From an uncultured Christensenella sp. (lineage in GTDB: Bacteria; Bacillota; Clostridia; Christensenellales; UBA1242), in contig CASDOR010000027.1 in NCBI GenBank assembly GCA_949282135.1, positions 24,608-88,607 on the forward strand: a stretch of 64,000 bases of DNA. The letters run 5' to 3'. How positions within the stretch are numbered: the first letter of the stretch is position 1; each line of letters begins with the position of its first letter. A program made the position numbers and the translations under genes. The notes beneath the pieces are model-generated. The model was not told the DNA's origin and ran no database searches. It was given only the letters and a program-made list of their open reading frames with translations. Shown here in pieces: positions 1-64,000 of this stretch.

Positions 1-2
1 AC

Positions 3-392
3 ATAAAAGAACTAAATTCAAGTATTTCAAAATTAAACTTTTTGATTTTATCGCAAATTGATGATTATTATGCTAAACTTGATTTAGCCTCAAAGAAATT
101 AAATAACATTATTAACTCGTCTTTTGTTAAAAACGAGTATAGTTTGAAAGATAGTATTTCAAGGTTAAAAAATTTTAATAAGTTAGATGGTTTTGAAAAC
201 GAGCTTGAGACAAACTTTAATAAATTAAAGTCACTTGACGTACAAAGCATTTTAGATAGGGGATTTTCTAAGGTTATCATTAATAATAAAGTTGTAAATT
301 CTATTAGTGATATTAAAATGGATGATAAATTAAAAGTAGAATTTAAGGACGGTTATGTGCTTAGTCATGTTGATGAGATAAGGAGAAGATAA
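3..392 (+). CDS. xseA: Exodeoxyribonuclease VII large subunit, C-terminal part (5' end upstream of window)
   Basis: The frame is open from the window edge. The C-terminal tail (..SILDRGFSKV..VEFKDGYV..) is XseA-like. xseB, the conserved operon partner, follows 2 nt later. Confidence 0.75.
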   Translation: MKELNSSISKLNFLILSQIDDYYAKLDLASKKLNNIINSSFVKNEYSLKDSISRLKNFNKLDGFENELETNFNKLKSLDVQSILDRGFSKVIINNKVVNSISDIKMDDKLKVEFKDGYVLSHVDEIRRR

Positions 393-394
393 AA

Positions 395-607
395 ATGAGT
401 TTTGAAGAAAACAATAAAAAGTTAAGTGAGATAATTAAAAAATTAGAAAAAGAGAATCTTGGGATTGAAGAGAGTACAAAACTTTACGAAGAAGGTGTTA
501 AACTCGCTAAAGATTCATATAAGATTCTAAATGAAAGTAAGGGCAAAGTTACAATACTTAAAGAAGAATTAGATAAACTTCAAATTGATGATGAAGAGGA
601 AGAATAA
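395..607 (+). CDS. xseB: Exodeoxyribonuclease VII small subunit
   Basis: 70-aa helical acidic protein (FEENNKKLSEIIKKLEKENLGIEESTKLYEEGVKLAK) of typical XseB size and pattern. It sits directly after xseA. Confidence 0.85.
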   Translation: MSFEENNKKLSEIIKKLEKENLGIEESTKLYEEGVKLAKDSYKILNESKGKVTILKEELDKLQIDDEEEE

Positions 608-618
608 AAGGAGAAAAA

Positions 619-2334
619 ATGAGATTAAGTAAACTTGTTGGAGAAAGAACAAAAGATGCTCCAAGTGATGCAAAAATGAAAAATCATATTTTGCTTATTC
701 GTGCTGGATACATGAAGCAAGTTGCAAATGGAATTTATTCTTTGACTGCGCTTGGACAAAAAGCATGTCTTAATATTGAAAATATAATTAGGGAAGAAAT
801 GAATGCGTGTGAAGGGCAAGAAGTAAAATTTCCTGTTGTTATGCCAAAAGAGTTGTGGGATATGAGCGGTAGATATTCTTCAATTGGTGCAGAAATGGCA
901 AGATTTACAGATAGAACAGGCAGACAAATGCTTCTTGGTATGACACATGAGGAAGCAGCAGTTCATCTTGCAAAAAATTGGGTTAATAGCTATACTCAAC
1001 TTCCTTGCATGATTTATCAAATACAAACTAAGTTTAGAGATGAGCCTAGAAGTAGAGGTGGGCTTATTAGAGTAAGAGAGTTTACGATGAAAGATGCATA
1101 TTCCTTCCATATTTCACAAGATGACCTTGAAGATTATTATGACGTAATGTTTAAAGCATACGAAAGGATTTATAAAAGAATTGGACTACAAAATGTAATT
1201 TCCGTTAAAAGTGACAATGGTATGTTTGGAGGAACAGCATCTCATGAGTTTATGTATCTAAGTTCTATGGGCGAAGACGAGCTTGTAATTTGTCCTCATT
1301 GCGATTATAGAGCAAATCAAGAAGTTGCACAGTGTAAATATAACTTAGAGCCACAAGAAGATATGCTTCCTCTTGAAGAAGTTTTTACAGGAGAAGCAAA
1401 AGATATTGCAGAAGTTTCAAAATTTTTAAAAATGGATTCAAAAAAATGCATGAAGGCGGTGGTTTTTGCAATAAAAGGTGAGCAAGGCAGTGTGGTTTGC
1501 TTTATCAGAGGGGATAGGGATGTAAACGAGACAAAGCTAAGAAAGTTATGCGGTAAAGAGATTGTTCCTTACGATGCAACAAATGACCCTGATTTTTGTG
1601 CTGGGAATATTGGTCCATTAAACTTGCAAGCAAAAGATGCAAAAATTTATTTTGACCAAAGCCTTAAGGGACTTACAAACATGTCTACAGGGGCAAATAA
1701 AGAGAATTATCATTTTGTTAATTTTAATATTGAAAGGGATTATGGTAAAGTAGATTATTACGATATTTCAAAAGTTAAAAGTGAAGACCCATGTCCTGTT
1801 TGTGGGGCAAAACTTAATGTTTCAAATGGGATTGAGATTGGTAACATTTTTCAGCTTGGAACAAAGTACTCCAAGTCTATGGGGATGTTGGTTAAGACAA
1901 AAGATGAAAAAGAAATTAATCCAATTATGGGTTGCTATGGCATTGGAGTAGGTAGAAATTTAGCTTGTGTTATTGAAGAAAACTCGGACGAAAAAGGTAT
2001 ATGTATGCCACTTTCTATTGCGCCATATAAAGTGCATATTGTTCCTCTTAGACTTGATGACGAAAAAGTGGCAAGTATTACAAGTAAACTATATCATGAC
2101 TTGCAATCAAAAAAAATAGAAGTCCTAATTGATGATAGGGATGTTATGCCAGGAGTAAAATTTGCTGATGCTGACCTTATTGGTATGCCTATAAGAGTGC
2201 TTGTAAGCCCAAGAAGTTTAGTAAATAATCAAGTTGAAATTAAGCTTAGAAAAACTGGAGAAGTTTTTATGGTAGATGTTCAAGACGCATTATTAAAAAT
2301 TTTAGATATTATAGAAAATAATAAAGAAATCTAA
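619..2334 (+). CDS. proS: Prolyl-tRNA synthetase (bacterial type with insertion/editing domain)
   Basis: 571 aa with class II aaRS motifs (FRDEPRSRGGLIRVREFTMKDAYSF; GCYGIGVGR) and a C-terminal anticodon-binding domain. SD aaaggag lies upstream of the ATG. Confidence 0.95.
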   Translation: MRLSKLVGERTKDAPSDAKMKNHILLIRAGYMKQVANGIYSLTALGQKACLNIENIIREEMNACEGQEVKFPVVMPKELWDMSGRYSSIGAEMARFTDRTGRQMLLGMTHEEAAVHLAKNWVNSYTQLPCMIYQIQTKFRDEPRSRGGLIRVREFTMKDAYSFHISQDDLEDYYDVMFKAYERIYKRIGLQNVISVKSDNGMFGGTASHEFMYLSSMGEDELVICPHCDYRANQEVAQCKYNLEPQEDMLPLEEVFTGEAKDIAEVSKFLKMDSKKCMKAVVFAIKGEQGSVVCFIRGDRDVNETKLRKLCGKEIVPYDATNDPDFCAGNIGPLNLQAKDAKIYFDQSLKGLTNMSTGANKENYHFVNFNIERDYGKVDYYDISKVKSEDPCPVCGAKLNVSNGIEIGNIFQLGTKYSKSMGMLVKTKDEKEINPIMGCYGIGVGRNLACVIEENSDEKGICMPLSIAPYKVHIVPLRLDDEKVASITSKLYHDLQSKKIEVLIDDRDVMPGVKFADADLIGMPIRVLVSPRSLVNNQVEIKLRKTGEVFMVDVQDALLKILDIIENNKEI

Positions 2335-2515
2335 ACCTTTAACCTTTTAGTTTGTATGTAAAAACAATCATATATTTTAAATTTATAATAAAAGTTTTGA
2401 TATCTTAAATTTGATTGTGCTCTAAATTTTTAAAACTTACAAGAAACTAATAATTTATATAAATGCTTCATATATATAGATATGGGGCATTTTATTTTTT
2501 TGCGGGTAAAAATAT

Positions 2516-3130
2516 ATGGTTATAAAAAATAATTCAAATAAGGTAGAAATAGCAAAACTAAAAGAAAGAAAAAAGTATGTTTGGTTTGTAAAAATTAGCA
2601 TACTTGCATTTTGTTTGTCATTAATGTTAGCCTTATTTTCTGAATTAGTTTTAAACAGGGCGCATGTAATAGTAGCAATTATTTTACTAATAGTTTTTAT
2701 GCTCTTAAATGTATTTTCAGACATGCTTGGGCTTGCAATAACCTCCTGCCAAATTGAAGAATTAAAAAAACAAGTCAAAGATGAAAACCAACTAAATTTT
2801 TGTTTAAGACTTATAAAATCTTCTGATAAGGTTTCATCAATTCTTTGTGACGTGGTGGGGGATATCTGTGGAATCTTATGCGGTGTTAGCGGAACTATGA
2901 TTGCATATGTGTTAGCTAGAAGTATTCCTTTATCTAGTTTTAACATATTTATAGGGGCGTTTATTAGTGCATTAATTGCAGGTTTAACAGTCTTATTTAA
3001 GGCAATTTCAAAAAATTATGCAGTAAATCACTCAGCAAAAATTGTAAAAAAGATAGTAAATTTTTTGACTGGAGTAAAAATATTTAAAAAAAGAAAAAGC
3101 GATAAAATCCGCTTAAATAAAGGGAATTAG
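2516..3130 (+). CDS. Hypothetical polytopic membrane protein
   Basis: 204-aa ORF with several hydrophobic helices, in the same orientation as its neighbours. The overlapping minus-strand ORF 2455-2946 is low-complexity and was judged a shadow. No family recognised. Confidence 0.5.
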   Translation: MVIKNNSNKVEIAKLKERKKYVWFVKISILAFCLSLMLALFSELVLNRAHVIVAIILLIVFMLLNVFSDMLGLAITSCQIEELKKQVKDENQLNFCLRLIKSSDKVSSILCDVVGDICGILCGVSGTMIAYVLARSIPLSSFNIFIGAFISALIAGLTVLFKAISKNYAVNHSAKIVKKIVNFLTGVKIFKKRKSDKIRLNKGN

Positions 3131-3215
3131 AGGTTGCGAAAATATATAAATTTATATTTATACATAGTATAATTTATTTTTATTAGACAATTTGCATAAA
3201 TATAAATTTTTAAAA

Positions 3216-3229
3216 TGAATAATTATGCA
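3216..3229. promoter_or_regulatory. ARG-box-like operator upstream of argR
   Basis: TGAATAATTATGCA matches the ARG-box core TGAATwwwwATTCA at 13 of 14 positions. Related TGCATA half-sites lie at about 3192 and 3237. It sits about 80 nt upstream of argR, suggesting autoregulation. Confidence 0.4.
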
Positions 3230-3308
3230 AAAGGTATTGCATAATTATAACAAAAATTGTATAATCAAAACATACGAAAAGTATAAATATTTTCGGGGGT
3301 TTTGATTT

Positions 3309-3764
3309 ATGGCAAGAAGTAGTAGGCAGTCCAAGATTTTGGAACTTATTTCTCTTTATGAAATAGAGACGCAAGATGACCTTGTATCAAAATTAAAAGC
3401 AAGCCACTTTGATGTTACGCAAGCTACGATTAGCCGAGATATAAAAGAACTTGGTCTTATTAAAATCTTGTCAAATGAAACAGGCAAATATAAGTATGCT
3501 CTAACTGATACGCAAAGCCAAACCTCGAATAAGTACATATTTATGCTTAAGGAATCTATTATTTCTTTTAGGGTGGTAAATAATTTAATTGTTATTAAAA
3601 CTTTAAGAGGTCTAGCGGATAGTGTTTGTGCAATTTTTGATAGACTTAACCTTGAGCAAGTGCTGGGAATTGTTAATGGTATTGATACCGTTTTAATTGT
3701 TTTTCTTGATAATATTGAAGCGGAGTATTGTATTAAAAAAATAGAAGCGATAATTAATAATTAA
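3309..3764 (+). CDS. argR: Arginine repressor
   Basis: 151 aa with an N-terminal winged helix (SRQSKILELI..TQATISRDIKELGLIK) and a C-terminal oligomerisation domain. It occupies the conserved position upstream of recN. Confidence 0.9.
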   Translation: MARSSRQSKILELISLYEIETQDDLVSKLKASHFDVTQATISRDIKELGLIKILSNETGKYKYALTDTQSQTSNKYIFMLKESIISFRVVNNLIVIKTLRGLADSVCAIFDRLNLEQVLGIVNGIDTVLIVFLDNIEAEYCIKKIEAIINN

Positions 3765-3777
3765 TATTACTATTTTA

Positions 3778-3810
3778 AATAAAGCAAATAAAAATATTGC
3801 TTTATTTTTC
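3778..3810 (+). terminator. Rho-independent terminator after argR
   Basis: Stem AATAAAGCAA / TTGCTTTATT with a 9-nt loop, followed by a T-run. Confidence 0.6.
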
Positions 3811-3835
3811 ATTAGAACTTTGATATAATTATGTT

Positions 3836-5536
3836 ATGTTAAAAACACTTGATATTGAAAATGTTGCTTTGATAGATAGAGTGAGTCTTGATTTTTCTAA
3901 CAACTTAAATGTTTTAAGCGGAGAGACAGGGGCAGGTAAGAGTATTATTATAGACTCTTTAAATTTTGTTTTGGGTGGAAAAGCAAATAAGAATTTGATT
4001 AAGCAGAACTCTGATTTTATGAGAGTTGTTGCTTGTTTTTCTGCACCATTTATTATTGAAGTTGCAAATATTCTTGAGGAGTTTGACATTGAGTATGATG
4101 ATGAAATTGTTGTTTCTCGAAAACTAACTAAGGATGGCAAGGGAGATTTAAGGGTAAACGGTGTTATTGTTCCGGTGTCAAATTTTAAGAAAATTTCCAC
4201 ACTTCTTGTAGATATTCATGGACAGCACGAGCATCAAAAACTCCTAAAAGATACATATCATCTTGGAATAATAGATAACTTTATCAAAAATGATGGCTTG
4301 TTTAAGGAATACGATGGGGTTTATAAAAAGCTAAAAGATATTAATGCTGAAATAAAAAAACTAAATGGGTCTAGCGAAAATCAAGAGAGAATGTTAGATT
4401 TACTTAGTTATCAAATTAAAGAAATTGAGAATGCTGAGCTTAAAGAAAATGAAGATGAAATTCTTTCTCAAAAAAGACTTGTCATGCAAAATGCTGAAAA
4501 GATTTTTGAGGGACTTAACAATGCGTTTAATTGTTTTGATAAAAGTGGTGCATTAATTGAAAGTGCTAAAGATGCAAGTTCATATTTAAATAGCATTTCA
4601 AAATATGACGAATCTTTGCTTGAGGTGGCAGATAGGATTGATAGCATAAAATATGAGGCTATGGACATTGCTTCACTTCTTAAGGAAAAGAGGGGGGAGT
4701 GTGAATTTGATGAGTATGAGTTTGAAGAAGTTGACGAAAGGTTAGATAAAATAAAGCAATTAAAAAGAAAATATGGACCAACTTTACAAGATGTTTTTAA
4801 TTTTCTTGAAAAATCAAAAAAAGATTACGACGATATTCTAAATAGTCGTGAAAAGCTTGAAAAATGCCTAAAAGAAAAAAACAAGATATTGCAAGATTTA
4901 TTTTCACTTGCAAATAAATTGCATGACTTGCGTGTCTCCATTGCAAATGATTTTGAAAACAAGACTAATAAGGAACTGGCTGACCTTGGTATGAAGAGTG
5001 CGAGATTTAAAGTAGAGTTTAGTAGCGTTCCAGATTTTGACTCCTTTGAAAAGAAGATAAATTCAAATGGTTATGATGAGGTTAGGTTTTTGTTTTCTGC
5101 AAATGCTGGACAAGATCTTAGGCCGCTTAGCGAGGTTATTTCTGGAGGTGAGGCGAGTAGATTTATGCTAGCACTTAAAAACATATTAGCTGACGTTGAT
5201 AACATCTCGCTTATGGTCTTTGATGAAATTGATACAGGTATTAGTGGGGAAATGGGCTATAAGGTAGCTTGCAAGCTTGCAAATATATCTCGTAGTCACC
5301 AGGTTATATCAGTTTCTCATTTGCCTCAAATTTGTGCTATGGCAGATAAAAATATATTTGTAAAAAAAGAGACTATTAATAACAGCACTGTTGTTAGTGT
5401 CATTGATTTGAATTTTGATAATACTCTTGAGGAGATTGCTCGGCTTTCTGGAGGGGAACACAACAGCGATGTTTCCTTAGAGCATGCACGTGCCCTTAAA
5501 AATAGATGTGAAAGTTATAAGAAAAATATAGCCTAG
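3836..5536 (+). CDS. recN: DNA repair protein RecN
   Basis: 566 aa with an N-terminal Walker A (GETGAGKS), a long coiled-coil middle, and C-terminal signature/Walker B (SGGEASRFMLALK..LMVFDEIDTGISG). Confidence 0.95.
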   Translation: MLKTLDIENVALIDRVSLDFSNNLNVLSGETGAGKSIIIDSLNFVLGGKANKNLIKQNSDFMRVVACFSAPFIIEVANILEEFDIEYDDEIVVSRKLTKDGKGDLRVNGVIVPVSNFKKISTLLVDIHGQHEHQKLLKDTYHLGIIDNFIKNDGLFKEYDGVYKKLKDINAEIKKLNGSSENQERMLDLLSYQIKEIENAELKENEDEILSQKRLVMQNAEKIFEGLNNAFNCFDKSGALIESAKDASSYLNSISKYDESLLEVADRIDSIKYEAMDIASLLKEKRGECEFDEYEFEEVDERLDKIKQLKRKYGPTLQDVFNFLEKSKKDYDDILNSREKLEKCLKEKNKILQDLFSLANKLHDLRVSIANDFENKTNKELADLGMKSARFKVEFSSVPDFDSFEKKINSNGYDEVRFLFSANAGQDLRPLSEVISGGEASRFMLALKNILADVDNISLMVFDEIDTGISGEMGYKVACKLANISRSHQVISVSHLPQICAMADKNIFVKKETINNSTVVSVIDLNFDNTLEEIARLSGGEHNSDVSLEHARALKNRCESYKKNIA

Positions 5537-5846
5537 TCTATTTAAAAGTTGAGCATGAAAACCATGAAATTAGCATTTTAACTCTAACTTACATATTTTT
5601 AGCTATGTTAAAGAAGTATTATCATATTTTATCAGATGAAATCTCATGTAATGTATTTAGAGAGTATAGTTAAATAATGAATGGACATTAGGTATTGCAA
5701 TGCTGAATGGTTCGTATAATTTACATTAAAAGAGAAATATTTAAATTTGTCGTATAATAGTGGTTATTAATTAGTGTAAGATATATAATAAAAGTCATTA
5801 ACAAATTAAAATACATATTTTCAGTGAAAAAAATTAAACTAATACT

Positions 5847-7103
5847 ATGGCGAATGTTAAAACTAAGAGAAAAAAGTGGTTATTCACTATAGTTTTTTTG
5901 TGTATTATTGGAATAATTGTTTATGTTGTTGTAAACATTCCTTTTAGCAAGATTGTGATATTTGATAATCTTTCTTATGTTACGCAGGGAGAACTTGAAA
6001 ATTTAAAGCAAGAGGACTATTTTGGTCCTTTTATTTCCGCGCAGGTTAAAGAAAGTGAAGTAGTAAACACGTCAAGTCAAAATGATAAAAATGAATATGA
6101 GCCTGAAATAGAGTTTAAGCTTTTTAATCTTATACCGATAAAAAGTAAAAAAGTAAAATTAATAAAATCAGACAAGGTTTTAGCAGGTGGTACCGCAATT
6201 GGTTTAGTGCTAAAGACTGATGGTGTTTTAATAGTTGGAAGTAGTTTGGTTTCGACTCCGGAGGGAGAGGTTGATGTCTTAGAGGACAATGTTTTACAAG
6301 TTGGGGACATTATCAAACAAATTGAAAATGAAACAGTTGAAAATGTATCAAACATTTCAAAGATAATTAATGAGGAAAAAAACAAAAATAGAGAACTTGA
6401 GATAAAACTTCTTAGAAAAGGCAAAGAAATAACTACTCGAGTTAAACCTTGTTATGACGTAAAAAGCGAAGATTATAAATTAGGGGTCTGGGTTAGAGAT
6501 GACGCGTCTGGAATAGGTACTCTTACTTTCATTAGTGAAAACAATAGATTTGGAGCACTTGGTCATCCAATATGTGATAGTGATACGAAAAATAAGATTA
6601 GCTTAAAGGAGGGTAAGATTTACAACTGTTCCATTTTGGGGGTTAACAAGGGTAGGGCAGGCACTCCGGGGGAGATAAAAGGGCTTTTTATGCAAGGAAA
6701 GAAAGAACAAGGTGTAATTGAAAAAAATAACGATTATGGAGTTTTTGGAAATGTTACAAGTGACAGTAACTTAATTTCAAATTCTAAAGAGTATGAGGTG
6801 GGTGGAAGGCTTTCGGTAAAACCGGGTAAAGCTCAAATTAGGTGCTGTATTGATGGTGGTAAAGTAGAGACCTTTGATATAGAAATTATAAAAACCAACT
6901 TTCAGAATTACTCCAATGATAAAAGTATGGTCATTAGGGTGACTGACGAGGAGTTGATTAAACGAACAGGAGGAATAGTCCAAGGTATGAGCGGCAGCCC
7001 AATTATTCAGGAAGGGAAGATTGTTGGTGCGGTCACACACGTGTTTGTAAGTGATCCTTGTAAAGGGTTTGGGGTTTACATTGATTGGATGTTAAATCAA
7101 TAA
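5847..7103 (+). CDS. spoIVB: SpoIVB peptidase (S55 family)
   Basis: 418 aa with an N-terminal membrane anchor, a PDZ-like region, and S55 motifs (GIGTLTFI..FGALGHPI; GMSGSPIIQEGKIVGAVTHVF). Conserved recN-spoIVB-spo0A synteny supports the call. Confidence 0.85.
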   Translation: MANVKTKRKKWLFTIVFLCIIGIIVYVVVNIPFSKIVIFDNLSYVTQGELENLKQEDYFGPFISAQVKESEVVNTSSQNDKNEYEPEIEFKLFNLIPIKSKKVKLIKSDKVLAGGTAIGLVLKTDGVLIVGSSLVSTPEGEVDVLEDNVLQVGDIIKQIENETVENVSNISKIINEEKNKNRELEIKLLRKGKEITTRVKPCYDVKSEDYKLGVWVRDDASGIGTLTFISENNRFGALGHPICDSDTKNKISLKEGKIYNCSILGVNKGRAGTPGEIKGLFMQGKKEQGVIEKNNDYGVFGNVTSDSNLISNSKEYEVGGRLSVKPGKAQIRCCIDGGKVETFDIEIIKTNFQNYSNDKSMVIRVTDEELIKRTGGIVQGMSGSPIIQEGKIVGAVTHVFVSDPCKGFGVYIDWMLNQ

Positions 7104-7222
7104 TTTTAAAATATTTTTTAAAAAAATAAATATTTTTTAATAATTTTGTAAAAAATTGTAGACAAAAATTTTTACTTGTGGTAAACTTCCTTTGTTTTAA
7201 AATTTTTAAGGGAGTTTTTTAC

Positions 7223-7927
7223 ATGTATTATGGTGTTGAATTTTATTCAAAGAATAGAGATGTAATTCTTGCTGATAGAGTAAAAGAAGTTTTATCTCAT
7301 AAAGATTTAGGAGTCTTGTATATAGATGACATTGACGACTTTATTATTGAAAGGGACAATGTAATTAGATACTTAATAATAAACTTGGAAGAAGATATTA
7401 ATGGAAAGATTCTTGACTTGTTAAAGAAAATGTTAAATAAGGGTCTTCTTGATAGTGTTATTATAGTTAGTCAAACAAAAGTTTATTTTGGTGATGAATT
7501 TAGTTACTTACTAAAAGACGAAGATTTTGGACAAAACTTGAGTAATTTGTTTGATAATTTCTTAAGTAATGAAGAAGTTAAAAGTGAGGTGTTAACAAAA
7601 TCTCATAAGGCATTAATTAGTGAAACATTATATAATTGGGGACTTTCCTCAAAAGTTAATGGATTTGCAATGCTTGTTGATATCATTGATTATTATATAC
7701 ATAAGAGGTGTGTAATAAAAAGTTTGTCTAAAGAAGCATATGTTGCTATGGCACGGAGATATTCTGTAAGTACTATTTGTGTTGATATTAATGTTAATAA
7801 GGTTATTAAGCAGGCATCTAAAAATTTAGATAGGTTTTCTGTAGGTAAATTTACCACAAGTAAAAGTTTTATTGTTTATGCAACCATACAACTATATGAT
7901 AAAATTAAAAAAATGTACCAGGAATAA
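7223..7927 (+). CDS. Spo0A-like regulator with degenerate (pseudo-)receiver domain
   Basis: It occupies the position of spo0A after spoIVB. The C-terminal part (ISETLYNWGLSSKVNGFAMLVDIIDYY..SLSKEAYVAMARRYSVS..) follows the Spo0A_C pattern. The N-terminal part aligns to a receiver fold but lacks the acidic pocket. ATG 7223 is preferred over GTG 7178 because of SD aagggag. Confidence 0.45.
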   Translation: MYYGVEFYSKNRDVILADRVKEVLSHKDLGVLYIDDIDDFIIERDNVIRYLIINLEEDINGKILDLLKKMLNKGLLDSVIIVSQTKVYFGDEFSYLLKDEDFGQNLSNLFDNFLSNEEVKSEVLTKSHKALISETLYNWGLSSKVNGFAMLVDIIDYYIHKRCVIKSLSKEAYVAMARRYSVSTICVDINVNKVIKQASKNLDRFSVGKFTTSKSFIVYATIQLYDKIKKMYQE

Positions 7928-7962
7928 ATGTGGGATACTTGAATTTTTAGTATAATTTCATT

Positions 7963-8643
7963 TTGCTTTTTATATTTGTAATATTAAAATTTTATTCAAA
8001 AGTTATATTGGCCCTAGGTTTAAAGTATAAATATAATGTGATAAGTAATGGCTATTTTGGTGATGTTATAAAGAGGTTTTTCTCACTTAATAAGGCTCTT
8101 ATATTTTCAATAATTGTTGTGATAACTTTAGGTGTTACAACTGGCATTTTTTGTGCTTTAAAAAGTGAAGAAACTCTAACGATTGACTATATTCAAGGCT
8201 TTGTATTAAGAAATTTTTTAGATAAAAAATATTCCTTTTTTTCATACGTTTTTACTCGGTCTATAATTGCTTTCATTATTCTTTTTTTAATCTACTTTTT
8301 ATCATATCTAAAACTTGGCTATGTGATTTTCTTGCTTGGTGCTTTTTATTATAGTTATAGAATAGGCATAAACGTTTGCGTTATTATTTCAATATACAGT
8401 TTGCTTAAGGGAATTTTGGTTTCTATTTTAGGTTATTTTATTTTTGAGGTGTGTATTTTAGCTTTATTTATGATATTTGGGTTTAGAATGCTTTGCTTTA
8501 ACAAACAAATGAGTTTGTATGGTAACTGCTTAATTAAGGGTTGCGAATTAAGGCTTACATTATTTTTCTTTCTTCTAATTTCTATTTTAATAGTTCTTCA
8601 GGGGATTATTATTTCAATAATCTTTAAAATTTTTGTGTTTTAG
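7963..8643 (+). CDS. Polytopic membrane protein (possibly SpoIIM-like; start uncertain)
   Basis: 226-aa ORF with a TTG start and 5-6 hydrophobic helices. An alternative GTG start lies near 8038. The SpoIIM suggestion rests only on size, topology and neighbourhood. Confidence 0.35.
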   Translation: MLFIFVILKFYSKVILALGLKYKYNVISNGYFGDVIKRFFSLNKALIFSIIVVITLGVTTGIFCALKSEETLTIDYIQGFVLRNFLDKKYSFFSYVFTRSIIAFIILFLIYFLSYLKLGYVIFLLGAFYYSYRIGINVCVIISIYSLLKGILVSILGYFIFEVCILALFMIFGFRMLCFNKQMSLYGNCLIKGCELRLTLFFFLLISILIVLQGIIISIIFKIFVF

Positions 8644-8699
8644 TAGTCAAGATGGCTTTGTTGTGCTAAAATACTACTAAGGAGAAAGGAAGAATTAAC

Positions 8700-9518
8700 A
8701 TGTCTAATTATGTAGATACAGTTGTTGAATTTATTAATAAAAAGGTAAATGTTAAATTACATTCTACCGCTTTGATTTTAGGTAGTGGATTTTCTAGTTT
8801 TCTAGATTTTATAGAAGAAAAGGAAGAACTAAATTTTAGAGATATTCCTAATTTTAAGGTCTTAGGTGAAGACGTAAAAGAAAATAAATTTGTTTTTGGC
8901 AGGATAGGGAATAAGGATGTTATTTTGGTACTTGGTCGTATTCATTTCAATTTTGGGTACGAAAATAGTGACATAGCAAATCTAATTTTTATTTTAAAAG
9001 AACTTGGTTGTGATAATCTAATAATTAGTGCTTCGCTTGGGTCAATAAATCCAAAAATAAAGGTTGGAGATATTGTGACATGTGTTGACCACATTAATTT
9101 TAGTGGTAGGAATCCATTGTACAAATGTGAATATACAAAGTATGGAAACTTATTTGCCGATATGCTGACACCTTACAATACCCAAATGATTGATAGACTT
9201 ATAAGTGTTGCAAGAAGTGAACTTGGTATTAAGGTAAAAAAAGGTGTATTAATTGAATTTAATGGACCGAGTGTTGAAACGGTTAGTGAATCAAGATTTT
9301 CAAAGCTAATTGGTGCAGATTTTACAGGGTTTAATGTAGTAAATGAGGTTATTGCCTCAAAATATTGTTCACTTCCAGTAATTGTTGTAGGTCTTATCAC
9401 AAATTACGGGTCATATTTTGCAGAAAACGGTGTAAAGCATGCAGATATAGTTCACAATAGGTCGTATGCTAGTAACTATTATTTAAAGCTTTTAAAAACT
9501 TATATTGAAAATCTTTAG
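8700..9518 (+). CDS. punA: Purine nucleoside phosphorylase family protein (divergent)
   Basis: 272 aa. PNP/PunA-type pattern ILGSGFSSF .. GRIHFNFGY .. GPSVETVSE .. LITNYG is recognisable. Several positions around the phosphate site differ from the canonical GRFHxYEG / VGMS. Confidence 0.6.
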   Translation: MSNYVDTVVEFINKKVNVKLHSTALILGSGFSSFLDFIEEKEELNFRDIPNFKVLGEDVKENKFVFGRIGNKDVILVLGRIHFNFGYENSDIANLIFILKELGCDNLIISASLGSINPKIKVGDIVTCVDHINFSGRNPLYKCEYTKYGNLFADMLTPYNTQMIDRLISVARSELGIKVKKGVLIEFNGPSVETVSESRFSKLIGADFTGFNVVNEVIASKYCSLPVIVVGLITNYGSYFAENGVKHADIVHNRSYASNYYLKLLKTYIENL

Positions 9519-9685
9519 ACTATTTAAAGTTAAATCTAGTTTATTTTGATGGTATTATAAAAGTTGTTAATAATGTAAAAATGTAGATTAGAATTGCTTT
9601 TTTAAAAAAAACATCAATAACAAAATTAAGGTTTTATAAATATTTTTTATAAAAAAGCAGAGAATAAGTAAAAAGGGGTTAGAAT

Positions 9686-10867
9686 ATGAAAAAATATGTT
9701 ATTTCTTTTTTGCTTATTTTTTGTTTTGCGTTGCTTAGTTTTGGAGGAGCTGTAATTGATACATATGCCGCAAATCTTGATGAAAGTTCGTTTAGTGCAA
9801 AATCACTTTACTTGATGGATTATAATAGCGGACAAGTTTTGTATGAAAAGGATGCAGAGAAAAAACTTCCGGTTGCAAGCATTGTAAAACTTATGACAAT
9901 TGAGCTTGTTTGTGAAAAGTTAGAGAGTGGAGAACTAAAATTAGACGATACTGTAATTGTTTCTCAGAAAGCACAGAGTATGGGAGGGTCACAAGTATTT
10001 ATTGAAGAAGGTGGGGAGTATTCTGTAGGCGACTTATTAAAATCAACAATTGTAAGTTCTGCAAATGATGCAAGTGTTGCTTTAGCTGAGACAATATCTG
10101 GTAGTGAAGAAAATTTTGTTGTTTTAATGAATAAAAAAGCTAAGGAATTAGGACTAAAAAACACCAACTATGTAAACTGCACAGGACTACCTGCAAGTAA
10201 TCAATATTCATGTGCAAAAGATACAGCAATACTTCTAAAAAATGTTTTAAGTCATGATGATTATCATAGATATAGCACTATTTGGATGGACTCTTTATCT
10301 CATCCAAAAGGTAGGCAAAGCGAACTTGTTAACACCAATAAGCTTATAAGATATTATGAGGGGTGTGATGGTGGTAAAACAGGCTCTACGAGTGAGGCAG
10401 GTTACTGTTTAGTAGCAACTGCAAAAAGAGGAGATATGAGACTCATTGGTTCAGTACTTGGTGCTGAAAATGGAAAGAAAAGGTTTAGCGAAACATCAAG
10501 TTTGTTAAACTATGGTTTTAGTAACTTTGAAAACAAGCAAGTCGTAAGTAAAGATAGCCTACTAAATGATAATTTGCAGGTAAAAAATGCTAAAGTAGAT
10601 GAGGTGAAAATTGCATCAAAAGAGAATATATTTGTTTTAAGCAAGAAAGGTAGTGATGATGATATCACAACAAAAGTGGAATTAAATAGTGACCTTAAAG
10701 CACCTTTAAAGAAAGGTGATAAGGTAGGTAGAATTTTTGTAATGAGGAATAGTGAAGTTGTGGGTGAGAGCGATATAGTTAGCATGGATGATGTAGAAGC
10801 ATCAAGTATAATGGATAATATTACAAAAATAGCCGAAAATTGGAAATTAAAATCCGATAATGCATAG
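9686..10867 (+). CDS. D-alanyl-D-alanine carboxypeptidase (peptidase S11, DacB/DacF-like)
   Basis: 393 aa with a signal peptide, SxxK (ASIVKLMT), SxN (SSANDA), KTG (GKTGST) and the C-terminal PBP5-type domain. Confidence 0.9.
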   Translation: MKKYVISFLLIFCFALLSFGGAVIDTYAANLDESSFSAKSLYLMDYNSGQVLYEKDAEKKLPVASIVKLMTIELVCEKLESGELKLDDTVIVSQKAQSMGGSQVFIEEGGEYSVGDLLKSTIVSSANDASVALAETISGSEENFVVLMNKKAKELGLKNTNYVNCTGLPASNQYSCAKDTAILLKNVLSHDDYHRYSTIWMDSLSHPKGRQSELVNTNKLIRYYEGCDGGKTGSTSEAGYCLVATAKRGDMRLIGSVLGAENGKKRFSETSSLLNYGFSNFENKQVVSKDSLLNDNLQVKNAKVDEVKIASKENIFVLSKKGSDDDITTKVELNSDLKAPLKKGDKVGRIFVMRNSEVVGESDIVSMDDVEASSIMDNITKIAENWKLKSDNA

Positions 10868-10915
10868 TAAAATACCGGCAAATTGATTGATTAATTAATA
10901 AAAATATAATATAAT

Positions 10916-10946
10916 AAAGAGGTCGAATTGGACTTCTTTATTTTTT
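10916..10946 (+). terminator. Rho-independent terminator after the carboxypeptidase gene
   Basis: Stem AAAGAGGTC / GGACTTCTTT (one G-T pair) followed by ATTTTTT. Confidence 0.55.
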
Positions 10947-10981
10947 GAAGTTTTAAGTTCTCATGTAAAAGGGAAAAGTGT

Positions 10982-11653
10982 ATGCTATTTCTATTTGATT
11001 TATTATTTTACTCCAATTCAATGCCTTTTGGTGAAAAGCTTATTTGGTTTTTTACTTTCTCTTTTGCTGCCATAATTGCTCTTACTATTCATGAGTTTGC
11101 ACATGCTTTTACAGCTTATAAATTAGGAGATAAAACTGCAAAATTACAGGGAAGAATGTCTCTTAATCCGCTGGTTCATTTTGACGTGTTAGGAATATTT
11201 TGCTTTTTATTTTTTGGTTTTGGATGGGCAAAACCTGTTCCTATTAATACATATAATTTTTCACATATAAAAAGAGATACTTTTCTTGTAAGTATTGCGG
11301 GGATTGCAACTAACCTCATTATTGCATTCATATTTTGTCCATTATCTATGCTTCTTGCTGGGGTTGCAGGGAATAGTGTGTTTCTTACGATTTTATATTA
11401 TCTTTGTGATTTTACGTATCGAATTAACCTTGTATTTGCGGTCTTTAACTTGCTTCCAATTTATCCTCTCGATGGCTTTAACGCACTTGCATCACAACTA
11501 AGATATGATAATCCTTATGTGACTTTTATGCAAAGATATGGTTCGCTTATTCTCCTTTTGGTCATTATAATTTTCTCTTATACTGATATTTTTGATTACT
11601 TAGTTACCTATGTAGGATATCCTATATCATGGTTTTGGGGTTTATTTTTTTAG
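10982..11653 (+). CDS. Site-2 protease family (M50) membrane metalloprotease
   Basis: 223 aa with HEFAHAF (HExxH) in a TM helix, a second motif NLLPIYPLDGF, and GRMSLNPLVHFD. Confidence 0.85.
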   Translation: MLFLFDLLFYSNSMPFGEKLIWFFTFSFAAIIALTIHEFAHAFTAYKLGDKTAKLQGRMSLNPLVHFDVLGIFCFLFFGFGWAKPVPINTYNFSHIKRDTFLVSIAGIATNLIIAFIFCPLSMLLAGVAGNSVFLTILYYLCDFTYRINLVFAVFNLLPIYPLDGFNALASQLRYDNPYVTFMQRYGSLILLLVIIIFSYTDIFDYLVTYVGYPISWFWGLFF

Positions 11654-11668
11654 TAAGGTGGTGGTTAC

Positions 11669-12454
11669 ATGAAAGTTGAAAAAGACAAAGAATTATTAAA
11701 TCAATTAAATTATGTTGACACAGGTTATGAGTTTAAGTTAGACAATTTTGAAGGACCTATAGAACTTTTGTGGCATATGATTAAGGAAACAAAGCTTGAA
11801 ATTACCGAGGTTAAGCTTGCTGATATGACTGAGCAATACCTTGAGTATATGGCGGGGCTTGATGAAATAGACCTTGAAAAAGCAAGTGACTTTATTGATA
11901 TTGCGGCAACTCTTATAGAAATTAAATCTAAATCCTTACTTCCACGTGAGGAGGAAGTAGTTGAAGATGAGGAGGACCCAGAGGTAAGACTTTTAAGACA
12001 AATTAAAGAGTATGACATGTTTCAAGAGGTTATTGCAAAAATGAGACCTCTTGAAAATATAAATAGATTTTATAAACCTATGGACGAAAAGGTAAATGAC
12101 TATAGATATGTTTTAGGTGAAATGACTTTGTCAGGGCTCCTTGATGCTTTTGCTAAAATGATGACAAGGGTTAAACGTCAAGAGCAGGAAATTATTCCTA
12201 AAAAAATTGAAAAAGACCGGTTTACTGTCGCAGAAAAGATTGTTTCAATTAGAGAAACTCTTCATGAAAAGAAAAAAATATTCTTTTCCGAGTTTTATAA
12301 GGAAGATTTTACTAAAAGTGAAATGATAAATTTATTTCTTGCAGTGTTAGAACTTTTAAAAATGCAGGAGATTAGAGTTATACAAAAGTCGACATATGAA
12401 GATATAGAAATTGACCTTAAAGAAGAAAAAGAGGAAGAACGAGATGCAGGCTAG
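11669..12454 (+). CDS. scpA: Segregation and condensation protein A
   Basis: 261 aa. The N-terminus F.GPIELLWHMIKETKLEITEVKLADMTEQYLEYM is the ScpA signature. scpB follows. Confidence 0.9.
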   Translation: MKVEKDKELLNQLNYVDTGYEFKLDNFEGPIELLWHMIKETKLEITEVKLADMTEQYLEYMAGLDEIDLEKASDFIDIAATLIEIKSKSLLPREEEVVEDEEDPEVRLLRQIKEYDMFQEVIAKMRPLENINRFYKPMDEKVNDYRYVLGEMTLSGLLDAFAKMMTRVKRQEQEIIPKKIEKDRFTVAEKIVSIRETLHEKKKIFFSEFYKEDFTKSEMINLFLAVLELLKMQEIRVIQKSTYEDIEIDLKEEKEEERDAG

Positions 12455-13349
12455 TAAGGAAGAATTATTAAATGTAGTTGAGGGAATACTTTTTGTTTCA
12501 GGGCAAGGGGTAGAAATAAAAGATATTGCCGAGAAACTAGAGGTTGACCAAAAGAAAATTGAAAAGGTAATTGAAGAGTTAAAAGAAAAACACAAGGATG
12601 ATGGCTTCAATATAATTACTTATAAAAAAAGTGTTCAAATGTGTTCTAATCCAAAATACGCGGAAGATATTGCAACTGTCCTTAATCCAATTAGAGAAAA
12701 GCAACTTACAAAAGCAGCACTTGAAACGCTTGCAATAGTTGCATATAAACAGCCAATAACCCGTCTTGATATTGAGCAGGTTAGAGGAGTGAATAGTGAT
12801 TATGCTTTGCAAGTGTTAATTAACTTTAAGCTAGTTGAAGTAGTTGGAAGAAAAGATGCAGTTGGGAAACCTCTACTTTTTGGTACAACCGACGAATTTT
12901 TAAAAAGATTTGATTTACAAAATATTGATGACCTACCTGACTATGAAGAGTTATTAAATAGAATTAAAATTTTACATGAACCTGTGACGGATGCCTTATA
13001 TAAGAGTACGGAAATTATTCCTGAGGAGGACTTGCCAGATAGTAAGGTAAAAACGCAAAAAGTAGAAGAGAATAATTCTATGGATACCAAAGAGCAAGAT
13101 GGGGAGGCAAAGGTAATAAGCGAAGATAATGAAATAGCTAGTGATTCAAATAGTAACTTAGAGACAGCTAAAGACGTGATTGAAGAGGGGCAAGTTATAG
13201 GCGAAGAAAAAAGTGAATATGATGAGAGTGAGAACGAGGTTGAAGATTTTATAAAAGAAGAAAACAATATACTTGACAGTCTAGGTGATACGGAAAACGA
13301 CACTGATGATTTACGAGATTTCTTTGATAAAGATAGTGACCTTTTGTAA
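12444..13349 (+). CDS. scpB: Segregation and condensation protein B with long acidic C-terminal extension
   Basis: ATG at 12444 overlaps the scpA end. It has the ScpB pattern (VVEGILFVSGQGV.. ; TKAALETLAIVAYKQPITRLDIEQVRGV ; GRKDAVGKPLLFGTT). About 100 additional D/E/S-rich residues follow the core. Confidence 0.9.
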   Translation: MQASKEELLNVVEGILFVSGQGVEIKDIAEKLEVDQKKIEKVIEELKEKHKDDGFNIITYKKSVQMCSNPKYAEDIATVLNPIREKQLTKAALETLAIVAYKQPITRLDIEQVRGVNSDYALQVLINFKLVEVVGRKDAVGKPLLFGTTDEFLKRFDLQNIDDLPDYEELLNRIKILHEPVTDALYKSTEIIPEEDLPDSKVKTQKVEENNSMDTKEQDGEAKVISEDNEIASDSNSNLETAKDVIEEGQVIGEEKSEYDESENEVEDFIKEENNILDSLGDTENDTDDLRDFFDKDSDLL

Positions 13350-13373
13350 GTTAATAATGGTCTTTGTGGCTCG

Positions 13374-13387
13374 GTACTATGCAAACT
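13374..13387 (+). repeat. Copy of 14-nt motif GTACTATGCAAACT
   Basis: Identical to the three copies at 46452-46596. It lies in the gap between convergent scpB and the PBP gene. Confidence 0.8.
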
Positions 13388-13396
13388 TTTAAGCCA

Positions 13397-13415
13397 GCTT
13401 TTTAGTATAAAAAGC
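13397..13415. terminator. Bidirectional hairpin between convergent scpB and PBP genes
   Basis: GCTTTTTA-GTA-TAAAAAGC forms a perfect 8-bp stem flanked by A/T runs. Confidence 0.45.
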
Positions 13416-13424
13416 ACATGTTTT

Positions 13425-15659
13425 TTATGCCAAATAAAATTTTATTGTATTACTTTGTTTTTCTGTTTTATCAGAATTTTGAAAGGTGGCTACAACATAA
13501 TACGAATAGAAATTTCCTGGTTTTACCTTGTCATCATAAATTTTTATTTTTCCATCAAAGTCGCTAATTTTTTTAACTACTCTAACATTGTCTTCGTTTT
13601 GGCAGAAAAGAGTATAATTAAGATATTTTTGACAAGTAAATGATATTTCTATTTTATCATTTACTTTTTTTCCATCAATTTGAAAGTCTTCTATATTGTC
13701 AAACATGCTTGAACTCTCTAGTGGAATGTTGTCTATAGGGAAAAGCATTTTTACTTTGTATCTATCTGGAGTTGAGGAGTTAGCGAGTAATAGTTTATGG
13801 TGTTTTGAATATTCAAGTTCATTTATATCTTTTTCTACTATACTTTTAGGTCTTTCGAAATCCTCTCTAGTATTTTTAGTGTTAAGATAAATGCTTTGTG
13901 CTATGTTGGTTGGAGCATTTGAGCCGGTGACATTACTTGGAAGTTCTTCTAAGCTTGCGCCTATATAAACACACATTGTTTGGTCTACCGTATAAGAAAT
14001 ATTCCATAGGTCTGTATTTTTGTGGTTTTTTGTGCTTCCTACTGTACCAGTTTTACTAGCAATATGTAGATTTTTTAGATTTAATTTTTTACAAGTTCCA
14101 GATTTTACACTTTCTTTTAGCATGTCAGTGATTAGGTAGGCGGTTGAGTCTTTCATAACACTAGTCTCGAGTTTCATATTCTTATAAATAGTTTTGCCTT
14201 CGCTATTTTCAATTGATTTTATAAAACTTGCCCTAATATATTTGCCACTATTTGCAAAAGCTTGATAACAATTTGCAATATCTTTTATATGTAAGCCATT
14301 TGTTAGTCCACCAAGAGCAATAGAATAACTGGCATCATTTTTATCAAAATTTAGACCTAATTTGTTTGCAAATTTCTTTGCGTTTTCAATTCCTACATAA
14401 TCAATTATTTTTACACTTGGAACATTATAAGAATTTGCTAGTGCTGTTTTTGCGCTTATAAAGCCATGGTACTTATTTTTGTAGTTATGTGGAGTATAGT
14501 TATTAATTGTAATTTGCTCATCAAGTATTGGGGTTGAAGGGACGATTATATTATTTTCTATTGCAGGTGCATATGAGATAATGGGTTTTAAAACTGACCC
14601 CGGCTGCTTTTTTGCATTCAAAAGGTTATAATCACTTTTGCCTATAAAGGATGTTATTCCGCCACTTTTATTTTCAATTGTCAATATTAGCCCGTCACAA
14701 AGAGTGGAAGTATAATTTTCTAACTTGTTTATCTCGTTTGTGGTCACTTTTTGAAGGTCTTGGTTTAGATATGTATTTATTTTGCAACCTTTTAAAATTA
14801 AATCTTTTTCACTAATTTTAAGTTTTTCACATGCCTCATCTATTGCTGCGTTGTAATAGTCATTGTAGCCTAAAAAGTTTTTATTTAAATTTAGTGTAAG
14901 CTTAGAATTTTTAGCATTTATGTATTCTTCATTCGTTATCTTTCCGTCTTTATACATTTCACTTAACACTAAATTTCTTCTTTTTATGCAGTTGTCGGGA
15001 TTTAGAATCGGCGAATACGTTTTTGGCGACCTAATAATTCCTGCTAGAGTTGCAGATTCCACAAGACTCAGGTCTTTTGTGTTTTTAGAAAAATAACGTT
15101 GTGAAGCCTCACTTATACCAAAGGTTCCATTTCCAAAGTAGATTGCGTTAAGATACGCAGTCATTATTTCATCCTTAGTTAGATTTTTTTCTAGAGTTCT
15201 TGCAAGTACTACTTCATTAAACTTTCTTTTAAGTGTTTTTTCGCTGGTCAAATGGGTGTTTTTTATGAGTTGTTGGGTAATTGTGGAGGCACCTTCATGA
15301 AAACTAAATTTTGATAAATTTTTTAAACTTGCCTTTAAAATTCTCTTGTAATTTATACCATGATGTTTATAAAAATCTTTATCTTCAATGCTGACAAATG
15401 CATCAATTGTACTTTGTGGAATGTCTTCAAAGCTTAGGTTTTTCTTTAGCTGATTATTATGTGTAATTTCATTGTTGTTGTAATCGGTCATGCATACTTG
15501 AGAGGTTGAGAAAACAAGTTTATCTGGGTCAAATCTTACAGCTACAAAATTATCAAGAAGACCAAACTGAAAAAGGCAAAACAATAGTAGCAGTAAAAAC
15601 ATTAGGACTAAAAATATGTAAAAACATGTTTTAATTAGATTTTTAGCAAATTTCTTCAT
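13425..15659 (-). CDS. Class A penicillin-binding protein (transglycosylase/transpeptidase)
   Basis: 744 aa with an N-terminal TM anchor, GT51 motifs (EDKDFYKHHGI; GASTITQQL), and transpeptidase SxxK (GSVLKP), SxN (NSYN) and KTG (SKTGT). Confidence 0.9.
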   Translation of the reverse strand: MKKFAKNLIKTCFYIFLVLMFLLLLLFCLFQFGLLDNFVAVRFDPDKLVFSTSQVCMTDYNNNEITHNNQLKKNLSFEDIPQSTIDAFVSIEDKDFYKHHGINYKRILKASLKNLSKFSFHEGASTITQQLIKNTHLTSEKTLKRKFNEVVLARTLEKNLTKDEIMTAYLNAIYFGNGTFGISEASQRYFSKNTKDLSLVESATLAGIIRSPKTYSPILNPDNCIKRRNLVLSEMYKDGKITNEEYINAKNSKLTLNLNKNFLGYNDYYNAAIDEACEKLKISEKDLILKGCKINTYLNQDLQKVTTNEINKLENYTSTLCDGLILTIENKSGGITSFIGKSDYNLLNAKKQPGSVLKPIISYAPAIENNIIVPSTPILDEQITINNYTPHNYKNKYHGFISAKTALANSYNVPSVKIIDYVGIENAKKFANKLGLNFDKNDASYSIALGGLTNGLHIKDIANCYQAFANSGKYIRASFIKSIENSEGKTIYKNMKLETSVMKDSTAYLITDMLKESVKSGTCKKLNLKNLHIASKTGTVGSTKNHKNTDLWNISYTVDQTMCVYIGASLEELPSNVTGSNAPTNIAQSIYLNTKNTREDFERPKSIVEKDINELEYSKHHKLLLANSSTPDRYKVKMLFPIDNIPLESSSMFDNIEDFQIDGKKVNDKIEISFTCQKYLNYTLFCQNEDNVRVVKKISDFDGKIKIYDDKVKPGNFYSYYVVATFQNSDKTEKQSNTIKFYLA

Positions 15660-15750
15660 ATATATATTATTTATATATTTAAAGATTTTTATTATAGAGT
15701 AGTAAATTTTTGTTGAAATTTGTTAATCTTTTTTATATAATATTACCGCT

Positions 15751-17070
15751 ATGGAAAAGAAAAAATTTTATTATATAGAGACCTTTGGTTGTCAAATGAA
15801 CGTTCACGATTCGGAAAAAATTGCTGGGATGTTAATAGATTTAGGTTATTGTGAGACTGCTCAAAAAGAGAGGGCAGATATTATTGTTTTTAATACCTGT
15901 TGCATTAGAGAAACGGCGGAACTCAAAATTATGGCGAAGATAGGAGATTTGAAGGCTCTTAAGAAAAAAAATAAGGAACTAATAATTGTTGTTTGTGGCT
16001 GTATGACGCAACAACAGGGTATGGCGGACTTACTTAAAAAAAGGTTTCCTTTTGTAAACCTCGTTATTGGTACGCATAATTTAGACCTATTAGAGGAATA
16101 CGTAAAGAGTTATACTGGCTCAAAGTTTAAGAGTATTGTCTTAGAAAAAGAGCAAGAAATTACTGAAAATACAAAAATTTATCGCACAAATCATAAAAAC
16201 GCGTTTGTAAATATAATGTATGGTTGTAATAATTTTTGTACATATTGTATTGTGCCTTATGTTAGAGGTAGGGAAAGAAGTAGAAAAGTCGAAGATATCG
16301 TAAGAGAAGTAGAAGAACTTGCAAAAGAAAACAAGTATTCTCAAATAACGCTTCTAGGGCAAAACGTAAATTCTTACGGACTTGACTTTAAGGACAATAA
16401 GACAAACTTTGTCTATTTACTTGATAAACTTTGTAAGATTAAGGGGGATTTTAAAATTAGTTTTATGTCCTCCCATCCAAAAGATTTTTCAAATGAGCTT
16501 ATTGATTTTATCGCAAGTCATGAAAAAATGAGTCGTGCTATACATCTTCCTGTTCAAAGTGGTTCTGACGAAGTTTTAAAGAGAATGAATAGAAGATATA
16601 CATCTAGTCATTATAAGAGCCTAGTTGATGAGATTTACAAAAAAATTAAGGGAGTGTCACTTACAACAGACATCATAGTTGGCTTTCCAGGTGAAAGTGA
16701 AAAAGATTTTAATGACACATGTGACCTGCTACGTTATTGTAAATTTTCAAGCATATTTGGTTTTGTTTATTCTAAGAGAAATGGAACGCCTGCAGCGACT
16801 TTTAGTGACCAAGTGCCATATAAGGTAAAAAAAGAGAGAATTACAAAGCTTTTTGACCTTCAGCATGAAATTCAAAGAATTGAGCTTTCTTCTCTTATTG
16901 GTAAAACTCTAGAGTGCACCATTGAAAGAGATGAAAAAGGAAGGTTTATTGCTAAAACTTTTAACAATAAGTCTATAAAACTAAATGGTGAAAATTACAC
17001 CATAGGAGATAAAAAATCTGTTTTAGTTAAAGAGATTAATAAAAATGAATTAATAGGAGAAATAGCATAA
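15751..17070 (+). CDS. miaB: tRNA-2-methylthio-N6-dimethylallyladenosine synthase
   Basis: 439 aa with the UPF0004 N-domain (ETFGCQMN), a radical-SAM CxxxCxxC (CNNFCTYCIVP) and a TRAM domain. Confidence 0.9.
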   Translation: MEKKKFYYIETFGCQMNVHDSEKIAGMLIDLGYCETAQKERADIIVFNTCCIRETAELKIMAKIGDLKALKKKNKELIIVVCGCMTQQQGMADLLKKRFPFVNLVIGTHNLDLLEEYVKSYTGSKFKSIVLEKEQEITENTKIYRTNHKNAFVNIMYGCNNFCTYCIVPYVRGRERSRKVEDIVREVEELAKENKYSQITLLGQNVNSYGLDFKDNKTNFVYLLDKLCKIKGDFKISFMSSHPKDFSNELIDFIASHEKMSRAIHLPVQSGSDEVLKRMNRRYTSSHYKSLVDEIYKKIKGVSLTTDIIVGFPGESEKDFNDTCDLLRYCKFSSIFGFVYSKRNGTPAATFSDQVPYKVKKERITKLFDLQHEIQRIELSSLIGKTLECTIERDEKGRFIAKTFNNKSIKLNGENYTIGDKKSVLVKEINKNELIGEIA

Positions 17071-17075
17071 CACAA

Positions 17076-19676
17076 ATGAAAGAGAAGAAAAAAGAATATT
17101 CACCAATGATGCAAAGATACTTTAATACTAAAGAGCAATACAAAGATTGTTTGCTTTTTTATCGTTTAGGTGATTTTTATGAGCTTTTCTTTGAGGATGC
17201 AATAATCGCTTCAAAGGTTCTTGATATTGCTTTAACCTCTCGTGCTTGTGGGCTTGAAGAAAAAGCACCTATGTGCGGTGTTCCATATCATGCAGTAGAT
17301 AGTTATATTGCAAAGATCCTTGAAAAAGGGTATAAGGTTGCAATATGTGACCAGCTTTCTACCCCAGTTAAAGGTCAAATTGTTGATAGAGACGTAACTC
17401 GTATAATTACGCCTGGCACAATTATCGAAAGTGATATTTTAAATGAAAATACGACTAATTATATTTTAAGTATTTGCGGCAGTGCAAAAACAAATATTGG
17501 ATGTGCTTTTTGTGACGTGTCTACAGGCGAGTTTAGAGTTTGCGAATTTAGTCACAATACAAAAGAGCAATTAATTGAGTTTTTATCACGTATTAAACCT
17601 GCTGAAATAATCTGCAGAGAAGACTCATATGATTTGTCATTTGATAAAGATATAAAGGCTCTAGAGTTTTTACCAAGATTTTCTAAACAAATAGATTTTG
17701 ATTTTGACTTTGATAATGCAAAAGAACTTATAAAAAAGCAATTTAAAATATCATCTTTGCAGGGGCATGATTTTGCAAAATTAAAGTACGCAATTTCGTC
17801 TGTTGGTGCACTTATAAATTATCTAAATATTACTCAAAAAAGAAGTTTAAATCACATTAATAAGATAATTACAGAAAACAATGATGACTTTATGCATCTT
17901 GATTATAATGCCTGTAAGAATTTGGAGCTTACCGAAAATGTTAGAGATAAGAAGAAAAAAGGTTCGCTTCTTGGTCACCTTAATAAAACGAAGACTGCTA
18001 TGGGATCTAGACTCCTTGAGAAATGGATTTTGCAACCATTACAGCACTCTAATCTTATAAATGAAAGACTTGATTGTGTTGAGGAGCTTTATTATAATTC
18101 AATGCTTTTAAATGATATAACGGAAGTCTTATCTAGCATCAATGATATTGCAAGGGTTTGCTCAAAGATTTCCTATGGGACAATAATGCCTCGTGACTGT
18201 GTGTCGCTAAAGAATTCGCTTGCATCGGTAATAGATTTAGCAGGGCTTGTAAAAGATTTGAAAAGTAAAAAGTTTTTATCTCTTTTTTCTCAAGTTGAAA
18301 GTATAAAAAATATAGAAGAACTGCTAAAAAATGTTTTTGTTGATGACCCTCCAGCTATAACCTCTGGTGGCGGATTTATTAGGTTAGATTTTAATAAAGA
18401 GCTAAAAGAACTTCGAGATATGTCACATAATGCAAAGCAGTGGCTTGCAAATTTAGAAACAAAAGAAAGAGAACAGACAGGGATCAAAAATTTAAAAATA
18501 GGTTACAGTAGAGTTTTTGGTTATTTTATAGAAGTAAACAAATCACAAGAGAGTCTTGTCCCATACAATTATCAAAGGAGACAGACAATTTCAAATCATG
18601 AAAGATTTGTTACTGACGAGCTAAAAGAAATAGAAAATAAGTTACTTAATTCGGAAGAACTTGCAAATAAACTAGAAAATAAAATTTATGATGAAATAAA
18701 GGAAAAACTTAAAGGCATAGTTTCAATAATTCAAGATACGGCAAACGATGTTGCTTATCTTGACGTCGTTTGTGCTCTTAGTCGTGTCGCTCAAGACTAT
18801 AACTATGTAAGACCAAAGTTAAGTGATAAGGCAAAATATATTAAAATACTTGACGGAAGGCATCCAATAATTGAAGCCAATCCAAAAGTGGAGTTGTTTG
18901 TTCCAAACGATGCATATTTAAATGAGTCAGATGATAGGACTCTTATTATTACTGGTCCAAATATGGCTGGAAAAAGCACATATATGAGGCAAATTGCGCT
19001 AATAGTCATTATGGCACACATAGGTTCTTTTGTACCAGCAAGTGAGGCTGAAATTTGTATTGTAGATAGAATTTTTACACGTATTGGCGCTAGTGATGAC
19101 TTAAATAATGGTCAAAGTACCTTTATGGTAGAAATGGTTGAAGTGGCAAATATCTTAAATAACGCAACAAGTAAAAGCCTTGTCCTTCTTGATGAGGTTG
19201 GGCGAGGAACAGCAACATATGATGGTATGAGTATTGCTTGGGCGGTTCTTGAATACATTTCTCAAAGAATTAGGTGTAAAACATTATTTTCTACGCATTA
19301 TCATGAAATAACAACTCTTGAAGGTAAACTTGATGGTGTGAAAAATTATCGAATTACAGTAAAAGAATTTAATAATTCTATAATTTTTTTAAGAAAAATT
19401 CAAAGAGGTAGTGCAAATAGAAGTTTTGGTATTGAGGTTGCAAGTTTATCTGGAATTTACGATGAAATAATTAAACGAGCAAAAGATATTTTAAATCAAC
19501 TAGAAAAAAACTCTGTTAAGTTTGAGATAAAAGAAAGTGGACAGGACTTACAAACTTTAAGTCAGGAAAGAAAGGACAATATAATAAATCAGTTGAAAAA
19601 TATTGACGTAAATAAGCTTAGTCCAATGGAGGCATTTGAAATTATTGTAGAGCTTAATAAAGAGGTTAATAATTAA
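17076..19676 (+). CDS. mutS: DNA mismatch repair protein MutS
   Basis: 866 aa with N-terminal TPMMQRY..GDFYELF, Walker A GPNMAGKST, and STFMVEM..DEVGRGT. Confidence 0.97.
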   Translation: MKEKKKEYSPMMQRYFNTKEQYKDCLLFYRLGDFYELFFEDAIIASKVLDIALTSRACGLEEKAPMCGVPYHAVDSYIAKILEKGYKVAICDQLSTPVKGQIVDRDVTRIITPGTIIESDILNENTTNYILSICGSAKTNIGCAFCDVSTGEFRVCEFSHNTKEQLIEFLSRIKPAEIICREDSYDLSFDKDIKALEFLPRFSKQIDFDFDFDNAKELIKKQFKISSLQGHDFAKLKYAISSVGALINYLNITQKRSLNHINKIITENNDDFMHLDYNACKNLELTENVRDKKKKGSLLGHLNKTKTAMGSRLLEKWILQPLQHSNLINERLDCVEELYYNSMLLNDITEVLSSINDIARVCSKISYGTIMPRDCVSLKNSLASVIDLAGLVKDLKSKKFLSLFSQVESIKNIEELLKNVFVDDPPAITSGGGFIRLDFNKELKELRDMSHNAKQWLANLETKEREQTGIKNLKIGYSRVFGYFIEVNKSQESLVPYNYQRRQTISNHERFVTDELKEIENKLLNSEELANKLENKIYDEIKEKLKGIVSIIQDTANDVAYLDVVCALSRVAQDYNYVRPKLSDKAKYIKILDGRHPIIEANPKVELFVPNDAYLNESDDRTLIITGPNMAGKSTYMRQIALIVIMAHIGSFVPASEAEICIVDRIFTRIGASDDLNNGQSTFMVEMVEVANILNNATSKSLVLLDEVGRGTATYDGMSIAWAVLEYISQRIRCKTLFSTHYHEITTLEGKLDGVKNYRITVKEFNNSIIFLRKIQRGSANRSFGIEVASLSGIYDEIIKRAKDILNQLEKNSVKFEIKESGQDLQTLSQERKDNIINQLKNIDVNKLSPMEAFEIIVELNKEVNN

Positions 19677-19690
19677 GGAGGCAAAGAAGA

Positions 19691-21652
19691 GTGGCAAAAA
19701 GAATTAACGTACTTTCAAGTGATGTTTATAATAGAATTTCTGCAGGTGAAGTTGTAGAAAACCCCGCCTCAGTAGTAAAGGAATTAGTAGAAAATGCTCT
19801 TGACGCGGGTGGCAAGAATATAACAATTGAAATAGCTGATGGCGGAACCAAACTAATAAAAGTTGTTGACGATGGCGGAGGGATTAACTTTGAAGATTTA
19901 GACAAGGTTTTTTTACCACATGCAACAAGTAAAATTGCTAAAGCTTCTGACCTTGAATCTATTTTGACACTTGGGTTTAGGGGTGAGGCCCTTGCAAGTA
20001 TTGCATCTGTCTCTCAAGTTGAGATTTTATCAAAGACTATGGAAAGTGAAGTTGGAGGTAAAATTACTATTCAGGGAGGGCAAAATCAAGAAATTACCGA
20101 GTGTCCATTTAATACTGGGACAAGTGTGAGTGTAAAAAATTTATTTTTTAACACACCTGCTAGATTAAAATTTTTAAAATCCTTAAAACAAGAAGAAAAT
20201 TTAGTTACTAATATTGTAAACAGGCTAATGCTTGCAAATCCAGAAATTTCATTTAAGTACATTGTGAATGGTAAAATTGTTTATAATTCTGTAATAAATG
20301 GTCTTATAGAGAAGATTTTTATGATATATGGTAAAGAAACAATTCAAAACTTGATTCCTATAAACATAAGTAATGGTGATTTTGCCTTACATGGATTTAT
20401 TTCAAAGCCCTCTTTCTGTAAAGCGAATAAAACCTATCAAACTTTAATTGTAAATAATAGATATGTGTCAAATACACTTGTGTCTGTCGCGGTATCAAAT
20501 GCGTATGAGAATTTTCTTATGAAAGGAAAATTTCCATTGTTTGTATTAAATTTATCCGTTGATAATAGTGATATTGACGTAAATGTACATCCAAGTAAAA
20601 TGGAGGTTAAGTTTAGAGAGCCTAGAAAAATTTATGAGTTTTTCTATTCGTCGATACTTAGTGTGTTAAATGAAAGTAATTCGGCACTAAGTTTTGTTGG
20701 AGAAAGCGAACTTTCATTGTTCGAAAGACCTAGTGCAAATACAAGCCAAAGTTCTTCAATGAAGGAAGTTAGTGGCGGTTTTAGCTTTGGAGATATGCAA
20801 AGCTTAAAACAAGAGTTAGAAAATCTTAATGTGAGTGCTCCGACTTATAATGAAAACGAACTTACTAATTTTTATTCAAATTCCTATCATACATATATAG
20901 AGGCTACAACTGAAGATAAGAATTTAGAGACAGATTCTAGTTCTACAAGCTTTGATAATACAATGAATGAAAGGTTAGAGTTTGACTTTTTTAGTAAAGA
21001 GAATATCAATTTTGACCCATTTAATGACGATTTTAAACCAAAAACTAAGTCTTACGTTGAACAACAGGAAATTAAAGATAATTTGTTTTATAAAATTGTT
21101 GGAACATTATTTAGCACTTATATTATTGTTGAAATGGGAGAGACGTGTTATTTAATTGATGAGCATGCGGGACATGAGAGAGTTTTATATGACAAACTGC
21201 TTAAGGACTATGAAAAAAAGAAAATAGTTAAACAAGATTTGCTTATGCCATATGTTTTTGAAGTAAATCCAGTAGAGAAAAATTTAATTGAAGAAAATCT
21301 TGATGTTTTTTCTGATTTAGGTTTTGAAATAGATAGTTTTGGGACAAATTCTTATAAAATTAATTCAATACCACATATACTTTCTGGTATAAAATTAAAT
21401 GAGTTTATTAAAGAATGTTTAAAAGACCCAAATAAAATTTCAAAAAATAATGAAGAAATAAAAAATAAATTTGCAAGAAGTGCTTGTCGTAGTGCTGTTA
21501 AAAGTGGGGATGAACTTAGTAGTAACGAAATTGAAATTTTACTTAAACAAATAATGAAAGATGATAGAATACTTCTTTGCCCTCATGGTAGACCTATTTG
21601 TGTAAAGCTTACCAAATATGATTTAGAAAAAATGTTTAAAAGGGTGGTGTAG
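19691..21652 (+). CDS. mutL: DNA mismatch repair protein MutL
   Basis: 653 aa from a GTG start with SD ggagg. It has the GHKL ATPase N-terminus ([25 protein letters not shown]) and the C-terminal endonuclease motif region (DEHAGHERV). Confidence 0.95.
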   Translation: [653 protein letters not shown]

Positions 21653-21657
21653 GTCAC

Positions 21658-22590
21658 TTGAAAAGAATTTTGATTATTACTGGGCCTACAGCAAGCGGAA
21701 AGACAGATTTTGCAATTAGTTGTGCAAAAGAACTTAATGGTGAAATAATTTCAGCAGACTCTATGCAAATTTATAGAAACCTTGACATTGGTACTGCAAA
21801 ACCAAATTTGACGGAAAGGCAAGACATACCACATTATCTTATTGATGAGGTGGAAGCGGGGGAAGAGTATAGCGTACAACAGTTTGTAAAAAGTGCAAGG
21901 GAAAGGATAGATGATATAACTAGTCGTGGCAAATTACCCATTGTAGTTGGTGGTACTGGGCTATATATTAAGTCTCTTATTTATCCATATTCGTTTGCAT
22001 CATCAAAAAAAGATGTTGAGTTAAGAAAAAAATATAACAAATTACTTAACGAAAAAGGAAAAGAATATATTTTTAGTCTACTCGCAAGTAAAGATAAACT
22101 AGCTAGTGAAAAAATTCATCCGAATGATACAAAACGCGTTATACGTGCACTTGAGATTATAGAACAAACAGGGCGAACTAAAAGTGAACAAAATACTGAA
22201 AGTCAAAAACCTATTTATGACTATGTTTTAGTTGCTCTAACGATGGATAGAGAGGTGCTTTATAAAAAAATTAATGATAGGGTAGACAAAATGTTTGATA
22301 AAGGACTAGTTCAAGAAGTAAAAACCTTATTTGATGAAGGCGAAGTCTCTTGGGAGTCGCAGTCAATGCAGGCGATTGGCTATAAAGAATTTAAGAATTA
22401 TTTTTCGTCAGCAATTTCCTTGGACGAGTTAAAGGAATTAATTAAAAAAAATTCTAGAAATTATGCAAAAAGGCAACTTACTTTCATTAGAGGACTAGAA
22501 AATGTTGTATGGTTTGATATAGAAAAGGAAAAGGAAAAAGCATTAAAATATGTAGTTAGTAGATTTAAGGAGAATAAAAATGGAAATTGA
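21658..22590 (+). CDS. miaA: tRNA dimethylallyltransferase
   Basis: 310 aa with P-loop GPTASGKT, SADSMQIYR..DIGTAKP and GGTGLY. Confidence 0.93.
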   Translation: MKRILIITGPTASGKTDFAISCAKELNGEIISADSMQIYRNLDIGTAKPNLTERQDIPHYLIDEVEAGEEYSVQQFVKSARERIDDITSRGKLPIVVGGTGLYIKSLIYPYSFASSKKDVELRKKYNKLLNEKGKEYIFSLLASKDKLASEKIHPNDTKRVIRALEIIEQTGRTKSEQNTESQKPIYDYVLVALTMDREVLYKKINDRVDKMFDKGLVQEVKTLFDEGEVSWESQSMQAIGYKEFKNYFSSAISLDELKELIKKNSRNYAKRQLTFIRGLENVVWFDIEKEKEKALKYVVSRFKENKNGN

Positions 22591-23803
22591 TAGCAGAATT
22601 TTAAAAGCAGAAGAAGAATTAAATGAGGATTTTAAGCGAGCAGAGGAAGTTGCTCTAAAAAATACAAATAAAATTTTAAATGCGTTTAGAAACAATAGAA
22701 TCTCAGCAAATCACTTTTATGGGTCGACAGGATATGGGTTTGATGATTTGGGAAGAGAGAAACTAATGAAGGTGTTTGCAGATAGTTTTAGTGCTGAAGA
22801 GGCAATAGTGTCTCAAGCTATTTCATGCGGCACAGAGGCTTTGACTACTGTTTTGTATGGCTTACTAAGACCTGGCGATGTTATGCTCGCGATAACCGGG
22901 AAGCCATATGATACACTAGACCAAACAATTTTTGGACTTGATAAAGAGGATAACGGAAGCTTAAAAGATTTTGGAGTTATTTATAAACAAGTAGAATTAA
23001 AAAATGGGGATTTTGATGAAGAAAAGATTTTAGAAGCTGTTAAAAGTAATCCTAAAATGATTTACATACAAAGGTCTTGTGGCTATTTAACTAGAAGGGC
23101 GGTAAGAATAAATAGGCTAGAAAATATTATTAAAAAAATCAGACAAGTTAATAAAACTAGTATAATCATGGTCGATAATTGCTATTGTGAGTTTGTCGAG
23201 GACAGAGAACCAACAGAAGTCGGAGCAGACGTGACTGCAGGCTCATTAATTAAAAATCCAGGAGGAGGACTAGTCTCTAATGGCGGATACATTGCTGGAA
23301 AGAAAAAATATATTGACCTCATAGCAGGTAGATTTACTTCGCCTTCCATTAAAACAGAGGTAGGTTCTTTTGAAGGTGGATATAGGCTTATGTATCAGGG
23401 ACTTTTCATGTCTCCTCACACTGTTTTGCAGGCAAAGAAAGGTTCAATGTTAATAGGTAAGGTGATGAGTAATTTAGGCTATAAACTCGTTGACAATTCA
23501 TTTAAACTTGCTGATATTGTGCGTTCAGTTTACTTTGAGGATAGAGATGATTTAATTAGCTTTTGTGGCTCAATCCAACACATGTCGCCGGTTGATAGTT
23601 ATGTGACACCTATTCCAAGTCCTATGGCAGGGTATAATAATGATATTATAATGGCAGCAGGTTGTTTTGTGCAGGGAAGTACTATAGAATTAAGTTGTGA
23701 TAGTCCTCTTAAAAAGCCTTACATATTGTATATTCAAGGTGGGCTCACATATGAACATGTTAAACTTGCCCTTAACGATTATCTTTTAAATAGAAAAGAT
23801 TAA
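22580..23803 (+). CDS. PLP-dependent aluminium-resistance / Met-gamma-lyase-like family protein (YnbB-like)
   Basis: 407 aa. The N-terminal pattern (..NTNKILNAFRNNRISANHFYGSTGYGFDDLGREKL..) and the position after miaA match the YnbB-type family found in Bacillota. Confidence 0.65.
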   Translation: MEIDSRILKAEEELNEDFKRAEEVALKNTNKILNAFRNNRISANHFYGSTGYGFDDLGREKLMKVFADSFSAEEAIVSQAISCGTEALTTVLYGLLRPGDVMLAITGKPYDTLDQTIFGLDKEDNGSLKDFGVIYKQVELKNGDFDEEKILEAVKSNPKMIYIQRSCGYLTRRAVRINRLENIIKKIRQVNKTSIIMVDNCYCEFVEDREPTEVGADVTAGSLIKNPGGGLVSNGGYIAGKKKYIDLIAGRFTSPSIKTEVGSFEGGYRLMYQGLFMSPHTVLQAKKGSMLIGKVMSNLGYKLVDNSFKLADIVRSVYFEDRDDLISFCGSIQHMSPVDSYVTPIPSPMAGYNNDIIMAAGCFVQGSTIELSCDSPLKKPYILYIQGGLTYEHVKLALNDYLLNRKD

Positions 23804-24082
23804 AAGCCTTTATTTAATATTAGGTTTTATTTTGTTAAGATTTTTGATTTTAGTAAAAATTTGTTTTTTCAAAAAACTTAATCAATCCTAAAATATTTTA
23901 ATTATTTATTTTTTAATAGAAATCTTTTAAAATATATAATAGTAACATAATCAAAACTACCGACTAAGCTGGTGGTTTTGAATACAAAAAAAGACAAATA
24001 ACCTTATTTAAAAAGCTATTTGTCTACAAACTAAAAGAACTCATCTATATTTAAGATGAGTTCTTTATGTCTTTTTAATTAA

Positions 24083-25141
24083 TTATTTTACTGGTTCTTG
24101 TGAATTAGTTGGGGTATTAATATTAGGTTTACTTGGATTAGGTTTACTCGGATTAGGATTATCTGGAGTAGTTGAGGTGTTTTTTTTGTATAATTTAAAT
24201 CCATCCCCATCATCTACAAAAGTTTTTTTAGAGGTATTTTCGTCTGTATTAAAATTAAACTCTACACTTCCACCGCCATACATACCACTTTCAGCATTAT
24301 AACCAACATAACCTCCATAGGTAATAGTGTTATTACTTTCTCCAAGTGAGGTTGTATGATTAGCACTTGCTCTTGTATCCCAGCCCTTTATTTTCCCGTC
24401 GTTACTTATGTCTAGGTCACCTTCAACATTGAGGCTAACGCTATTTTCGTTATCAAAATACCAAGTGTTATCAACTCCAGCTGAAAAATTGAATAAACCT
24501 TCTGATGAAGATGGGTTATGAGATAGTGTTTTATCTAAGCCTACGCCAACTGAGGTGTCAGTTTTGTCACCATGTAATGTGATCTCTCCGCCTACACCTA
24601 AAAGTGTAGCATCTCTTGAAGTTGCGACATGTGTTTCAATTGATCCAGTCACAGGATTTCTTGTGTTATTTGTAGGTGAAACATTTTCGCTTTTTGTAAC
24701 TTCATTTGTTTGCTCATTATGTGTTGTTGATTCATTATTAGTGTTAGAAGAATTAGTATCATTTGTGGTTTGCTCGTTATCCTTATCTTTATTAGAAAAG
24801 ACATCTTTAAATGTTTCAAGAATACCTTTGTCTTCTTTTTCATCTGTCTTATTATCTTCAACTGCTATTGTATTGTCGTCAATTTGATAGACAGTAGAAT
24901 CTTCATTTATTCTATTCTCAAATTCTTTATCAGTATTCTGTGTAACAACTTTAGTTGAGTCAAGTTCTTTCTCTGGGGCGTTTGTTGAAAAGTTTGGACC
25001 ATGAAATATTCCAAAAGCTATAATTGCAGAAGTCAAAGCAGAAACAAACGCTGTTCCCCAAAATTTTATTCTGCCAAGAAATTTTCTATTATCTTCAATA
25101 TAATTTTCAACTTTTCCTTTTTTATTGTCAACACTTTTCAT
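24083..25141 (-). CDS. Membrane-anchored hypothetical surface protein (low-complexity N/T/E-rich linker, beta-rich C-domain, PNPSKP tail)
   Basis: 352-aa ORF with one N-terminal TM helix (FWGTAFVSALTSAIIAFGIF) and a C-terminal PDNPNPSKPNPSKPN repeat. A hairpin at about 24038-24066 follows the stop. No family recognised. Confidence 0.6.
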   Translation of the reverse strand: MKSVDNKKGKVENYIEDNRKFLGRIKFWGTAFVSALTSAIIAFGIFHGPNFSTNAPEKELDSTKVVTQNTDKEFENRINEDSTVYQIDDNTIAVEDNKTDEKEDKGILETFKDVFSNKDKDNEQTTNDTNSSNTNNESTTHNEQTNEVTKSENVSPTNNTRNPVTGSIETHVATSRDATLLGVGGEITLHGDKTDTSVGVGLDKTLSHNPSSSEGLFNFSAGVDNTWYFDNENSVSLNVEGDLDISNDGKIKGWDTRASANHTTSLGESNNTITYGGYVGYNAESGMYGGGSVEFNFNTDENTSKKTFVDDGDGFKLYKKNTSTTPDNPNPSKPNPSKPNINTPTNSQEPVK

Positions 25142-25337
25142 ATCTTCACCTCACTCATTTGTTGTATAAATTATATACTTAAAACTAAAATTTGTCAATA
25201 TTGACTTTTATTATTGTCACTTTGCACTATTATATGTCGTTTTGCTAAAAAATAGTCTGAAATAAGGATTACTTTATAACTATTAAGTGTTTTATTAAAT
25301 TTAAAGAGAGTTAATAAATTTATGCAAAACATTTATG

Positions 25338-25366
25338 TTTACAAAAATAAAAAGTTTCGCTATAAT
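25338..25366 (+). promoter_or_regulatory. Sigma-A type promoter for aspS
   Basis: TTTACA, a 17-nt spacer, then TATAAT, about 30 nt upstream of the aspS start. Confidence 0.5.
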
Positions 25367-25395
25367 AAGTTATAAAATTACAAAGGGGAAGAGGC

Positions 25396-27153
25396 ATGAT
25401 TAGTCTTAAAAATAATATCTATAGAAGTCATATGTGTGGACTTCTTTCATCAAAACATATTGGGGCAGAAGTAAGAGTTGCTGGCTGGGTAAACAATATT
25501 AGGAAAATGGGGAGTTTGACATTTTTAACTCTTAGGGATCAAACAGGTGTTGTCCAAATTTTTGTAGAAGATGAAAAAATGGTAAAAGATATTACAAAGG
25601 AAAGCACTGTTACAATTCATGGCCTTGTTAGAGGAAGAGGGGAGAAAAATATCAACTCTGATATGAAGACAGGCGAGATAGAGGTGCTTGCAAAAAAGAT
25701 TGAAGTTTTAGGTAAATGCGAAGATATTTTGCCATTTGAAATTTCACGTGCAAGAGACCAAAATGAAAACACACGACTTAAATATAGGTATCTAGATTTA
25801 AGAAATGAGCAAAATTTAGAAAATATTTGTAAACGTGCGGAATTAATGAGATTTATTAGGGAGCAAATGAATGAGTTAGAATTTATGGAAATTCAAACTC
25901 CTATTTTAACTTCGTCAAGTCCAGAAGGTGCAAGGGATTATTTGGTACCAAGTAGAATAAATGCTGGGAAATTTTATGCTCTACCACAAAGCCCTCAAAT
26001 TTTTAAGCAACTTCTTATGATTAGCGGTTTTACAAGGTATTTTCAGATAGCACCATGTTTTAGGGATGAGGACGCTAGAGCAGATAGAAGTCCTACTGAA
26101 TTTTATCAACTTGACTTTGAGGCAAGTTTTGTAACGCAGGATGATATTTTAGAGGTATTACAAACTGTCTTATATAACACTCTTACTCATTTTACGACTC
26201 TTTCAGTAGACAAGCCTCCATTTGTACGAATAAAATTTAAAGATGCAATGGAAATGTATGGGACTGACAAGCCTGACCTTAGAAATCCATTGAAGTTAAT
26301 AGATTTAACAAAAGATTTTACAAAACATAGTTTTTCAGTACTAACAGACAAATACATTTTTGCACTCAAAGCTAAAGCAAATGATATGGGTAGACGTTTC
26401 TTTGACGCGTTAACTGCATCAATAAAAGTGCAAGGTGCTGGTGGACTTGTATACTTAAAATATGATGGGCAGGAGTTCTCTGGCCCTGCCGCAAAATATT
26501 TTTCAGAAAAGGATTTAGATATATTAAAAGAAAAAGCTAGCCTTGAAGCGGGCGATACGTTGTTTATTGTCTCTGACGTTAAACGAAATAGGGCGCTAAA
26601 ATATACAGGGTTCCTAAGAAATGAGCTTGGCGAAAAATTAGAGCTTATTGATAAAAACGCGTTTAAACCTTGTTTTATTGTTGATTTTCCTTTTTATGAA
26701 GAAGATGATGATGGAAATGTTGCTTTTTCACATAATCCATTTTCTATGCCACAAGGCGGTATGGATGCTCTTAAAAATCAAAATCCATTTGACATTGTTG
26801 CATATCAGTATGACTTGGTTTTAAATGGGGTCGAACTTGCAAGTGGTGCGGTTAGAAATCATAGTAGGGAAATTATGGTTGAAGCATTTAGACTTGCAGG
26901 CTATGATAAGGAAGTTGTTGAGAATAAATTTCCAGCACTATTTAATGCTTTTAGATATGGGGCACCACCTCACGCAGGAGCAGCCATAGGCTTTGACAGA
27001 CTTCTTATGTTTATTTGTAATGAAACAAGTATTAAGGAAGTAATGGCTTTCCCAATGAATAAGTCCGCAGAAGATCCTCTTATGGGAGCACCAAGTGTTG
27101 TAACTGATAAGCAGTTAAGGGATGTTCACATTAAAGTAGACCTTAATGAGTAA
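25396..27153 (+). CDS. aspS: Aspartyl-tRNA synthetase (bacterial type)
   Basis: 585 aa with an OB-fold N-domain, class II motifs (FRDEDARADRSPEF-like FRDEDARADRSPTEFYQLD; GVELASGAVRNH; GAPPHAGAAIGFDRL) and the GAD insertion domain. Confidence 0.95.
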   Translation: MISLKNNIYRSHMCGLLSSKHIGAEVRVAGWVNNIRKMGSLTFLTLRDQTGVVQIFVEDEKMVKDITKESTVTIHGLVRGRGEKNINSDMKTGEIEVLAKKIEVLGKCEDILPFEISRARDQNENTRLKYRYLDLRNEQNLENICKRAELMRFIREQMNELEFMEIQTPILTSSSPEGARDYLVPSRINAGKFYALPQSPQIFKQLLMISGFTRYFQIAPCFRDEDARADRSPTEFYQLDFEASFVTQDDILEVLQTVLYNTLTHFTTLSVDKPPFVRIKFKDAMEMYGTDKPDLRNPLKLIDLTKDFTKHSFSVLTDKYIFALKAKANDMGRRFFDALTASIKVQGAGGLVYLKYDGQEFSGPAAKYFSEKDLDILKEKASLEAGDTLFIVSDVKRNRALKYTGFLRNELGEKLELIDKNAFKPCFIVDFPFYEEDDDGNVAFSHNPFSMPQGGMDALKNQNPFDIVAYQYDLVLNGVELASGAVRNHSREIMVEAFRLAGYDKEVVENKFPALFNAFRYGAPPHAGAAIGFDRLLMFICNETSIKEVMAFPMNKSAEDPLMGAPSVVTDKQLRDVHIKVDLNE

Positions 27154-27374
27154 ATATTTTGAATTTATGCTTTATAATATTTTGAGTAAAAGCTTTATTA
27201 AAATTAGCTTTTAGTAATTTTTGACCTAGCGTTTAAAAACTTTATTTTATAAAATATTAGAGCTCTTCTATTTTAGTTTTTATTTAGGTTTAGAATAAAT
27301 AGAGTAGGTGATTTGAGTTTATGCAAAACTTTATTTAATTAAGCTATCAATTTTGTTAAATGTTATTTTATAAT

Positions 27375-27401
27375 AAAAAAGACCTCGAGTGGGTCTTTTT
27401 T
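27375..27401. terminator. Bidirectional rho-independent terminator
   Basis: AAAAAAGACC-tcgagtg-GGTCTTTTTT forms a 10-bp stem with A- and T-runs on either side. It lies directly after the stop of the minus-strand ORF 27403-27768. Confidence 0.7.
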
Positions 27402-27402
27402 A

Positions 27403-27768
27403 TTATCTTTCCATTGAAGGTTCGTTATCTATTTTTAGTTCGTTATTAATTGTTTCAATATCATATTTGTATTTTTCATAATCGCAAGTACTCAAAAATG
27501 GCTCCCAAAGTACTTTATTGATATCTTCACAGTATTTGGAGCAAGCTTTTTTGTTTGAAAATATATTTTCTACTATGTCATTATCTATAATTTCAATGCT
27601 TTGTTCTTTGATAGAAGGATAACTTACTTGATAAAAATCTCTTATACAATTATCGCACTCTACTGTAAAATGATTTTCTACAATTACTTTAGAAGGAATA
27701 AGCGCAACAGTACTACTAATTCCATTATTTTTTATTAAACACTTTCTTGCTGCATAAAAATTATTCAT
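27403..27768 (-). CDS. Hypothetical protein (121 aa, Cys-containing, no recognised family)
   Basis: The ORF has a flanking terminator and is the only long ORF in this intergenic island. No motif recognised. Confidence 0.45.
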   Translation of the reverse strand: MNNFYAARKCLIKNNGISSTVALIPSKVIVENHFTVECDNCIRDFYQVSYPSIKEQSIEIIDNDIVENIFSNKKACSKYCEDINKVLWEPFLSTCDYEKYKYDIETINNELKIDNEPSMER

Positions 27769-27989
27769 ATTTTTTCACCTCAGGGTCAATTATAAAATAA
27801 ATTAAAAAAAATTTCAATAGCAAATTTTAATTTTGGATTAAAATAATTTTCTAGTACAAGTTTTAAATTGTTTTGTAATCATTTATAGAAATAAACTTAT
27901 ATTATTTACTCTTATTAAGCGGCATTAAATCTAATTTGTTTTTACTACCAATTTAAAATAATAACAAGAAATATTTTTAATTTTGTATA

Positions 27990-28018
27990 AAAAATAAAAA
28001 AACGAGCTTTGCAGCTCG
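27990..28018 (-). terminator. Terminator downstream of tRNA-Glu
   Basis: On the minus strand, CGAGCT-gcaa-AGCTCG is followed by a long T-run. Confidence 0.65.
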
Positions 28019-28025
28019 AATTTCT

Positions 28026-28100
28026 TGGTACCACCAGCGGGATTCGAACCCGCATTACCGGCGTGAGAGGCCAGCGTACTAACCCTTATACTATGATGGC
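28026..28100 (-). tRNA. tRNA-Glu (anticodon CUC), CCA encoded
   Basis: Manual cloverleaf of the 75-nt reverse complement GCCATCA-TA-GTAT-AAGGGTTA-GTAC-G-CTGGC-CTCTCAC-GCCGG-TAAT-GCGGG-TTCGAAT-CCCGC-TGGTGGT-A-CCA. All four stems pair (with G-U pairs) and the T-loop is TTCGAAT. Confidence 0.85.
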
Positions 28101-28441
28101 TCATTTGAATACATATATAATACCAAATCATAACAAAAAAATCAATAGAAATTTTAAATTTATTAATTATTAATGTAGTTTTTATTTTATTGCAAATAGT
28201 TGATTTGTTAAGTTCCATAATATGTAGGAAAGGTTGTACCTTAGACAAACATTTGGTTTTTAAAATATAAGGTTGGAAAAAATAAAAATTTTAACAAGTC
28301 AAAAATTGAACTTTTTAAAATTAATTATTGGCAAAAATCTAATTTTTAGAAATATTTTATTTTTTATCCATTTAAAATTTACTTGATATAATTTAATTTA
28401 CTTTTAATTTTTTTTATGGTAAACTACTAATAATTATACAA

Positions 28442-28518
28442 GGTCTTATAGCTCAGTTGGTTAGAGCGCTTCCTTCACATGGAAGAGGCCATAGGTTCGA
28501 GTCCTATTAAGACCACCA
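28442..28518 (+). tRNA. tRNA-Val (anticodon CAC), CCA encoded
   Basis: Manual cloverleaf, 77 nt: GGTCTTA-TA-GCTC-AGTTGGTTA-GAGC-G-CTTCC-TTCACAT-GGAAG-AGGCC-ATAGG-TTCGAGT-CCTAT-TAAGACC-A-CCA. Confidence 0.85.
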
Positions 28519-28776
28519 GATTTTAGTTTGATAAGATTAAGTGTAAACTTTAAGACTACTTTTGGTTTGCATTTTTTTATTATAGGAATTTCTATAAAGT
28601 TTTAAAAAAAATAAAAAAGCAGTTAAAATATAACTAGCTCTAAATATTAATGAGTTACTTTATGTTATCTAATTTTAAGTGGTCTTTTATTAAGACAAAA
28701 GGCAATGCTTTAATATATACAATAAAAAACAGAGACAAATTTATACAAAGGGCTACAACATTATTTGTTTTATTTT

Positions 28777-29349
28777 TTAAATTACAGAAGCAACAAATAT
28801 TTCGAGACCTATAATGATAAGAATTACTCCGCCGAGAATTTCTGATTTATTTCCTAGTACATTTCCAAATTTTTTTCCAATAAAAAAACCGAGTAAACAC
28901 ATAAAAAAAGTAATAACAGAGATAAATATTGTTGATAAAATCATCATAACAAGCGAATATTCTGCAAAGGTAATACCAATTGATAAGGCATCAATAGAAC
29001 TTGCTATTGCTTGAATAATTAGACCAAAAAAGGTTAGCTCTTTAGTTTTTTCTGCCTCTTTTTCATTTTTTCTTATGCCCTCGATAATCATTTTGTAGCC
29101 TATAATTGTTAGTAAAAATAAGGCAATATAGGGAATATAATCTTTTATTACTCCTAAAATTAAATATCCAATAAAAAAGCCAATAATAGGCATAATAGCC
29201 TGAAAAACAGCAAAAATTAGTGCCATTAAAAGTAGTTTTTGTTTAGAAATATTTTTATTACTCAAACCATTACCCATAGAAATAACACATGCATCCATTG
29301 CAAGTCCAATTGATAATGAGATTGTTCTAAAATAAAATTCGAAATTCAT
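28777..29349 (-). CDS. mntP: Manganese efflux pump MntP family
   Basis: 190 aa counted from the internal ATG at 29349 (MNFEFYFRTISLSIGLAMDACVISMGNG..). Two DUF204-type repeats (LAMDA.. and SIDALSIG) and 6 TM helices. The upstream 26 codons of the ORF track look non-coding. Confidence 0.8.
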   Translation of the reverse strand: MNFEFYFRTISLSIGLAMDACVISMGNGLSNKNISKQKLLLMALIFAVFQAIMPIIGFFIGYLILGVIKDYIPYIALFLLTIIGYKMIIEGIRKNEKEAEKTKELTFFGLIIQAIASSIDALSIGITFAEYSLVMMILSTIFISVITFFMCLLGFFIGKKFGNVLGNKSEILGGVILIIIGLEIFVASVI

Positions 29350-29503
29350 TATTAAACCTTTTAAACAACTAAGAACATGGCATTTCTTATAAAAGATAAT
29401 ATGTAGTAAACTTTGATTAAGTTGCAAAAACCATTTTATTTTCTATAAATATATGCTATAATTCATTAAATTATTTTTTATTTGTGAAATTAAAGGAGAA
29501 ACA

Positions 29504-31153
29504 ATGACAGACATAGAAATTTCTAGCAAAGTAAAGGGAAAGAAAATACAAGAAGTAGCAAAATATCTTGGTATTCAGGAGTCAGATATTGAGTGCTATG
29601 GTTCGAACAAGGCAAAGATTAAGAATCTAAGTGTTAATCCAAAAAGTAAGCTAATTCTCGTAACTGCAATTAATCCAACAAGTCTTGGAGAGGGAAAAAC
29701 TACAGTCTCTATTGGACTTGCCGATGCTTTTAATATGTTAAATAAAAAAGTTTGCTTATCACTTAGAGAGCCATCTCTTGGACCTGTTTTTGGACTTAAG
29801 GGAGGGGCGACAGGTGGAGGATATAGCCAAGTTATTCCAATGGAAGATATAAACCTTCACTTTACAGGAGATTTTCATGCAATTACGAGTGCAAACAATT
29901 TGCTTGCCTCTTTTATTGATAATCATATTTATCAAGGCAATAGTCTTAAAATTAATCCTGAAAAAATAGTTTTTAATAGATGCTTAGACTTGAATGATAG
30001 GGCTCTTAGACAAGTCAAAGTTGCGTGCGGAGAGAAGAATGGGGTAGAAAGAGATGAAAAATTTAACATAACTGCTGCCTCTGAAATTATGGCAATACTT
30101 TGTTTAAGTTCAAGTTTAGATGATCTTAAAAGACGGCTTGGCAATATACTTGTAGCATATGACATAAATGATAATCCGGTTTTTGCACGTGACTTAAAAG
30201 CTGAGAATGCAATGACAATTTTACTAAAAGATGCAATAAAACCTAATTTAGTGCAAACTCTTTATGGTACTCCAGCTATTATTCATGGTGGACCATTTGC
30301 AAATATTGCACACGGATGTTCTTCAATTCTTGCTACAAAGATTGCTATGACTTATGCTGACTACACCATAACAGAAGCTGGATTTGGGGCAGACCTTGGT
30401 GCACAAAAATTCTTTGATACCAAATGCCGTATTGCTGGGCTTACGCCTGATGCGGTGGTTCTTGTTGCTACCGTAAGGGCTTTAAAGTTGCATGGTGGTA
30501 TGGATAAAAATGACCTAACAAAAAAGAATTTAAGTTACTTAAAAAAAGGCATGGCAAACCTTTATAAACATATTGAAAACATAAAAGACGTTTATATCTT
30601 ACCAGTTGTTGTTGCAATAAATAGGTTTGATAGTGATAGTGATGAAGAAGTCGATTTTATTAAAAAAGATTTAGAAGCTCATAGAATAAAAGTTCAAGAG
30701 ACGACCACGTGGAAAAATGGGGCAAAGGGTGGTGTTGCTCTTGCTAAAGAAGTAATAAATATGTGTGATAATGCTTTTTCAGCATTTGAATATTCCTATG
30801 ATGTTAATGAAAAAATAGATGATAAAATAAGAAAAATAGCAAGCAAAATTTATGGGGCAAAAGAAGTGCTTTTTAGTGGAAAGTCATTAATACAAATAAG
30901 AGAAATTGAAAAACTTAATAGAGCAAACCTGCCAGTAATCATAGCTAAAACACAATATTCTCTTTCAGATAATCCAAAACTTATTGGGAGACCAGAGGAA
31001 TTTGTAATAAAAATTAGAGATATAGAACTTAGAAATGGGGCGGAGTTTATAGTAGCAGTTGCAGGTAATATGCTTCTAATGCCTGGTTTGCCAAGAATTC
31101 CAGCTGGGGAAAATATGATAATTGAAAATGGTAAAATCTCAGGGCTTTTTTAA
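29504..31153 (+). CDS. fhs: Formate--tetrahydrofolate ligase
   Basis: 549 aa with INPTSLGEGKTT (P-loop of FTHFS), GGPFANIAHGC and EAGFGADLGAQKF. An extended -10 (TGCTATAAT) lies at 29454-29462. Confidence 0.95.
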   Translation: MTDIEISSKVKGKKIQEVAKYLGIQESDIECYGSNKAKIKNLSVNPKSKLILVTAINPTSLGEGKTTVSIGLADAFNMLNKKVCLSLREPSLGPVFGLKGGATGGGYSQVIPMEDINLHFTGDFHAITSANNLLASFIDNHIYQGNSLKINPEKIVFNRCLDLNDRALRQVKVACGEKNGVERDEKFNITAASEIMAILCLSSSLDDLKRRLGNILVAYDINDNPVFARDLKAENAMTILLKDAIKPNLVQTLYGTPAIIHGGPFANIAHGCSSILATKIAMTYADYTITEAGFGADLGAQKFFDTKCRIAGLTPDAVVLVATVRALKLHGGMDKNDLTKKNLSYLKKGMANLYKHIENIKDVYILPVVVAINRFDSDSDEEVDFIKKDLEAHRIKVQETTTWKNGAKGGVALAKEVINMCDNAFSAFEYSYDVNEKIDDKIRKIASKIYGAKEVLFSGKSLIQIREIEKLNRANLPVIIAKTQYSLSDNPKLIGRPEEFVIKIRDIELRNGAEFIVAVAGNMLLMPGLPRIPAGENMIIENGKISGLF

Positions 31154-31183
31154 TTTAAAAAAATAATTTTATAAAATTATGAT

Positions 31184-31218
31184 AAAAAATCTCTTTAATA
31201 CCTTTAAAGAGATTTTTT
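31184..31218. terminator. Bidirectional terminator between convergent fhs and CofE-like gene
   Basis: Perfect 15-bp stem AAAAAATCTCTTTAA / TTAAAGAGATTTTTT with a 5-nt loop. Confidence 0.75.
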
Positions 31219-31261
31219 AATTCACTAAATATTATAAAGTGCGTTAAAATAGATTACTTTA

Positions 31262-32443
31262 TTAATCTGCATAATTTGAAAAATAGTTTTGAATTAAAAC
31301 AACCGGTGTCCCTTTATCTCCGCTCCCACTAGTTAAATCTGCAAGCGAACCTAGTAAATCAACATATCTTCTTGGTGTAGTGCCTTGAGTTTCCATACTG
31401 CCTTTTAAATTTTTATTTTTGTTTTTGATTTCTTTTTTCATAGCATTGATTAGTTCTTCTCCACGTAAGTCCTTAAATTTATTATCAGATAAGAATTTTA
31501 ATTTTAATTCATTTGGTGTCCCAACTAATCCTTTTGTGTAGGCAGGGGAGACAGTTGGATCTGCTAACTCCCAAATACCTCCTACAGGGTCTTTAAATGC
31601 ACCATCTCCATAAATCATTACTTCAACTTTTTTACTAGTTCTTTTGAATATTTCTTTTTGTATTTTTTCTACTAATATTTGACCACTTTCAGGGAATAGT
31701 TTTACTCTTTCTTCGGTAGATTTATTTGAGCCTAATAAGCCATATTTAGAATTAAAGCCGCTACCGTCTACACTTTTATTTAAAAGGTCACATAAAGTTA
31801 AAACTTTTTCTCCGCCTGCATTTTTTATTATCTTTTGAGTCCTTAATCTTGTATGAATGTCAGCACAAATAACATTTTTTGTGTAATTTAAAATTGCTTT
31901 TGGATCGTTAGAAAGTATGATTTCCGTATTTTCACCGCCATACTCTTTGAATAGGTCTATATAATTTATTCCAGTAAACGTGTGAACTGGATGATTAAAC
32001 TTTTTATTAAATTCTTCTCCTGTAAATATGTCAGAGTATGGATTAACATTTGAGTTGTAAAAAACTTCTTTATCAACTAAAGAATTTCCCACTTCATCGC
32101 TAGGGTATGATAACTGAATTATAAGTTTTTTTACCCCTTTTGCAATACCTTTAAGTAGCATAGAAAACCTGTTGCGACTAAGAATAGGGAATACTAGTCC
32201 AACAGTTTGATCTTCACCAAATTTATTTTTTACGTCTTTAGCAATTTGGCTTATTGTAGCATAATTTCCTTCAGAGATGCCGACCACAGCTTCAGTTACA
32301 GCAATAACGTCTTTATCTTGTAATTCTATATTTTCTGTTTTGATGGCATTTATTATGCTGTCACAAACTATTTGTGCGAGATTATCTCCTTCCTTGATAA
32401 TAGGAGTTTTAATTCCTCTTGAAATTGTACCAAAAACTTTCAT
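31262..32443 (-). CDS. CofE-like (F420-0:gamma-glutamyl ligase family) protein
   Basis: 393 aa from ATG 32443 (SD aagagg). The N-terminus (GIKTPIIKEGDNLAQIV..LQDKDVIAVTEAVVGISEGNY) follows the F420_ligase-domain pattern common in Clostridia-type genomes. Confidence 0.55.
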   Translation of the reverse strand: MKVFGTISRGIKTPIIKEGDNLAQIVCDSIINAIKTENIELQDKDVIAVTEAVVGISEGNYATISQIAKDVKNKFGEDQTVGLVFPILSRNRFSMLLKGIAKGVKKLIIQLSYPSDEVGNSLVDKEVFYNSNVNPYSDIFTGEEFNKKFNHPVHTFTGINYIDLFKEYGGENTEIILSNDPKAILNYTKNVICADIHTRLRTQKIIKNAGGEKVLTLCDLLNKSVDGSGFNSKYGLLGSNKSTEERVKLFPESGQILVEKIQKEIFKRTSKKVEVMIYGDGAFKDPVGGIWELADPTVSPAYTKGLVGTPNELKLKFLSDNKFKDLRGEELINAMKKEIKNKNKNLKGSMETQGTTPRRYVDLLGSLADLTSGSGDKGTPVVLIQNYFSNYAD

Positions 32444-32552
32444 AAACTTTACCTCTTTTATTACATCATAATAGAAATTTGGGCACATGGTCAAATAAAT
32501 TTAATTATTTTTATTTTTTTATTCAATTTTAATTCTGGTACTTTAATAGCGT

Positions 32553-32583
32553 AAAAAAAACTAGAGGTTAGTCTAGCCTCTAG
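32553..32583 (-). terminator. Rho-independent terminator after the bPH-domain gene
   Basis: On the minus strand, CTAGAGG-9 nt-CCTCTAG is followed by TTTTTTTT. Confidence 0.65.
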
Positions 32584-32607
32584 ATTTCTTTTGAAAAGTC
32601 ATTTATT

Positions 32608-33297
32608 CTAATTAGCTTTAGTAGTTTTTTTAGAAGTTGTAGATTTTGTCTTTTTTGTAGTAGAAGACTTTTTAGTGGTTGTTGACTTTTTAGTAGTAGT
32701 GGATGCCTTTTTACTATTTGATGTCCTCGTCTTCTTTTCTTCTTTAACTTCCTCTTGTTTTGGTTCTTGAGTAGTTATCTCGCTTGTGCTTTCTTCTACT
32801 GCTTTTACTTCGTTTGCTTCACTAGTTTTAGCCTCGTTTGAATTGTTGTTTTTATTTGCTTCTGCCTTTTCGTTTTCATTTTTACTATTTATTTTTAGGT
32901 TTATTATATCCATTAACTTATCATTGTCATTTACCGCAATATAATAAACTTTTTGTTTGCCGTTCTCGTCATAAGTAAGAATTCTAAGTCTGTCTATGGA
33001 ATGCGCTAGGGAAGAATAGAGGTTTTTAGATTTTTCTACTCTTGCAATTTGACTAAAAGGGATTTCATATTTGAAAATCCCAGTTTTAAATGTAATCTTG
33101 TCGTCATCAAGATCACAAGATGCAAAAATGACTGATGTGTCATAAATTACCATTATACCAAATACAATAGCAAAAATGACCCAGAAAAACCATGCGTCTG
33201 GCATAAGCGCCAAGAGGGCAAGGGCAAGTAAAACAAAAACATAGAGAGCATTAAACAAAAAAATTAAAATAAAATCTCTTTTTATAGAAAAATGCAT
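32608..33297 (-). CDS. Membrane protein with bacterial PH-like domain and K/S/T-rich tail
   Basis: 229 aa with two N-terminal TM helices and a segment (DDDKITFKTGIFKYEIPFSQIARVEKSKNLYSSLAHSIDRLRI) that resembles bPH (DUF1200-type) domains. The C-terminus is low-complexity (KKSTTTKKSSTTKKTKSTTSKK). Confidence 0.5.
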   Translation of the reverse strand: MHFSIKRDFILIFLFNALYVFVLLALALLALMPDAWFFWVIFAIVFGIMVIYDTSVIFASCDLDDDKITFKTGIFKYEIPFSQIARVEKSKNLYSSLAHSIDRLRILTYDENGKQKVYYIAVNDNDKLMDIINLKINSKNENEKAEANKNNNSNEAKTSEANEVKAVEESTSEITTQEPKQEEVKEEKKTRTSNSKKASTTTKKSTTTKKSSTTKKTKSTTSKKTTKAN

Positions 33298-33351
33298 ATT
33301 TTTTTCTCCTTTATGTATAATTTTTTATGACTTTTCAAATTATTTAATTAG

Positions 33352-33906
33352 TTAGTTTTCAGAAATTAAATTTTCAAACACATACTCGTATATTTGTGCA
33401 GCTTTTTTACACCATTTTTTGCCTGCAGAGACTGCACTGTTTCTAGTTGATGTCTTAAGCCTAATTTCAAATATAGTTTGTGCAAGTGTTGGTTCTTTAA
33501 TTCTAAAAACAACAGTGTGTGAGCCATCGCTATTTTTGAAGTATTCATAGACGTATTCTTGATTCCTCTTAAAGACCATGCGATTTTGCTTTGCATAATT
33601 TACAATCTCTTCGCGTGTGTGCTGTCTTATCCTATTAAAGAAATGAGCTAAGCAATTACGTCCTTCAATTGTTATTGCATATCTAACGTCGCTTGGTTCT
33701 ACTTCAAAGCCGTCTTCTTCGAGTTTGTAAATAAACTTAACATCAATTAACTGTGATAGAGCTTCCTTACAATCAATGTATTTTAGCCAATCATTACGAC
33801 TTGTACAAATATCAATGATTGAATTTTCAGTCAAAGGAATCTCCATTTGGTCAAGTACGAAAAGCAAAATAAGTTTTTTTACAGCATCGTCAAGAACTAC
33901 ATCCAT
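33352..33906 (-). CDS. DUF4364-like putative transcriptional regulator
   Basis: 184 aa. The N-terminus (KKLILLFVLDQMEIPLTENSIIDICTS.NDWLKYIDCKEALSQLID) matches my recollection of the DUF4364 (PadR-fold) family. Confidence 0.45.
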   Translation of the reverse strand: MDVVLDDAVKKLILLFVLDQMEIPLTENSIIDICTSRNDWLKYIDCKEALSQLIDVKFIYKLEEDGFEVEPSDVRYAITIEGRNCLAHFFNRIRQHTREEIVNYAKQNRMVFKRNQEYVYEYFKNSDGSHTVVFRIKEPTLAQTIFEIRLKTSTRNSAVSAGKKWCKKAAQIYEYVFENLISEN

Positions 33907-34061
33907 TTGTTAGCATCCACTCCTAGTTAAATAATTCCTTAATAATATAACAAATTGTACAAAAAAAAGCAAACAAATAAAGATAATTGCTTAATTTTGT
34001 TTTTTTTAATTTTTATTTGTGCTATTATACTATAAATTAATCTTGTATTGAGAGGTAGATA

Positions 34062-34883
34062 ATGGATAATACATATACAGAAAGTAGTAATGAAATCTTT
34101 AATTTTTTTTCAGCTTGTGACGAATTTATAGAGGGTAAATTTATACTTGCCGATATTAAAATTGCAAAAATTTTACGTTCAATTTCAGAATCAAATATAA
34201 TTTATGATTTGATTGCAGAAAGTTTAATTAATTATGATTTTAAAAAAGAATATGAGTACCTACATAATGATTCTACTGAGCATCATAATGGAATATTAAC
34301 TTTACCAAATAACAATCAAGTTATAATCCCTTTTGCTTTTTCGCTACTTGTTGAAATTGATAGTAAGCAAATTAATTTTAACGAGTTCCTTGCAAAGGAA
34401 TTTCCTAATGCGACTTCTCAAAAAGAGGAATATACTGTTTTTGCAAATCAAATAATTCTTCCATTTAAAAATGCGGTAAAACAGGAATTAGGTTTTGAGG
34501 ACGAAGAGGAGGGTGAAAATGACATTTCAACTTTAGTCCAAAAAGAAAATGATAGAATCGATAGGATCGAGGAAGAAGGTGAGGATTTAGAAGACGAAGA
34601 AGACGCGGAATATCTAGACGAGGAAGATGAAGAGAAGCTTTTATTTGATAGAGTTTCTAGAATGGGAAATATTATTAACGACAAATTAATTTTCATTAAT
34701 AAAGCTATGCGTAGGTCGAACGTTGAACTTCTTGTTAATGCTTTACAAGAAGCATGCAAAATTAAAAATTTGACAATTCTTATTGCAATTGTTATGGCAC
34801 TAAACGAGATGGCATATAAAGAAAAAAAGCTTAGAAAGGAGCTTGATGAGATAAATAATATCTGTCTTGAGTTTTATAATTAG
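34062..34883 (+). CDS. Hypothetical protein with central poly-acidic segment
   Basis: 273-aa ORF divergent from the DUF4364-like gene. It contains an E/D-rich stretch (EDEEEGEND..EEEGEDLEDEEDAEYLDEEDEE). No family recognised. Confidence 0.5.
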   Translation: MDNTYTESSNEIFNFFSACDEFIEGKFILADIKIAKILRSISESNIIYDLIAESLINYDFKKEYEYLHNDSTEHHNGILTLPNNNQVIIPFAFSLLVEIDSKQINFNEFLAKEFPNATSQKEEYTVFANQIILPFKNAVKQELGFEDEEEGENDISTLVQKENDRIDRIEEEGEDLEDEEDAEYLDEEDEEKLLFDRVSRMGNIINDKLIFINKAMRRSNVELLVNALQEACKIKNLTILIAIVMALNEMAYKEKKLRKELDEINNICLEFYN

Positions 34884-34891
34884 GCACGGTT

Positions 34892-35878
34892 TTAAAGCAA
34901 AATAAGGCTAAAAAGACCACTTATTAAAATTGAAATAATTGTTTGGGTTACTTTGGTTAATAGAAAGTAATTATATTTTATGCCGACTTTTGATAAAAAC
35001 ATTTGGGATTGTAAGTGAATTGACAATCCTCCAAAACTAATCATGGCGGTAAGTAAAATGGATAAAAGTTGTTTTGACATGTCTATATCTAAGAGAGAAA
35101 CACAACCATTAGTTAATTCGACAACACCTTTTATTACCTGCTCAAAGAAATTTAAATGAAGCGTTGCATTAAAAAAGTTTATGATGTTACTAAAAAAAGG
35201 TAAGGTTGTTAAAAACTCAAGTAATGTAAAAGAAAGAGTAATATATCCGCCCACCATGAGTACAGAAATAATTGTATCATACATGATATCATTTAATGTT
35301 TTCTTTACTTTTGTTTCACTTGTTTTAGGTGGGTTTTTAGTGCCAATTTCAGGAAATTTATTGCCAACATTACGGTATAGCAATCCATTCAAAAAAGAGG
35401 ATAAGAGATGAGAAATAAGAATAACCACTCCTATTTTATAGTCGTTAAACATACCTACGGCAACACTACCGAGCACAAACATAGGCCCTGAAGTAGAACA
35501 AAAAGAAATTAGACGTTTAGCTTCAGTTTGAGTAATTGTTCCGTCTAAGTAGAATTCAGAAATTAACTTTGCGCCGATAGGATAGCCTGACATAATACTC
35601 ATAATAAATATGTAACTGCCTGTCCGTTTTACCTTAAAAAATTTATAAAAAAGTTTATCTAAGAAGCCAAAGAGCTTAAGCGAGGACTTCAAACTCATAA
35701 ATAATTTTGTAAGAATAAAAAAAACAAAAAGACTTGGTAATACTATGGTAGCCCATACTTTTAAGCCAGAGTATGTAGAAGAAATATATGGCGAAGGATT
35801 TAATGAGATTAGCAAAATAACAGCAAACAAAATAAAGCAAAAAATAAATTCATAATTTTTTTTGAAAAAGTTTACCAT
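34892..35878 (-). CDS. YlbJ-like sporulation integral membrane protein (nucleoside-recognition/Gate domain)
   Basis: 328 aa, polytopic. MSGYPIGAKLISEFY..GTITQTEAKRLISFCSTSGPMFVLGSV resembles the YlbJ signature. Confidence 0.55.
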   Translation of the reverse strand: MVNFFKKNYEFIFCFILFAVILLISLNPSPYISSTYSGLKVWATIVLPSLFVFFILTKLFMSLKSSLKLFGFLDKLFYKFFKVKRTGSYIFIMSIMSGYPIGAKLISEFYLDGTITQTEAKRLISFCSTSGPMFVLGSVAVGMFNDYKIGVVILISHLLSSFLNGLLYRNVGNKFPEIGTKNPPKTSETKVKKTLNDIMYDTIISVLMVGGYITLSFTLLEFLTTLPFFSNIINFFNATLHLNFFEQVIKGVVELTNGCVSLLDIDMSKQLLSILLTAMISFGGLSIHLQSQMFLSKVGIKYNYFLLTKVTQTIISILISGLFSLILL

Positions 35879-35981
35879 ATTAAAATTTATTTATTCAAAA
35901 AATAAATTATGAAACTAATAAAAATCATTTGCAAATTTATTATCATTTTGCGTATAATATTTTTAAATAAAAGAGGGAAAA

Positions 35982-36764
35982 ATGAAAAGGGTAGCACTTG
36001 TTTTAAGTGGTGGATCTGCATATGGATTTGCACATATAGGAGTAATAAAAGTTTTAGAAGCAAATAACATAAAAGTTGATATAGTTGGAGGCACTTCAAT
36101 GGGTGCGTTAGTTGGTGGAGTGTATTCTGCTGGAATAACTATAAATAGAATGGAAGAACTACTTGTTGGGTTTTCAAGAAGAAAAATAATGGACTTTAAT
36201 CCATTTGTCTTGACAGACGATGGCTTTTTGTTTGGTAAGAAAGTTACAAATCTTTTAAAAAGTATAGTTGGTGATAAAAATATTGAGGATTGTGAAAAAG
36301 AATTCTTTTGTATTGCTACTGATTTAGTTAAGGGTAAAAAAATAGTCTTTAAAAAGGGGTCATTAGTTGATGCAATTCGTGCTAGTATATCTGTTCCTGG
36401 AATATTTAAACCAATTAGGAAAGATGGCATGTGCCTTGTAGATGGTGGTATTTGTGATAATTTGCCAGTGGGTGAAGCTAGAAAACTAGATGCTGATGTT
36501 GTAATTGCTGTTGACGTGAGTACGCATTATAAAAAAGAAAATAATTTGAAATCTGCATTTGATATTATAGTAAGTGCCTCTAATCTTACAATGTCAAATT
36601 GGATGAAGACACTACAAGATAAAGGTGATGTCTATATAAAGATAGATCAACCAAAAGTCTCTTTTCTTAAATTTTCATATGAAGATGCGGTGACTTCAAT
36701 CAAATATGGTGAGAAAATGGCTAAGAAGATGCTTCCAGAGATACTTGAGAAGCTAAAGGACTGA
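35982..36764 (+). CDS. Patatin-like phospholipase
   Basis: 260 aa with an oxyanion GGSAYG, nucleophile elbow GTSMGA (GxSxG) and catalytic DGG (LVDGGICDN). Confidence 0.9.
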   Translation: MKRVALVLSGGSAYGFAHIGVIKVLEANNIKVDIVGGTSMGALVGGVYSAGITINRMEELLVGFSRRKIMDFNPFVLTDDGFLFGKKVTNLLKSIVGDKNIEDCEKEFFCIATDLVKGKKIVFKKGSLVDAIRASISVPGIFKPIRKDGMCLVDGGICDNLPVGEARKLDADVVIAVDVSTHYKKENNLKSAFDIIVSASNLTMSNWMKTLQDKGDVYIKIDQPKVSFLKFSYEDAVTSIKYGEKMAKKMLPEILEKLKD

Positions 36765-36800
36765 TTTTAAGTTTTTAACGTAAATTGTAAATTTGAAAAG

Positions 36801-36832
36801 TCTAGCCTTTGCTTATGTTGGCTAGATTTTTT
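36801..36832 (+). terminator. Rho-independent terminator after patatin-like gene
   Basis: TCTAGCC-12 nt-GGCTAGA followed by TTTTTT. Confidence 0.6.
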
Positions 36833-36973
36833 ATGTTATGTTGTGTTATGTTTTAGAAGTAAACGTGATTTCAAGGACTAAATAAAATTTTGACTTTAAA
36901 AAAGGAAAAGCCTCAAATTAAAATACTAGACAATCAAGTTAACATGGTGTATCATTTAATCAAGGTAGGGAAT

Positions 36974-37969
36974 ATGTTTAAAATTTCAAGTTTGTTTAAA
37001 GAGGCTAAAAGGTTAAACAAGACTATTGTTTTTCCAGAAGCGGAATACAGCGAAAGAGTAATTAAAGCGGTAGAAATAGTACTAAAAAAACAAATAGCAA
37101 AGGTTATACTCCTTGGAAATCCAGAAAAGATTTTAGAAAAATCAAAAAGGCTCAAGAAAGCGATAATCATTGAACCAAAAAATTCTGAGTTAATGCCAGA
37201 GTTTATAGAAGAGCTTGTAAGGATAAGAGGACATAAGGGAGTAGACGAGGCAAAGGCAAAAGAGTTATTAGCTGATAATTTTTATTTTGCCACAATGCTA
37301 GTTGAGATGGGATATGCAGATGGATATTTAGGTGGAGCCAAGACATCTACTTCTGATGTTTTACGACCTGCATTACAAATTATAAAGACAGAGGAAGGTA
37401 TAAAAACAGCATCCTCTTGCTTTATGATTGTTGGAACAAATAAGCTAGGCTTTGGCGAAAACAATGTATTATTTGTTGCTGACTCTGCTTTAAATATTAG
37501 TCCTAGTGCTGAACAGTTAAAAGATATTGTGCTGTCAACAACAAAAACTGCGGTTGATTTTTGTAACATATCTCCAAAGGTTGCAATGTTGTCTTTTTCT
37601 AGTTTTGGCAGTGGTGGGGATGAGGATGCTAGTATTCTTAAAATACGTGAAGCAATAGAGCTCGTAAAAAAAGAAAAAAGAGAACTGACTATAGATGGGG
37701 AAATGCAATTAGATTGTGCTTTAGTAAAAGAAGTCGCAAAAGTGAAAGCAAAAAACTCTTTAGTTGCCGGACAGGCAAATATACTTATTTTTCCTGACCT
37801 AAATTCAGGAAACATAGGTTATAAGTTGATTGAAAGATTTGGCAAATTGCAAGCTGTTGGGGTTATAATGCAGGGCTTTAAAAAGCCAATTAATGATTTG
37901 TCTAGAGGGTGTAATGTTAAAGATATTGTAATTATGACTGCGATTACAAGTATTCAGGCAAAAGATTAA
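36974..37969 (+). CDS. pta: Phosphate acetyltransferase
   Basis: 331 aa from ATG 36974 (SD aaggtaggg) with TIVFPEAE.., PALQIIKT and GEMQLDCAL..ANILIFPDLNSGNIGYK. ackA follows. Confidence 0.93.
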   Translation: MFKISSLFKEAKRLNKTIVFPEAEYSERVIKAVEIVLKKQIAKVILLGNPEKILEKSKRLKKAIIIEPKNSELMPEFIEELVRIRGHKGVDEAKAKELLADNFYFATMLVEMGYADGYLGGAKTSTSDVLRPALQIIKTEEGIKTASSCFMIVGTNKLGFGENNVLFVADSALNISPSAEQLKDIVLSTTKTAVDFCNISPKVAMLSFSSFGSGGDEDASILKIREAIELVKKEKRELTIDGEMQLDCALVKEVAKVKAKNSLVAGQANILIFPDLNSGNIGYKLIERFGKLQAVGVIMQGFKKPINDLSRGCNVKDIVIMTAITSIQAKD

Positions 37970-38054
37970 AATTTGGTTTGAAAATTATAAAAAAAAGATT
38001 ATAATGATTAAAGCAATCTTTTATTGCAAATTTATTATGTTAAAAGGAATTATT

Positions 38055-39254
38055 ATGAATATTTTAGTTATTAATGCAGGTAGTAGTTCAATTAAGTATC
38101 AACTAATTGATATGAATGAGGAAAAAGTTCTTGCTAAGGGTTTAGTAGAAAAGATAGGATTACGAGATTCAAAAATTACACATAAAGTGAATGGTAATGC
38201 TACAGAAATAGAAAAGCCTCTTAATAATCATGCAGAAGGACTTGAAATTGTGTTAAAGGTTCTCGTTGACGATAAAATTGGAGTTATAAAGTCTCTTAAT
38301 GAAATTTCTGCAATAGGACATAGAATTTTGCATGGTGGCGGAAAATATGACAGAGCGGTTATAATTGATGACAAAGTTTTGGAGGATTTGAAAAAATTTA
38401 TACCTCTAGGGCCATTACATATGCCAGCAAATATTTTAGGAGTTGAGGCATGTAAAGAAGTAATGCCTGGAAAAATAAATGTTGGAGTATTTGATACTGC
38501 TTTTCATGCGACAATGCCTGAGTATGCGTACAGATATGCTGTTCCATATGATTGGTGTGAAAAATACGGGGTTAGGAAATATGGTTTTCATGGAACTAGT
38601 CATGAATACATTGCTAAAGAGACAGCAAGGGTAATGAATAAAGATATTAAAGCTTTAAGGATTATTTCATGTCATCTAGGCAATGGGGCAAGTGTATGTG
38701 CTATAAAAAATGGTAAATGTGTCGACACTTCCATGGGCTTTACACCTCTTGAAGGCTTAGTAATGGGAACAAGGTGCGGTGACATTGACCCAGCGGTTGT
38801 TGAGTTTGTTATGGATAATACTGGTATAGATGTTCATCAAGTTTTAAAAGTATTTAATAAAGAAAGTGGTTTACTTGGTATCAGCGGTGTAAGCAGTGAT
38901 ATGAGGGATGTACTTAAAGAGGCGAATGCTGGAAATAGAAGGGCTAAGCTTGCGATAGATAAGTTTATTTATGCAGTAAAAAAATATATTGGAGCATATG
39001 CTGCTAGTATGGGTGGAGTAGATGCTATTTCTTTTAGTGCTGGGACTGGTGAAAATAGAGATGACATAAGAGAACAAATAATGGATGGTTTAGATTTCCT
39101 TGGGGTTGAATTTGATAAGGATGCTAATAAGAACTTTGTTCGAGGTCAAAACTTTAAAATTTCAAAAAGTTCTTCTAAGGTAGGAGTATACATTATTCCG
39201 ACTGACGAGGAAATGAGTATTGCTAGACAAACGAAAGAGTTAATTACAAAATAA
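38055..39254 (+). CDS. ackA: Acetate kinase
   Basis: 399 aa from ATG 38055 with MNILVINAGSSSIKYQL, FDTAFH, GFHGTSH and ISCHLGNGASVCA. Confidence 0.95.
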   Translation: MNILVINAGSSSIKYQLIDMNEEKVLAKGLVEKIGLRDSKITHKVNGNATEIEKPLNNHAEGLEIVLKVLVDDKIGVIKSLNEISAIGHRILHGGGKYDRAVIIDDKVLEDLKKFIPLGPLHMPANILGVEACKEVMPGKINVGVFDTAFHATMPEYAYRYAVPYDWCEKYGVRKYGFHGTSHEYIAKETARVMNKDIKALRIISCHLGNGASVCAIKNGKCVDTSMGFTPLEGLVMGTRCGDIDPAVVEFVMDNTGIDVHQVLKVFNKESGLLGISGVSSDMRDVLKEANAGNRRAKLAIDKFIYAVKKYIGAYAASMGGVDAISFSAGTGENRDDIREQIMDGLDFLGVEFDKDANKNFVRGQNFKISKSSSKVGVYIIPTDEEMSIARQTKELITK

Positions 39255-39272
39255 GTTAAGAAGGGAAATAAA

Positions 39273-40658
39273 ATGGAAAATGTTACTATGCAAAAATTAG
39301 TTGCTTATTGCAAAAATAGAGGATTTGTTTTCCCGGGGAGTGAAATTTATGGCGGGCTTGCAAATACTTGGGATTATGGCCCACTAGGGGTGGAACTAAA
39401 AAATAACATAAAACGTGCTTGGTGGGATTATTTTGTTACAAAAGATGAAAATAGTTATGGTGTTGATTGTGCTATTTTAATGAATCCTAGAGTGTGGGAA
39501 GCAAGCGGACACGTTGCATCTTTTTCTGATCCTAAAATGGATTGTAAGTTTTGTAAAACAAGACATAGGGCAGATAATCTAATTGAAGAGTACAACAAAA
39601 AACACAATATTGAGATGGCTGTCGACCTTATGAGTAAGGAAGAGATGTCAAAATATATAAAAGACCACAGTATAAAGTGCCCAAATTGCGGAAAATGTGA
39701 TTTTACAGAAATTAAAAATTTTAACTTAATGTTTCAAACAAAACGTGGTGTTACAGAAGATAATAGTGACGTTATTTACCTTAGACCAGAAACTTGCCAA
39801 GGCGAGTATGTCAATTTTTTAAATGTCCAAAGAACAATGAGAGCAAAAATTCCTTTTGGAATTGGTCAAATTGGTAAATCATTTAGAAATGAAATTACAC
39901 CTGGAAATTTTATTTTTAGGACTATTGAATTTGAGCAGATGGAATATCAGTTGTTCTGTAAAGAGGGAGATGACGAGAAGTTTTTTGAAGAATATAAGCA
40001 TAAGGTCATGGACTTCTACAAATCTCTTGGACTTCCTGCTGAAAAGTTAAAGTTTAAAGATCATGATAAGTTAGCTTTCTACGCAAAAGCTGCAACTGAC
40101 ATTGTTTTTAAATTTCCTTTTGGTTGGGAAGAGTTAAATGGAATACATAATAGAACAAATTATGATTTATCGAGACATCAAGAATATTCAGGCAAAAACT
40201 TAATGTATCTTGATCCTATTACAAATGAGAAGTTTATTCCGTATATTATTGAATTTTCTGTCGGTGCTGATAGATTGTTTTTAACACTAATTGCCGATGC
40301 ATATACTGAAGAGACTCTTGAAAATGGGGAAACAAGAGTTGTTCTTAAAATTTTACCAAAGCTAGCCCCAATAAAAGTTGCTGTTTTACCACTTCAAAAG
40401 AATTTAAGCGAAAAGGGTAGAGAAGTCTTTAAGACGTTACAAAAGAATTTTAATTGTGATTATGACGAATCTGGTAGTATTGGTAAGAGATATAGAAGAC
40501 ATGATGAAATAGGAACACCTTATTGTGTAACAATAGACTTTGACACTCTTGAAGATAATACTGTCACTGTGCGTGATAGGGACACAATGAAACAAGAGAG
40601 AATACAAATAAGTGAGCTTAATGCATATTTAAATAATAGAATTTTCAGTAATAATTAA
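39273..40658 (+). CDS. glyQS: Glycyl-tRNA synthetase (alpha2 type)
   Basis: 461 aa with [24 protein letters not shown], a class II motif 2 region ([24 protein letters not shown]) and a C-terminal anticodon-binding domain. Confidence 0.95.
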
Positions 40659-40676
40659 AAGAGAGGAAGGGATTTT

Positions 40677-42092
40677 ATGGAAGTTAAGGTAGTAATGAGA
40701 AGTGTTTTGGATGGAGCTTTAGGTCAGATATCTGATGAAACTTTATTAAAAAATGTAATAGAAATAGTAAAAAGGGAAAATCCAGAGGAAGATACAATAA
40801 AAACTGCAAATTTAGTTAGCCACATTATTAAAGAAATGAGAGGGGAAGACCTTTTAAAGGCAGATAAAAAATATGATAATAATTTCAATAATATTGTGGC
40901 AGGGCTTATGGGCTCGACCTGTTATATGAAAGATAATTTTGAAAAATTATATAAAAGAACCGAAGACCAGATTTTAAGAATTGCAAATACTGTTCTAGTT
41001 AATGGACATCATTCTACTTTTGGGCACTCTCATGTAACTCTTCAAATTACTAATATTCCTAAATCTCTTGCAATAGTTTTAAATAATGAAAAAGAATATA
41101 ATACGTCTGAAAAATCTGCAAGATATACTATAATGAAAGACATTAATCCTAAAAATAATGCTCTTTTTGATAAATGGATGGAAATTTTTAATAGAAAGAT
41201 TGAGCAAAAATATAATAGTTCTCTTGCTTCAAACTTTTTTGACGAAAAAGGAATAAAAATAAAAAAATTGAGTCAAGAAAATGCTAGATATTTAATTCCA
41301 ATATCAACTCCTACAAATATGGTTTATACAACTTCATTTAGACAACTAAATTATCTTTGTCATTTATTTGAGAAAGAAATTGAACAGCCATCTAACACTT
41401 ATTATAAAGACCTTAAAACGGATATGTTAGATTTTATTGACAATATTAAGATGTTAAATCTTTATATTCCTGAATTAGAGGACCATAAAGATAGAAAGTT
41501 GAGCCTTTTTGGGGATGGTATTGCAGATAGTATTTATTCAAATGTGTATCAAACTGAATACCCAATGTCTTTTGCGTGTCTTGCACAAGCACAAAGGCAT
41601 AGGACACTTAACTACAATATTATTGAAAGTGAATATAATCCGAATTATGCTATGTGCTATATTCCTCCAATTATTGATGATGATAAAAAATTAAAAAAAG
41701 AATTTATAGGTGATTTTGTTTCAGTAAAAGATACAATACCTCAAGGAACACTTGTTAATTGTGTTGAAAGAGGAACAATTGAGAATTTTGTTTTAAAGGC
41801 AAAAGAAAGGTTATGTTCACAAGCGCAAAAAGAGGTTAGAGATAGAACTTTTGCTACAGCAAAAGAGTATACCCAGGCATTGTATAGCACAAAAGAAAAA
41901 TATGAAAAAATGGCAAAAAGTGAATTTGTAAAGAGTGAATTTAGAAAAATTAATAAAGCTAAAATGGATCTCACGGAAGAGTTAATAGAAAAGATAGAAC
42001 CACTAACTAAGGGTTCTCGTTGTATGTCGGGGTATAAATGTGCATCTCCTTGCGGATTTAAAGAGGGAATAGAACTTGAAAGTATGATATAA
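40677..42092 (+). CDS. ThyX (Thy1)-like protein, divergent tandem-repeat architecture
   Basis: 471 aa. The first half has ThyX-like HHSTFGH..VTLQI..SEKSARY..ENARYLIP but no RHR. The second half has QAQRHRTLNYNIIES and RLCSQAQKEVRDR (like ..RHR..S and ..AQWEIR). The C-terminus is Cys-rich (GSRCMSGYKCASPCG). Confidence 0.4.
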   Translation: MEVKVVMRSVLDGALGQISDETLLKNVIEIVKRENPEEDTIKTANLVSHIIKEMRGEDLLKADKKYDNNFNNIVAGLMGSTCYMKDNFEKLYKRTEDQILRIANTVLVNGHHSTFGHSHVTLQITNIPKSLAIVLNNEKEYNTSEKSARYTIMKDINPKNNALFDKWMEIFNRKIEQKYNSSLASNFFDEKGIKIKKLSQENARYLIPISTPTNMVYTTSFRQLNYLCHLFEKEIEQPSNTYYKDLKTDMLDFIDNIKMLNLYIPELEDHKDRKLSLFGDGIADSIYSNVYQTEYPMSFACLAQAQRHRTLNYNIIESEYNPNYAMCYIPPIIDDDKKLKKEFIGDFVSVKDTIPQGTLVNCVERGTIENFVLKAKERLCSQAQKEVRDRTFATAKEYTQALYSTKEKYEKMAKSEFVKSEFRKINKAKMDLTEELIEKIEPLTKGSRCMSGYKCASPCGFKEGIELESMI

Positions 42093-42251
42093 TAAAAGTA
42101 AAAGCTTTTGATAATATAAAAAATGTTTAAAAACTTTGTCTTTTTCTTATCTTATTTAAGTCAGCTTAATTTATATTTATACTGCTTTTTAGATTATTTA
42201 TTTTGTAAATCTAAGCAACTTTATTATTAAAATCATTATATAGATTAAAAT

Positions 42252-42340
42252 AAAAAATCACCAGTAGTGAGTTAAGAGTAAGCTAAAAAGTTACATAACT
42301 TTTATGAAGTTTATTTCATTACACTACTGGTGTTTTTTTT
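42252..42340. terminator. Bidirectional hairpin with unusually long loop (after ThyX-like gene and lexA)
   Basis: An 11-bp perfect stem CACCAGTAGTG (42259-42269) / CACTACTGGTG (42322-42332) encloses 52 nt. An A-run precedes it and a T8-run follows. The loop contains a secondary palindrome AAGTTAcaTAACTT. Confidence 0.5.
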
Positions 42341-42397
42341 ACGAGTGGAGCTAAATTTTATTAAAAGTATATATTTTTTTATTTTTTTGGCAGTCAC

Positions 42398-43024
42398 TTA
42401 TTTTATATGTCTTATTAGTCCTATAACTTTACCTAGTATTTTTACGTTTTTTGCGTATATTGGTTCCATTAAGTCGTTTTCAGGTTGTAATCTTATTCTG
42501 TCTTTTTCCTTATAAAACCTCTTTACGGTTACTGAATCGTCAATCATTGCAACTATAATTTCGGTATTTTCAGCAGTCTCTTGTTTTCTAACCAAAACTT
42601 TATCATTATTTAAAATGCCTGCATTAATCATGCTATCTCCTTTAATTGTAAGCATAAATACATCATTACTTGCTATATTAAATAAGTTATCAGAAATCTC
42701 ATATACATCATCATAGTTTATGCTTGCAAAAATAGGTGTACCTGCCGCGACGTCACCTAATAGTGGTACTTTTTTTATATTTTGCTTGGAATTTGCTATT
42801 AAGTTTTTAGTGAGCTCAATGCTTCTACTTTTATTTGAATCTCGTTTAATTAAATTTTTTTCCTCGAGTTTGTTTAAATAATAAATAATTGTAGAGGTAG
42901 AAGCAATTGATAAAATTTCCATTAATTCACGTACAGTAGGAGGGAATCCCTTTTCATTTATAAAGGTTTCAATCACATTATATATATAAGATAACCTTTG
43001 TTCAGAATCTCTTTTATTTTTCAT
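42398..43024 (-). CDS. lexA: LexA repressor
   Basis: 208 aa with an N-terminal wHTH (GFPPTVRELMEIL), an Ala-Gly cleavage site (LLGDVAAGTP), and catalytic Ser (GDSMINAGI) and Lys (VLVRKQ). Confidence 0.95.
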   Translation of the reverse strand: MKNKRDSEQRLSYIYNVIETFINEKGFPPTVRELMEILSIASTSTIIYYLNKLEEKNLIKRDSNKSRSIELTKNLIANSKQNIKKVPLLGDVAAGTPIFASINYDDVYEISDNLFNIASNDVFMLTIKGDSMINAGILNNDKVLVRKQETAENTEIIVAMIDDSVTVKRFYKEKDRIRLQPENDLMEPIYAKNVKILGKVIGLIRHIK

Positions 43025-43082
43025 TTTAAATATCTTACTCCGTAATTTACAAAATTACTATAGCAAAAAAAATACAACTTGT

Positions 43083-43096
43083 CAAACATTTGTTCG
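43083..43096. promoter_or_regulatory. LexA (SOS/Cheo) box upstream of lexA
   Basis: CAAACATTTGTTCG matches the Gram-positive consensus CGAACnnnnGTTCG with one mismatch. It lies about 60 nt upstream of the lexA start. Confidence 0.7.
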
Positions 43097-43104
43097 AATA
43101 AAAG

Positions 43105-44157
43105 TTATTCATCTCTTAGTTTTATTACATTTGCCACATTTCTACGTGCATCTTCTGAGATTGCAGCATAGTGTTTTTTTGTTGTGTTGACATCTTTATG
43201 TCCTAGTACGTCAGCCACAATATAAATGTCTTTAGTTTCTCTATATAAATTTGTACCATAAGTACTGCGTAATTTGTGGGGAGTAATATGTTTTAATGGT
43301 ACACATGCTTCACTATATTTTTTAACTAATTTTTCTACAGCTCTAACAGAAATTCTTTTATTTTGAATGGACAAAAATAAAGCCTTTTCATTTTTATCGA
43401 CATTTTCATTATTTAGTCTTTCCTCTAAGTAGTCTCTTAGGGCAGAGGCTACTTCGTCAGAAAAATATAATACAACCTGACTTCCACCTTTTCTTGTAAT
43501 CTTAAAACCATTTACTTCAAAGTCAAGGTCTTCAATATTAAGACCAACACATTCGCTAACACGAATTCCAGTGCCTAGCAATAGTGTAAGTAATGCGACA
43601 TCTCTTTTTTTTGTAATTTCATTATAAGACTTTTGTCTCTTTGAAAAATTTTGAGGGCTTTCTGCTTCATTAATAAGCTTTACAATTTCATCAACTTCAA
43701 GTCTTATAATTTCTTTTTCTCTAATCTTTGGTGTATCAATTTTTGCTGAGACATTAGAGGCAATTTTATCTTTCTTATAAAAATAGTTAAGTAAGCATCT
43801 TATTGAAGAGAGTTTTCTAGCCTTTGCTGAAGCGGCATTAGATAATATTTTTTTACTGTCCTTGCTATAAGAAGATAAATAGTTTAAGTAATATTCAATA
43901 TGAGAAGATGAAATTTTAGACAAATCATCATAATCTAACTCTTCTACATTTTTATCTTTAAACTCAAAAATCTCATTTATTAAAAACTCAAAAAAACTTT
44001 TTATGTCATGCAAATACTCTAGTTGTGTTAGAGTAGTGGTTTTATTTTCAATTCCAACAATAAAGTCCGAGCAAAAAGAGGGAAGTGTTGTTAGAATTTC
44101 ACCAATTTTAACTTTATTTTTAAAATCTCTTTCTTTGAAATAATTATTTTCATTCAT
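43105..44157 (-). CDS. Tyrosine site-specific recombinase (Xer-like, 350 aa)
   Basis: It has an N-terminal SAM-like core-binding domain and a complete catalytic set: R (GTGIRVSE), K (ITRKGG), HxxR (HKLRST), H (LGHKDV), Y (KKHYA). It lies outside the prophage repeats and immediately upstream of lexA. Confidence 0.85.
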   Translation of the reverse strand: MNENNYFKERDFKNKVKIGEILTTLPSFCSDFIVGIENKTTTLTQLEYLHDIKSFFEFLINEIFEFKDKNVEELDYDDLSKISSSHIEYYLNYLSSYSKDSKKILSNAASAKARKLSSIRCLLNYFYKKDKIASNVSAKIDTPKIREKEIIRLEVDEIVKLINEAESPQNFSKRQKSYNEITKKRDVALLTLLLGTGIRVSECVGLNIEDLDFEVNGFKITRKGGSQVVLYFSDEVASALRDYLEERLNNENVDKNEKALFLSIQNKRISVRAVEKLVKKYSEACVPLKHITPHKLRSTYGTNLYRETKDIYIVADVLGHKDVNTTKKHYAAISEDARRNVANVIKLRDE

Positions 44158-44255
44158 CTTAAATTAATTTTACCAATAAAACAAAAAAATGTAAAACAAA
44201 AGTTGACTTAGAACACTAATAAATTTATAATAAAATGGATTAGGGAGAAAGCATT

Positions 44256-45533
44256 ATGTTATCAATAGAGCTAATAAAAAACGAAACAAAAAAAGTTCAA
44301 GACCTTCTTGAAAAAAAAGGATGTAAAGTTGATTTTTCTGAGGTTTTGACTTATGACGAGGAAAGAAGAAAGACAATTCAACAAGTTGAGGAACTAAAAG
44401 CAAAGAAAAACAAAGTTAGTTCTATGATACCTCAATACAAAAAAGAGGGAAAGGATACTTCAAGCATTTTTGAAGATATGAAATTACTTGGCAGTAAAAT
44501 TGAAGAATTAGATAAAACCGTTGAAGATTATGATAAAAAAATTAAAGATTTTATTGTAGTCCTGCCAAATTTACCAGACGAGGACTTGCTTCCTGGAGGC
44601 AAAGAAAATAATAGGGTCATTAGAACAGGGAACAAAAAGCCTGAATTTTCTTTTAAGATAAAAAATCATGTTGACTTGTGTACAGAATTAAACTTAATTG
44701 ATTATGATAGGGGTGTCAAACTTGCTGGAAACGGAGCATGGATATATAGAGGAGTAGGTGCTAGATTAGAGTGGGCACTACTAAATTATTTTATTGATGA
44801 ACATTTAAATGATGGGTATGAGTTTATTTTACCTCCTCATATGTTAAATTACGATTGTGGCTTTGGTGCTGGGCAATTTCCAAAGTTTTCTGATGAAGTA
44901 TATTGGATAGATAAAAAGGATGAAAAGTCTAAGTTCTTACTTCCTACAGCTGAAACTGCGCTTGTGAACATGTATAAAGGAGAAATTATTCCAGAGAGTA
45001 ATTTGCCAATGAAGTTTTTTGCATATACACCTTGCTATAGAAGGGAGGCAGGGAGTTATAGGCAAGAAGAACGTGGAATGATAAGAGGGCATCAATTTAA
45101 TAAGATTGAGATGGTCCAGTACACAACTCCAGAAAATAGTTCAAAAGCATTTGAAGAATTAGTATCAAAAGCTGAAAATCTTGTAAAAAAATTAGGGCTT
45201 CACTATCAAGTCTCTAAATTAGCAGCTGGGGATTGTTCTGCGTCTATGAGAAGAACTTATGATATTGAAGTTTGGATTCCAAGTATGGGGATTTATAAGG
45301 AAGTATCTTCTGCATCTAATGCTGGTGATTATCAAGCTAGAAGAAATAACACCAAATATAGAAAAAATGATACTAAAAAGACCGAGTATGTTCATACTCT
45401 TAATGCTAGTGGACTTGCAACGTCACGACTCCTTCCTGCGATTGTAGAACAATTTCAAAACGAGGATGGTAGTGTTACAATTCCAGAAGTTTTAAGAAAA
45501 TATATGGGTGGCATGACAGTAATTAAAAAGTAG
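44256..45533 (+). CDS. serS: Seryl-tRNA synthetase
   Basis: 425 aa with an N-terminal coiled-coil arm and class II motifs (CYRREAGSYRQEERGMIRGHQFNKIEM; TLNASGLATSRLLPAIVEQ). Confidence 0.95.
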   Translation: MLSIELIKNETKKVQDLLEKKGCKVDFSEVLTYDEERRKTIQQVEELKAKKNKVSSMIPQYKKEGKDTSSIFEDMKLLGSKIEELDKTVEDYDKKIKDFIVVLPNLPDEDLLPGGKENNRVIRTGNKKPEFSFKIKNHVDLCTELNLIDYDRGVKLAGNGAWIYRGVGARLEWALLNYFIDEHLNDGYEFILPPHMLNYDCGFGAGQFPKFSDEVYWIDKKDEKSKFLLPTAETALVNMYKGEIIPESNLPMKFFAYTPCYRREAGSYRQEERGMIRGHQFNKIEMVQYTTPENSSKAFEELVSKAENLVKKLGLHYQVSKLAAGDCSASMRRTYDIEVWIPSMGIYKEVSSASNAGDYQARRNNTKYRKNDTKKTEYVHTLNASGLATSRLLPAIVEQFQNEDGSVTIPEVLRKYMGGMTVIKK

Positions 45534-45549
45534 AAAGAAAAAGTATTTT

Positions 45550-46446
45550 ATGAATGAGGAATTAATTAGAGATTTTGCTTTGAGAAAAGATAAGTCAAAA
45601 GTGCAGGAGTTTTATAATATTGCACTTAATATTTTGACGTCTGCATTAGATGAGCTTAATAATAAAAGTGAGAATGGTGTTATTAAGCTGTCTGAAGAAT
45701 CGACAAGAATTTTCCCAATGGGAGATTATACTAACGATACGTTCATAGATCAAACTGGTGAATTAGAAATTGTAGTTGCAACAAATGATGCACAAATTAT
45801 TTTAAACACTACCAATTATTCAAATGAGATTAAAAATAAAAAAAACAAGAAAAACACTGAAATATCACAAAGAGGGACAATTGATATAATAGTTTATAAA
45901 TTACTCGAAATATTAGTTTCATACTTTAGCGAAGATACGACATTGTTTTTGACCAACGATGGCATAAAAATTCTTTGTCTTAAAGAGTATGGATTTAAAA
46001 TGCTAATTAGATTTGCAACATATAGTGTTGATGATGAAAATGCAACCTTATTTTTTTGGGAGCCTGTAGCAAAGGTTCAAAATCCAGTAAACTTATTTGT
46101 TTATAATGAGCAGATGGAAAATAAAGACAAAGAAACTAATGGAAATTATAAAAGATTAGTTAGAATTTATAAAAATATAAGAAAAACCATTTTGCTTAAC
46201 AAGTGGTCAATGAGTAGTGATCTTAATAAGTATTTTGTTGAACTTATAATATATAATATTCCAAGTAATTTAATGTTAGGGAATGACATAGTAAAAATTT
46301 TCTATAAGTCCTACAACTATCTTGTAAATTGCAATATTTTAAGTTTTGCTTCCTTTGATAATAGACATATAAATACGTTTAGTTTAGCTAAAATAACATA
46401 CTATAAAATTAACAATTATATAAGATTGCTTAAAAAATTAGTTTAG
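45550..46446 (+). CDS. Pol-beta-fold nucleotidyltransferase-like protein (CD-NTase/OAS-like layout, acidic triad degenerate)
   Basis: 298 aa. The G[S/D]-x9-13-[DE]h[DE]h layout is present as MGDYTNDTFIDQTGELEIVV. A downstream helical segment (NGNYKRLVRIYKNIRK) is typical of OAS/CD-NTase-like proteins. No clear third Asp and no effector gene nearby. Confidence 0.3.
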   Translation: MNEELIRDFALRKDKSKVQEFYNIALNILTSALDELNNKSENGVIKLSEESTRIFPMGDYTNDTFIDQTGELEIVVATNDAQIILNTTNYSNEIKNKKNKKNTEISQRGTIDIIVYKLLEILVSYFSEDTTLFLTNDGIKILCLKEYGFKMLIRFATYSVDDENATLFFWEPVAKVQNPVNLFVYNEQMENKDKETNGNYKRLVRIYKNIRKTILLNKWSMSSDLNKYFVELIIYNIPSNLMLGNDIVKIFYKSYNYLVNCNILSFASFDNRHINTFSLAKITYYKINNYIRLLKKLV

Positions 46447-46451
46447 AGTAG

Positions 46452-46596
46452 GTACTATGCAAACTTATTTATAACAATCTAAGTAAGTACTATGCAAACT
46501 TTTTATTTATAAAAATAAAAATTATATATCTATTATGACTCAAAAATAATTTTTGCAAGATTTGTTTAAAAACTTAAATCAAGTACTATGCAAACT
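46452..46596 (+). repeat. Three direct copies of GTACTATGCAAACT
   Basis: Identical 14-mers at 46452-46465, 46487-46500 and 46583-46596, all in the same orientation, within the ORF-free region left of the prophage. Confidence 0.9.
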
Positions 46597-46965
46597 ATTT
46601 TTTATTATTTTAAAAATTATAATTAAAATTATATAAGAAATCTCAATTAGTTTTAAGCAAAAATCAGAATCAAAAAATTGATTTTTTTACAAATAATACA
46701 GTGACTTATAAAAAAAGTTCTTTGTCGAAAATTTTAAATGAGGAGTAATTCATATAAAAAATAAAATTCTGTCTCAGAGCGTTTTATATGAATAAAAAAG
46801 GGAAAATATCATTAGAAAAATAATTATAATTTTATAAAGCTATTTATAAAGTATATTTTGGCTTAGAAAAATTAATTTTAAGACTTAGACTTACAGATGT
46901 TTTTAAAAATAAATTTGTTCAAAAAACGCTTAAAAATCCTACTTTTTTGTTAAAAATATACGTAT

Positions 46966-46995
46966 CTATTCGTAAAACCTGTATTTTACGAATAG
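46966..46995. other. attL / dif-like core: perfect 12-6-12 inverted repeat CTATTCGTAAAA-CCTGTA-TTTTACGAATAG
   Basis: Read directly from the sequence. The right arm plus 4 nt of spacer plus TT (46980-46997) is repeated exactly at 52177-52194. Confidence 0.7.
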
Positions 46996-47000
46996 TTGTT

Positions 47001-47156
47001 CTAATAAGACTCAATAAAATTTTCTACTATTCTTCTTAGTACCTCGCTCCTCCCTTCTTCTTTATTCTTGCATATTTCGTCTAATTTTTTTATTGTTTTT
47101 TGTTTAAGTCTTATTGTTACAACTGCTTTTGGTGGTATTATTGATTTTGTTTTCAT
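47001..47156 (-). CDS. Ribbon-helix-helix (CopG/Arc/MetJ-type) DNA-binding protein, 51 aa (below ORF-track cutoff)
   Basis: Manual translation: MKTKSIIPPKAVVTIRLKQKTIKKLDEICKNKEEGRSEVLRRIVENFIESY. It reads as a beta-strand (VVTIRL), helix, G, helix. SD ggggag, own consensus promoter. The stop lies 4 nt inside the left direct repeat boundary. Confidence 0.6.
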   Translation of the reverse strand: MKTKSIIPPKAVVTIRLKQKTIKKLDEICKNKEEGRSEVLRRIVENFIESY

Positions 47157-47185
47157 TTTTCTCCCCTTTTTTGTATACGTTTATA

Positions 47186-47213
47186 ATTATATTTTATTTT
47201 AATTCTTTGTCAA
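47186..47213 (-). promoter_or_regulatory. Consensus sigma-A promoter driving the RHH gene
   Basis: On the minus strand, TTGACA (47213-47208), a 16-nt spacer, then TATAAT (47191-47186), about 30 nt upstream of the RHH start. Confidence 0.6.
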
Positions 47214-47238
47214 CTACTTTTTTAATTTTTTTCACACC

Positions 47239-47280
47239 AAAAAAAATACCCACTTGCTGACGGGCAAATTATCGCAAGTG
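47239..47280 (-). terminator. Hairpin plus T-run separating the Rep gene from the RHH transcription unit
   Basis: On the minus strand, CACTTGC-16 nt-GCAAGTG is followed by GGTATTTTTTTT. Confidence 0.45.
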
Positions 47281-47353
47281 CGGTATACCTAGCGAATAAA
47301 GCTTTAGCGACTGAGCGGAGCAGAAACTAACGTACAGCTGTATGCTCTACCCT

Positions 47354-47367
47354 ACTTTGCATAGTAC
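47354..47367 (-). repeat. Inverted, one-mismatch copy of the 14-nt motif (GTACTATGCAAAGT) inside the prophage non-coding region
   Basis: The plus strand reads ACTTTGCATAGTAC. The reverse complement differs from the host copies only at position 13. Confidence 0.8.
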
Positions 47368-47473
47368 TATAATTATATGCATTACATAAGTAATTCTCTT
47401 ACCCAGCATTTCCTGACGGGCTTATGCCGGCTCGGGCGCCGCTCGATAATAAAAAAAAAGAATAGTATTTCTA

Positions 47474-48493
47474 CTACTCTTTTTCTAGATAACGTTTTAG
47501 TACCTTAATCTTATTTTCTTTGGTCCTTTCTTGTACTGCTCTGTATTCTTCTCTGTTTAGATCCGTCTTGCTTAAGATTATCTCTTCTATGCGTTTTTGA
47601 GCTTCTTTTCTTCTTTGTTTTATTTCTTCCATTGTTTCGTGGTTTTCGACGTCGTACAGCTTGTCAAAATACCTTGCCGGTCTTACAGCTAGAGCTTTTC
47701 CTCGTTTGTTTAGTATAATTTCGTCATACTTGTATATATTGTCTTTATTTTCTTCGTAATAATCTCTCGCTATACCTGGTCTACGTGACATTCGAACGAA
47801 CTCTGGCTCTATGCCTAATTCTTCATATATTTTTGCTCCTTGTCCTTTTTGTTTTTTCATGACATACCTTGCGACATACCCGGCGCTGTCCCATGTTACA
47901 CTGCCTATACGTATTATTCCTTTCCCCCATAATTTTTGTATGTAATCGCTCGTCCATTGCACTTCACCCTTGTGGCTTTTTTCTGCTAATGTTAGGTCCG
48001 GTATGTGTGTGTTAAAAAGTATTGCGTGGTAATGTGGTCTTCCGCGTTTGTCTCCGTACTCACCGCACGAATAATATCTTGTATGCATTTCATAGTGCCT
48101 AGTTTGGTTGGTGTTTAGGTTGTTCAAGAAGTCCTTTAGGTCCTTCGGTCTTAGAGTTTCGACTATTTCTTGCTTGACTACCTCTCCGGTTTCTGTGTCT
48201 ATGTCTTGGATTATATTATATGGTAAGTGGTTGTTATCGTATGTTAGAGTGACGAAATAGTTCTCCTGGTACTTTTCAGCTTCGAGCATGCACCTTGTTG
48301 CCCACATGCGTGCATGGTCCAGTCTACATCCAATACAATTTCCGCATTGGACTTCTTGTACTGGGTATAGTCTACCTTTTATTTTTGCCCATGCGTTGCG
48401 TATAACTTCATTGTATTTTAAGATTTTAAGGTCTTGTTTTCCGTTATCTTTTATGCCTAAATTTACAGCTTTGAGTGGATGGTAACAGCTCAT
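47474..48493 (-). CDS. Microvirus replication initiation protein (VP4 / gpA-like rolling-circle Rep)
   Basis: 339 aa with MSCYHPL.. N-terminus, CGNCIGCR zinc knuckle, motif 1 FVTLTY, HUH motif RPHYHAILF and Tyr motif AGYVARYVMKK. SD aaggagg. Confidence 0.85.
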   Translation of the reverse strand: MSCYHPLKAVNLGIKDNGKQDLKILKYNEVIRNAWAKIKGRLYPVQEVQCGNCIGCRLDHARMWATRCMLEAEKYQENYFVTLTYDNNHLPYNIIQDIDTETGEVVKQEIVETLRPKDLKDFLNNLNTNQTRHYEMHTRYYSCGEYGDKRGRPHYHAILFNTHIPDLTLAEKSHKGEVQWTSDYIQKLWGKGIIRIGSVTWDSAGYVARYVMKKQKGQGAKIYEELGIEPEFVRMSRRPGIARDYYEENKDNIYKYDEIILNKRGKALAVRPARYFDKLYDVENHETMEEIKQRRKEAQKRIEEIILSKTDLNREEYRAVQERTKENKIKVLKRYLEKE

Positions 48494-48524
48494 TTTTTAA
48501 CCTCCTTAAAACCTCTTTCAGAGG

Positions 48525-48560
48525 GTCGGCACAATTCCCTCTTGTTGTAATTGTGCCGAC
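48525..48560. other. Perfect 12-bp stem-loop between VP2 and VP4 genes
   Basis: GTCGGCACAATT-12 nt-AATTGTGCCGAC. A second small hairpin (CCTCT-ttc-AGAGG, 48512-48524) is adjacent. Confidence 0.6.
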
Positions 48561-48609
48561 TGACACAAAATGTCCTTTTTTTTGTACATTTTGCACAAAA
48601 AATTTTGTG

Positions 48610-49032
48610 TCATTTGCCAAACCCTATATTGTAGTTTTTTGTTCCTTTTCCGCCTGCTATTATTTCTATCACTCTAATTGCGTTTGAGGCAAATTTTCCG
48701 CTACTTCCAGCACTTGCGTTGCTGTTTGCTGCAGTTCCGCTTGCTGTTGCTCCTCCAGGAGTATATGCTCCCATTCCTCCAGTTGCTGTAAGTATAGGGT
48801 TAATACCTGCAGCTTTGAGGTCTGCTACTTCTCTTTGGTGTGCTGTATTACTTAATCTTTCTTGATATTTTCTATTTATTTCTGCTTGTTCTGCATTGAA
48901 TAATCTGTTGATTTCTGCCTGTTCTGCGTTGTATGCACGGTCTCTTGATGCGCTGCCCCATCCTAGTGCATCCCCTAGATCGTTCCAAAATCCTCCGTAG
49001 TTGTTGCTATTTCCTATTGCTGATGTTGCCAT
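48610..49032 (-). CDS. Microvirus minor capsid / DNA pilot protein (VP2-like)
   Basis: 140 aa, Gly/Ala/Asn-rich, with the [17 protein letters not shown] signature seen in gokushovirus-type VP2. It has an internal duplication NAEQAEINR x2. SD aggagg. It sits directly after VP1. Confidence 0.6.
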
Positions 49033-49044
49033 ATTGTCCTCCTA

Positions 49045-50742
49045 TTAGTGATGGTCTATAAGTCCTGGTATGCTTGTAACAGGCATTGGTCGAGTGCACT
49101 TATAAGAAAAATAAAAGTCAGCTATCCATTGGTCTTCCACGGTTGATTGTACTGCAAGTGTACGGTCTACGTTGGCGGTTGTTTCTTGTATCCACGTTGG
49201 TCCTAAGATTGGTAAGCTTGAGTAATTGTCACCATAGTGCCAGCTGTCTAGACTCTGCGCGTAAGTGCTTCTTAGTGCCCCGGTTATTTGGTTAGGCTTA
49301 TACCTATATTCAGCCCATGCTTCTTGGTAGCCGAATGCTTCATTGTCACTTGCGTTTCCTTGAGCATATATTTCCTTGTTAAGAATTGCCTGTTCGCCTA
49401 TGTTCGCTAGACTTGGGAAGTAGAAATCTTCTCTTTTTGTCCTGGAGAACATTTTGTTTATGCCTTGCTGGTAAGAGTGTAAGGTTCTTACAACTGCTAA
49501 GCCTAAGATTATTTCGTGTTCGGTGAACGATTTTGTGAATGCTATTTCTTGGTCGGTTGTGTATGAGAATGCTGCAGTATTACCTTGAGGTGTTGTTGTA
49601 TCAGTACTAGAGGTTTGTAAAACCTGGTAGTTATTGATAGGTATACGTTTGCCGCCTAGGTATTCCGGTCTTTGCTGTCTTGCGTCAGGACTCGTAATTC
49701 CAAAGTGTGCTTTTATGATTTCGATATATCTTGTACCGCCTCTTGCGTCTTTTTCTAGCATTCTTTGTAATGCAAAGCTCATACGTAATTGGTTGACAGT
49801 ACTTGCTGTTGCTTGACTTAGATCTGTAATTACACCGCTATATTCTTTTCTTTCGTCTAGTCCTAGCATATATTTTGTTCCTTCGTTACTTCCCATATTT
49901 ATTTTTTCTGCGTCACTATTTGCACCTTTTTTAACGTCTTGGCCATTTACACTATATAATCCTAGAGTGTTATTTACTGTATTACTATGTTGTCCTCCTA
50001 GGTATACTTTTGATCCTTCTGGATTGCTAAAATAATTAATTCCGATTGCATTTCCATTGCCTATTACTGGAGCAGTATCTCCTAGTGGCAATAGTACATC
50101 TGGTCCTTTTTGTGGTTCTGGTAGGGCGCTGGTAAAATAGTCGTGATATTTTGCGGCTTTGAATGGCATGCCTCCGCATTGTAAGTCTGTTACATAATCT
50201 GTACCATTATTACCGGTTGTTGCACTGTCTCCAAGTGATAGAGCTGCTGGGTCTTGTAAGTTCTGGTCCCTAAACCAATCGTTAATGGTTAGAGTATATG
50301 CGCGTGGAAATAATGCGCTTACAGATATGCCACTTACTCCGGTTGGTATGCCCATATGGTCCATTATTGTCCCTTTTTGCCAGCCTCCACTAGGTGCTGT
50401 TATTTGTGGTATTTCGTATTCTGTCTCTTCTTCCCATGCTGAGGTTGTATTTTCGCCCATGAAGTTCTTCCAATGCTCCCATACAAGACGATTTGGCACA
50501 GCAAAAAAGTATATATCAAGGTATGCTTGGTCCATTACTGGGTGTATTGGTGTTGAGCCTCTGAGAAGTGTTCCAACGTTGATTTTTATTGTGTCTCCTG
50601 GTAATACTTCGTCTACTAGAATTGGTATAATTTCTCCGGTATTCATTGATGTGAGTTGCTTATGTGAGCGGTCAAACGTGCTTCTTGGTATGTCAATATT
50701 TGTTTGATTAATTGCAAATCTATTAGTTGCGTTGATGTTCAT
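49045..50742 (-). CDS. Microvirus major capsid protein (VP1 / F-like)
   Basis: 565 aa. The N-terminal block (IPRSTFDRSHKQLTSMNTGEIIPILVDEVLPGDT) is the hallmark VP1 start, and the size is typical. SD ggaggt. Confidence 0.85.
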   Translation of the reverse strand: MNINATNRFAINQTNIDIPRSTFDRSHKQLTSMNTGEIIPILVDEVLPGDTIKINVGTLLRGSTPIHPVMDQAYLDIYFFAVPNRLVWEHWKNFMGENTTSAWEEETEYEIPQITAPSGGWQKGTIMDHMGIPTGVSGISVSALFPRAYTLTINDWFRDQNLQDPAALSLGDSATTGNNGTDYVTDLQCGGMPFKAAKYHDYFTSALPEPQKGPDVLLPLGDTAPVIGNGNAIGINYFSNPEGSKVYLGGQHSNTVNNTLGLYSVNGQDVKKGANSDAEKINMGSNEGTKYMLGLDERKEYSGVITDLSQATASTVNQLRMSFALQRMLEKDARGGTRYIEIIKAHFGITSPDARQQRPEYLGGKRIPINNYQVLQTSSTDTTTPQGNTAAFSYTTDQEIAFTKSFTEHEIILGLAVVRTLHSYQQGINKMFSRTKREDFYFPSLANIGEQAILNKEIYAQGNASDNEAFGYQEAWAEYRYKPNQITGALRSTYAQSLDSWHYGDNYSSLPILGPTWIQETTANVDRTLAVQSTVEDQWIADFYFSYKCTRPMPVTSIPGLIDHH

Positions 50743-51241
50743 TTGTTGTTGTACCTCCGCTATTAGTTGTTTGCGTTGTAGTTGTAGTTACTGTTTCTTT
50801 GGTTTCTTCTTTTAGCTTTTTGCCTGTTGCTTTTTCGTATACTGCTGCATAAGTTCCATTTACTATACTTTCGACGTAATTTTGTACTGAGTAGTCTAGA
50901 GCTTTGCGGACTTCGAGTGGTTCTTGTGCAAATAGGTTTTCTCCCTTAATCCTTAGATTCTCCCACTCTGCTACAGTGCGTGGTAATTGTGTTAAGTCTA
51001 GGTAACTACCATTTCGTTTGTTGAGTAGTTCCGTCTCACCAGCTGCTACTCTCTTGAGTAAGTTTTCAATTTTAGTTTCTTCGAGTGGTGCTTGTGTTCT
51101 GTCATAGATATTTTTTGTTTTTTCAGTTTTTACGAGCACTTTGACACCTTTTTTTATTTGCATTTCATAGACCGGGATTTCTTTTTCTCCGCTTGGTGTT
51201 GGTGCGTTGGTGTAATAGTTATAATTTTTTCTAAATTCCAT
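50723..51241 (-). CDS. Microvirus internal scaffolding protein (VP3-like)
   Basis: 172 aa. YLDLTQLPRTVAEWENLRIKGENLFAQEPLEVRKAL resembles the conserved VP3 C-terminal region. It overlaps the VP1 start by 20 nt. Confidence 0.55.
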   Translation of the reverse strand: MEFRKNYNYYTNAPTPSGEKEIPVYEMQIKKGVKVLVKTEKTKNIYDRTQAPLEETKIENLLKRVAAGETELLNKRNGSYLDLTQLPRTVAEWENLRIKGENLFAQEPLEVRKALDYSVQNYVESIVNGTYAAVYEKATGKKLKEETKETVTTTTTQTTNSGGTTTNEHQRN

Positions 51242-51243
51242 AA

Positions 51244-51495
51244 TTACACCTCTTCTTTCAATTCTGATAGATTTGTGATAAATCTTACTTGTGGTACAAT
51301 TTCCCCGGTTTCGTCATTATAACTACCTACGCAATATAGTTGTTTGTCTTTGTAGTTTGTTTTAACTTCGTTATCTCCTGGATTATTTATCATATTTTTT
51401 ACGCTTCTGATTGCACTTCCGTCATTGACTCCGGCAAATGGTGTTGTCATTGCTCCTACTATAGTATCTTTGATTGTATATAATTTCATATTCAT
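51244..51495 (-). CDS. Hypothetical phage protein (83 aa)
   Basis: Strong SD (aaggag). It starts MNMKLYTIKDTIVGAMTTPFAGVNDGSAIRSVKNM.., which resembles a small non-structural protein family I recall from gut microviruses (not verifiable here). Confidence 0.55.
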   Translation of the reverse strand: MNMKLYTIKDTIVGAMTTPFAGVNDGSAIRSVKNMINNPGDNEVKTNYKDKQLYCVGSYNDETGEIVPQVRFITNLSELKEEV

Positions 51496-51591
51496 TTCTT
51501 ATTTCTCCTTTTTATTTTGTTTTTGTGATATTTCCGTTTTTGTCTATATATCCTATTATTTCGCCATCTTCTGTAACTGTGTCTATTATTC

Positions 51592-51717
51592 TCATAGTCT
51601 TGTACCTCCGCGTGTGTTCATTGGCGTGATATTTATTTTTTTTGTACTACTTGCTGTGTTTCGGAATATTTTTTTATCTAGGTTCTGATTTTTTATCTTC
51701 TTTCGTTTGTTTGCCAT
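51592..51717 (-). CDS. Highly basic 41-aa peptide (candidate J/ORF8-like DNA-packaging protein)
   Basis: Manual translation: MANKRKKIKNQNLDKKIFRNTASSTKKINITPMNTRGGTRL (12 K/R, 1 acidic). SD aaggag lies 7 nt upstream. Its stop overlaps (ATGA) the start of a further 27-aa ORF (51512-51595) that has SD ggaggt. Confidence 0.45.
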   Translation of the reverse strand: MANKRKKIKNQNLDKKIFRNTASSTKKINITPMNTRGGTRL

Positions 51718-51835
51718 CTTTTTCTCCTTTTAATTCTTTTTTTATTTTTTGTAATTTTTCTTGGTCTCTCTCTTCCCAGCTTAAGCTTTTTTGATACAAG
51801 TATTCTAGTATTGCCTGTTCTCTTGTCATTTTCAT
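51674..51835 (-). CDS. Hypothetical 53-aa charged protein
   Basis: Manual translation: MKMTREQAILEYLYQKSLSWEERDQEKLQKIKKELKGEKDGKQTKEDKKSEPR. It starts 4 nt after the stop of the 84-aa ORF and overlaps the basic-peptide ORF in another frame. Confidence 0.35.
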   Translation of the reverse strand: MKMTREQAILEYLYQKSLSWEERDQEKLQKIKKELKGEKDGKQTKEDKKSEPR

Positions 51836-51838
51836 TTT

Positions 51839-52093
51839 TTACAATTCCTTTTTTATATAATTTTTGATTGTGTTTTGTAATGTCTTATTATTAATTTCTA
51901 AGTTTTGTATTTTGCTTAGATTTTGTATTTGCGTTATACAATTTTTTAGTTGTTCGTTAATAATTTTATCTATCTTTTCAATTTCTTCACTGTTTGTTAC
52001 TTTCTTTTTTTTCTTGAATAATGCTATTAGTGAGAATGTCATAGATAATACTATTACTACTATTTGTAATATGTATAAGACTGTTTCTAACAT
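51839..52093 (-). CDS. Small membrane protein (N-terminal TM helix + coiled coil), first gene of the phage operon
   Basis: 84 aa. TVLYILQIVVIVLSMTFSLIALF is followed by KKKKK and a helical repeat-like tail. SD aaaggaaa. Confidence 0.55.
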   Translation of the reverse strand: MLETVLYILQIVVIVLSMTFSLIALFKKKKKVTNSEEIEKIDKIINEQLKNCITQIQNLSKIQNLEINNKTLQNTIKNYIKKEL

Positions 52094-52162
52094 TTTTGTA
52101 TTTCCTTTATATTATATTTGTATACACTTTTTGACTTTTAAAAAAGAGAATGTATTCTCTTA

Positions 52163-52192
52163 GTATTCGGGAAGATTGTATTTTACGAATAG
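52163..52192. other. attR: half-degenerate copy of the dif-like core (GTATTCGGGAAG-ATTGTA-TTTTACGAATAG)
   Basis: The right arm is identical to attL. The left arm matches the attL left arm at 8 of 12 positions. The spacer differs in its first two nucleotides. Confidence 0.65.
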
Positions 52193-52284
52193 TTTATGAC
52201 AATAAAGAAAAAAGAGAAAACAGCTAAAAATTAAGTGTAAGGGAGAATTTTTGTGCTCTTCCCTCTTTTTTATACGTTTATTAA

Positions 52285-52956
52285 TTAATATATTTCTAGC
52301 AAAAAAGCATAATTTTTTAGTTCATCTCTACTTTCTTTCCATGTTGGACAAACTTTTTCTAACTCCATATAAAATCTTGGCGAGTGATTGAGTTCTTTTA
52401 AATGAGTGAGTTCATGAAAAATTACAAAATCAATTAGCTTTGGTTTTACCATTGCGAGTCTCCAATTTAATTTTATTACTCCAAATCTATCACAACTTCC
52501 CCATTTTGCCCTGTAACTACCTATAATAATTTTACTAACATCATATTTGTAATTCTGTATAATGTCCTTAAATCTTTTTATAATTACCCTATCTGCTATT
52601 TCTTTTACTATTTTTTTTATATAAAAGGTCGTCTTTCCTGATTCGTAATATTTTTTAGGTAGCAAAAAATATTCTTCAGTAAAAGATGGTTTACTGACTT
52701 TATTTGTTGGAACAATGACATATTCTTTTCCAAATAGTAAAATATTTTCTAGTTTCATTACACTAGAAAATTTACTTGATAAAACACGCGCTTTGTTAAT
52801 TTTCTTTTCAAGTAATTTTTCTTTTGATTTTAAGATACTTTCTACCTTATCAAGAGCTAAGCCATAAGGACAATAGATGGTTATGTCCCCTTCCCTACTT
52901 ATTGTGATTTTAACACTTTTTCTTTTTTCTCTTATAATACTTGCTTTCTCAATCAT
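52285..52956 (-). CDS. DUF45/YgjP-like zinc metallopeptidase (M48-related)
   Basis: 223 aa. The C-terminal motif (DFVIFHELTHLKELNHSPRFY) has HExxH plus a downstream H, as in the YgjP/DUF45 family. Confidence 0.7.
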   Translation of the reverse strand: MIEKASIIREKRKSVKITISREGDITIYCPYGLALDKVESILKSKEKLLEKKINKARVLSSKFSSVMKLENILLFGKEYVIVPTNKVSKPSFTEEYFLLPKKYYESGKTTFYIKKIVKEIADRVIIKRFKDIIQNYKYDVSKIIIGSYRAKWGSCDRFGVIKLNWRLAMVKPKLIDFVIFHELTHLKELNHSPRFYMELEKVCPTWKESRDELKNYAFLLEIY

Positions 52957-53135
52957 AATTTAATACCTTTCTATATTTTATCATATTTTAAATAATTAAA
53001 AAAATCATTTAAAGTCAAATTTTGTTGACTAAAAAAAAACTATTTTGTAATATATAATTATATCTTAGATAATGTTTTTTATACAAGTTTTAAATGGTTG
53101 GATGACATTTATTTAGTAAATTAAGAAGGTGAAAA

Positions 53136-54821
53136 ATGCTTGAGTTTTCTGATAATAAAGCAACTAGAGGTAGTATCTCTCAAATTATAATTACTGCTTT
53201 GAGTTCTGGAGACAAATATGGTTATGAGATTTGTAAGGAAATTGAGAGATTGTCGAATGGTGTTTTAGTTTTAAAACAACCTAGTTTATATAGTAGCTTA
53301 CGTCGTATGGAGGAGCAAAATCTTATTTCTTCGTACTGGCAAGATAGCGACATTGGAGGAAAGAGACATTATTATTCTTTAACTGAAAAAGGTAGAGAGA
53401 TTTATGAAGAGAATAAAGATTCGCTTGACATGAATGAACTTATAAACAACTTACCTCTCAGTGAATTAGATTTGGAGGATTTTCAGCCAAATTCCAATAA
53501 TTTTGAAAGTAATAAGTCTACAGCAGTTGCAAGTCAGGAAAACTTATTTAATCTAGTTAACAAAACAAATGAGATAAAATTAATTAAAGAAGATGATAAT
53601 GATAACGAGAACAAATCGTTTGTTCAATTTGATTTGTTTGACCAAAAAGTTAATTTTATAAAGGACAATTCAAAAAATACAGACAAAGTGAACTTGTATT
53701 CAAATAAATATGAAAACCTAGACAAGCACGAAGAAGAAATTGAGCCTGATAAAACTGCAGAATTAGATCAAGAGATTAAGTTGGATCAAGAGATTAGACA
53801 AAAAGACCATTTAGATAATCAAGTTATTGAGCCTATTACAAGGAGTTCTCTATTTGGTAATCATGATAATAGTTCTATTCAAGATGATAGATCAGACATT
53901 ATTAGTGAAGGACCGCCTTCAGATAGTCAAAAAATTGAAGACGAAGCAAATAATCACAATTATGAAGTTGATGATGAGAATGCTACTACTATAAATGAAG
54001 TTGAAATAGTTGAGGATGAAGTAAAGTATGATCCTGAGAAAATAAAATGGAATAATATTTCGACATATGACCAAGATGATGAGGATTTAAAACAAAAATC
54101 AAATGATTATAAAAGTATAATTGGTCAATTATACAGTGATTCCAAGCTCCCTGACCCATATGAAGAAAATAAATTTTATACTTTTAAGGAGATCTTCCCT
54201 ACTGCACAGGTTAAAGAACAACATAAAGATAAAATTAAAACTACTGGCATAATAGACGCATTTGTTAACGAAAAGAATAATGTTAACTCCAATTTGGACA
54301 ATTTGACAACTTTAAGCGAGCAATTTAATTCGCAAGGTTTAAAAATAAAAATACATAATAATGATAATAATAAAAATAATTTAAGATTATATTCCGATAT
54401 AAATAAGTTAAATATGACCACATCATGGTACGTATCAATTATTATGATGCTTGAAATTGTGCTTTCATATGTGATATTAGATAACTACGATTATGTAATA
54501 AGCAAACAATCTTTAATGTTTTTTCTTGGGGGTTCTATTGCTATCAGTTTATTAATTGTCGCAACATTAGAAAATTTATTTGATAGATTTAAGCTGATTA
54601 TAATAAAAAGACAGTTTAAAAGAGATTTTGTTAAAGCATTTTTGTTATTTATATTTATTTGCGTTTTAACGTTTGCTATTTGTTTGATATCAGGGATGCA
54701 GAGTTTGGGACAAATTGAATATTTAAGTTACTGGTTGGTGCCTATTTTAGTTGCTTCAAACATAATAACCTATTGTATAATATTTCATTCCCTGCTAAAG
54801 TCTAAACATTATAATAACTAA
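53136..54821 (+). CDS. Membrane-anchored PadR-family transcriptional regulator
   Basis: 561 aa with an N-terminal PadR wHTH (GDKYGYEICKEIERLSNGVLVLKQPSLYSSLRRMEEQNLISSYW..GGKRHYYSLTEKG), a ~330-aa acidic/Asn-rich linker and about 4 C-terminal TM helices. Confidence 0.7.
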   Translation: MLEFSDNKATRGSISQIIITALSSGDKYGYEICKEIERLSNGVLVLKQPSLYSSLRRMEEQNLISSYWQDSDIGGKRHYYSLTEKGREIYEENKDSLDMNELINNLPLSELDLEDFQPNSNNFESNKSTAVASQENLFNLVNKTNEIKLIKEDDNDNENKSFVQFDLFDQKVNFIKDNSKNTDKVNLYSNKYENLDKHEEEIEPDKTAELDQEIKLDQEIRQKDHLDNQVIEPITRSSLFGNHDNSSIQDDRSDIISEGPPSDSQKIEDEANNHNYEVDDENATTINEVEIVEDEVKYDPEKIKWNNISTYDQDDEDLKQKSNDYKSIIGQLYSDSKLPDPYEENKFYTFKEIFPTAQVKEQHKDKIKTTGIIDAFVNEKNNVNSNLDNLTTLSEQFNSQGLKIKIHNNDNNKNNLRLYSDINKLNMTTSWYVSIIMMLEIVLSYVILDNYDYVISKQSLMFFLGGSIAISLLIVATLENLFDRFKLIIIKRQFKRDFVKAFLLFIFICVLTFAICLISGMQSLGQIEYLSYWLVPILVASNIITYCIIFHSLLKSKHYNN

Positions 54822-54871
54822 ATTATTTTACTATTAAAAACAAATACTATATAAAAAATGGAGTTGGAGTT

Positions 54872-55813
54872 TTGAGTAGAGTTGTATTAAAAGTAAAAAA
54901 TTTAACAAAAAAATTTAATGATAGAGTGGCTGTAAATAACCTCACCCTAGAAATTTCTGAGGGTGAGATTTTTGGTTTCTTAGGTCCAAATGGTGCTGGC
55001 AAAACAACCGCAATTAGGATGATAACTGGTCTAGCAAAAATGGATAGTGGCGAAGTTTACATTTGTGGTAAATCCATAAAAACTGAATTTGAAAAAGCTA
55101 TTGTAAATGTAGGCGGTATAATTGAAAATCCTGAAATGTACAAAAATTTCTCAGGTTTAGATAACCTAAAATATTATGCAAGTCTTTATAATGACATATC
55201 AAAAGAAAGAATAATGAACATAGTTGAGCTTGTTGAATTGAAAGATAGAATAAAAGACAAAGTAAAGACATATTCTCTTGGAATGAAACAAAGATTAGGT
55301 ATTGCTCAAGCTTTACTACATTATCCGAAATTATTAATTTTAGATGAGCCGACAAACGGACTAGATCCTAAGGGGATTATAGATTTAAGGCGTTTTCTTA
55401 AAAAAATATCACAAAAAGATAAAATGGCGATTTTGATTAGCAGTCATAACCTCAGTGAGATGGAATTGCTTTGTGATAAAATAGGAATTATAAATCATGG
55501 TAAACTTGAAGATATAAGAACTCTTGACCAACTAAAAGAATACAATAATAATGGACAAGTCGTACTAAAGGTTAACTTCCCTAACTATGCAGGTAAAATT
55601 ATAGCAAAAAAATATAATATTAGTAATATATCCATATATAAAAACACTCTAGTTGTTCCGTTAGATAACAAGTTAATTCCTGAATTAAGTGTGTTATTAA
55701 TTTCAAATGGAATAGCAATTTACTCTATTTCTGGTCAAACAAAAACTCTAGAGGATGTATTCCTTGATACAGTAAATAGACGGGCACTTCCTGCCCCAAA
55801 AGGAGCTAAATAA
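54872..55813 (+). CDS. ABC transporter ATP-binding protein
   Basis: 313 aa from a TTG start with Walker A GPNGAGKTT, signature YSLGMKQRL and Walker B LLILDEPTNGLD. Confidence 0.9.
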   Translation: MSRVVLKVKNLTKKFNDRVAVNNLTLEISEGEIFGFLGPNGAGKTTAIRMITGLAKMDSGEVYICGKSIKTEFEKAIVNVGGIIENPEMYKNFSGLDNLKYYASLYNDISKERIMNIVELVELKDRIKDKVKTYSLGMKQRLGIAQALLHYPKLLILDEPTNGLDPKGIIDLRRFLKKISQKDKMAILISSHNLSEMELLCDKIGIINHGKLEDIRTLDQLKEYNNNGQVVLKVNFPNYAGKIIAKKYNISNISIYKNTLVVPLDNKLIPELSVLLISNGIAIYSISGQTKTLEDVFLDTVNRRALPAPKGAK

Positions 55814-57561
55814 TGTTTAAAACATCAAAATTATTTAAGGGCGAACTTAAAAAAGTTTTTTTTGGTCCAAGCATGATATTAATGGCTGGAATATTTTTAC
55901 TTGCTCTAGCATTGTTCCCTTCCCTATTTTCTCCTGTAGAAAAAAAATCTATTGCAACTGAAATAAATTTACCTACTACAAGTGTTACTCAGGCTAATGA
56001 CTCATTTACATCATACAAAAATGTTTATGAAGAAAATCTATATTTATTACAGGGTCAAATAGTAAATTTAATAGACTACAATGAAAATTTTAAAAACAAC
56101 TTATTAAGTTTGGCGGACGAATTATACGATTTGAGACTAGCATTTGCCAGTGCAGCAAACACAGCTAATATTAATGGTGAAAATGGGTGTTTTTCGTTAC
56201 ATATGAAGCTAATCTCAAAAGTAGATGAGATTAAAACTCTTTATAACTCATACGTAAACAACTACTTTGTACCACTAGTTTTAGTTGATGAAGATTTGGA
56301 TTTTCAGATAAACATGGAACTTGATTTATTAAACAATATTTTGACTGAAAATACAGATATAAGTGGCTCAATTGACTTTTATAATAGGCTAAATTTAACG
56401 CTCGATGAATATGGCAGCATAAGCAAAATTAGAAATTTATTGAATAAAATCAACTCATTGACATATTCAAGTACAAATTTAAATGAAATATTAAGTAAAT
56501 ACTCCACCTTAAAAGATAGTTATCTAGAAGAGACTTTATCTCAAATTAATAAATTAGTAAGTTTGAGTGCAAGTGATCCGAACGAAGACGCAAGTAGAGA
56601 AAATATAACTAATTTTGAAAATTTAGCAAAACAATACTTGTATACACTTGATTATTTGGGGACCGCAATAGAAAATTCGACACTGATAGAAATAGCAGAA
56701 CATTACAAAGATAGCTCACTTTCACGTTTTATAGGATTTGAAAATTTTAACTCATATAAGCTATCAGAAGAGCTCGTCAAGGTAGATTATTTTTTGACAA
56801 ATAATCTAATAGAAGACGAAGTGTCTAACGTGTTTATGTTTAATACAAACTCATCTTCGTCTACTAATGCTTTTGATTATATGTATTTTTCTATGGAGGT
56901 AATTAGCATATTTATTGTTGCGTTCACGGTTATTATTGGGGCTGGTATGATTTCTAAAGAATATAGTGACGGTACAATAAAACTTCTTGCAATTAGACCT
57001 TATAAAAGAAGTAAGATAATTTTTGCAAAGATATGTGCAACCTTATTTATTTCTTTCTTGTTTGTACTTATTGCTCTGATAATGTCTACCATAATTGGTA
57101 TAATTATTTACGGTATCTCATTCCCTACTATGCTAGTTGTGTTCAATGCAAGTGTCGCTTTTACCTTACCAGTATGGGTTGTATTTTTAATTTACCTCTT
57201 GTGTTTAATGATAAAAATTTCAATTTATGCATTACTTGCAATTGCTATATCTACAATTTTTAAATCATATGTTGTATCTGTTTGTGTAAGTAGTGGATTA
57301 TACCTATTAAATATTATTTTAACATTTATATCAAATGGTGCTAGCTGGTTAAAATTTAATCCTTTTGCTTCTCTAGATTTATTCAAATATTTTGGTGGAA
57401 GTTTTATCTCAACTTCAAACTCAAGTAATATAACAAGTTTGTTCTATTCCCCAGTTTTTGCGGATACAAACATATGGGTTTCAGTTTCAGTTATACTTAT
57501 ATTTACTGTTCTCTTAAATACCCTTATCTTCACAATCTTTAAAAAACGAGATATAACATAA
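55813..57561 (+). CDS. ABC-2 type permease with large extracytoplasmic domain
   Basis: 582 aa. Its start overlaps the ATPase stop (ATGA). One N-terminal TM, a ~330-aa soluble region, then about 5 TM helices of ABC-2 style. Confidence 0.65.
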   Translation: MFKTSKLFKGELKKVFFGPSMILMAGIFLLALALFPSLFSPVEKKSIATEINLPTTSVTQANDSFTSYKNVYEENLYLLQGQIVNLIDYNENFKNNLLSLADELYDLRLAFASAANTANINGENGCFSLHMKLISKVDEIKTLYNSYVNNYFVPLVLVDEDLDFQINMELDLLNNILTENTDISGSIDFYNRLNLTLDEYGSISKIRNLLNKINSLTYSSTNLNEILSKYSTLKDSYLEETLSQINKLVSLSASDPNEDASRENITNFENLAKQYLYTLDYLGTAIENSTLIEIAEHYKDSSLSRFIGFENFNSYKLSEELVKVDYFLTNNLIEDEVSNVFMFNTNSSSSTNAFDYMYFSMEVISIFIVAFTVIIGAGMISKEYSDGTIKLLAIRPYKRSKIIFAKICATLFISFLFVLIALIMSTIIGIIIYGISFPTMLVVFNASVAFTLPVWVVFLIYLLCLMIKISIYALLAIAISTIFKSYVVSVCVSSGLYLLNIILTFISNGASWLKFNPFASLDLFKYFGGSFISTSNSSNITSLFYSPVFADTNIWVSVSVILIFTVLLNTLIFTIFKKRDIT

Positions 57562-57601
57562 TTATATACGGAGAGTATCTAAATAATCTAGTTTTTAAAT
57601 A

Positions 57602-57640
57602 AAATGCACTACTAGGACTATGCCCTGTAGTGCATTTTTC
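57602..57640. terminator. Bidirectional hairpin between permease and rnhA
   Basis: 11-bp perfect stem AAATGCACTAC / GTAGTGCATTT with a 14-nt loop and flanking A/T runs. Confidence 0.6.
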
Positions 57641-57668
57641 ATCTATTTAAATTGGTCTAAATAAAAAT

Positions 57669-58112
57669 TTAAGTAACATTTAATTTTAGAATTTCATTTC
57701 TTGCTATCTTATCACATCGGTTATTTTTTTCATTATCTGCATGTCCTTTTACTTTTATAAATTCAACTTTATGTAGAGATAATAAATTTAGTAACTCATC
57801 CCATAAGTCTTTATTAAGGACTTCCTTTTTATTAGCAGTTTTCCAATTATTGACTTGCCATGTATTAAGCCAATTATTATTTATAGCATTACAAACATAG
57901 GCTGAGTCACTGTATAATTTAACATGACATTTTTCTTTGAGTGCTTTTAGTGATACAATTACAGCCAATAATTCCATACGATTATTGGTTGTATTCTTTT
58001 CGCCTCCGGAAATGACTTTTTCTTTTCCATTAAATTCAAGTATAGCACAATATCCTCCAGGGCCAGGATTGCCAGAGCAAGCCCCATCAGTGTAAATTTC
58101 TACTTCTTTCAT
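57669..58112 (-). CDS. rnhA: Ribonuclease HI
   Basis: 147 aa with EIYTDGACSGNPGPGGY, NNRMEL and HADNEKNNRCDKIA (DEDD catalytic pattern). Confidence 0.92.
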   Translation of the reverse strand: MKEVEIYTDGACSGNPGPGGYCAILEFNGKEKVISGGEKNTTNNRMELLAVIVSLKALKEKCHVKLYSDSAYVCNAINNNWLNTWQVNNWKTANKKEVLNKDLWDELLNLLSLHKVEFIKVKGHADNEKNNRCDKIARNEILKLNVT

Positions 58113-58231
58113 AGTTTAATTATACCTTAAATTCAGAAAAATAAGCAAATTTTTTACAGCAAAAATTCTTTTAAAATACTAGTTTTTTTATAAAAGCACA
58201 ACAAAAAAATAGGCTTCAACCTATTTTATTA

Positions 58232-58305
58232 TGGCAGGGGAAGAGGGATTCGAACCCCCATCGATGGTTTTGGAGACCATAGCTCTACCATTGAACTATT
58301 CCCCT
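58232..58305 (-). tRNA. tRNA-Trp (anticodon CCA), CCA end encoded
   Basis: Manual cloverleaf of the 74-nt reverse complement: AGGGGAA-TA-GTTC-AATGGTA-GAGC-T-ATGGT-CTCCAAA-ACCAT-CGAT-GGGGG-TTCGAAT-CCCTC-TTCCCCT-G-CCA. A hairpin plus T-run follows at about 58204-58228. Confidence 0.85.
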
Positions 58306-58370
58306 TTATTTTTAGAGCATTATTATTTTACAATAATGCCCCAATATTGTCAATTATTAATAAATACTTT

Positions 58371-59924
58371 TTATTTTGCAACGTCAGAAGCTCTAGTTTC
58401 TCGTATAACATTTACCTTAATTTGACCAGGATATTGCAACTCGTTTTCAATCTTTCTTGCTATATCTTTTGCTAGGAAAACAATTGCACTATCGCTTACT
58501 TCATTTGGCTTAACAATTATTCTTATTTCTCTACCTGCTTGAATTGCATACGACTTGTCAACTCCCTTAAAACTATTTGCAATTTTTTCAAGATTTTCAA
58601 GTCTTTTAATATACGCATCAAGTAACTCTCTTCTAGCACCTGGTCTACTACTAGATATTGCATCAGCAGTTTGTACAATAATTGCTTCAAGAGAATGGAA
58701 TTCTACGTCTCCGTGATGAGCCTCAATACAATGAATCACTTCTTGAGATTCTTTATATTTTCTAGCAATGTCAACTCCTATTGAAACGTGTGTTCCCTCT
58801 TGTTCTTGGTCTAGAGCCTTACCAATATCATGAAGCAAACCGCCACGTTTTGCAATTTTTGCATTTGCACCAAGTTCTTCTGCAAGAAGTCCTGCCAAAT
58901 GACAAACTTCCAAACTATGCTTTAAAACATTTTGTCCATAACTTGTCCTAAACTTAAGTCTACCAAGTATCTTAACAAGCTCTGGGTGAAGCCCTATAAT
59001 ACCTGCCTCATAAACTGCATTTTCACCAGCTTCTTTAACCATTGCGTCAACATCTTTTTGTGCTTTTTCAACTATTTCTTCAATACGTGCAGGATGAATT
59101 CTCCCATCAAGTATTAATTTTTCTAGTGCAACCCTTGCTATTTCTCTTCTATATGGGTCAAACGCTGAAAGAACAACTGCCTCTGGGGTGTCATCTATTA
59201 TAAGGTCAACACCTGTTGCGTTTTCTATAGCACGTATATTTCTTCCTTCCCTACCTATAATTCTGCCCTTCAATTCATCATTTGGAAGTGGTACAACAGT
59301 AACTGTAATTTCAGATGTTATATTCGTAGCACACCTTTGTACAGCAAGAGTTAAAACTTCCCTTGCCTTTTTCTCTGCTGTCTCTACTGCCTCATCTTCC
59401 ATTTTTCTCACCAAGCTAGCACAATCGTGTTTTGCTTGCTCAACAAACATATCGGTAAGTTGTTTTTTTGCTTCTTCTTTTGTCATGCCAGAAGCTTTTT
59501 CAAGAGCCAAAGCAACTTTTTCGTTAGCTTTATCTAGTTCTTCCTGAGCCCTTTCTAATTCAATTTCTTTTTCTTTTACCTGATTAAATGTTGTGTCTAA
59601 TGTTTCCGATCTCTTATCTAGAGCTTCTTCTTTTCGTGTGAGTGATTCTTCTTTTAGTAGTAAACGACTTTCTGATTTTGAAATTTCATTATAACGTTCT
59701 GCAATTTCGGCATCGCATTTTTCTTTTAAATTATGGATTTCTTCTTTTGCCTCTAATATTGCTTCTTTTTTTGCTGTTTTTGCCTCAGCATAGGCATTTT
59801 CTAGTATTTTAGCTGCATTGCTTCTTGACTGAGATGATTTTCTTGAGATTAGTAAAACTGTTAATCCAGCACCACCACCTAAACATAGAACACAAGCAAC
59901 TAAAAGCCATACAAAATGTATCAT
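58371..59924 (-). CDS. rny: Ribonuclease Y
   Basis: 517 aa with an N-terminal TM anchor, a coiled coil, a KH domain ([13 protein letters not shown]) and an HD domain (LLHDIGKA). Confidence 0.95.
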
Positions 59925-59997
59925 TTAGTTACTCTTCCTTTTTTTAAATTATCAAAATTCAATAAGAATTAATATACTTATATATTTGACTATAATT

Positions 59998-60026
59998 AGT
60001 TTAACAATATAAAAAGGCATTGTCAA
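59998..60026 (-). promoter_or_regulatory. Sigma-A type promoter upstream of rny
   Basis: On the minus strand, TTGACA (60026-60021), a 17-nt spacer, then TAAACT (60003-59998). Confidence 0.45.
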
Positions 60027-60242
60027 CCAAATTAGTTTTAACAATAAAAAAACTCCTAGAAAATAGGAATTTTTTAAGTCATGTATTTTAGAATATTCTT
60101 AAATAAAAAAAGTTATTTTATTTTTGCAATTGTTTATCTTTATTTAGAATTTAGTATCAGCTAAAGCTTAGTAACAATTAGAATAGACAATTTTACTAGA
60201 GGTTGTCTTTATTGACACAGCAAAGTAAAAAATTAAGTATAT

Positions 60243-61400
60243 TTACCTAATATGTAAAATCTCAATATTATCAATAGCCTCTTTAATTAAAAGTTCTCTA
60301 TCAAGTTCTTTTTCATTCTTTTCTACTCTATCAAGTTTTGGATGAGTGACTGGTTTTTTTGGTAAAAACACACTGCAACAATCTTCGTATGGAAGAATGG
60401 AAGTATCATAAGTGCCAATTTTCTCAGCAATTTTTGAGATTTCAACTTTATCAAAGGCAATTAGCGGTCTAAAAATTACTAGGTCTTTAGCCATTTTATT
60501 TGTCGAGGTTATTCCTTCAACAGTTTGGCTTGCAACTTGTGCAAGATTTTCGCCAGTAATTAAAGAATTACAATTATTTGTCTTTGCGACACGTTCTGCA
60601 ATGTCCATCATAAACCTTCTTACAATGGTAACCATATACTCATCATCGCATTTTTTATGAATTTCCTCTTGAATTTTGGTGAATGGAACAATATACAAGT
60701 TTATGTCTCCGGTGTATTTTTTTATAATATTTGCTAAATCAATAACCTTTTGCTTTGCTTGTTCACTCGTGTAAGGATAACTATGAAAATGTATTGCATT
60801 TATTTTTAGTCCTCTTTTTGCCATTAGGAATCCTGCCACTGGACTATCAATACCCCCGCTGAGTAGAAGCATTGACTCTCCTGCAGTGCCTACAGGCATA
60901 CCCCCAAGACATTCAATTTTATCGTAAAAAATGTATGTTTTTCCGTTTTGCCTAATATCAACATGCACAACTTTTTTAGGATTATGCACATCAACAGAAA
61001 TTGTAGGATTTTGTTCAAGTAGTAGATGCCCTAGTTCTCTTGCTAATTCCATAGAATTCATTGGAAATTTTTTATCTGCCCTATTAACCTCAACCTTAAA
61101 TGTGGTATTATCTAACGTTATTTCTTTCATGATTTGATAAATAGCTTCAACTTTAGAATCTATCTCATAAGCAATGCTTATAGATACAATTCCAAATATA
61201 TGCTTAATAGCATCTATTATTTCTTCTTTTTGATTTGGAGAAAAATCACTAACAATAAACCTTCCTTCAGTTCTTACTACTTTAAGGTTAAAATTTTTTA
61301 ATCTCCAAACAATGTTTTTATAAAGGGTATTTTCAAAATAAAAGTAATTTTTCCCTTTTAAAAAAATCTCTCCAAATCTAATAAGTATTACTTCTTTCAT
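60243..61400 (-). CDS. thiI: tRNA 4-thiouridine synthase ThiI
   Basis: 385 aa. IRFGEIFLKGKN start, a THUMP domain and PP-loop SGGIDSPVA. Confidence 0.93.
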   Translation of the reverse strand: MKEVILIRFGEIFLKGKNYFYFENTLYKNIVWRLKNFNLKVVRTEGRFIVSDFSPNQKEEIIDAIKHIFGIVSISIAYEIDSKVEAIYQIMKEITLDNTTFKVEVNRADKKFPMNSMELARELGHLLLEQNPTISVDVHNPKKVVHVDIRQNGKTYIFYDKIECLGGMPVGTAGESMLLLSGGIDSPVAGFLMAKRGLKINAIHFHSYPYTSEQAKQKVIDLANIIKKYTGDINLYIVPFTKIQEEIHKKCDDEYMVTIVRRFMMDIAERVAKTNNCNSLITGENLAQVASQTVEGITSTNKMAKDLVIFRPLIAFDKVEISKIAEKIGTYDTSILPYEDCCSVFLPKKPVTHPKLDRVEKNEKELDRELLIKEAIDNIEILHIR

Positions 61401-61411
61401 CTTTTTCCCCT

Positions 61412-62545
61412 TTATGCGTTTATATTTGCTAAGTAGTATTTAAGCTCTGAAATCAAATTGTCGATTTCTGATTTTGCGTTGCTGGCACAAAAACTTATTC
61501 TAATTGCACCTAAAATCTGTTTTTGTGTATACTTCATGTTCTCTAAAACTCTATTTCCTACTTTACTTGATGAGCAAGCAGAACCTGTTCCTACAAGAAT
61601 ATTTTTTGAGTCAAGATATCTCATGATTGTTTCTCCTCTATTCCCTTCAAAGAAAAGGCTAACAATGTAAGGAGAGTAAGTCTTATCTGAAACTATGTGA
61701 AGATTTTTAAAATTCAAATTATTTAGTTGCTCTAATAAATATTCTTTTAAACCTAACACCTTAGTATAATTTTCTTGCATATTTTCAAATGAAATTTGAG
61801 TTGCTTTAAGAAAAGATATAATGCCTGGATAGTTAATTGTCCCTGACCTCAAATTAAACTCTTGTCCACCACCATAATTTATGTTTTTTAGTCTAGTACC
61901 TTTTGAAATATATAGAGCTCCAACCCCTTTTAAACCATGAATTTTGTGCCCAGACATAGACAATAAATTTATTTTACATTTCTTTACATTTAAATCTATT
62001 TTGCCAAAGCCTTGAACTGCATCGACATGAAAAACACTATTTGGTGACTTTTTATCAATTATGTTTCTTATTTTCTCTAAATCATTTATTGCCCCTGTTT
62101 CATTATTTACACTCATAATTGAAACAAAACAAACATTTTCATCACACTTGCTTTCTAAATCAGCATAATCAATTTGCCCATTTTTTTGTAAATTAATAAG
62201 TTGGACATTATATCCCCTATTTTTGAGTTCCATTGCAGAATTAAAAACTGCAGGATGCTCTCCTACTGAAAATAGATATTTTTTGTTTTTATTAAAGCAA
62301 GAACCAAATATGGCAAGATTGTCAGACTCTGTTGCCCCTGATGTAAAAATAATGTTGTCATTGTCAATATCTCCACCTAAAAACCTAATTATAGTTTTTC
62401 TAGCAGCGGATAAATCTTTAAACAAATTAAAGGCAGGATGATAAGTGGCACTTGGATTATAAAAACTTTCAATGCAAGTTTTTTTGTAGGTATCAACAAC
62501 TTCCTTGTATGGTAAAGTTGTTGCGGCATTGTCAAAATAAATCAC
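61412..62545 (-). CDS. Cysteine desulfurase (NifS/IscS class V aminotransferase)
   Basis: 377 aa with IYFDNAATT, a PLP-Lys motif SGHKIHGLKGVGALY and active-site GSACSS. It is paired with thiI, as is typical in Bacillota. Confidence 0.9.
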   Translation of the reverse strand: MIYFDNAATTLPYKEVVDTYKKTCIESFYNPSATYHPAFNLFKDLSAARKTIIRFLGGDIDNDNIIFTSGATESDNLAIFGSCFNKNKKYLFSVGEHPAVFNSAMELKNRGYNVQLINLQKNGQIDYADLESKCDENVCFVSIMSVNNETGAINDLEKIRNIIDKKSPNSVFHVDAVQGFGKIDLNVKKCKINLLSMSGHKIHGLKGVGALYISKGTRLKNINYGGGQEFNLRSGTINYPGIISFLKATQISFENMQENYTKVLGLKEYLLEQLNNLNFKNLHIVSDKTYSPYIVSLFFEGNRGETIMRYLDSKNILVGTGSACSSSKVGNRVLENMKYTQKQILGAIRISFCASNAKSEIDNLISELKYYLANINA

Positions 62546-62590
62546 GATTTTACCCCTTTTTTAAACTAAAATCAAGCCAAACGACATTTA

Positions 62591-64000
62591 TTAAAGTTTA
62601 AGTTCAATACCATTTTGTTTAAACTTATTAATAACACTGGTATGGAATTTATCAATATCTTCACTAGTAAGAGTTCTATTCATTGAAGTCACCTCATAGT
62701 GAAGTGTGTAGCTTTTTGTATTGTCTTTATTTTCAAAAATATCAAGTAATGACACACTATATGTGAGCTTTGTATTAATGTCTTTTGCGAGTCCAATTAT
62801 ATCTTTATATAGATAGTTTTGTGGAATAATGAAGTTAAAATCAAGTTTTGTAACTGGGAATTTACTTATTTTTTCAAACTTGACCTCTAATTCTTTAAGG
62901 TTTACTAGTTCTGAAAAATTGATTTCAAAGCCTACAACGTCACTTCCCTTTTCTATTAGGTCACAAGTAGTTGGATGAATCATAAATAGGTCGCCAACCT
63001 CTTGTCCATTTGCAAGTATTTTATAATAATTTTTTGGATGGTAATATGGTGTGTTTGGCTCTGACAACTCTAGTGTCAAATCAACCTTTGCTATATAATT
63101 CATAATATAATCTAAGATTTCTTTTACATTTAATAAATCTTTTTGAGTATTTGCATTTTTATTATATAGTAAAACTCCTAAACTTTTTGTCTCATTAACT
63201 AATTTATCTTCTCTTAAACTTTTGACAACTCTACCTATTTCGAATGTACCAAATTCATTACTATACCCTTTGTTTTCAAAAATTACTTTAAGAAGGCTTG
63301 GTATAATGGTACTCCTTATTTGGCTATTATCTTTACTGATTGAATTAATACAACTTATTACACTACTAGGTTGTATTTTAAGTAAATTATTTGTATTTAC
63401 ATCATACCAAATGTAAGAGTGTGTCTCACATAGGTTAAAGCGGTCAGCAAGAGAATATTTAATGTCATAATCAAGTTTTATATTTCTATCTAACGCCACT
63501 GGTTTTACTATTTGATTTATAGATTTTGGCGTAATGTTATCATATCCATAAATCCTTGTAATTTCTTCCACAAGGTCAGCTTTACCATTTATGTCTTTGG
63601 TAGCCCTAAAGGATGGAACAGAAAATTTATACACTCCATCTTTATTATAGATTAAATTAAACTCAAGACTTGTAAGTATTTTTAAAATGGTTTCTTCTGG
63701 AATACTAATACCGACATATTTATCAATAAACTCTTTTGAAATCTCAATTTCTAGTTTTGGATATTTTTTGTTATATACGTCACAAATTTGCGAAGAAATA
63801 GTTGCTGATTTATCAAATTCTTTAACGAGTCTTATGTATCTAAGTAGTGCAATTTTTGTAAGTTCAGGATCAAGTGATTTTTCGTACCTACTACTTGCTT
63901 CTGTTCTAAGACCGAGAGAAATAGCAGTTGTACGTACCTTATACGAATCAAAGTTAGCAGATTCTATTAATACACTTGTAGTGTTGTCTGTTATTTCACT
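62591..64000 (-). CDS. pheT: Phenylalanyl-tRNA synthetase beta subunit, C-terminal ~470 codons (5' end beyond window)
   Basis: I checked that the frame stays open from 63634 to the window end (..ESANFDSYKVRTTAISLGLRTEASSRYEKSLDPEL..). It has B5, B3_4-adjacent and FDX-ACB-like C-terminal regions. The GTG at 63634 in the ORF track is internal. Confidence 0.9.
   Translation of the reverse strand, partial: SEITDNTTSVLIESANFDSYKVRTTAISLGLRTEASSRYEKSLDPELTKIALLRYIRLVKEFDKSATISSQICDVYNKKYPKLEIEISKEFIDKYVGISIPEETILKILTSLEFNLIYNKDGVYKFSVPSFRATKDINGKADLVEEITRIYGYDNITPKSINQIVKPVALDRNIKLDYDIKYSLADRFNLCETHSYIWYDVNTNNLLKIQPSSVISCINSISKDNSQIRSTIIPSLLKVIFENKGYSNEFGTFEIGRVVKSLREDKLVNETKSLGVLLYNKNANTQKDLLNVKEILDYIMNYIAKVDLTLELSEPNTPYYHPKNYYKILANGQEVGDLFMIHPTTCDLIEKGSDVVGFEINFSELVNLKELEVKFEKISKFPVTKLDFNFIIPQNYLYKDIIGLAKDINTKLTYSVSLLDIFENKDNTKSYTLHYEVTSMNRTLTSEDIDKFHTSVINKFKQNGIELKL

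Follow-up and report, generated by a model that had tools for sequence, protein, structure and literature searches.

An integrase-less microvirus prophage at a dif-like palindrome near a XerS-like recombinase gene in an uncultured Clostridium

Organization of the prophage block

The window, the 64-kb stretch of DNA that was analysed here as a whole, contains a block of minus-strand genes between 46980 and 52194 that had been recognized as microviral in a sequence-only reading. The block is 5.2 kb long, which is a normal microvirus genome length, and its GC content is 0.369 against 0.296 in each flank, in agreement with the abrupt change in composition described earlier. Gene callers placed nine genes on the source contigs. 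The features of the block, in the order of transcription, are as follows.

51839-52093, minus strand: 84-aa protein at the start of the phage operon; its N-terminal stretch is hydrophobic and its tail charged and repetitive (weak phrog_1383 match, 9e-4)
51674-51835, minus strand: 53-aa ORF annotated without a function (gene call on all source contigs)
51592-51717, minus strand: basic Lys/Arg-rich peptide of 41 aa (phrog_10695, 6e-4)
51244-51495, minus strand: VP5 (ORF5) non-structural protein, 83 aa (Phage_ORF5 PF20577, 2.4e-17; phrog_1670)
50723-51241, minus strand: VP3 internal scaffolding protein, 172 aa (Chlamy_scaf, 8.5e-21)
49045-50742, minus strand: VP1 major capsid protein, 565 aa (Pfam Phage_F, 4e-171; phrog_514, 1.6e-212)
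48610-49032, minus strand: VP2 DNA pilot protein, 140 aa (PHROG matches as low as 1e-25, to several families named 'pilot protein for DNA ejection')
47474-48493, minus strand: VP4 rolling-circle replication initiator (Rep, HUH endonuclease), 339 aa (PF23343, 9.4e-19; phrog_942, 1.4e-107)
47247-47266, minus strand: terminator-like hairpin and T-run between the Rep operon and the RHH transcription unit, read in the sequence
47186-47213, minus strand: putative sigma-70-type promoter, TTGACA-16-TATAAT (12/12 consensus positions), directly upstream of the RHH gene
47001-47156, minus strand: CopG-type RHH DNA-binding protein, 51 aa, final gene before attL (Pfam RHH_1, 9.2e-7; PHROG repressor families)

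The Pfam and PHROG profiles thus placed the 565-, 339-, 172- and 140-aa proteins in the VP1, VP4, VP3 and VP2 families that had been proposed for them, and the ORFs were found as described. A tenth ORF in the earlier count, 48444-48620, starts with TTG, overlaps Rep and is doubtful.

VP1 is 43.5% identical to the VP1 proteins of Chp2 and SpV4 over its full length, 56-62% identical to those of virome microviruses from mammal faeces and about 45% identical to that of an enterobacterial relative (L074). VP4 carries the motifs CGNCIGCR, FVTLTY, PHYHAILF and AGYVARYVMKK, with the HUH and Tyr motifs read directly in the sequence, and is 36% identical to ORF4 of Chlamydia phage 2. The 41-aa peptide is probably a J/VP8-like DNA-binding packaging protein, by analogy with ORFs of 38-52 aa that lie just upstream of the VP5-like gene in relatives and are annotated 'DNA binding protein'. 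The 53-aa ORF matched no family in Pfam or PHROG, and any role of the 84-aa protein as a lysis or membrane protein would be speculative. The microvirus core set is therefore complete (VP1, VP2, VP3, VP4/Rep, VP5, a J-like peptide and an RHH regulator), and Pfam and PHROG searches of the block ORFs found no integrase or transposase, as had been claimed.

The 51-aa RHH protein is a candidate lysogeny regulator and likely silences the lytic operon. The same position is taken by an RHH protein in one integrated relative (L004) and by an HTH_3 protein in another (L005), while no RHH- or HTH-type match came from the small ORFs of L042 or of five free virome relatives.

Host context

The genes around the block are those of a walled, sporulation-lineage Clostridium, as the sequence-only reading had held for its walled Bacillota host, and the following host genes were identified.

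5847-7103: SpoIVB peptidase
7178-7927: protein with a Spo0A_C domain match alone (9.8e-9)
9686-10867: S11 carboxypeptidase
13425-15659: class A PBP
43105-44157, minus strand: Xer-family tyrosine recombinase, XerS-like, 350 aa, 2.8 kb from the att site (NCBIfam XerS best model, 2.8e-58)
52285-52956: YgjP-like protein

Two earlier labels were revised. The gene called 'YlbJ-like' is present and encodes the YgjP-like protein, and the 'Spo0A-like' label holds for the C-terminal domain but not for the NCBIfam Spo0A model, which gave no match. The genes on the two sides of the att site converge on it. To the left of the site the replication-linked GC3 skew is +0.25, to the right about 0, a collapse and no clean sign flip, with only 11.8 kb on the right side.

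The attachment sites

Two copies of the 18-mer TGTATTTTACGAATAGTT, and no more, are present in the window (46980-46997 and 52177-52194), which bears out the direct repeat reported to bracket the block and shows no further, dispersed copy within the 64 kb; none of 100 shuffles gave two or more matches. The left copy spans the right half of a larger palindrome that had been overlooked, and the two junctions read as follows.

46966-46995: attL, intact host dif-like site, CTATTCGTAAAA-CCTGTA-TTTTACGAATAG, a 30-bp perfect palindrome (12+6+12) that was picked up as a 12-pair inverted repeat
52163-52192: attR, hybrid phage-type site, GTATTCGGGAAG-ATTGTA-TTTTACGAATAG, read directly in the sequence

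In attR the left arm is degenerate, four of the six central bases match and the right arm is perfect. The offset between attL and attR is exactly 5197 bp, and the palindrome arm was found at the two junctions only within the window. An intact palindrome at one junction with a phage-derived degenerate copy at the other is the signature of Xer-exploiting elements. The 18-bp repeat is thus not a bare target duplication but the common part of a host dif-like palindrome and its phage mimic. No canonical dif was found in the 64-kb window and the att palindrome bears no likeness to one; the palindrome may itself serve as a dif.

Empty sites and independent assemblies

A search for the empty site, as the sequence-only reading had proposed, was positive. 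A genome from the same study (L112; 96.5% identity over 21 kb) has a single copy of the repeat, with window position 46997 joined to 52195, and aligned to both junctions over 31 nt. Its gene order is YgjP-[one site]-NTase-serS-xer, and the single site is identical to the attL palindrome. Two further genomes (L113 and L121) are also prophage-free at the site, with the core retained and the flanks diverged; their Xer proteins are 87% and 64% identical to that of the window, and xer is present with the same synteny in all three. An 85%-identical prophage occupies the same site in an L113-type host (L011).

The source is a metagenome scaffold, and Kirchberger et al. warned that many cases of microviruses in metagenome-assembled genomes are binning or assembly errors (PMC9239249). 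A chimera of a free microvirus and a bacterial contig with a common 18-mer is, however, extremely improbable here: a Logan contig from a different assembler (L002; k = 31) runs with 0 mismatches through attR and on into the host gene, attL is crossed by a related prophage in another sample, the locus is occupied in one NCBI assembly and several ENA assemblies, and the insertion is base-exact relative to the empty-site genome. The block at 46998-52176 is an intact, integrase-less, gokushovirus-like microvirus prophage, precisely inserted in the chromosome of an uncultured low-GC gut Clostridium.

No circular or excised form of the window phage was recovered in an IMG/VR scan or in exact-protein look-ups, which returned only integrated copies or contigs ending at the junctions; strain heterogeneity, and not circles, accounts for the contig breaks at 46967/46968. 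This result, together with the short VP2, leaves a modest possibility that the element is a fixed remnant, domesticated or dead and no longer inducible, which would be compatible with the integration mechanism proposed below. Against it, all nine genes are open, the prophage sequence is 100% identical in three assemblies (L003 being a separate one), the insertion is absent from the close L112 strain, a short VP2 is typical of integrated relatives as well (117-134 aa) and the genome is of ordinary microvirus size.

Related prophages at host-specific sites

Among species-representative genomes, many Clostridia, isolates included, were found to carry related prophages on long contigs. The att palindrome and repeat were confirmed in the isolate Oscillibacter sp. 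PC13; Muriventricola aceti H5_61 gave a VP1 match only. At least nine other Clostridia microvirus prophages share the architecture. Host-specific palindromes of AAAA-N6-TTTT design hold the prophages of L004, L005, L048, L051 (as the variant TAAA-N6-TTTA), L052, L053, L058 and L059, whose VP1 proteins are 49-62% identical to that of the window. For L085 and L104 the architecture was deduced from single flanking repeats, and L054 showed the palindrome only. The phage-side copy of the site follows the arm of each host, and one locus (L056) carries two prophages in tandem. Recognizable att sites were absent from six free virome relatives; either the trait is not general to the clade or the scan misses diverged mimics.

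The phage encodes an HUH Rep and the junctions share 18 bp of identity, features in favour of integration by Rep, or of a RecA-mediated homologous event at chance identity. Such a route is nevertheless very unlikely, as different phage lineages have different att sequences that each match the palindrome of their own host, and the intact palindrome is always regenerated at one junction. Moreover, the target has the 12+6+12 dyad that is typical of core sites for tyrosine recombinases, RecA recombines 18 bp poorly, and an unrelated, Rep-less element of 1.5 kb was found in the same site (L122).

Relatives in Negativicutes and Proteobacteria (L078, L099 and L062) sit at canonical dif, from which the microviruses appear to track whichever Xer site the host uses.

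Linkage of the site to a host recombinase

The XerS-like protein scored 197 bits against an NCBIfam XerS cut-off of 267 bits, with the XerA, XerC and XerD models next, and in sequence XerH is no nearer to it than XerA or XerD are. Its length of 350 aa resembles that of XerS and XerH. In 12 homologues there is no variation at the catalytic residues R199, K223, H294, R297, H320 and Y330, and the 64-kb window holds no second tyrosine recombinase.

In seven prophage loci the att site has a Xer homologue at a distance of 0.3-4.1 kb. The survey of this linkage covered 48 metagenomic loci in which 5 kb or more lay upstream of the homologue (49-60% identity), a palindrome being defined by at least 10 of 12 arm pairs. 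One was present within 6 kb upstream of the gene in half of the loci (24/48), and in about half of these 24 it was less than 1 kb away; 43 palindromes were counted in 923 kb compared with 3 after shuffling. The strict search gave no palindrome in the other 24 loci. The dyad is retained through two-sided changes at 6 of the 12 arm positions, a count that is partly circular because the sites had been chosen as palindromic. The linkage of gene and site is far above chance and persists when the other flank is rearranged. A dif close to the xer gene is a stated hallmark of single-recombinase systems (PMC5357621; PMC9765430).

Another host recombinase could have acted on a real prophage, be it canonical XerC/XerD or a tyrosine recombinase encoded elsewhere, with the XerS-like gene as a bystander and the palindrome as an ordinary attachment site rather than a dif. 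The 64 kb in view leave room for XerC/XerD and a canonical dif elsewhere in the genome; canonical dif was predicted by Kono et al. for 97 of 100 Firmicutes with XerCD (PMC3025954), and the subthreshold XerS score and the palindrome-free half of the xer loci point the same way. We consider this unlikely, given an att site unlike canonical dif, the lack of a canonical dif in the window, the gene-to-site linkage and the relatives at canonical dif in Negativicutes and Proteobacteria. The XerS-like protein is most likely the catalyst of both integration and excision. A host Xer-type recombinase beside a dif-like palindrome, together with a phage mimic of that site, explains why the phage would need no integrase.

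Proposed mechanism of integration

The explanation that follows is, as a whole, the one we hold to be probable. The double-stranded replicative form would carry attP in non-coding DNA, flanked by the RHH gene and the leading gene of the operon, as a mimic of the 30-bp host palindrome in which one arm is perfect, four of six central bases match and the second arm is degenerate. For a phage that brings no recombinase, a host Xer-family tyrosine recombinase would join attP with the palindrome; the neighbouring XerS-like protein is the most likely enzyme, acting on both identical arms as a single-recombinase system, and the system by which the host resolves chromosome dimers would probably be hijacked in this way. 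Crossover inside the common TGTA-plus-right-arm segment would leave attL, at the Rep/RHH end, as the intact host site and attR, at the other end, as the phage-type hybrid, a pair visible as the 18-bp direct repeat. With a good arm and the centre preserved at either junction, the same enzyme should also be able to excise the prophage. Expression of the RHH protein would start from a dedicated consensus promoter that follows a terminator, and the protein is likely the regulator that holds the lytic operon in check.

Comparison with known systems

The sequence-only reading was right that the element is an integrase-less Microviridae prophage in Bacillota; it overstated the novelty of the host range and lacked the integration mechanism. 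Kirchberger, Martinez & Ochman (2022) had already described isolates of Erysipelatoclostridium and Mammaliicoccus sciuri that carry complete microvirus prophages, the first Gram-positive cases (PMC9239249), and many public Clostridia genomes hold such prophages. Those Firmicutes prophages were described in one sentence, and the text does not mention dif, Xer or integrase (PMC9239249). They are likewise complete prophages in Gram-positive-type Firmicutes, but their host classes differ from that of the window.

In 2020, experiments in E. coli demonstrated that microvirus lysogeny can depend on Xer: knock-outs established that Escherichia Enterogokushovirus (e.g. EC6098; Kirchberger & Ochman 2020) depends on xerC and xerD (PMC7062461). 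That phage is also integrase-less and gokushovirus-like, with attP in a non-coding stretch, an unchanged bacterial dif motif at one end and a more variable phage dif motif at the other (PMC7062461), and a host recombinase does the work, as it presumably does here. Its target is the canonical 28-bp XerC/XerD dif, whereas the palindrome of the window is perfect, spans 30 bp and has the inner ends AAAA-N6-TTTT, canonical dif is absent from its surroundings, and the system comprises a single linked 350-aa XerS-like protein, a Gram-positive-type Clostridium host and an RHH regulator encoded by the phage. BMV1-7 (Alpavirinae) of Bacteroidetes are again integrase-less with imperfect, dif-resembling flanking direct repeats; their empty site was defined against a provirus-free strain and host dimer-resolution machinery was proposed (Krupovic & Forterre 2011, PMC3091885). 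They belong to another microvirus group and host phylum and use canonical XerC/D-type sites, with a 13-bp repeat compared with 18 bp in the window.

Parallels to the site lie in streptococcal and lactococcal XerS/difSL and in XerH/difH from Helicobacter and Campylobacter, in which a single recombinase of 350-362 aa is genetically linked to its site and the arms have A-tract/T-tract inner ends (TTTCCGAAAA / TTTTCTTGAAA; AGTTATGAAAA) (PMC5357621). However, the centre of difSL measures 11 bp and its arms are imperfect and differ in length, compared with the 6-bp centre and perfect 12-bp arms of the window, and gene and site are here 2.8 kb apart with serS between, rather than directly side by side. 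In Legionella, the att site of the mobile element LME-1 exposed the non-canonical dif of XerL, with long uninterrupted inverted repeats and a single recombinase (PMC9765430). The window site shares the features of that dif, being about 30 bp, low in GC, palindromic, intergenic with varying flanks and probably near the terminus (PMC9765430). In Legionella, however, more than 400 kb separates xerL from dif, necessity and sufficiency of the recombinase were shown experimentally and the element is no microvirus (PMC9765430). No description of this type of site in this host group was found in the literature searched. An integrase-less microvirus prophage is thus of a known kind, and the new element is its non-canonical, single-recombinase-type dif-like target.

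A microvirus genome within the contig

The 18-mer TGTATTTTACGAATAGTT is present as two exact copies in the 64-kb window, at 46980–46997 and 52177–52194, and two matches were reached in none of 100 shuffles. The DNA between the copies has a GC content of 0.369, against 0.296 on either side, and all of its genes lie on the minus strand. Profile searches against Pfam and PHROGs were carried out on the nine called ORFs of this block and on one doubtful ORF, and their results bore out the sequence-only reading, which had described two repeat copies enclosing a minus-strand block of microvirus genes.

Predicted proteins of the block and their profile matches
VP5, 83 aa, minus strand: Phage_ORF5 (PF20577), 2.4e-17
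VP3 internal scaffold, 172 aa, minus strand: Chlamy_scaf, 8.5e-21
VP1 capsid protein, 565 aa, minus strand: Phage_F, 4e-171
J-like basic peptide, 41 aa, minus strand
VP2 pilot protein, 140 aa, minus strand: PHROG pilot families
VP4 HUH rolling-circle Rep, 339 aa, minus strand: PF23343, 9.4e-19; phrog_942, 1.4e-107; PHYHAILF and AGYVARYVMKK present
Two small ORFs, minus strand: no assigned function
RHH protein (putative regulator), CopG-type, 51 aa, minus strand

The genes run in the order VP5-VP3-VP1-VP2-VP4, which contains the VP1-VP2-VP4 order of gokushovirus-like Microviridae, and the Rep has both the HUH motif and the catalytic tyrosine. The Rep motifs named in the sequence-only reading were found in the 339-aa protein, and the similarity of VP1 and VP4 to microvirus proteins that it had proposed as a check was strong (Phage_F and phrog_942). 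Neither an external scaffold (D) nor a spike (G) of the phiX type was detected, and the block had no further family matches. Gokushovirus-like microviruses have a circular ssDNA genome of ~4.4–6.3 kb and a T=1 capsid, and the unit described here, which is known from the integrated copy alone, is 5197 bp long and within the microvirus genome range. Membership of the family was judged by a capsid of the phage F/VP1 fold with at least 30% amino acid identity to family members; VP1 was 43.5% identical over its full length to VP1 of Chlamydia phage 2 and Spiroplasma phage 4 (SpV4), which places the element with the gokushovirus-like microviruses. Judged from its predicted proteins, the element is assigned to the gokushovirus-like Microviridae (putative Family 3 of Kirchberger et al. 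2022).

No recombinase, integrase or transposase match was obtained among the nine called ORFs and the doubtful one with Pfam or PHROGs, confirming that none of these is recognizable inside the block; the lack of an element-encoded integrase is shared with integrative mobile elements exploiting Xer (IMEX). The host genes listed in the same reading were also confirmed, except that its 'Spo0A-like' ORF (7178–7927, plus strand, adjoining spoIVB) matched the Spo0A_C domain weakly (9.8e-9) and gave no NCBIfam Spo0A match; its product may be a diverged form of Spo0A or simply a regulator related to it.

Attachment sites and the empty site

The two junctions of the element are the following.

46966–46995: attL, a perfect palindrome, CTATTCGTAAAA-CCTGTA-TTTTACGAATAG, with 12-bp arms and a 6-bp centre
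52163–52192: attR, GTATTCGGGAAG-ATTGTA-TTTTACGAATAG, with the right arm and TGTA retained and the left arm degenerate

The left copy of the 18-mer is the right half of the attL palindrome, and 12-bp arms around a 6-bp centre are the geometry of a tyrosine-recombinase core site. The attL sequence is identical to the empty site of a close genome lacking the phage (L112). Since attL is an intact palindrome and attR a degenerate copy, the host site persists unchanged on one side of the element and a phage-type hybrid lies on the other, which is the arrangement of an IMEX that carries a dif mimic; the same intact/hybrid pair was found at seven related loci (L004, L005, L048, L052, L053, L058 and L059). 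The attP reconstructed from these junctions would be a mimic with one good arm, and integration was probably carried out by a tyrosine recombinase of the host with the palindrome as its target.

The integrated arrangement was then compared between assemblies. The window is part of ENA ERZ16268139 scaffold_463 (102.6 kb). A Logan contig (L002) is identical over window positions 46968–53024 and spans the right junction into a YgjP-like host gene, another assembly (L003) is identical over 46967–52159, and a contig from a further sample (L011) contains an 85%-identical prophage and continues past the left junction into host DNA unlike that of the window. L112 (ERZ16268262 scaffold_21) has 96.5% identity to the window over 21 kb, with the order YgjP-site-NTase-serS-xer and the phage absent, and its sequence ACGTATCTATTCGTAAAACCTGTATTTTACGAATAGTTTATGACAAT corresponds to window position 46997 joined to 52195 with a single repeat copy. 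The empty site that the sequence-only reading had suggested looking for is therefore present as an exact one-repeat junction and, on this sequence comparison, a chimeric assembly is effectively excluded. The element is almost certainly a genuine, intact, integrated microvirus.

Neither a circular or excised form nor a circular contig was found by scanning IMG/VR for the att core or by exact protein look-ups. The scan gave 36 matches, one of them a microvirus (L042; VP1 48% identity) that carries GTTTTCGTAAAA-TCTGTA-TTTTACGAATAG and has no terminal overlap, and exact look-ups of VP1, the RHH protein and an 84-aa protein gave no permuted contig. The contig ends of L002 and L003 at 46968 and 46967 were considered as a hint of circles, and this was rejected because the flank of a second host strain (L011) diverges exactly at 46966.

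A promoter-like sequence, TTGTCA-16-TACAAT, straddles attR (52175–52202, minus strand), with its -35 element in host DNA and its -10 element in the att core, and reads into the phage operon; it may be due to chance, because the match is 10/12 positions in AT-rich DNA. Separately, the motif AGTACTATGCAAA occurs five times in the window, against 0.32 expected, and also abuts a half-site in the prophage-free locus L113. A regulator or an accessory factor may bind to it.

Copies of AGTACTATGCAAA in the window
46451–46463, 46486–46498 and 46582–46594, plus strand: host spacer adjoining the att site
47356–47368, minus strand: non-coding region between the phage Rep and RHH genes
13373–13385, plus strand

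A XerS-like recombinase gene is linked to the site

One tyrosine recombinase gene lies close to the element.

43105–44157, minus strand: host tyrosine recombinase, 350 aa, 2.8 kb from the site, past serS and the NTase gene

The best curated model for this protein was XerS (NF003462), with a full-length alignment (2.8e-58), and the XerA, XerC and XerD models ranked after it. The score of 197.4 bits is below the XerS cut-off of 267 bits, and the protein is therefore called XerS-like and not XerS. The residues R199, K223, H294, R297, H320 and Y330 are invariant among homologues (alignment A2), and both this intact R-K-H-R-H-Y set and the length of the protein are those of a XerS/difSL-type enzyme (~350–360 aa). 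A XerH-like assignment by sequence was rejected, as a PDB search put XerA and XerD above XerH. The gene is a host gene and not a phage gene, and is present with the same neighbours (lexA and serS) in the prophage-free L112, L113 and L121; hundreds of homologues, with 64–98% identity, are found in 'Clostridia bacterium' assemblies. A XerS/difSL-type enzyme is the sole Xer recombinase of its genome, which has no XerC/XerD; the 64-kb window contains neither another tyrosine recombinase nor, at up to 3 mismatches, a canonical Firmicutes dif. Control of xer by LexA was dropped, as lexA adjoins xer but GAAC-N4-GTTC is absent from the whole window.

The tie of the recombinase to integration is one of genetic linkage. 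A Xer homologue lies 0.3–4.1 kb from the palindrome in seven prophage loci, the distance in the window being 2.8 kb. In a metagenomic set of 80 loci with homologues 49–60% identical, the gene is preceded by 5 kb or more of sequence in 48, and half of these (24/48) have a palindrome of the CTATTCGYAAAA-N6-TTTTRCGAATAG type, with at least 10/12 arm pairs, within 6 kb upstream, about half of them within 1 kb. The whole set (923 kb) contains 43 such palindromes, against 3 after shuffling. Across 30 sites the dyad is kept via two-sided changes at 6/12 arm positions and the centre varies freely, a covariation count that is partly circular because the sites were chosen as palindromic. Site and gene are thus linked as in XerS/difSL-type systems, and the literature names a dif close to the xer gene as the hallmark of the XerS/difSL and XerH/difH single-recombinase systems (PMC5357621; PMC9765430).

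Related prophages and other occupants of such sites

VP1 homologues with ~62% identity are present at the same serS-xer locus in an NCBI assembly (L004) and in ENA assemblies (L005 and L006). A single-protein scan of species genomes gave no matches, and an alignment-based rescan of species-representative genomes gave 64 loci. Matches on long contigs came from Lachnospiraceae, Oscillospiraceae, Peptostreptococcaceae and Clostridia MAGs, and the Clostridia isolates matched were Oscillibacter sp. PC13 (NZ_FOXE01000003.1, prophage at ~141.4–146.7 kb of the contig) and, by a VP1 match only, Muriventricola aceti H5_61. At least nine of the Clostridia loci have a host-specific palindrome of this design on one side of the prophage and a degenerate copy on the other, with the intact copy at the Rep end in most of them; examples are CTATGCGTAAAA/TTTTACGCATAG, CTTTGCGCAAAA/TTTTGCGCAAAG, CTCTTCGCAAAA/TTTTGCGAAGAG and ATTGAACAAAA/TTTTGTTCAAT.

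In Phascolarctobacterium and an uncultured bacterium (L062), by contrast, the sequences on either side of related prophages are canonical dif sites of the XerCD type, for example ATATATATTATGTAAA. These prophages, in Phascolarctobacterium faecium DSM 14760 (L078), L099 and L062, have VP1 identities of 44–48%, and their flanks indicate that the same virus group uses two Xer site types by host. It seems that these phages mimic the type of Xer site in use in their host. A scan of six virome relatives that are free phages recognised no dif-like site, though it may miss diverged copies, as attP mimics are degenerate and the hosts of these six are not known.

Two related, non-identical microvirus prophages were observed in tandem, 5173 bp apart, in L056 (CANQDP010000010.1, ~8265–19000). 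Tandem arrays are known for IMEX elements. In another locus (L122; ENA ERZ27316754 k141_778751, ~5731–7560) the same site between YgjP and NTase holds an unrelated element of ~1.5 kb, which encodes a 64-aa HTH_3 protein together with 84-aa and 91-aa ORFs, is bracketed by three dif-like copies, one with a 10-bp spacer, and is possibly a second family of integrase-less elements at this site. Tandem prophages and a second occupant are both typical of dif-targeting elements.

The att site is directly adjoined by a gene (45550–46446, plus strand) for a 298-aa CD_NTase_C-domain protein, which weakly matches a model for anti-phage nucleotidyltransferases (1.4e-10, well short of the cut-off) and keeps its position in L112, L113, L121 and L122. 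Microvirus-size contigs were also found binned in an archaeal MAG (L060 and L061; Methanobacteriota MAG BH3), probably an artefact of the kind warned of by Kirchberger et al. 2022 (PMC9239249).

Regulation

Two signals precede the RHH gene.

47213–47186: promoter of the RHH gene, 12/12 consensus
47266–47247: terminator-like hairpin, between Rep and the RHH promoter

With its own promoter and an upstream terminator-like hairpin, RHH looks like a separate transcription unit. The same position is occupied by an RHH gene in the integrated L004 and by a Cro/CI-type HTH gene in L005, and no DNA-binding match was obtained for small ORFs in L042 or in five virome relatives that are free phages. From this small sample we infer a putative small lysogeny module consisting of a regulator and attP. 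A structured RNA in the 317-nt Rep-RHH spacer was considered and dropped, there being no Rfam match and a fold z-score of -1.5.

The palindrome as a candidate dif

An IMEX targets the dif of its host chromosome, a unique site near the terminus at which Xer resolves dimers. The palindrome described here has a single copy in the window, as it does in the 21-kb loci, and is intergenic, between convergent genes. A gene-wise fit was used to split replication-linked from transcription-linked skew. The replication-linked GC3 term was +0.25 to the left of the site and -0.01 to the right, where only 11.8 kb lies, and intergenic skew was +0.15 to the left versus -0.03 to the right; the change at the site is a collapse, with no clean sign flip, a pattern that would be compatible with dif. 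Like Legionella dif, the site is ~30 bp long, AT-rich, palindromic and intergenic, is conserved between varying flanks, and is the target of integrase-less elements (PMC9765430). We lean towards the joint reading that the neighbouring XerS-like enzyme integrates the phage and that the site is the chromosomal dif.

When L005 and L121 were compared with window positions 17076–23803 and 53136–57561, the gene blocks flanking the site were seen to be swapped between genomes, with mutS-mutL-miaA-MGL on one side of the xer-serS-site module and PadR-ABC on the other, or the reverse. These swaps fit inversions about a terminus-proximal point.

Comparison with known systems

That integrase-less microviruses lysogenise at dif has been recognised since 2011 (PMC3091885) and was proven in 2020 (PMC7062461). 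Gokushovirus prophages of E. coli have the same pattern of one intact and one phage-type junction, and XerC, XerD and the dif motif of the phage were all shown to be required for their integration (PMC7062461); the same was inferred for Bacteroidetes proviruses by Krupovic and Forterre (PMC3091885). For Firmicutes, microvirus prophages were described in 2022, as the first from Gram-positive bacteria (PMC9239249), in a text with no mention of dif, Xer or integrase, and the host-range extension claimed in the sequence-only reading is therefore outdated. In the searchable literature we did not find this type of site, its link to a XerS-like gene or its systematic use by Clostridia microviruses, and nothing was returned on a Clostridial single-recombinase Xer system, which is not proof of absence.

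In a group of bacteria where dimer resolution is uncharacterised, the conserved palindrome beside the XerS-like gene offers a candidate dif. A wider proposal, put forward tentatively and as a whole, is that the microvirus exposes an undescribed Clostridial dimer-resolution module, that a clade so far without hosts consists of Clostridia phages and that the matched isolates are lysogens. If so, the module would be a single XerS-like recombinase with an adjoining perfect 30-bp palindromic dif (consensus CTATTCGYAAAA-N6-TTTTRCGAATAG) in gut Clostridia, and a large host-less clade of gut microviruses would infect walled, spore-forming Clostridia as temperate or lytic phages. Should the dif reading be wrong, the element would be an ordinary further member of the known class of integrase-less microvirus prophages.

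The host of most gut microviruses is not known. VP1 of the element is 56–62% identical to that of Sigmofec, bajarodmic and pig-faeces viruses, and the locus and its relatives tie this large faecal clade to Clostridia, a host link that is firm because it is based on base-exact att sites and an empty-site control and not on binning. To our knowledge, cultured microviruses do not include any grown on a walled bacterium of Gram-positive type, where a tailless 5-kb ssDNA phage would have to cross and lyse a thick wall. Isolates such as Oscillibacter sp. PC13 would, under the wider proposal, be ready lysogens and the first Gram-positive-type microvirus culture system; possibly Muriventricola aceti H5_61 (VP1 match only) is also at hand. 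The att sites make a resurrection of the Kirchberger-Ochman type designable.

Compared with the XerS/difSL type, which has a 31-bp site with imperfect, unequal arms and an 11-bp centre, the site described here is 30 bp long with perfect 12-bp arms and a 6-bp centre (alignment A3). Its arms end in A-tracts and T-tracts, as do those of XerS/difSL and XerH/difH (PMC5357621; PMC9765430). The palindrome and the XerS-like gene came to light by the same logic by which Legionella XerL was uncovered.

Follow-up and report, generated by a model that had tools for sequence, protein, structure and literature searches.

The microvirus prophage in the window (the whole 64-kb stretch of DNA analysed here) adjoins a perfect 30-bp palindrome that is probably acted on by the XerS-like tyrosine recombinase next to it and most likely serves the host as chromosomal dif site; the microvirus would be an IMEX that borrows the host Xer system. 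The evidence bearing directly on this consists of the architecture of the site, an empty attB in a relative, a 5,197-bp insertion, a narrow crossover interval, the lack of a recombinase in the phage, the linkage between site and recombinase gene, the GC skew around the site, and the repeated use of the same site family by phages. The first-pass annotation had proposed an Xer/dif-type IMEX, in which the host enzyme would catalyze the exchange, and this reading is now supported by the empty site, the class of the recombinase, the linkage, the skew, and the absent phage recombinase.

A gokushovirus-type prophage without an integrase

The two junctions, the inserted DNA, and its genes are given below.

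46966..46995, no strand assigned: attL, the intact host dif-like site, CTATTCGTAAAA-CCTGTA-TTTTACGAATAG, a perfect 12-6-12 palindrome
52163..52192, no strand assigned: attR, a hybrid site, GTATTCGGGAAG-ATTGTA-TTTTACGAATAG, with a degenerate left arm (8/12)
46996..52192, minus strand: inserted DNA, a gokushovirus-type microvirus prophage of 5,197 bp with all genes on the minus strand
47001..47156, minus strand: RHH (CopG/Arc-like) protein, 51 aa, candidate phage regulator, ending 5 nt from attL; weak RHH_1 match
47474..48493, minus strand: VP4, rolling-circle replication initiator, 339 aa; Pfam REP_ORF2-G2P 9e-19, PHROG 942 1e-107
48610..49032, minus strand: VP2-like DNA pilot protein, 140 aa; PHROGs pilot-protein families, E down to 1e-25
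49045..50742, minus strand: VP1 major capsid protein, 565 aa; Pfam Phage_F 4e-171
50723..51241, minus strand: VP3 internal scaffolding protein, 172 aa; Pfam Chlamy_scaf 8.5e-21
51244..51495, minus strand: VP5, 83 aa; Pfam Phage_ORF5 2.4e-17
51674..52093, minus strand: two small phage ORFs, 53 aa and 84 aa; marginal PHROG match only

With VP1, VP2, VP3, a VP4 Rep, and VP5 encoded in 5,197 bp, a size within the 4.5-6 kb range of the group, the element belongs to the gokushovirus-type Microviridae. The closest microviruses in GenBank are genomes from rodent faeces, with VP1 identities of ~60%. The boundaries given for the inserted DNA are one of several equivalent placements, as attL and attR share 18 nt. 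The 51-aa RHH protein matched transcriptional repressor families in PHROGs (E 7e-6 to 1e-3), and small RHH ORFs were found at the corresponding position in the prophages L174 and L301. At the opposite end of the element, the 84-aa ORF starts 70 nt from attR. The non-coding, GC-richer stretch at 47157-47473 folded no better than shuffled sequences (z = -1.4).

A scan of all prophage ORFs against Pfam and PHROGs returned no integrase or recombinase domain, in agreement with the first-pass annotation, which had described the element as encoding none. An Rfam scan of the window returned three tRNAs only, none of them near the junctions (the nearest at 28 kb and 58 kb). Classical temperate-phage integration, with an integrase of the phage's own and an attB in a tRNA gene, was rejected because the element has no integrase and the junctions have no tRNA.

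Searches for a free circular form of the phage were negative: the attP junction was not found in a scan of IMG/VR, and one JGI metagenome scan gave 7 matches, all to an unrelated conserved element without phage or xer genes. The contig L168 (5,193 bp, identical VP1), which comes from another sample, was considered as a candidate free phage and rejected, since it is the integrated form broken at the palindrome; the prophage junction recurs in it. Contigs tend to break at the palindrome. The site was absent from 80 IMG/VR microviruses related by VP1 (≤50% identity) and from five GenBank microviruses (~60%), and a relaxed site scan of these genomes gave matches that were no commoner than in shuffled sequence.

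Junctions, empty site and crossover

Base-by-base comparison showed that attR and attL have identical right arms and identical last four spacer bases, and that their left arms agree at 8 of 12 positions. The earlier description of a perfect 12-6-12 attL and a half-degenerate copy at attR was thus correct to the base, including the arm counts. Two inverted arms around a 6-nt central region constitute a dif-type architecture, in which the central region measures 6-8 bp. The search for the 30-mer and its arms that had been advised was run in the 64-kb window, where the exact arm 12-mer occurs only at attL and attR; allowing one mismatch added one unrelated copy, at 2682. The chance expectation was 0.83 matches, and 4 matches were reached in none of 100 shuffles. 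Perfect 12-6-12 palindromes were expected 0.04 times per window (100 first-order Markov simulations) and two are present, the second of which, at 3219, is unrelated in sequence to attL.

The window belongs to a metagenomic contig of 102.6 kb (ENA ERZ16268139 scaffold_463). The site without the phage was found in L003, a conspecific contig from another sample, which has a 98% identical recombinase, the same gene order, and no phage. In a blastn comparison of the window with L003, both flanks were ~97% identical, the two alignments overlapped by 18 nt, and the size of the insertion was exactly 5,197 bp. The uninterrupted site in L003 reads CTATTCGTAAAACCTGTATTTTACGAATAG, then TTTATGACAATAAAG...; it joins attL directly to the right flank of attR, which continues in the window as it does at the empty site. 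Because this empty site equals attL, attB is the perfect palindrome; the attB deduced in the first-pass annotation, for which a comparison with uninfected relatives had been proposed, was the identical 30-mer. In a sister species (L004; recombinase 87% identical, flanks ~79%), the site TTATTCGTAAAACCTGTATTTTACGAATAG is identical to the attL 30-mer at 29 of 30 positions, and the spacer region around it has otherwise diverged while the palindrome was kept. An insertion at a dif-type site, with attL equal to attB and with a hybrid attR to which the element contributed a part, is the arrangement that characterizes an IMEX.

That the palindrome arose by chance or forms a generic hairpin, for instance a transcription terminator or operator, and that the junction repeat is coincidental or an assembly artefact, could be argued from the abundance of imperfect palindromes in AT-rich genomes, from the second, unrelated perfect 12-6-12 palindrome at 3219, and from the breakage of contigs at the palindrome. 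This explanation is effectively refuted, its remaining probability being negligible: the palindrome has an exact match at the conspecific empty site, the same prophage junction is present in L168 from another sample, seven independent prophages follow a common junction logic, the number of such palindromes expected by chance is only 0.04, and a T-run terminator context is absent.

Comparison with the empty site further showed that the left arm of attL and its first two spacer bases (CC) are host-derived, and that the degenerate left arm of attR and its first two spacer bases (AT) are phage-derived. Because attL has the host CC and attR the phage AT, the crossover occurred to the right of spacer position 2 (window orientation), inside the 18-nt identity TGTATTTTACGAATAGTT that is common to attL and attR. 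This stretch is made up of TGTA, the right arm, and 2 flanking nt, and is the overlap of the flank alignments with L003. The place of crossover is hence the last four spacer bases or their boundary with the shared right arm, and not the vicinity of the left edge of the spacer, where it had initially been placed. Since the crossover falls within the 18-nt identity, the origin of that stretch is unassignable in both attL and attR. The attP deduced from the junctions is GTATTCGGGAAG-ATTGTA-TTTTACGAATAG, and the corresponding attP junction would read ...GAACAA CTATTCGTAAAA TACAAT CTTCCCGAATAC TAAGAGAATAC...; both are deductions because the searches turned up no free circle of the phage itself.

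The adjoining XerS-like recombinase

The enzyme proposed to act on the site is encoded to the left of attL.

43105..44157, minus strand: host XerS-like tyrosine recombinase, 350 aa, proposed enzyme on the site; Pfam Phage_integrase 1e-33

The gene lies 2,809 bp from attL and is transcribed away from the site, and in the window species serS and one other gene occupy the 2.8 kb in between. The 350-aa protein contains the R-K-H-R-H-Y catalytic set of the Xer group, so that the tyrosine recombinase recognized in the first reading, with its full R-K-HxxR-H-Y set and its distance of 2.8 kb, was correctly identified. In an alignment of 37 members (35-53% identity), R199, K223, H294, R297, and H320 were invariant and Y330 was conserved in ≥90%. 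Among the NCBIfam models, XerS gave the highest score (197 bits), followed by XerA (166), XerC (150), and XerD (144). The alignment to the XerS model covered positions 6-355 of 360, and its 197 bits lie below the cutoff of 267. The nearest solved structures are those of XerA and XerD, and XerH was a weak match (33 bits).

XerS was likewise the best model for 14 close and 37 diverse relatives (35-53% identity), all of which scored below the cutoff; the best XerS E-value among the diverse relatives was 4e-69, which we estimate at ~233 bits and which is also less than 267. Because all members match XerS best yet remain below its cutoff, they form a distinct XerS-like family and not XerS proper. 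The earlier suggestion of a possibly single-recombinase Xer system stood as far as the Xer type and the best-scoring model are concerned, and did not extend to XerS/difSL itself, given the score below the cutoff and a site that is not difSL. The family is large, with at least 8,000 close homologues of the 350-aa recombinase and 776 clusters at 50% identity (E ≤ 1e-30). The gene order serS-xer-lexA is kept in relatives, and no mobile-element genes were found there.

A site-gene module across Clostridia

Scanning a genome collection with the family alignment gave at least 584 matching stretches, from which 80 loci of different species were taken. These were mostly from uncultured Clostridia and included MAGs labelled Christensenellaceae, Lachnospiraceae, and Roseburia. 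Together with L003 and L004, this made 82 loci, of which 48 contained the near-palindrome CTATTCG[C/T]AAAA-N6-TTTT[G/A]CGAATAG, exactly once per locus. In the other 34 no site was found under the criteria of the site finder; many of these had <1.5 kb of upstream sequence or contained more degenerate candidates. The site was always upstream of the recombinase gene in the 46 of the 80 species loci that had one (offsets -28 to -7,243 bp), and in about 20 of these 46 it lay immediately upstream, at 28-700 bp. The likeness to xerS sitting beside its dif, which had been drawn from a single locus, thus holds as a linked module in many species. The linkage is common and not universal, because L301 and L030, contigs of one assembly, carry the site and the xer homologue separately.

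The variants of the two arms change in step, for example CTTTGCGCAAAA...TTTTGCGCAAAG and CACTTCGCAAAA...TTTTGCGAAGTG. For arm positions 2, 3, and 5, the observed symmetry was reached by none of 2000 species-shuffles, a statistic that is biased upward since the site finder demanded ≥9/12 arm symmetry. Symmetric, co-varying arms are what one protein binding both half-sites would produce. The two arms of XerC/XerD sites are systematically different. The module would represent an XerS-like single-recombinase dif system that is widespread in gut Clostridia and apparently undescribed; our full-text search of the literature found no paper on it, although absence there is no proof of novelty.

Position relative to the replication terminus

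GC skew in the window was strongly positive from 1 to ~46 kb, flat from 46 to 57 kb, and negative after 57 kb, giving a cumulative plateau at 46-57 kb. Up to 57.6 kb most large ORFs lie on the plus strand; beyond that point every one of them is on the minus strand.

57562..58371, no strand assigned: approximate, terminus-like switch of gene orientation and GC skew, ~5.4 kb from attR

In an uninfected chromosome the site would lie ~5.4 kb from the skew and strand switch and not on it. Among the relatives, GC skew over 8 kb was positive to the left and negative to the right of the site in 33 of 39 species loci, and the left skew exceeded the right in 38 of 39. The cumulative-skew maximum fell inside the ~21-kb locus, not at its end, in about 30 of 34. 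The distance from this maximum to the site was no more informative than that from a random point (15 of 34 within 2.5 kb vs. 12.3 expected), and what carries information is the presence of the maximum within the locus as such. The first-pass annotation had proposed a GC-skew check of whether the site coincides with the terminus; the skew flip was found at the site in the relatives, and in the window the site is close to the terminus-like switch, at ~5 kb, and not exactly on it.

A canonical dif was also searched for in the 64-kb window, with Bacillus- and E. coli-type queries: the best match to the Bacillus subtilis dif had 8 mismatches of 28, and the Escherichia coli dif had no match within 8 mismatches. 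One site was present per ~21-kb locus in the 48 relatives' loci that have a site. In L301, trmFO is directly followed by hslV-hslU, with no codV/xerC gene between them. In B. subtilis, a codV/xerC gene lies between trmFO and hslV-hslU. The difference in gene order counts against a canonical XerC in the L301 genome, if only suggestively.

The palindrome could instead be a conserved recombinase target that does not serve dimer resolution, for example as part of a domesticated integrase module or as a place where mobile elements dock, with XerC/XerD acting at another dif. XerC and XerD have been reported to be widespread in Firmicutes (PMC8136486), xerS-like modules resemble the modules with which mobile elements integrate (PMC1914069), our view was limited to 64 kb of the genome, and the site is ~5 kb away from the skew switch. 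We nevertheless consider this unlikely, in view of the terminus-type skew flip at the site in those 33 of 39 species, the single site per locus, and the housekeeping synteny serS-xer-lexA, which is free of mobile-element genes. The 64 kb that contain the skew switch held no canonical dif, the best match to a dif query having 8 mismatches of 28, and the direct succession of trmFO and hslV-hslU in L301, unlike the order in B. subtilis, points in the same direction, although it is suggestive only.

Regarding dif in this group, the one large prediction study was reported to have failed for two Clostridium genomes, C. perfringens and C. beijerinckii (PMC3025954). For C. botulinum, the predicted dif lies ~174 degrees from the skew shift point, according to our own reading of unlabelled columns in a supplementary table of the same study (PMC3025954).

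Further elements in this site family

Sites of this family also flank six additional microvirus prophages (L169/L170, L174, L033, L049, L300, and L301), with VP1 proteins 52-62% identical to that of the window. Each of them, like the inovirus-like element L277, pairs a good-degenerate site at one end with a good-good site at the opposite end. In L169/L170 the sites are at 8607 and 13984 and serS-xer-lexA adjoins. L053 was considered as an empty attB for the L169 host and rejected, since its flanks differ and it comes from a different species. Across the 7 prophages, the good arm contributed by the phage is without exception a 12/12 match to the arm variant of its own host, and the degenerate arm is phage-borne; the variant differs between hosts, those seen being CTATTCGTAAAA, CTTTGCGCAAAA, CTATGCGTAAAA, CTTTTCGCAAAA, CTATTCGCAAAA, CTCTTCGCAAAA, and ATATTCACAAAA. 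Where a contig shows a xer gene, the good-good site is the one on the xer side, and this site directly adjoins the phage regulator gene.

The two sites of L033 are preceded on the left by >50 identical nt, an indication of a tandem copy, in which case the attP can be read directly as ATATTCACAAAA-GGCAAC-TTTTTAAAATAT. L205, a microvirus contig of 4,945 nt without host genes, carries CTATTCGCAAAA-CACAGG-TTTTTGGAATAG in a non-coding gap; its ends showed no terminal overlap demonstrating circularity. The inovirus-like L277 (G2P-type Rep and Zot) is flanked in the same manner and lies beside a host D-Tyr-tRNA deacylase gene.

Another enzyme could have catalyzed the integration, namely the rolling-circle Rep of the phage, which is an HUH nuclease, or some other tyrosine recombinase of the host that happens to recognize the palindrome. 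The proposed pairing of enzyme and site is read from sequence, the phage does encode an HUH-type Rep, and in one genome (L301/L030) the xer homologue is not beside the site. Catalysis by such an enzyme is nonetheless very improbable. The 12-6-12 arrangement is the core architecture of tyrosine-recombinase sites, with the exchange interval at the spacer and the good arm, and the site co-occurs and co-varies with the recombinase family across species. An unrelated phage type, represented by L277, uses the same site family, and enterobacterial gokushoviruses have been found experimentally to be Xer-dependent (PMC7062461).

Proposed mechanism of integration

We propose that the XerS-like recombinase catalyzes the exchange, acting alone on both arms of a site that would otherwise resolve chromosome dimers. 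Dimer resolution of this kind is typically controlled by FtsK. The double-stranded replicative form of the phage would carry attP, in which one arm is the same as the host TTTTACGAATAG, four of the spacer bases match, and the other arm is degenerate. Protomers of the recombinase would sit on both arms of attB and on the one good arm of attP, and would bind more weakly to the degenerate arm. Strand exchange would then take place next to the good arm common to both, at which the neighbouring spacer bases (TGTA) agree; a second exchange is proposed to be disfavoured because the two spacer bases on the other side mismatch. The resulting Holliday junction could be completed by replication, or by the second exchange followed by segregation. 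Completion by replication has been described for some Vibrio IMEXs.

This would give the products seen in the window, an intact good-good attL on the recombinase side and a good-degenerate hybrid attR on the far side. The host would thereby retain a working dif, and the weak arm of attR would probably limit or slow Xer-mediated excision. The order of exchanges and the other steps of this mechanism are modelled on established tyrosine-recombinase and IMEX biology (PMC5357621; PMC7062461).

Implications

Dimer-resolution sites are poorly defined in Clostridia, and a conserved, gene-linked, terminus-located site would offer a testable dif for many gut members of the class. On a broader scale, it is possible, though we rate it at somewhat under an even chance, that the XerS-like recombinase and its symmetric 12-6-12 site are the main single-enzyme dimer-resolution system of much of the Clostridia, that XerS-type systems are old and widespread in Firmicutes, and that a guild of integrase-less phages uses the module for lysogeny. 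If so, XerS-type systems would be an old, widespread Firmicute solution and not a streptococcal peculiarity, and phages of the gokushovirus and inovirus-like types, with perhaps some tailed ones, would reach lysogeny through the module.

Little has been established about which hosts gut gokushoviruses infect and how they live in them. Microvirus prophages in Gram-positive bacteria are given as first reported in 2022, and the parts of that report drawn on here state no integration mechanism for them (PMC9239249). The junctions, the empty site, and the seven independent cases described above suggest a mechanism and give a handle for host prediction: attP arms could serve to assign Gram-positive hosts to many orphan gut microviruses, given that the arm carried by the phage is an exact match to the variant of its host. 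The IMEX principle would also be extended to Firmicutes and to an Xer system with one recombinase, which could lead to Xer-based genetic tools for anaerobes that are hard to manipulate.

Comparison with known systems

Integrase-less microviruses at dif are known; what appears to be new is a gokushovirus IMEX on an apparently undescribed XerS-like module of Clostridia. The enterobacterial gokushovirus prophages EC6098 and relatives integrate at dif via XerC/XerD, as proven in E. coli, and the site that the phage contributes varies in its spacer and XerD arm (Kirchberger and Ochman, 2020; PMC7062461). For microvirus proviruses of Bacteroidetes, integrase-less integration at dif was proposed (Krupovic and Forterre, 2011; PMC3091885). 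The present prophage resembles both in its small, integrase-less, gokushovirus-type genome beside an unchanged dif-type site, in having one canonical flanking site and one that is phage-derived and variable in the spacer and one arm, and in its natural presence/absence polymorphism. It differs from the EC6098 type in its host, an uncultured bacterium of the Gram-positive-lineage Clostridia, in its 30-bp symmetric 12-6-12 palindrome as opposed to the 28-bp asymmetric XerC/XerD dif, in the single XerS-like recombinase implied instead of the XerC/XerD pair, and in the small RHH or HTH regulator that these phages carry next to attP. The site did not qualify as a canonical 28-bp 11-6-11 XerC/XerD dif, judging from the comparison with the B. 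subtilis and E. coli sequences.

The XerS/difSL system is that of Streptococcus and Lactococcus (Le Bourgeois, 2007, PMC1914069; Nolivos, 2010, PMC2965235; reviewed in PMC5357621), and the arms of difSL are TTTCCGAAAA and TTTTCTTGAAA (PMC5357621). Shared features are a recombinase of ~350 aa with XerS as the best profile, a site near the terminus that is linked to the gene on its upstream side (in many relatives, immediately upstream), and arms whose inner ends, bordering the central region, are an A-tract and a T-tract. In contrast to XerS, the proteins described here scored 197 to about 233 bits against an equivalog cutoff of 267, and their family is spread across Clostridia, whereas XerS was described as a hallmark of Streptococcaceae (PMC1914069). 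The site has 30 bp, equal 12-nt arms, and a 6-nt spacer, whereas difSL has 31 bp, unequal arms, and a longer central region; the best ungapped match between them was 17/30. The module is thus not a strict member of XerS/difSL, on account of both the protein score and the site architecture.

The XerL/dif system of Legionellales was found through the IMEX LME-1 (Nicholson, 2022; PMC9765430). As in that case, the dif mimic of an element reveals a terminus-located site and a single dedicated recombinase, and integration yields a modified second site. The recombinase family, host phylum, and type of element differ, and the Legionella system was proven experimentally, whereas the Clostridial module has been read from sequence. 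XerH/difH of Helicobacter and Campylobacter and the archaeal XerA/dif likewise combine a single recombinase with near-palindromic sites, but differ in arms and taxa, XerH being only a weak sequence match (33 bits). The inner arms of difH are GAAAA...TTTTC, and difH lies near its gene.

CTXphi, VGJphi, TLCphi, and the gonococcal genetic island share with the present prophage an attP that has one good and one defective arm or spacer side, so that integration leaves an intact dif and a crippled second site. The inovirus-like L277 uses the Clostridial site family much as the filamentous-phage IMEXs of Vibrio use theirs, but these and the gonococcal island exploit XerC/XerD. CTXphi integrates as folded single-stranded DNA, whereas the recombining DNA form proposed for the microvirus is the double-stranded replicative form.

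Host genes around the landing site

The host genes around the integration site include a possible defence gene and a regulatory gene:

45550-46446 (+): CD_NTase_C-domain protein of 298 aa, encoded in the interval separating serS from the dif-like site
42398-43024 (-): lexA, immediately downstream of the XerS-like recombinase gene (43105-44157, -)

The 298-aa protein matched an NCBIfam anti-phage nucleotidyltransferase weakly, scoring 41 bits where the cutoff is 350, and its gene was also found in the same-species contig with an empty site (L003) and in the sister species (L004). It may represent a defence gene adjoining the phage landing site. The serS-xer-lexA synteny was present in several species (the window, L003, L004, and the microvirus-bearing contig L169 at 16044-17866), and it is conceivable that the adjacency of lexA ties the SOS regulator to the dimer-resolution or IMEX locus. 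In L301, another contig with a microvirus prophage at this site family, trmFO (GIDA) was directly followed by hslV and hslU (1506-4581), with no codV/xerC gene between them. In Bacillus subtilis, a codV/xerC gene lies at this position. The L301 gene order gives a slight hint that canonical xerC may be missing from the L301 genome.

A 14-mer, GTACTATGCAAACT, recurred in a single orientation in the stretch leading from the dif-like site towards the recombinase. The occurrences in the window were as follows:

46452-46465, 46487-46500, and 46583-46596 (+): copies of the 14-mer
13374-13387 (+): further copy
47354-47367 (-): near-copy with one mismatch, inside the prophage in a phage non-coding region

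In L003 and L004/L005, the orthologous spacers contained five to six copies. L006-L010, L024, and L033 had a lone copy, either perfect or differing at one position; in L007 and L033 the copy was at most about 400 bp from the site. The repeats could constitute a protein-binding array (for an accessory factor, terminator-like, or an operator).

Microviruses at the site

Small regulator genes directly adjoined the good arm of attP in four microviruses:

Window, 47001-47156 (-): small RHH (CopG/Arc-like) gene
L174, 5263-5403: small RHH (CopG/Arc-like) gene
L301, about 13270-13410: small RHH (CopG/Arc-like) gene
L169, 13602-13859: HTH_3 (Xre-like) gene in place of the RHH gene

This arrangement looks like a minimal lysogeny-control module; to our knowledge, no such module has been described for microviruses.

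Contigs L167 (6031-6057), L168, and L300 ended inside the perfect 30-bp palindrome, where assemblies have a tendency to break. Through such breaks, surveys of metagenome-assembled genomes would miss junctions between prophage and host as well as dif sites of this family. In the microvirus contig L033, the two sites (within 1-76 and 5250-5314) were preceded on their left by over 50 nt of identical sequence, which suggests either that the prophage is present in tandem or that a circular junction has been joined to host DNA. If so, the L033 site at 65 would be attP observed directly.

Related and unrelated sequences

A second perfect 12-6-12 palindrome in the window (3219-3248; region AATAATTATGCA-AAAGGT-ATTGCATAATTAT) had a sequence unrelated to that of the dif-like site and may be an operator or terminator hairpin. 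Seven JGI metagenome contigs from unrelated environments (L302-L308) shared GGGTTCGTAAAA-GTATAA-CTTCCCGAATAC followed by GGGTATAATGCAACC. This is a conserved element, promoter-like, that matched the attP search pattern by accident; no phage or xer genes were found near it in the seven contigs.

The pattern CTATTCGYAAAA-N6-TTTT was present in at least 120 viral contigs (L175-L294, IMG/VR, 30-62 kb; e.g., L233 at 8409-8438), 47 of which shared CTATTCGCAAAA-CCTAAC-TTTTCCGAATAG (11/12 symmetric) and 27 CTATTCGCAAAA-CCCTTG-TTTTGCGTAATG. Large, presumably tailed, phages may also use this family of sites, either to integrate or to resolve multimers; alternatively, its presence may reflect host DNA included in these contigs. 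Among the large-viral-contig loci examined, tblastn turned up nothing closely related to the XerS-like recombinase; the sole matches were two weak ones to tyrosine recombinases, in L198 and in L289 (about 10 kb from the L289 site).

The site family also flanked an inovirus-like element in L277, which has a host gene for D-Tyr-tRNA deacylase as its neighbour:

606-635 and 5956-5985: flanking sites, one degenerate and one good copy
799-1743: G2P-type Rep
4563-5183: Zot

This element is a Clostridia counterpart of filamentous-phage IMEXs.

Follow-up and report, generated by a model that had tools for sequence, protein, structure and literature searches.

Microviruses are among the most abundant phages of the gut. 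Temperate members that integrate at dif are known as proviruses of Bacteroidetes (PMC3091885) and from the enterobacterial gokushovirus EC6098 (PMC7062461). Microviruses are described as almost devoid of accessory genes: a survey of 4,077 genomes lists no others than methyltransferases and lysis enzymes and never uses the word "regulator" (PMC9239249). Our literature search found no described repressor or ribbon-helix-helix (RHH) protein from a microvirus, in agreement with the first-pass annotation of this DNA, which had stated that these phages are generally described without a repressor or lysogeny module.

Elements that use the host Xer machinery to integrate at dif are defined as IMEX. 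Their lysogeny modules combine a dif-like attP with a repressor, RstR or P16, and with XafT or P15, in CTXphi-type inoviruses and in PM2-like double-jelly-roll phages (PMC12715192). Here we describe a microvirus integrated in the window, i.e., the whole 64-kb stretch of DNA analyzed, with a small RHH gene beside its attachment site. From sequence comparisons, the RHH gene, its strong promoter and the dif-like attP most likely constitute a compact lysogeny/regulation module in a clade of temperate gokushovirus-like microviruses, which presumably integrate at the host dif by means of a XerS-like host recombinase, and the RHH protein is probably a previously undescribed repressor or lysogeny regulator of this clade.

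An integrated microvirus at a presumed dif site

The limits of the prophage were deduced by alignment with a prophage-free relative (L054; relatives are designated here by L numbers), a 3,369-bp metagenomic contig whose flanks are 97 % identical to the window. The relevant features are:

46980..52176, minus strand: integrated gokushovirus-like microvirus of 5,197 nt, delimited by the empty-site alignment, with a crossover that is ambiguous within an 18-nt shared core
46966..46997, unstranded: attL, a perfect palindrome (CTATTCGTAAAA-CCTGTA-TTTTACGAATAG) identical to the empty-site attB, the presumed host dif
52164..52194, unstranded: attR, with the RHH-proximal arm and core kept and a degenerate phage-derived arm; on the minus strand it reads ACTATTCGTAAAA TACAAT CTTCCCGAATA
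43105..44157, minus strand: host tyrosine recombinase, presumably single, XerS-like, presumed catalyst of phage integration

Contig L054 joins position 46997 of the window straight to position 52177 and contains that same palindrome once, in perfect form. The direct repeat spans 46967-46997 and 52164-52194, and the att pattern is unique within the 64-kb window; folded as RNA, the attL palindrome forms a hairpin of -13.9 kcal/mol (z = -4.8). Since the RHH ORF described below was not found in the empty-site contig L054 and the insert maps to 5,197 nt, the gene is phage DNA. A host origin of the gene was rejected both because L054 lacks it and because it is present in circular phage genomes, where the first phage gene comes next. 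A 42-nt stretch of host DNA on the far side of attR that resembles the RHH leader (D1/D3) was likewise rejected as a sign of host origin, because the resemblance does not hold in L054 and a match of such length is expected by chance in AT-rich DNA. With a GC content of 0.276, the RHH region is host-like, and Rep, VP2 and VP1 have higher values (0.39-0.43); the remaining small genes of the phage show the same AT-richness.

The phage genes are ordered as three ORFs of 84, 53 and 41 aa (the latter J/VP8-like), VP5, the VP3 scaffold, the VP1 capsid, the VP2 pilot, the VP4 Rep and RHH. Matches to Pfam and PHROGs revealed a Phage_F capsid, REP, a pilot protein, Chlamy_scaf, Phage_ORF5 and a basic peptide of J/VP8-like type. 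At the DNA level, 537 phage records matched the prophage, the leading ones being Microviridae sp. and other named fecal microviruses. With VP1, VP4, VP2, VP3 and VP5, a size of ca. 5 kb and all genes on one strand, the prophage belongs to the gokushovirus-like Microviridae.

No recombinase gene was found among the phage ORFs with Pfam and PHROGs. The best NCBIfam model for the nearby tyrosine recombinase is XerS, although its 197 bits are under the 267-bit cut-off; the gene lies ca. 3 kb from the att site and adjoins the true lexA gene. Its orthologs (64-98 % identity) populate more than 100 protein clusters, a few of them named "MAG: Clostridia bacterium", which indicates a housekeeping function in an uncultured lineage of low GC content, rather than an integrase brought in by the phage. 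In five host contexts, other lysogens among them, the recombinase and the att site are 0.6-3 kb apart, and XerS has been found to be genetically linked to its own dif site (PMC2731167). Additionally, the GC skew of the window is +0.2 to +0.33 until ca. 46 kb and negative from 56 kb, with the att site at the switch. The skew, the unique pattern and the proximity of the XerS-like gene lead us to presume that the att site is the host dif and that integration is catalyzed by the XerS-like enzyme, with the scope for other Xer genes being the 64-kb window. Inserting at this presumed host dif with no recombinase of its own and a host Xer at hand, the phage fits the IMEX definition.

A predicted ribbon-helix-helix gene and its conserved surroundings

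The first-pass annotation had proposed a 51-aa RHH gene with its own consensus promoter at the prophage edge. The gene and the signals around it are:

47001..47156, minus strand: RHH gene, 51 aa including Met, with ATG at 47156 and stop codon TAG at 47003-47001
47161..47166, minus strand: Shine-Dalgarno sequence GGGGAG, 4 nt 5′ of the RHH ATG, read from the sequence
47186..47213, minus strand: sigma-70 promoter of the RHH gene, TTGACA (47213-47208), 16 nt, TATAAT (47191-47186)
47239..47266, minus strand: second hairpin (stem 47266-47247) followed by T8, weak (z = -0.59) and doubtful as a terminator
47450..47480, minus strand: rho-independent terminator over the Rep stop codon, hairpin 47480-47459 followed by T9 (-8.6 kcal/mol, z = -2.85)
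52139..52160, minus strand: hairpin AGAGAAT-ac-ATTCTCT followed by T6, just past attP in the circular phage form

The residues of the ORF were exactly those quoted in the annotation and the Shine-Dalgarno sequence named there was located at 47166-47161, whereas the gap to attL, given as 4 nt, had to be corrected, because the repeat starts 3 nt past the stop codon. The deduced product matched Pfam RHH_1 (PF01402) over residues 13-49, with 29 bits versus a gathering score of 20.5 (E = 9.2e-7); a match to an RHH profile had been set beforehand as a test of the assignment. It also matched PHROG families of transcriptional repressors (E = 7e-6), and the profile of its family retrieved a CopG-family regulator from the PDB (E = 5.5e-4). 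An AlphaFold model, obtained from 34 family sequences and for the monomer only (pLDDT 86), consists of an extended segment at residues 11-18 (pLDDT 91) and helices at residues 19-32 and 36-50; DSSP calls no strand because the monomer alone was modeled. The top Foldseek matches in the PDB are all RHH proteins, namely ParD, CopG (TM 0.78, rmsd 1.8 Å), pRN1 ORF56, Arc and AmrZ, with TM values reaching 0.78 at best and E-values that are weak only because the domain is short. In the model the protein ends with helix B (helix 2) at residue 50-51, leaving no C-terminal tail. Both sequence profile and fold place it in the RHH_1 superfamily, bearing out the RHH layout that had been claimed. From the profiles and the model, the ORF at 47001-47156 is a genuine phage gene for a CopG/Arc-type RHH protein, predicted to bind DNA.

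The RHH promoter is the only 12/12 sigma-70 match within 46400-53200, which justifies its earlier description as the best promoter of the element. TTGACA and at least 11/12 hexamer matches are found in the RHH promoters of 12 of the 13 family genomes, and an AGGAG-type Shine-Dalgarno sequence precedes the gene in all family members. The claim that the gene is insulated from Rep stands only in part: the hairpin named for it (47266-47247) is weak and its stem is not kept in the variant prophage L003, whereas the terminator over the Rep stop codon has an equivalent in every family genome. The latter is predicted to end the long phage operon and to insulate the RHH unit. The hairpin at 52139-52160 is likely the terminator of the RHH transcript in the circular form. 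Equivalent hairpins with T-runs occur in L045, L046, L048, L033, L053 and L139; the terminators following attP are modest in look, and L052 has none. No structured RNA was found in a search of 46300-53200 with Rfam (E ≤ 1).

The exact 51-aa protein occurs only in the window prophage and in a variant. A word-index search with the single sequence recovered the window protein alone, and the family emerged by exhaustive HMMER and profile searches: the former identified relatives of ca. 50 aa, the best with 65 % identity, and the latter 35 proteins. All nine strong members whose context was examined are situated directly 3′ of Rep in microvirus genomes. These contexts include prophages in host contigs of 12-140 kb, a tandem double prophage (L033) and circularly permuted contigs of 5.1-5.5 kb, where the first phage gene comes next to RHH. 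The family boundary is marked by a weak member, P0040, whose neighbors are genes for the biosynthesis of purines and arginine. Four circular microvirus genomes in GenBank, from moose and rodent feces, contain an RHH ORF in the same slot; it is unannotated in NC_040328 and a "hypothetical protein" in OM869517, OQ686930 and PQ006699. The pN/pS ratio of the gene is 0.016-0.16, with pS up to 0.7, and the ORF therefore encodes a protein under purifying selection.

A search with the family HMM detected RHH in none of 108 relatives from IMG/VR (28 by Rep and 80 by capsid), and RHH-bearing genomes rank top among the phage relatives both by capsid and by Rep; RHH is thus a feature of one clade, rare among microviruses overall. 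The full alignment of 13 RHH sequences was too divergent for pattern scanning. In scans by short exact patterns, no prophage was found in reference-genome contigs with patterns from the capsid protein and the RHH alignment, and nothing in JGI metagenome contigs with those from the RHH alignment.

Conservation of the ORF in related microviruses, also set beforehand as a test, was evident, since it occupies the same position in 13 distinct genomes or prophages. In these 13 genomes the order is Rep, a rho-independent terminator, a GC-rich structured spacer, promoter, RHH, dif-like site and first late gene, usually with a second terminator between the last two. The dif-like site is 0-35 nt past the RHH stop codon in 12 of them, with the consensus yTwTTCGCAAAA-N6-TTTnnCGAAwr, of which the RHH-side arm shows good conservation, unlike the far arm, which has degenerated in free phage copies. 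Coding-strand copies of this dif type were confined to RHH-bearing genomes (6/8, versus 4/108 with weak antisense matches). The remaining genome, L135, keeps the promoter, RHH and candidate operator words and shows no dif-like site anywhere in its intergenic DNA. The variant prophage L003 has a Rep gene with 87.5 % DNA identity to that of the window, i.e., 12.5 % divergence. Nevertheless, the stretch that starts at the -35 hexamer, includes RHH and ends with attL is identical in the two prophages, except for two substitutions in the spacer. Because synonymous sites diverge freely in other lineages, this identity points to a recent exchange of the module and not to constraint, and the promoter, RHH and attP/attL appear to move between phages as one unit.

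Candidate operators and the possible role of the RHH protein

In the RHH superfamily, a dimer inserts an antiparallel β-ribbon into the major groove of repeated operator subsites, and the β-strand is the base-reading element. We observed in each genome a genome-specific word common to the RHH promoter or leader and to the stretch before the first late gene; at the RHH promoter, these candidate words are usually in the -35/-10 spacer and just past the -10. They are:

47170..47178, minus strand: candidate operator word GTATACAAA, copy 1 of 2, in the RHH leader
52117..52125, minus strand: candidate operator word GTATACAAA, copy 2 of 2, in the palindrome TGTATACA, abutting TATAAT and 24 nt before the first late gene start
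L048: 20-mer TAAATCGTTAACGAAATAAT, shared by the RHH promoter region and the late-gene upstream region
L135: a shared 24-mer and the inverted repeat TAATTACAnATGTAATTA, in the promoter region and the late-gene upstream region
L052: shared TGTTACACAAA, with GTAAC/GTTAC inverted repeats
L032 and L138: shared word TTGTTAAACA
L053: GTTTAACAAA / GTTAAACAAA, twice in each of both regions
L139: shared word TGTTATACA

There are exactly two copies of GTATACAAA in the 5,197-nt phage, and the probability of at least two copies in shuffled sequences is 0.005; the 116 nt that precede the Rep gene of the window phage contain no shared candidate operator word. A test based on longest common substrings was dropped, being dominated by A/T runs, and was replaced by information-weighted 10-mers, with cross-genome controls and with the Shine-Dalgarno sequences trimmed. 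Matched pairs of promoter and late regions outscored cross-genome pairs (Mann-Whitney p = 1e-4; p = 3.5e-4 for 11 independent genomes). In L039, L041 and L046 the best shared word is of low complexity, so the signal comes from a subset of the genomes. Within the group formed by L045, L046, L048 and L033, the invariant noncoding blocks are GTTAACGAAATA and CGTTAAC..AAATA, despite a pS of 0.4-0.7. The sharing of these candidate operator words is statistically supported. Furthermore, the β-strand residues are the most variable part of the RHH protein in the family alignment, which matches the variability of the candidate operators.

We consider it somewhat probable that RHH is an autoregulated repressor with a second candidate operator controlling the long operon. 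RHH dimers would bind the genome-specific, short palindromic or repeated operators within and just downstream of their own promoter, leading to autoregulation, and would also bind the second copy, directly ahead of the first gene in the long operon, which comprises the small genes, VP5, VP3, VP1, VP2 and Rep. Expression of capsid and Rep would thereby be held down in a prophage or in an episomal carrier state, and the same binding could bring about superinfection immunity. Since Rep is the last gene of the operon, repression would silence both virion production and rolling-circle replication. Repression, immunity and the target promoter are all deduced here from sequence features, and several observations count against a repressor. 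In most genomes no canonical promoter is recognizable before the first late gene; expression of the late genes may require transcription that reads through from the RHH promoter. Prophages of E. coli gokushoviruses keep lysogeny and immunity without any described repressor (PMC7062461). Lastly, no route of induction is evident, as the protein lacks a domain for sensing or cleavage and the phage regulatory DNA lacks a LexA box. The only good LexA box (43083-43096) is upstream of the host lexA gene, and LexA-controlled induction was accordingly rejected.

Because the RHH promoter is the sole one with a consensus sequence and attP lies between RHH and the co-directional genes, integration may disconnect the lytic genes while RHH is still expressed. 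This raises the idea, rather unlikely in our opinion, that the module is an integration-operated switch and a portable lysogeny cassette. In the circular form, the promoter would drive RHH and transcription would cross attP and proceed, via a leaky terminator, into the whole operon; the modest terminators after attP, and their lack in L052, are compatible with such read-through. XerS-mediated integration at attP would then cut the transcription unit right after RHH, which would stay with its promoter at one end of the prophage, leaving the capsid and Rep genes promoterless at the other, guarded by the RHH operator. Excision, or tandem arrays as in L033, would rejoin the promoter and the operon, and an exchanged unit of promoter, RHH and attP would set the specificity both for the host dif and for immunity.

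The proximity to attP could instead reflect a role of RHH as an accessory or directionality factor of Xer recombination, flanking attP in a nucleoprotein complex that stimulates or directs integration and excision by XerS, analogous to XafT of TLCphi or to ArgR/PepA at cer. This would agree with the short distance to the dif-like site in 12 of the 13 genomes, with candidate binding words on both sides of attP, with the restriction of the coding-strand dif type to RHH-bearing genomes and with the joint transfer of promoter, RHH and attL deduced from L003. We nevertheless judge this role unlikely, because L135 has RHH, the promoter and duplicated candidate operators without a dif-like site, and because the upstream words, in the -35/-10 spacer and at +1, are ca. 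190 nt from attP, in the classic position of a repressor operator. Additionally, searches with Pfam and NCBIfam revealed no similarity of RHH to XafT or other known Xer activators, adjacency to attP weighs little in a 5-kb genome with two sizeable intergenic regions, and the gokushoviruses of E. coli, which have no such protein, also integrate at dif (PMC7062461).

An equally improbable function is CopG-like control of replication or copy number, or an accessory role at the origin, whereby RHH would limit the synthesis of Rep or assist or limit this HUH Rep at an origin in the structured Rep-RHH intergenic region, resulting in a stable episomal replicative form; analogs would be CopG of pMV158, ORF56 of pRN1 and the RHH proteins of relaxosomes. 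The closest fold matches do include CopG and the copy-control protein ORF56, and there is a weak NCBIfam match to the RHH N-terminus of the BfmA/BtgA mobilization proteins. RHH directly follows Rep and the GC-rich structured intergenic region, repression of the operon start would also limit Rep, last in the operon, and gokushoviruses are able to persist in a circular DNA form, with immunity as a consequence (PMC7062461). Unlike copG, however, the RHH gene is neither upstream of rep nor co-transcribed with it, being separated from it by the conserved terminator, no shared operator word precedes Rep in the window, and the structured region contains none of the candidate sites, which are found at the RHH promoter and ahead of the first late gene.

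Homologs of aCcr1 in archaeal viruses reprogram the host cell cycle, and RHH might in a similar manner be a host-directed regulator (a "moron") that represses a host gene, or else an orphan antitoxin that neutralizes a host toxin. The best NCBIfam match is in fact to the aCcr1 family (30 bits versus a cut-off of 60), the top fold matches include the RHH domains of the antitoxins ParD, TacA and HicB, and the promoter, predicted to be strong and constitutive, points out of the prophage toward host DNA. The candidate binding words, however, sit in phage DNA and the module is constant while the host flanks vary among lysogens. A type II antitoxin of the ParD/CopG-like kind was rejected, given that no toxin gene adjoins RHH in any of the 13 genomes and that the modeled 51-aa protein ends at helix 2, without a toxin-binding tail. 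We therefore hold any host-directed function to be very unlikely.

Comparison with known systems

The phage resembles the dif-integrating microviruses of Bacteroidetes and enterobacteria in its gokushovirus-like genes, its lack of a recombinase, the imperfect direct repeats attL and attR, and the existence of a circular form. It differs from them in that the present clade adds a dedicated promoter and an RHH gene, whereas no regulator is described in the two reports on those phages ("repressor" occurs 0 times in both PMC3091885 and PMC7062461), and in its host, a member of a low-GC lineage with Clostridia MAGs as the nearest named relatives, whose recombinase is XerS-like and presumably single. 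For the question of how temperate microviruses stay silent or confer immunity (PMC7062461), the RHH gene provides a concrete and testable handle. It is also a small one, with a 51-aa protein, candidate operators of 9-24 bp and a synthesizable genome of 5.2 kb. In addition, attention is drawn to an ORF that microvirus records in GenBank omit or label "hypothetical".

The autoregulated repressor proposed here would be similar to CopG (RepA) of pMV158 and to Arc and Mnt of P22, proteins of 45-53 aa that consist only of the RHH domain, in sequence profile, in fold and in having operators, here candidates, over its own promoter; the replicon of pMV158 also uses an HUH Rep. A CopG-type copy repressor is encoded upstream of rep and is co-transcribed with it from a shared promoter, an arrangement that RHH does not share. 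It also differs from these proteins in that there is no antisense RNA partner, identity is only ca. 20 % and the operators are deduced.

The closest parallel is with the IMEX lysogeny modules. As with these, an integrase-less phage is inserted at the presumed host dif, presumably by the host Xer, the edge of the prophage has a small gene with an inferred regulatory role beside a dif-like attP, the module seems to move among phages, and tandem prophages occur (here, L033). In contrast, the putative regulator has an RHH fold according to Pfam, PHROGs and structural matches, and not the helix-turn-helix of theirs, so that it is not a member of the RstR/P16-XafT/P15 modules by homology. It has no XafT/P15 partner, with no second regulator-like ORF in any of the 13 genomes; the host enzyme is a XerS-like, presumably single recombinase that would act on a palindromic site, and not XerCD; and the virus is a 5.2-kb microvirus. 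Judging from this architecture, the RHH module is analogous to an IMEX lysogeny module and not a homologous member of the group. The design of a repressor plus a dif-like attP would hence extend to a third, unrelated virus group, the Microviridae, in a host with a XerS-like, presumably single recombinase.

Intergenic structure on both sides of Rep

The spacer between Rep and the promoter of the ribbon-helix-helix (RHH) gene (window 47230-47450, minus strand) is structured and GC-rich, and a comparable GC-rich spacer occurs in all genomes of the family. A block at ca. 47300-47345 is perfectly conserved between the prophage of the window and its variant L003; a GC-rich stretch of 41 nt occurs in the window only. 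An Rfam search returned no match in this spacer, which may correspond to the complementary-strand origin or to the Rep origin. Additionally, the 116-nt gap before Rep (48494-48610, minus strand) contains two strong inverted repeats, TGACACAAAAT...ATTTTGTGTCA and GTCGGCACAATT...AATTGTGCCGAC.

Variation and annotation of the RHH unit

The RHH products of the circular-type contig L046 and of prophage L033 differ by one residue, and the candidate operator word before the late genes is a degenerate CGTTGACAGAAGAGATAAC in L046 (3180-3215), as opposed to CGTTAACAAAATAATAAC in L033 (9270-9300). Speculatively, L046 could be an operator (virulent-like) variant. In another RHH-bearing microvirus, L135 (1340-1560), an identical 24-nt segment, containing a Shine-Dalgarno sequence and an operator-like inverted repeat, precedes both the RHH gene and the next gene; this genome has no dif-like site after its RHH gene or in any other intergenic region. 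The subgroup of L138 (1608-1733) and L137 (798-923) has an extra ORF between the promoter and the RHH gene, coding for a hydrophobic product of 41 aa and overlapping the RHH start; the unit in this subgroup is bicistronic.

The RHH ORF occurs at positions 1302-1450 of Alces alces faeces associated microvirus MP12 5423 (NC_040328.1/MG641184.1; L032 and L051), whose RefSeq record has no feature covering it, and is labelled as a hypothetical protein in three other GenBank microviruses.

Host DNA and promoter-like sequences around the att site

Two host features of the window lie in the vicinity of the prophage:

45550-46446, plus strand: host gene with a CD_NTase_C domain, directly adjoining the dif/att site
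43083-43096: LexA-box-like sequence CAAACATTTGTTCG, located upstream of lexA in the gap that separates it from the XerS-like gene, with one mismatch to CGAAC-N4-GTTCG

The first of these matched an anti-phage nucleotidyltransferase model weakly (41 bits, for a cut-off of 350), and may be a defence gene beside a phage integration hotspot. No LexA-box-like sequence was found in the regulatory DNA of the window's prophage.

The motif (A/G)GTACTATGCAAAC is present in three copies in the host intergenic spacer adjoining att (46458-46603) and in four copies in the empty site of the prophage-free relative L054. A single copy in reversed orientation lies in the phage Rep-RHH spacer (47353-47375), overlapping a TATAAT hexamer, and is not kept in variant L003.

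A promoter-like sequence, TTGTCA-16-TACAAT, arises across attR (52175-52202, minus strand), with the -35 contributed by host DNA and the -10 by the att core, and is directed into the phage late genes. Its counterpart in the empty site is the weaker TCGTCA-16-TACAGG. The attR-spanning sequence may be a chance occurrence.

Assembly ends and tandem copies at att

The window's prophage was also assembled independently as the Logan contig L002 (window 46968-53024), which breaks off exactly within the attL palindrome, as would be expected if the sample also contains reads from empty sites or from circular phage DNA. In L033 (3523-14950; scaffold shared with L034), a related microvirus is integrated as two complete copies arranged head-to-tail, with RHH as the last gene in both. 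The internal junction of this array carries a phage-type site, with the degenerate arm, and the outer junction a host-type arm, situated ca. 600 bp upstream of the gene for the XerS-like recombinase. Arrays of this tandem kind are a typical feature of phages that exploit Xer.
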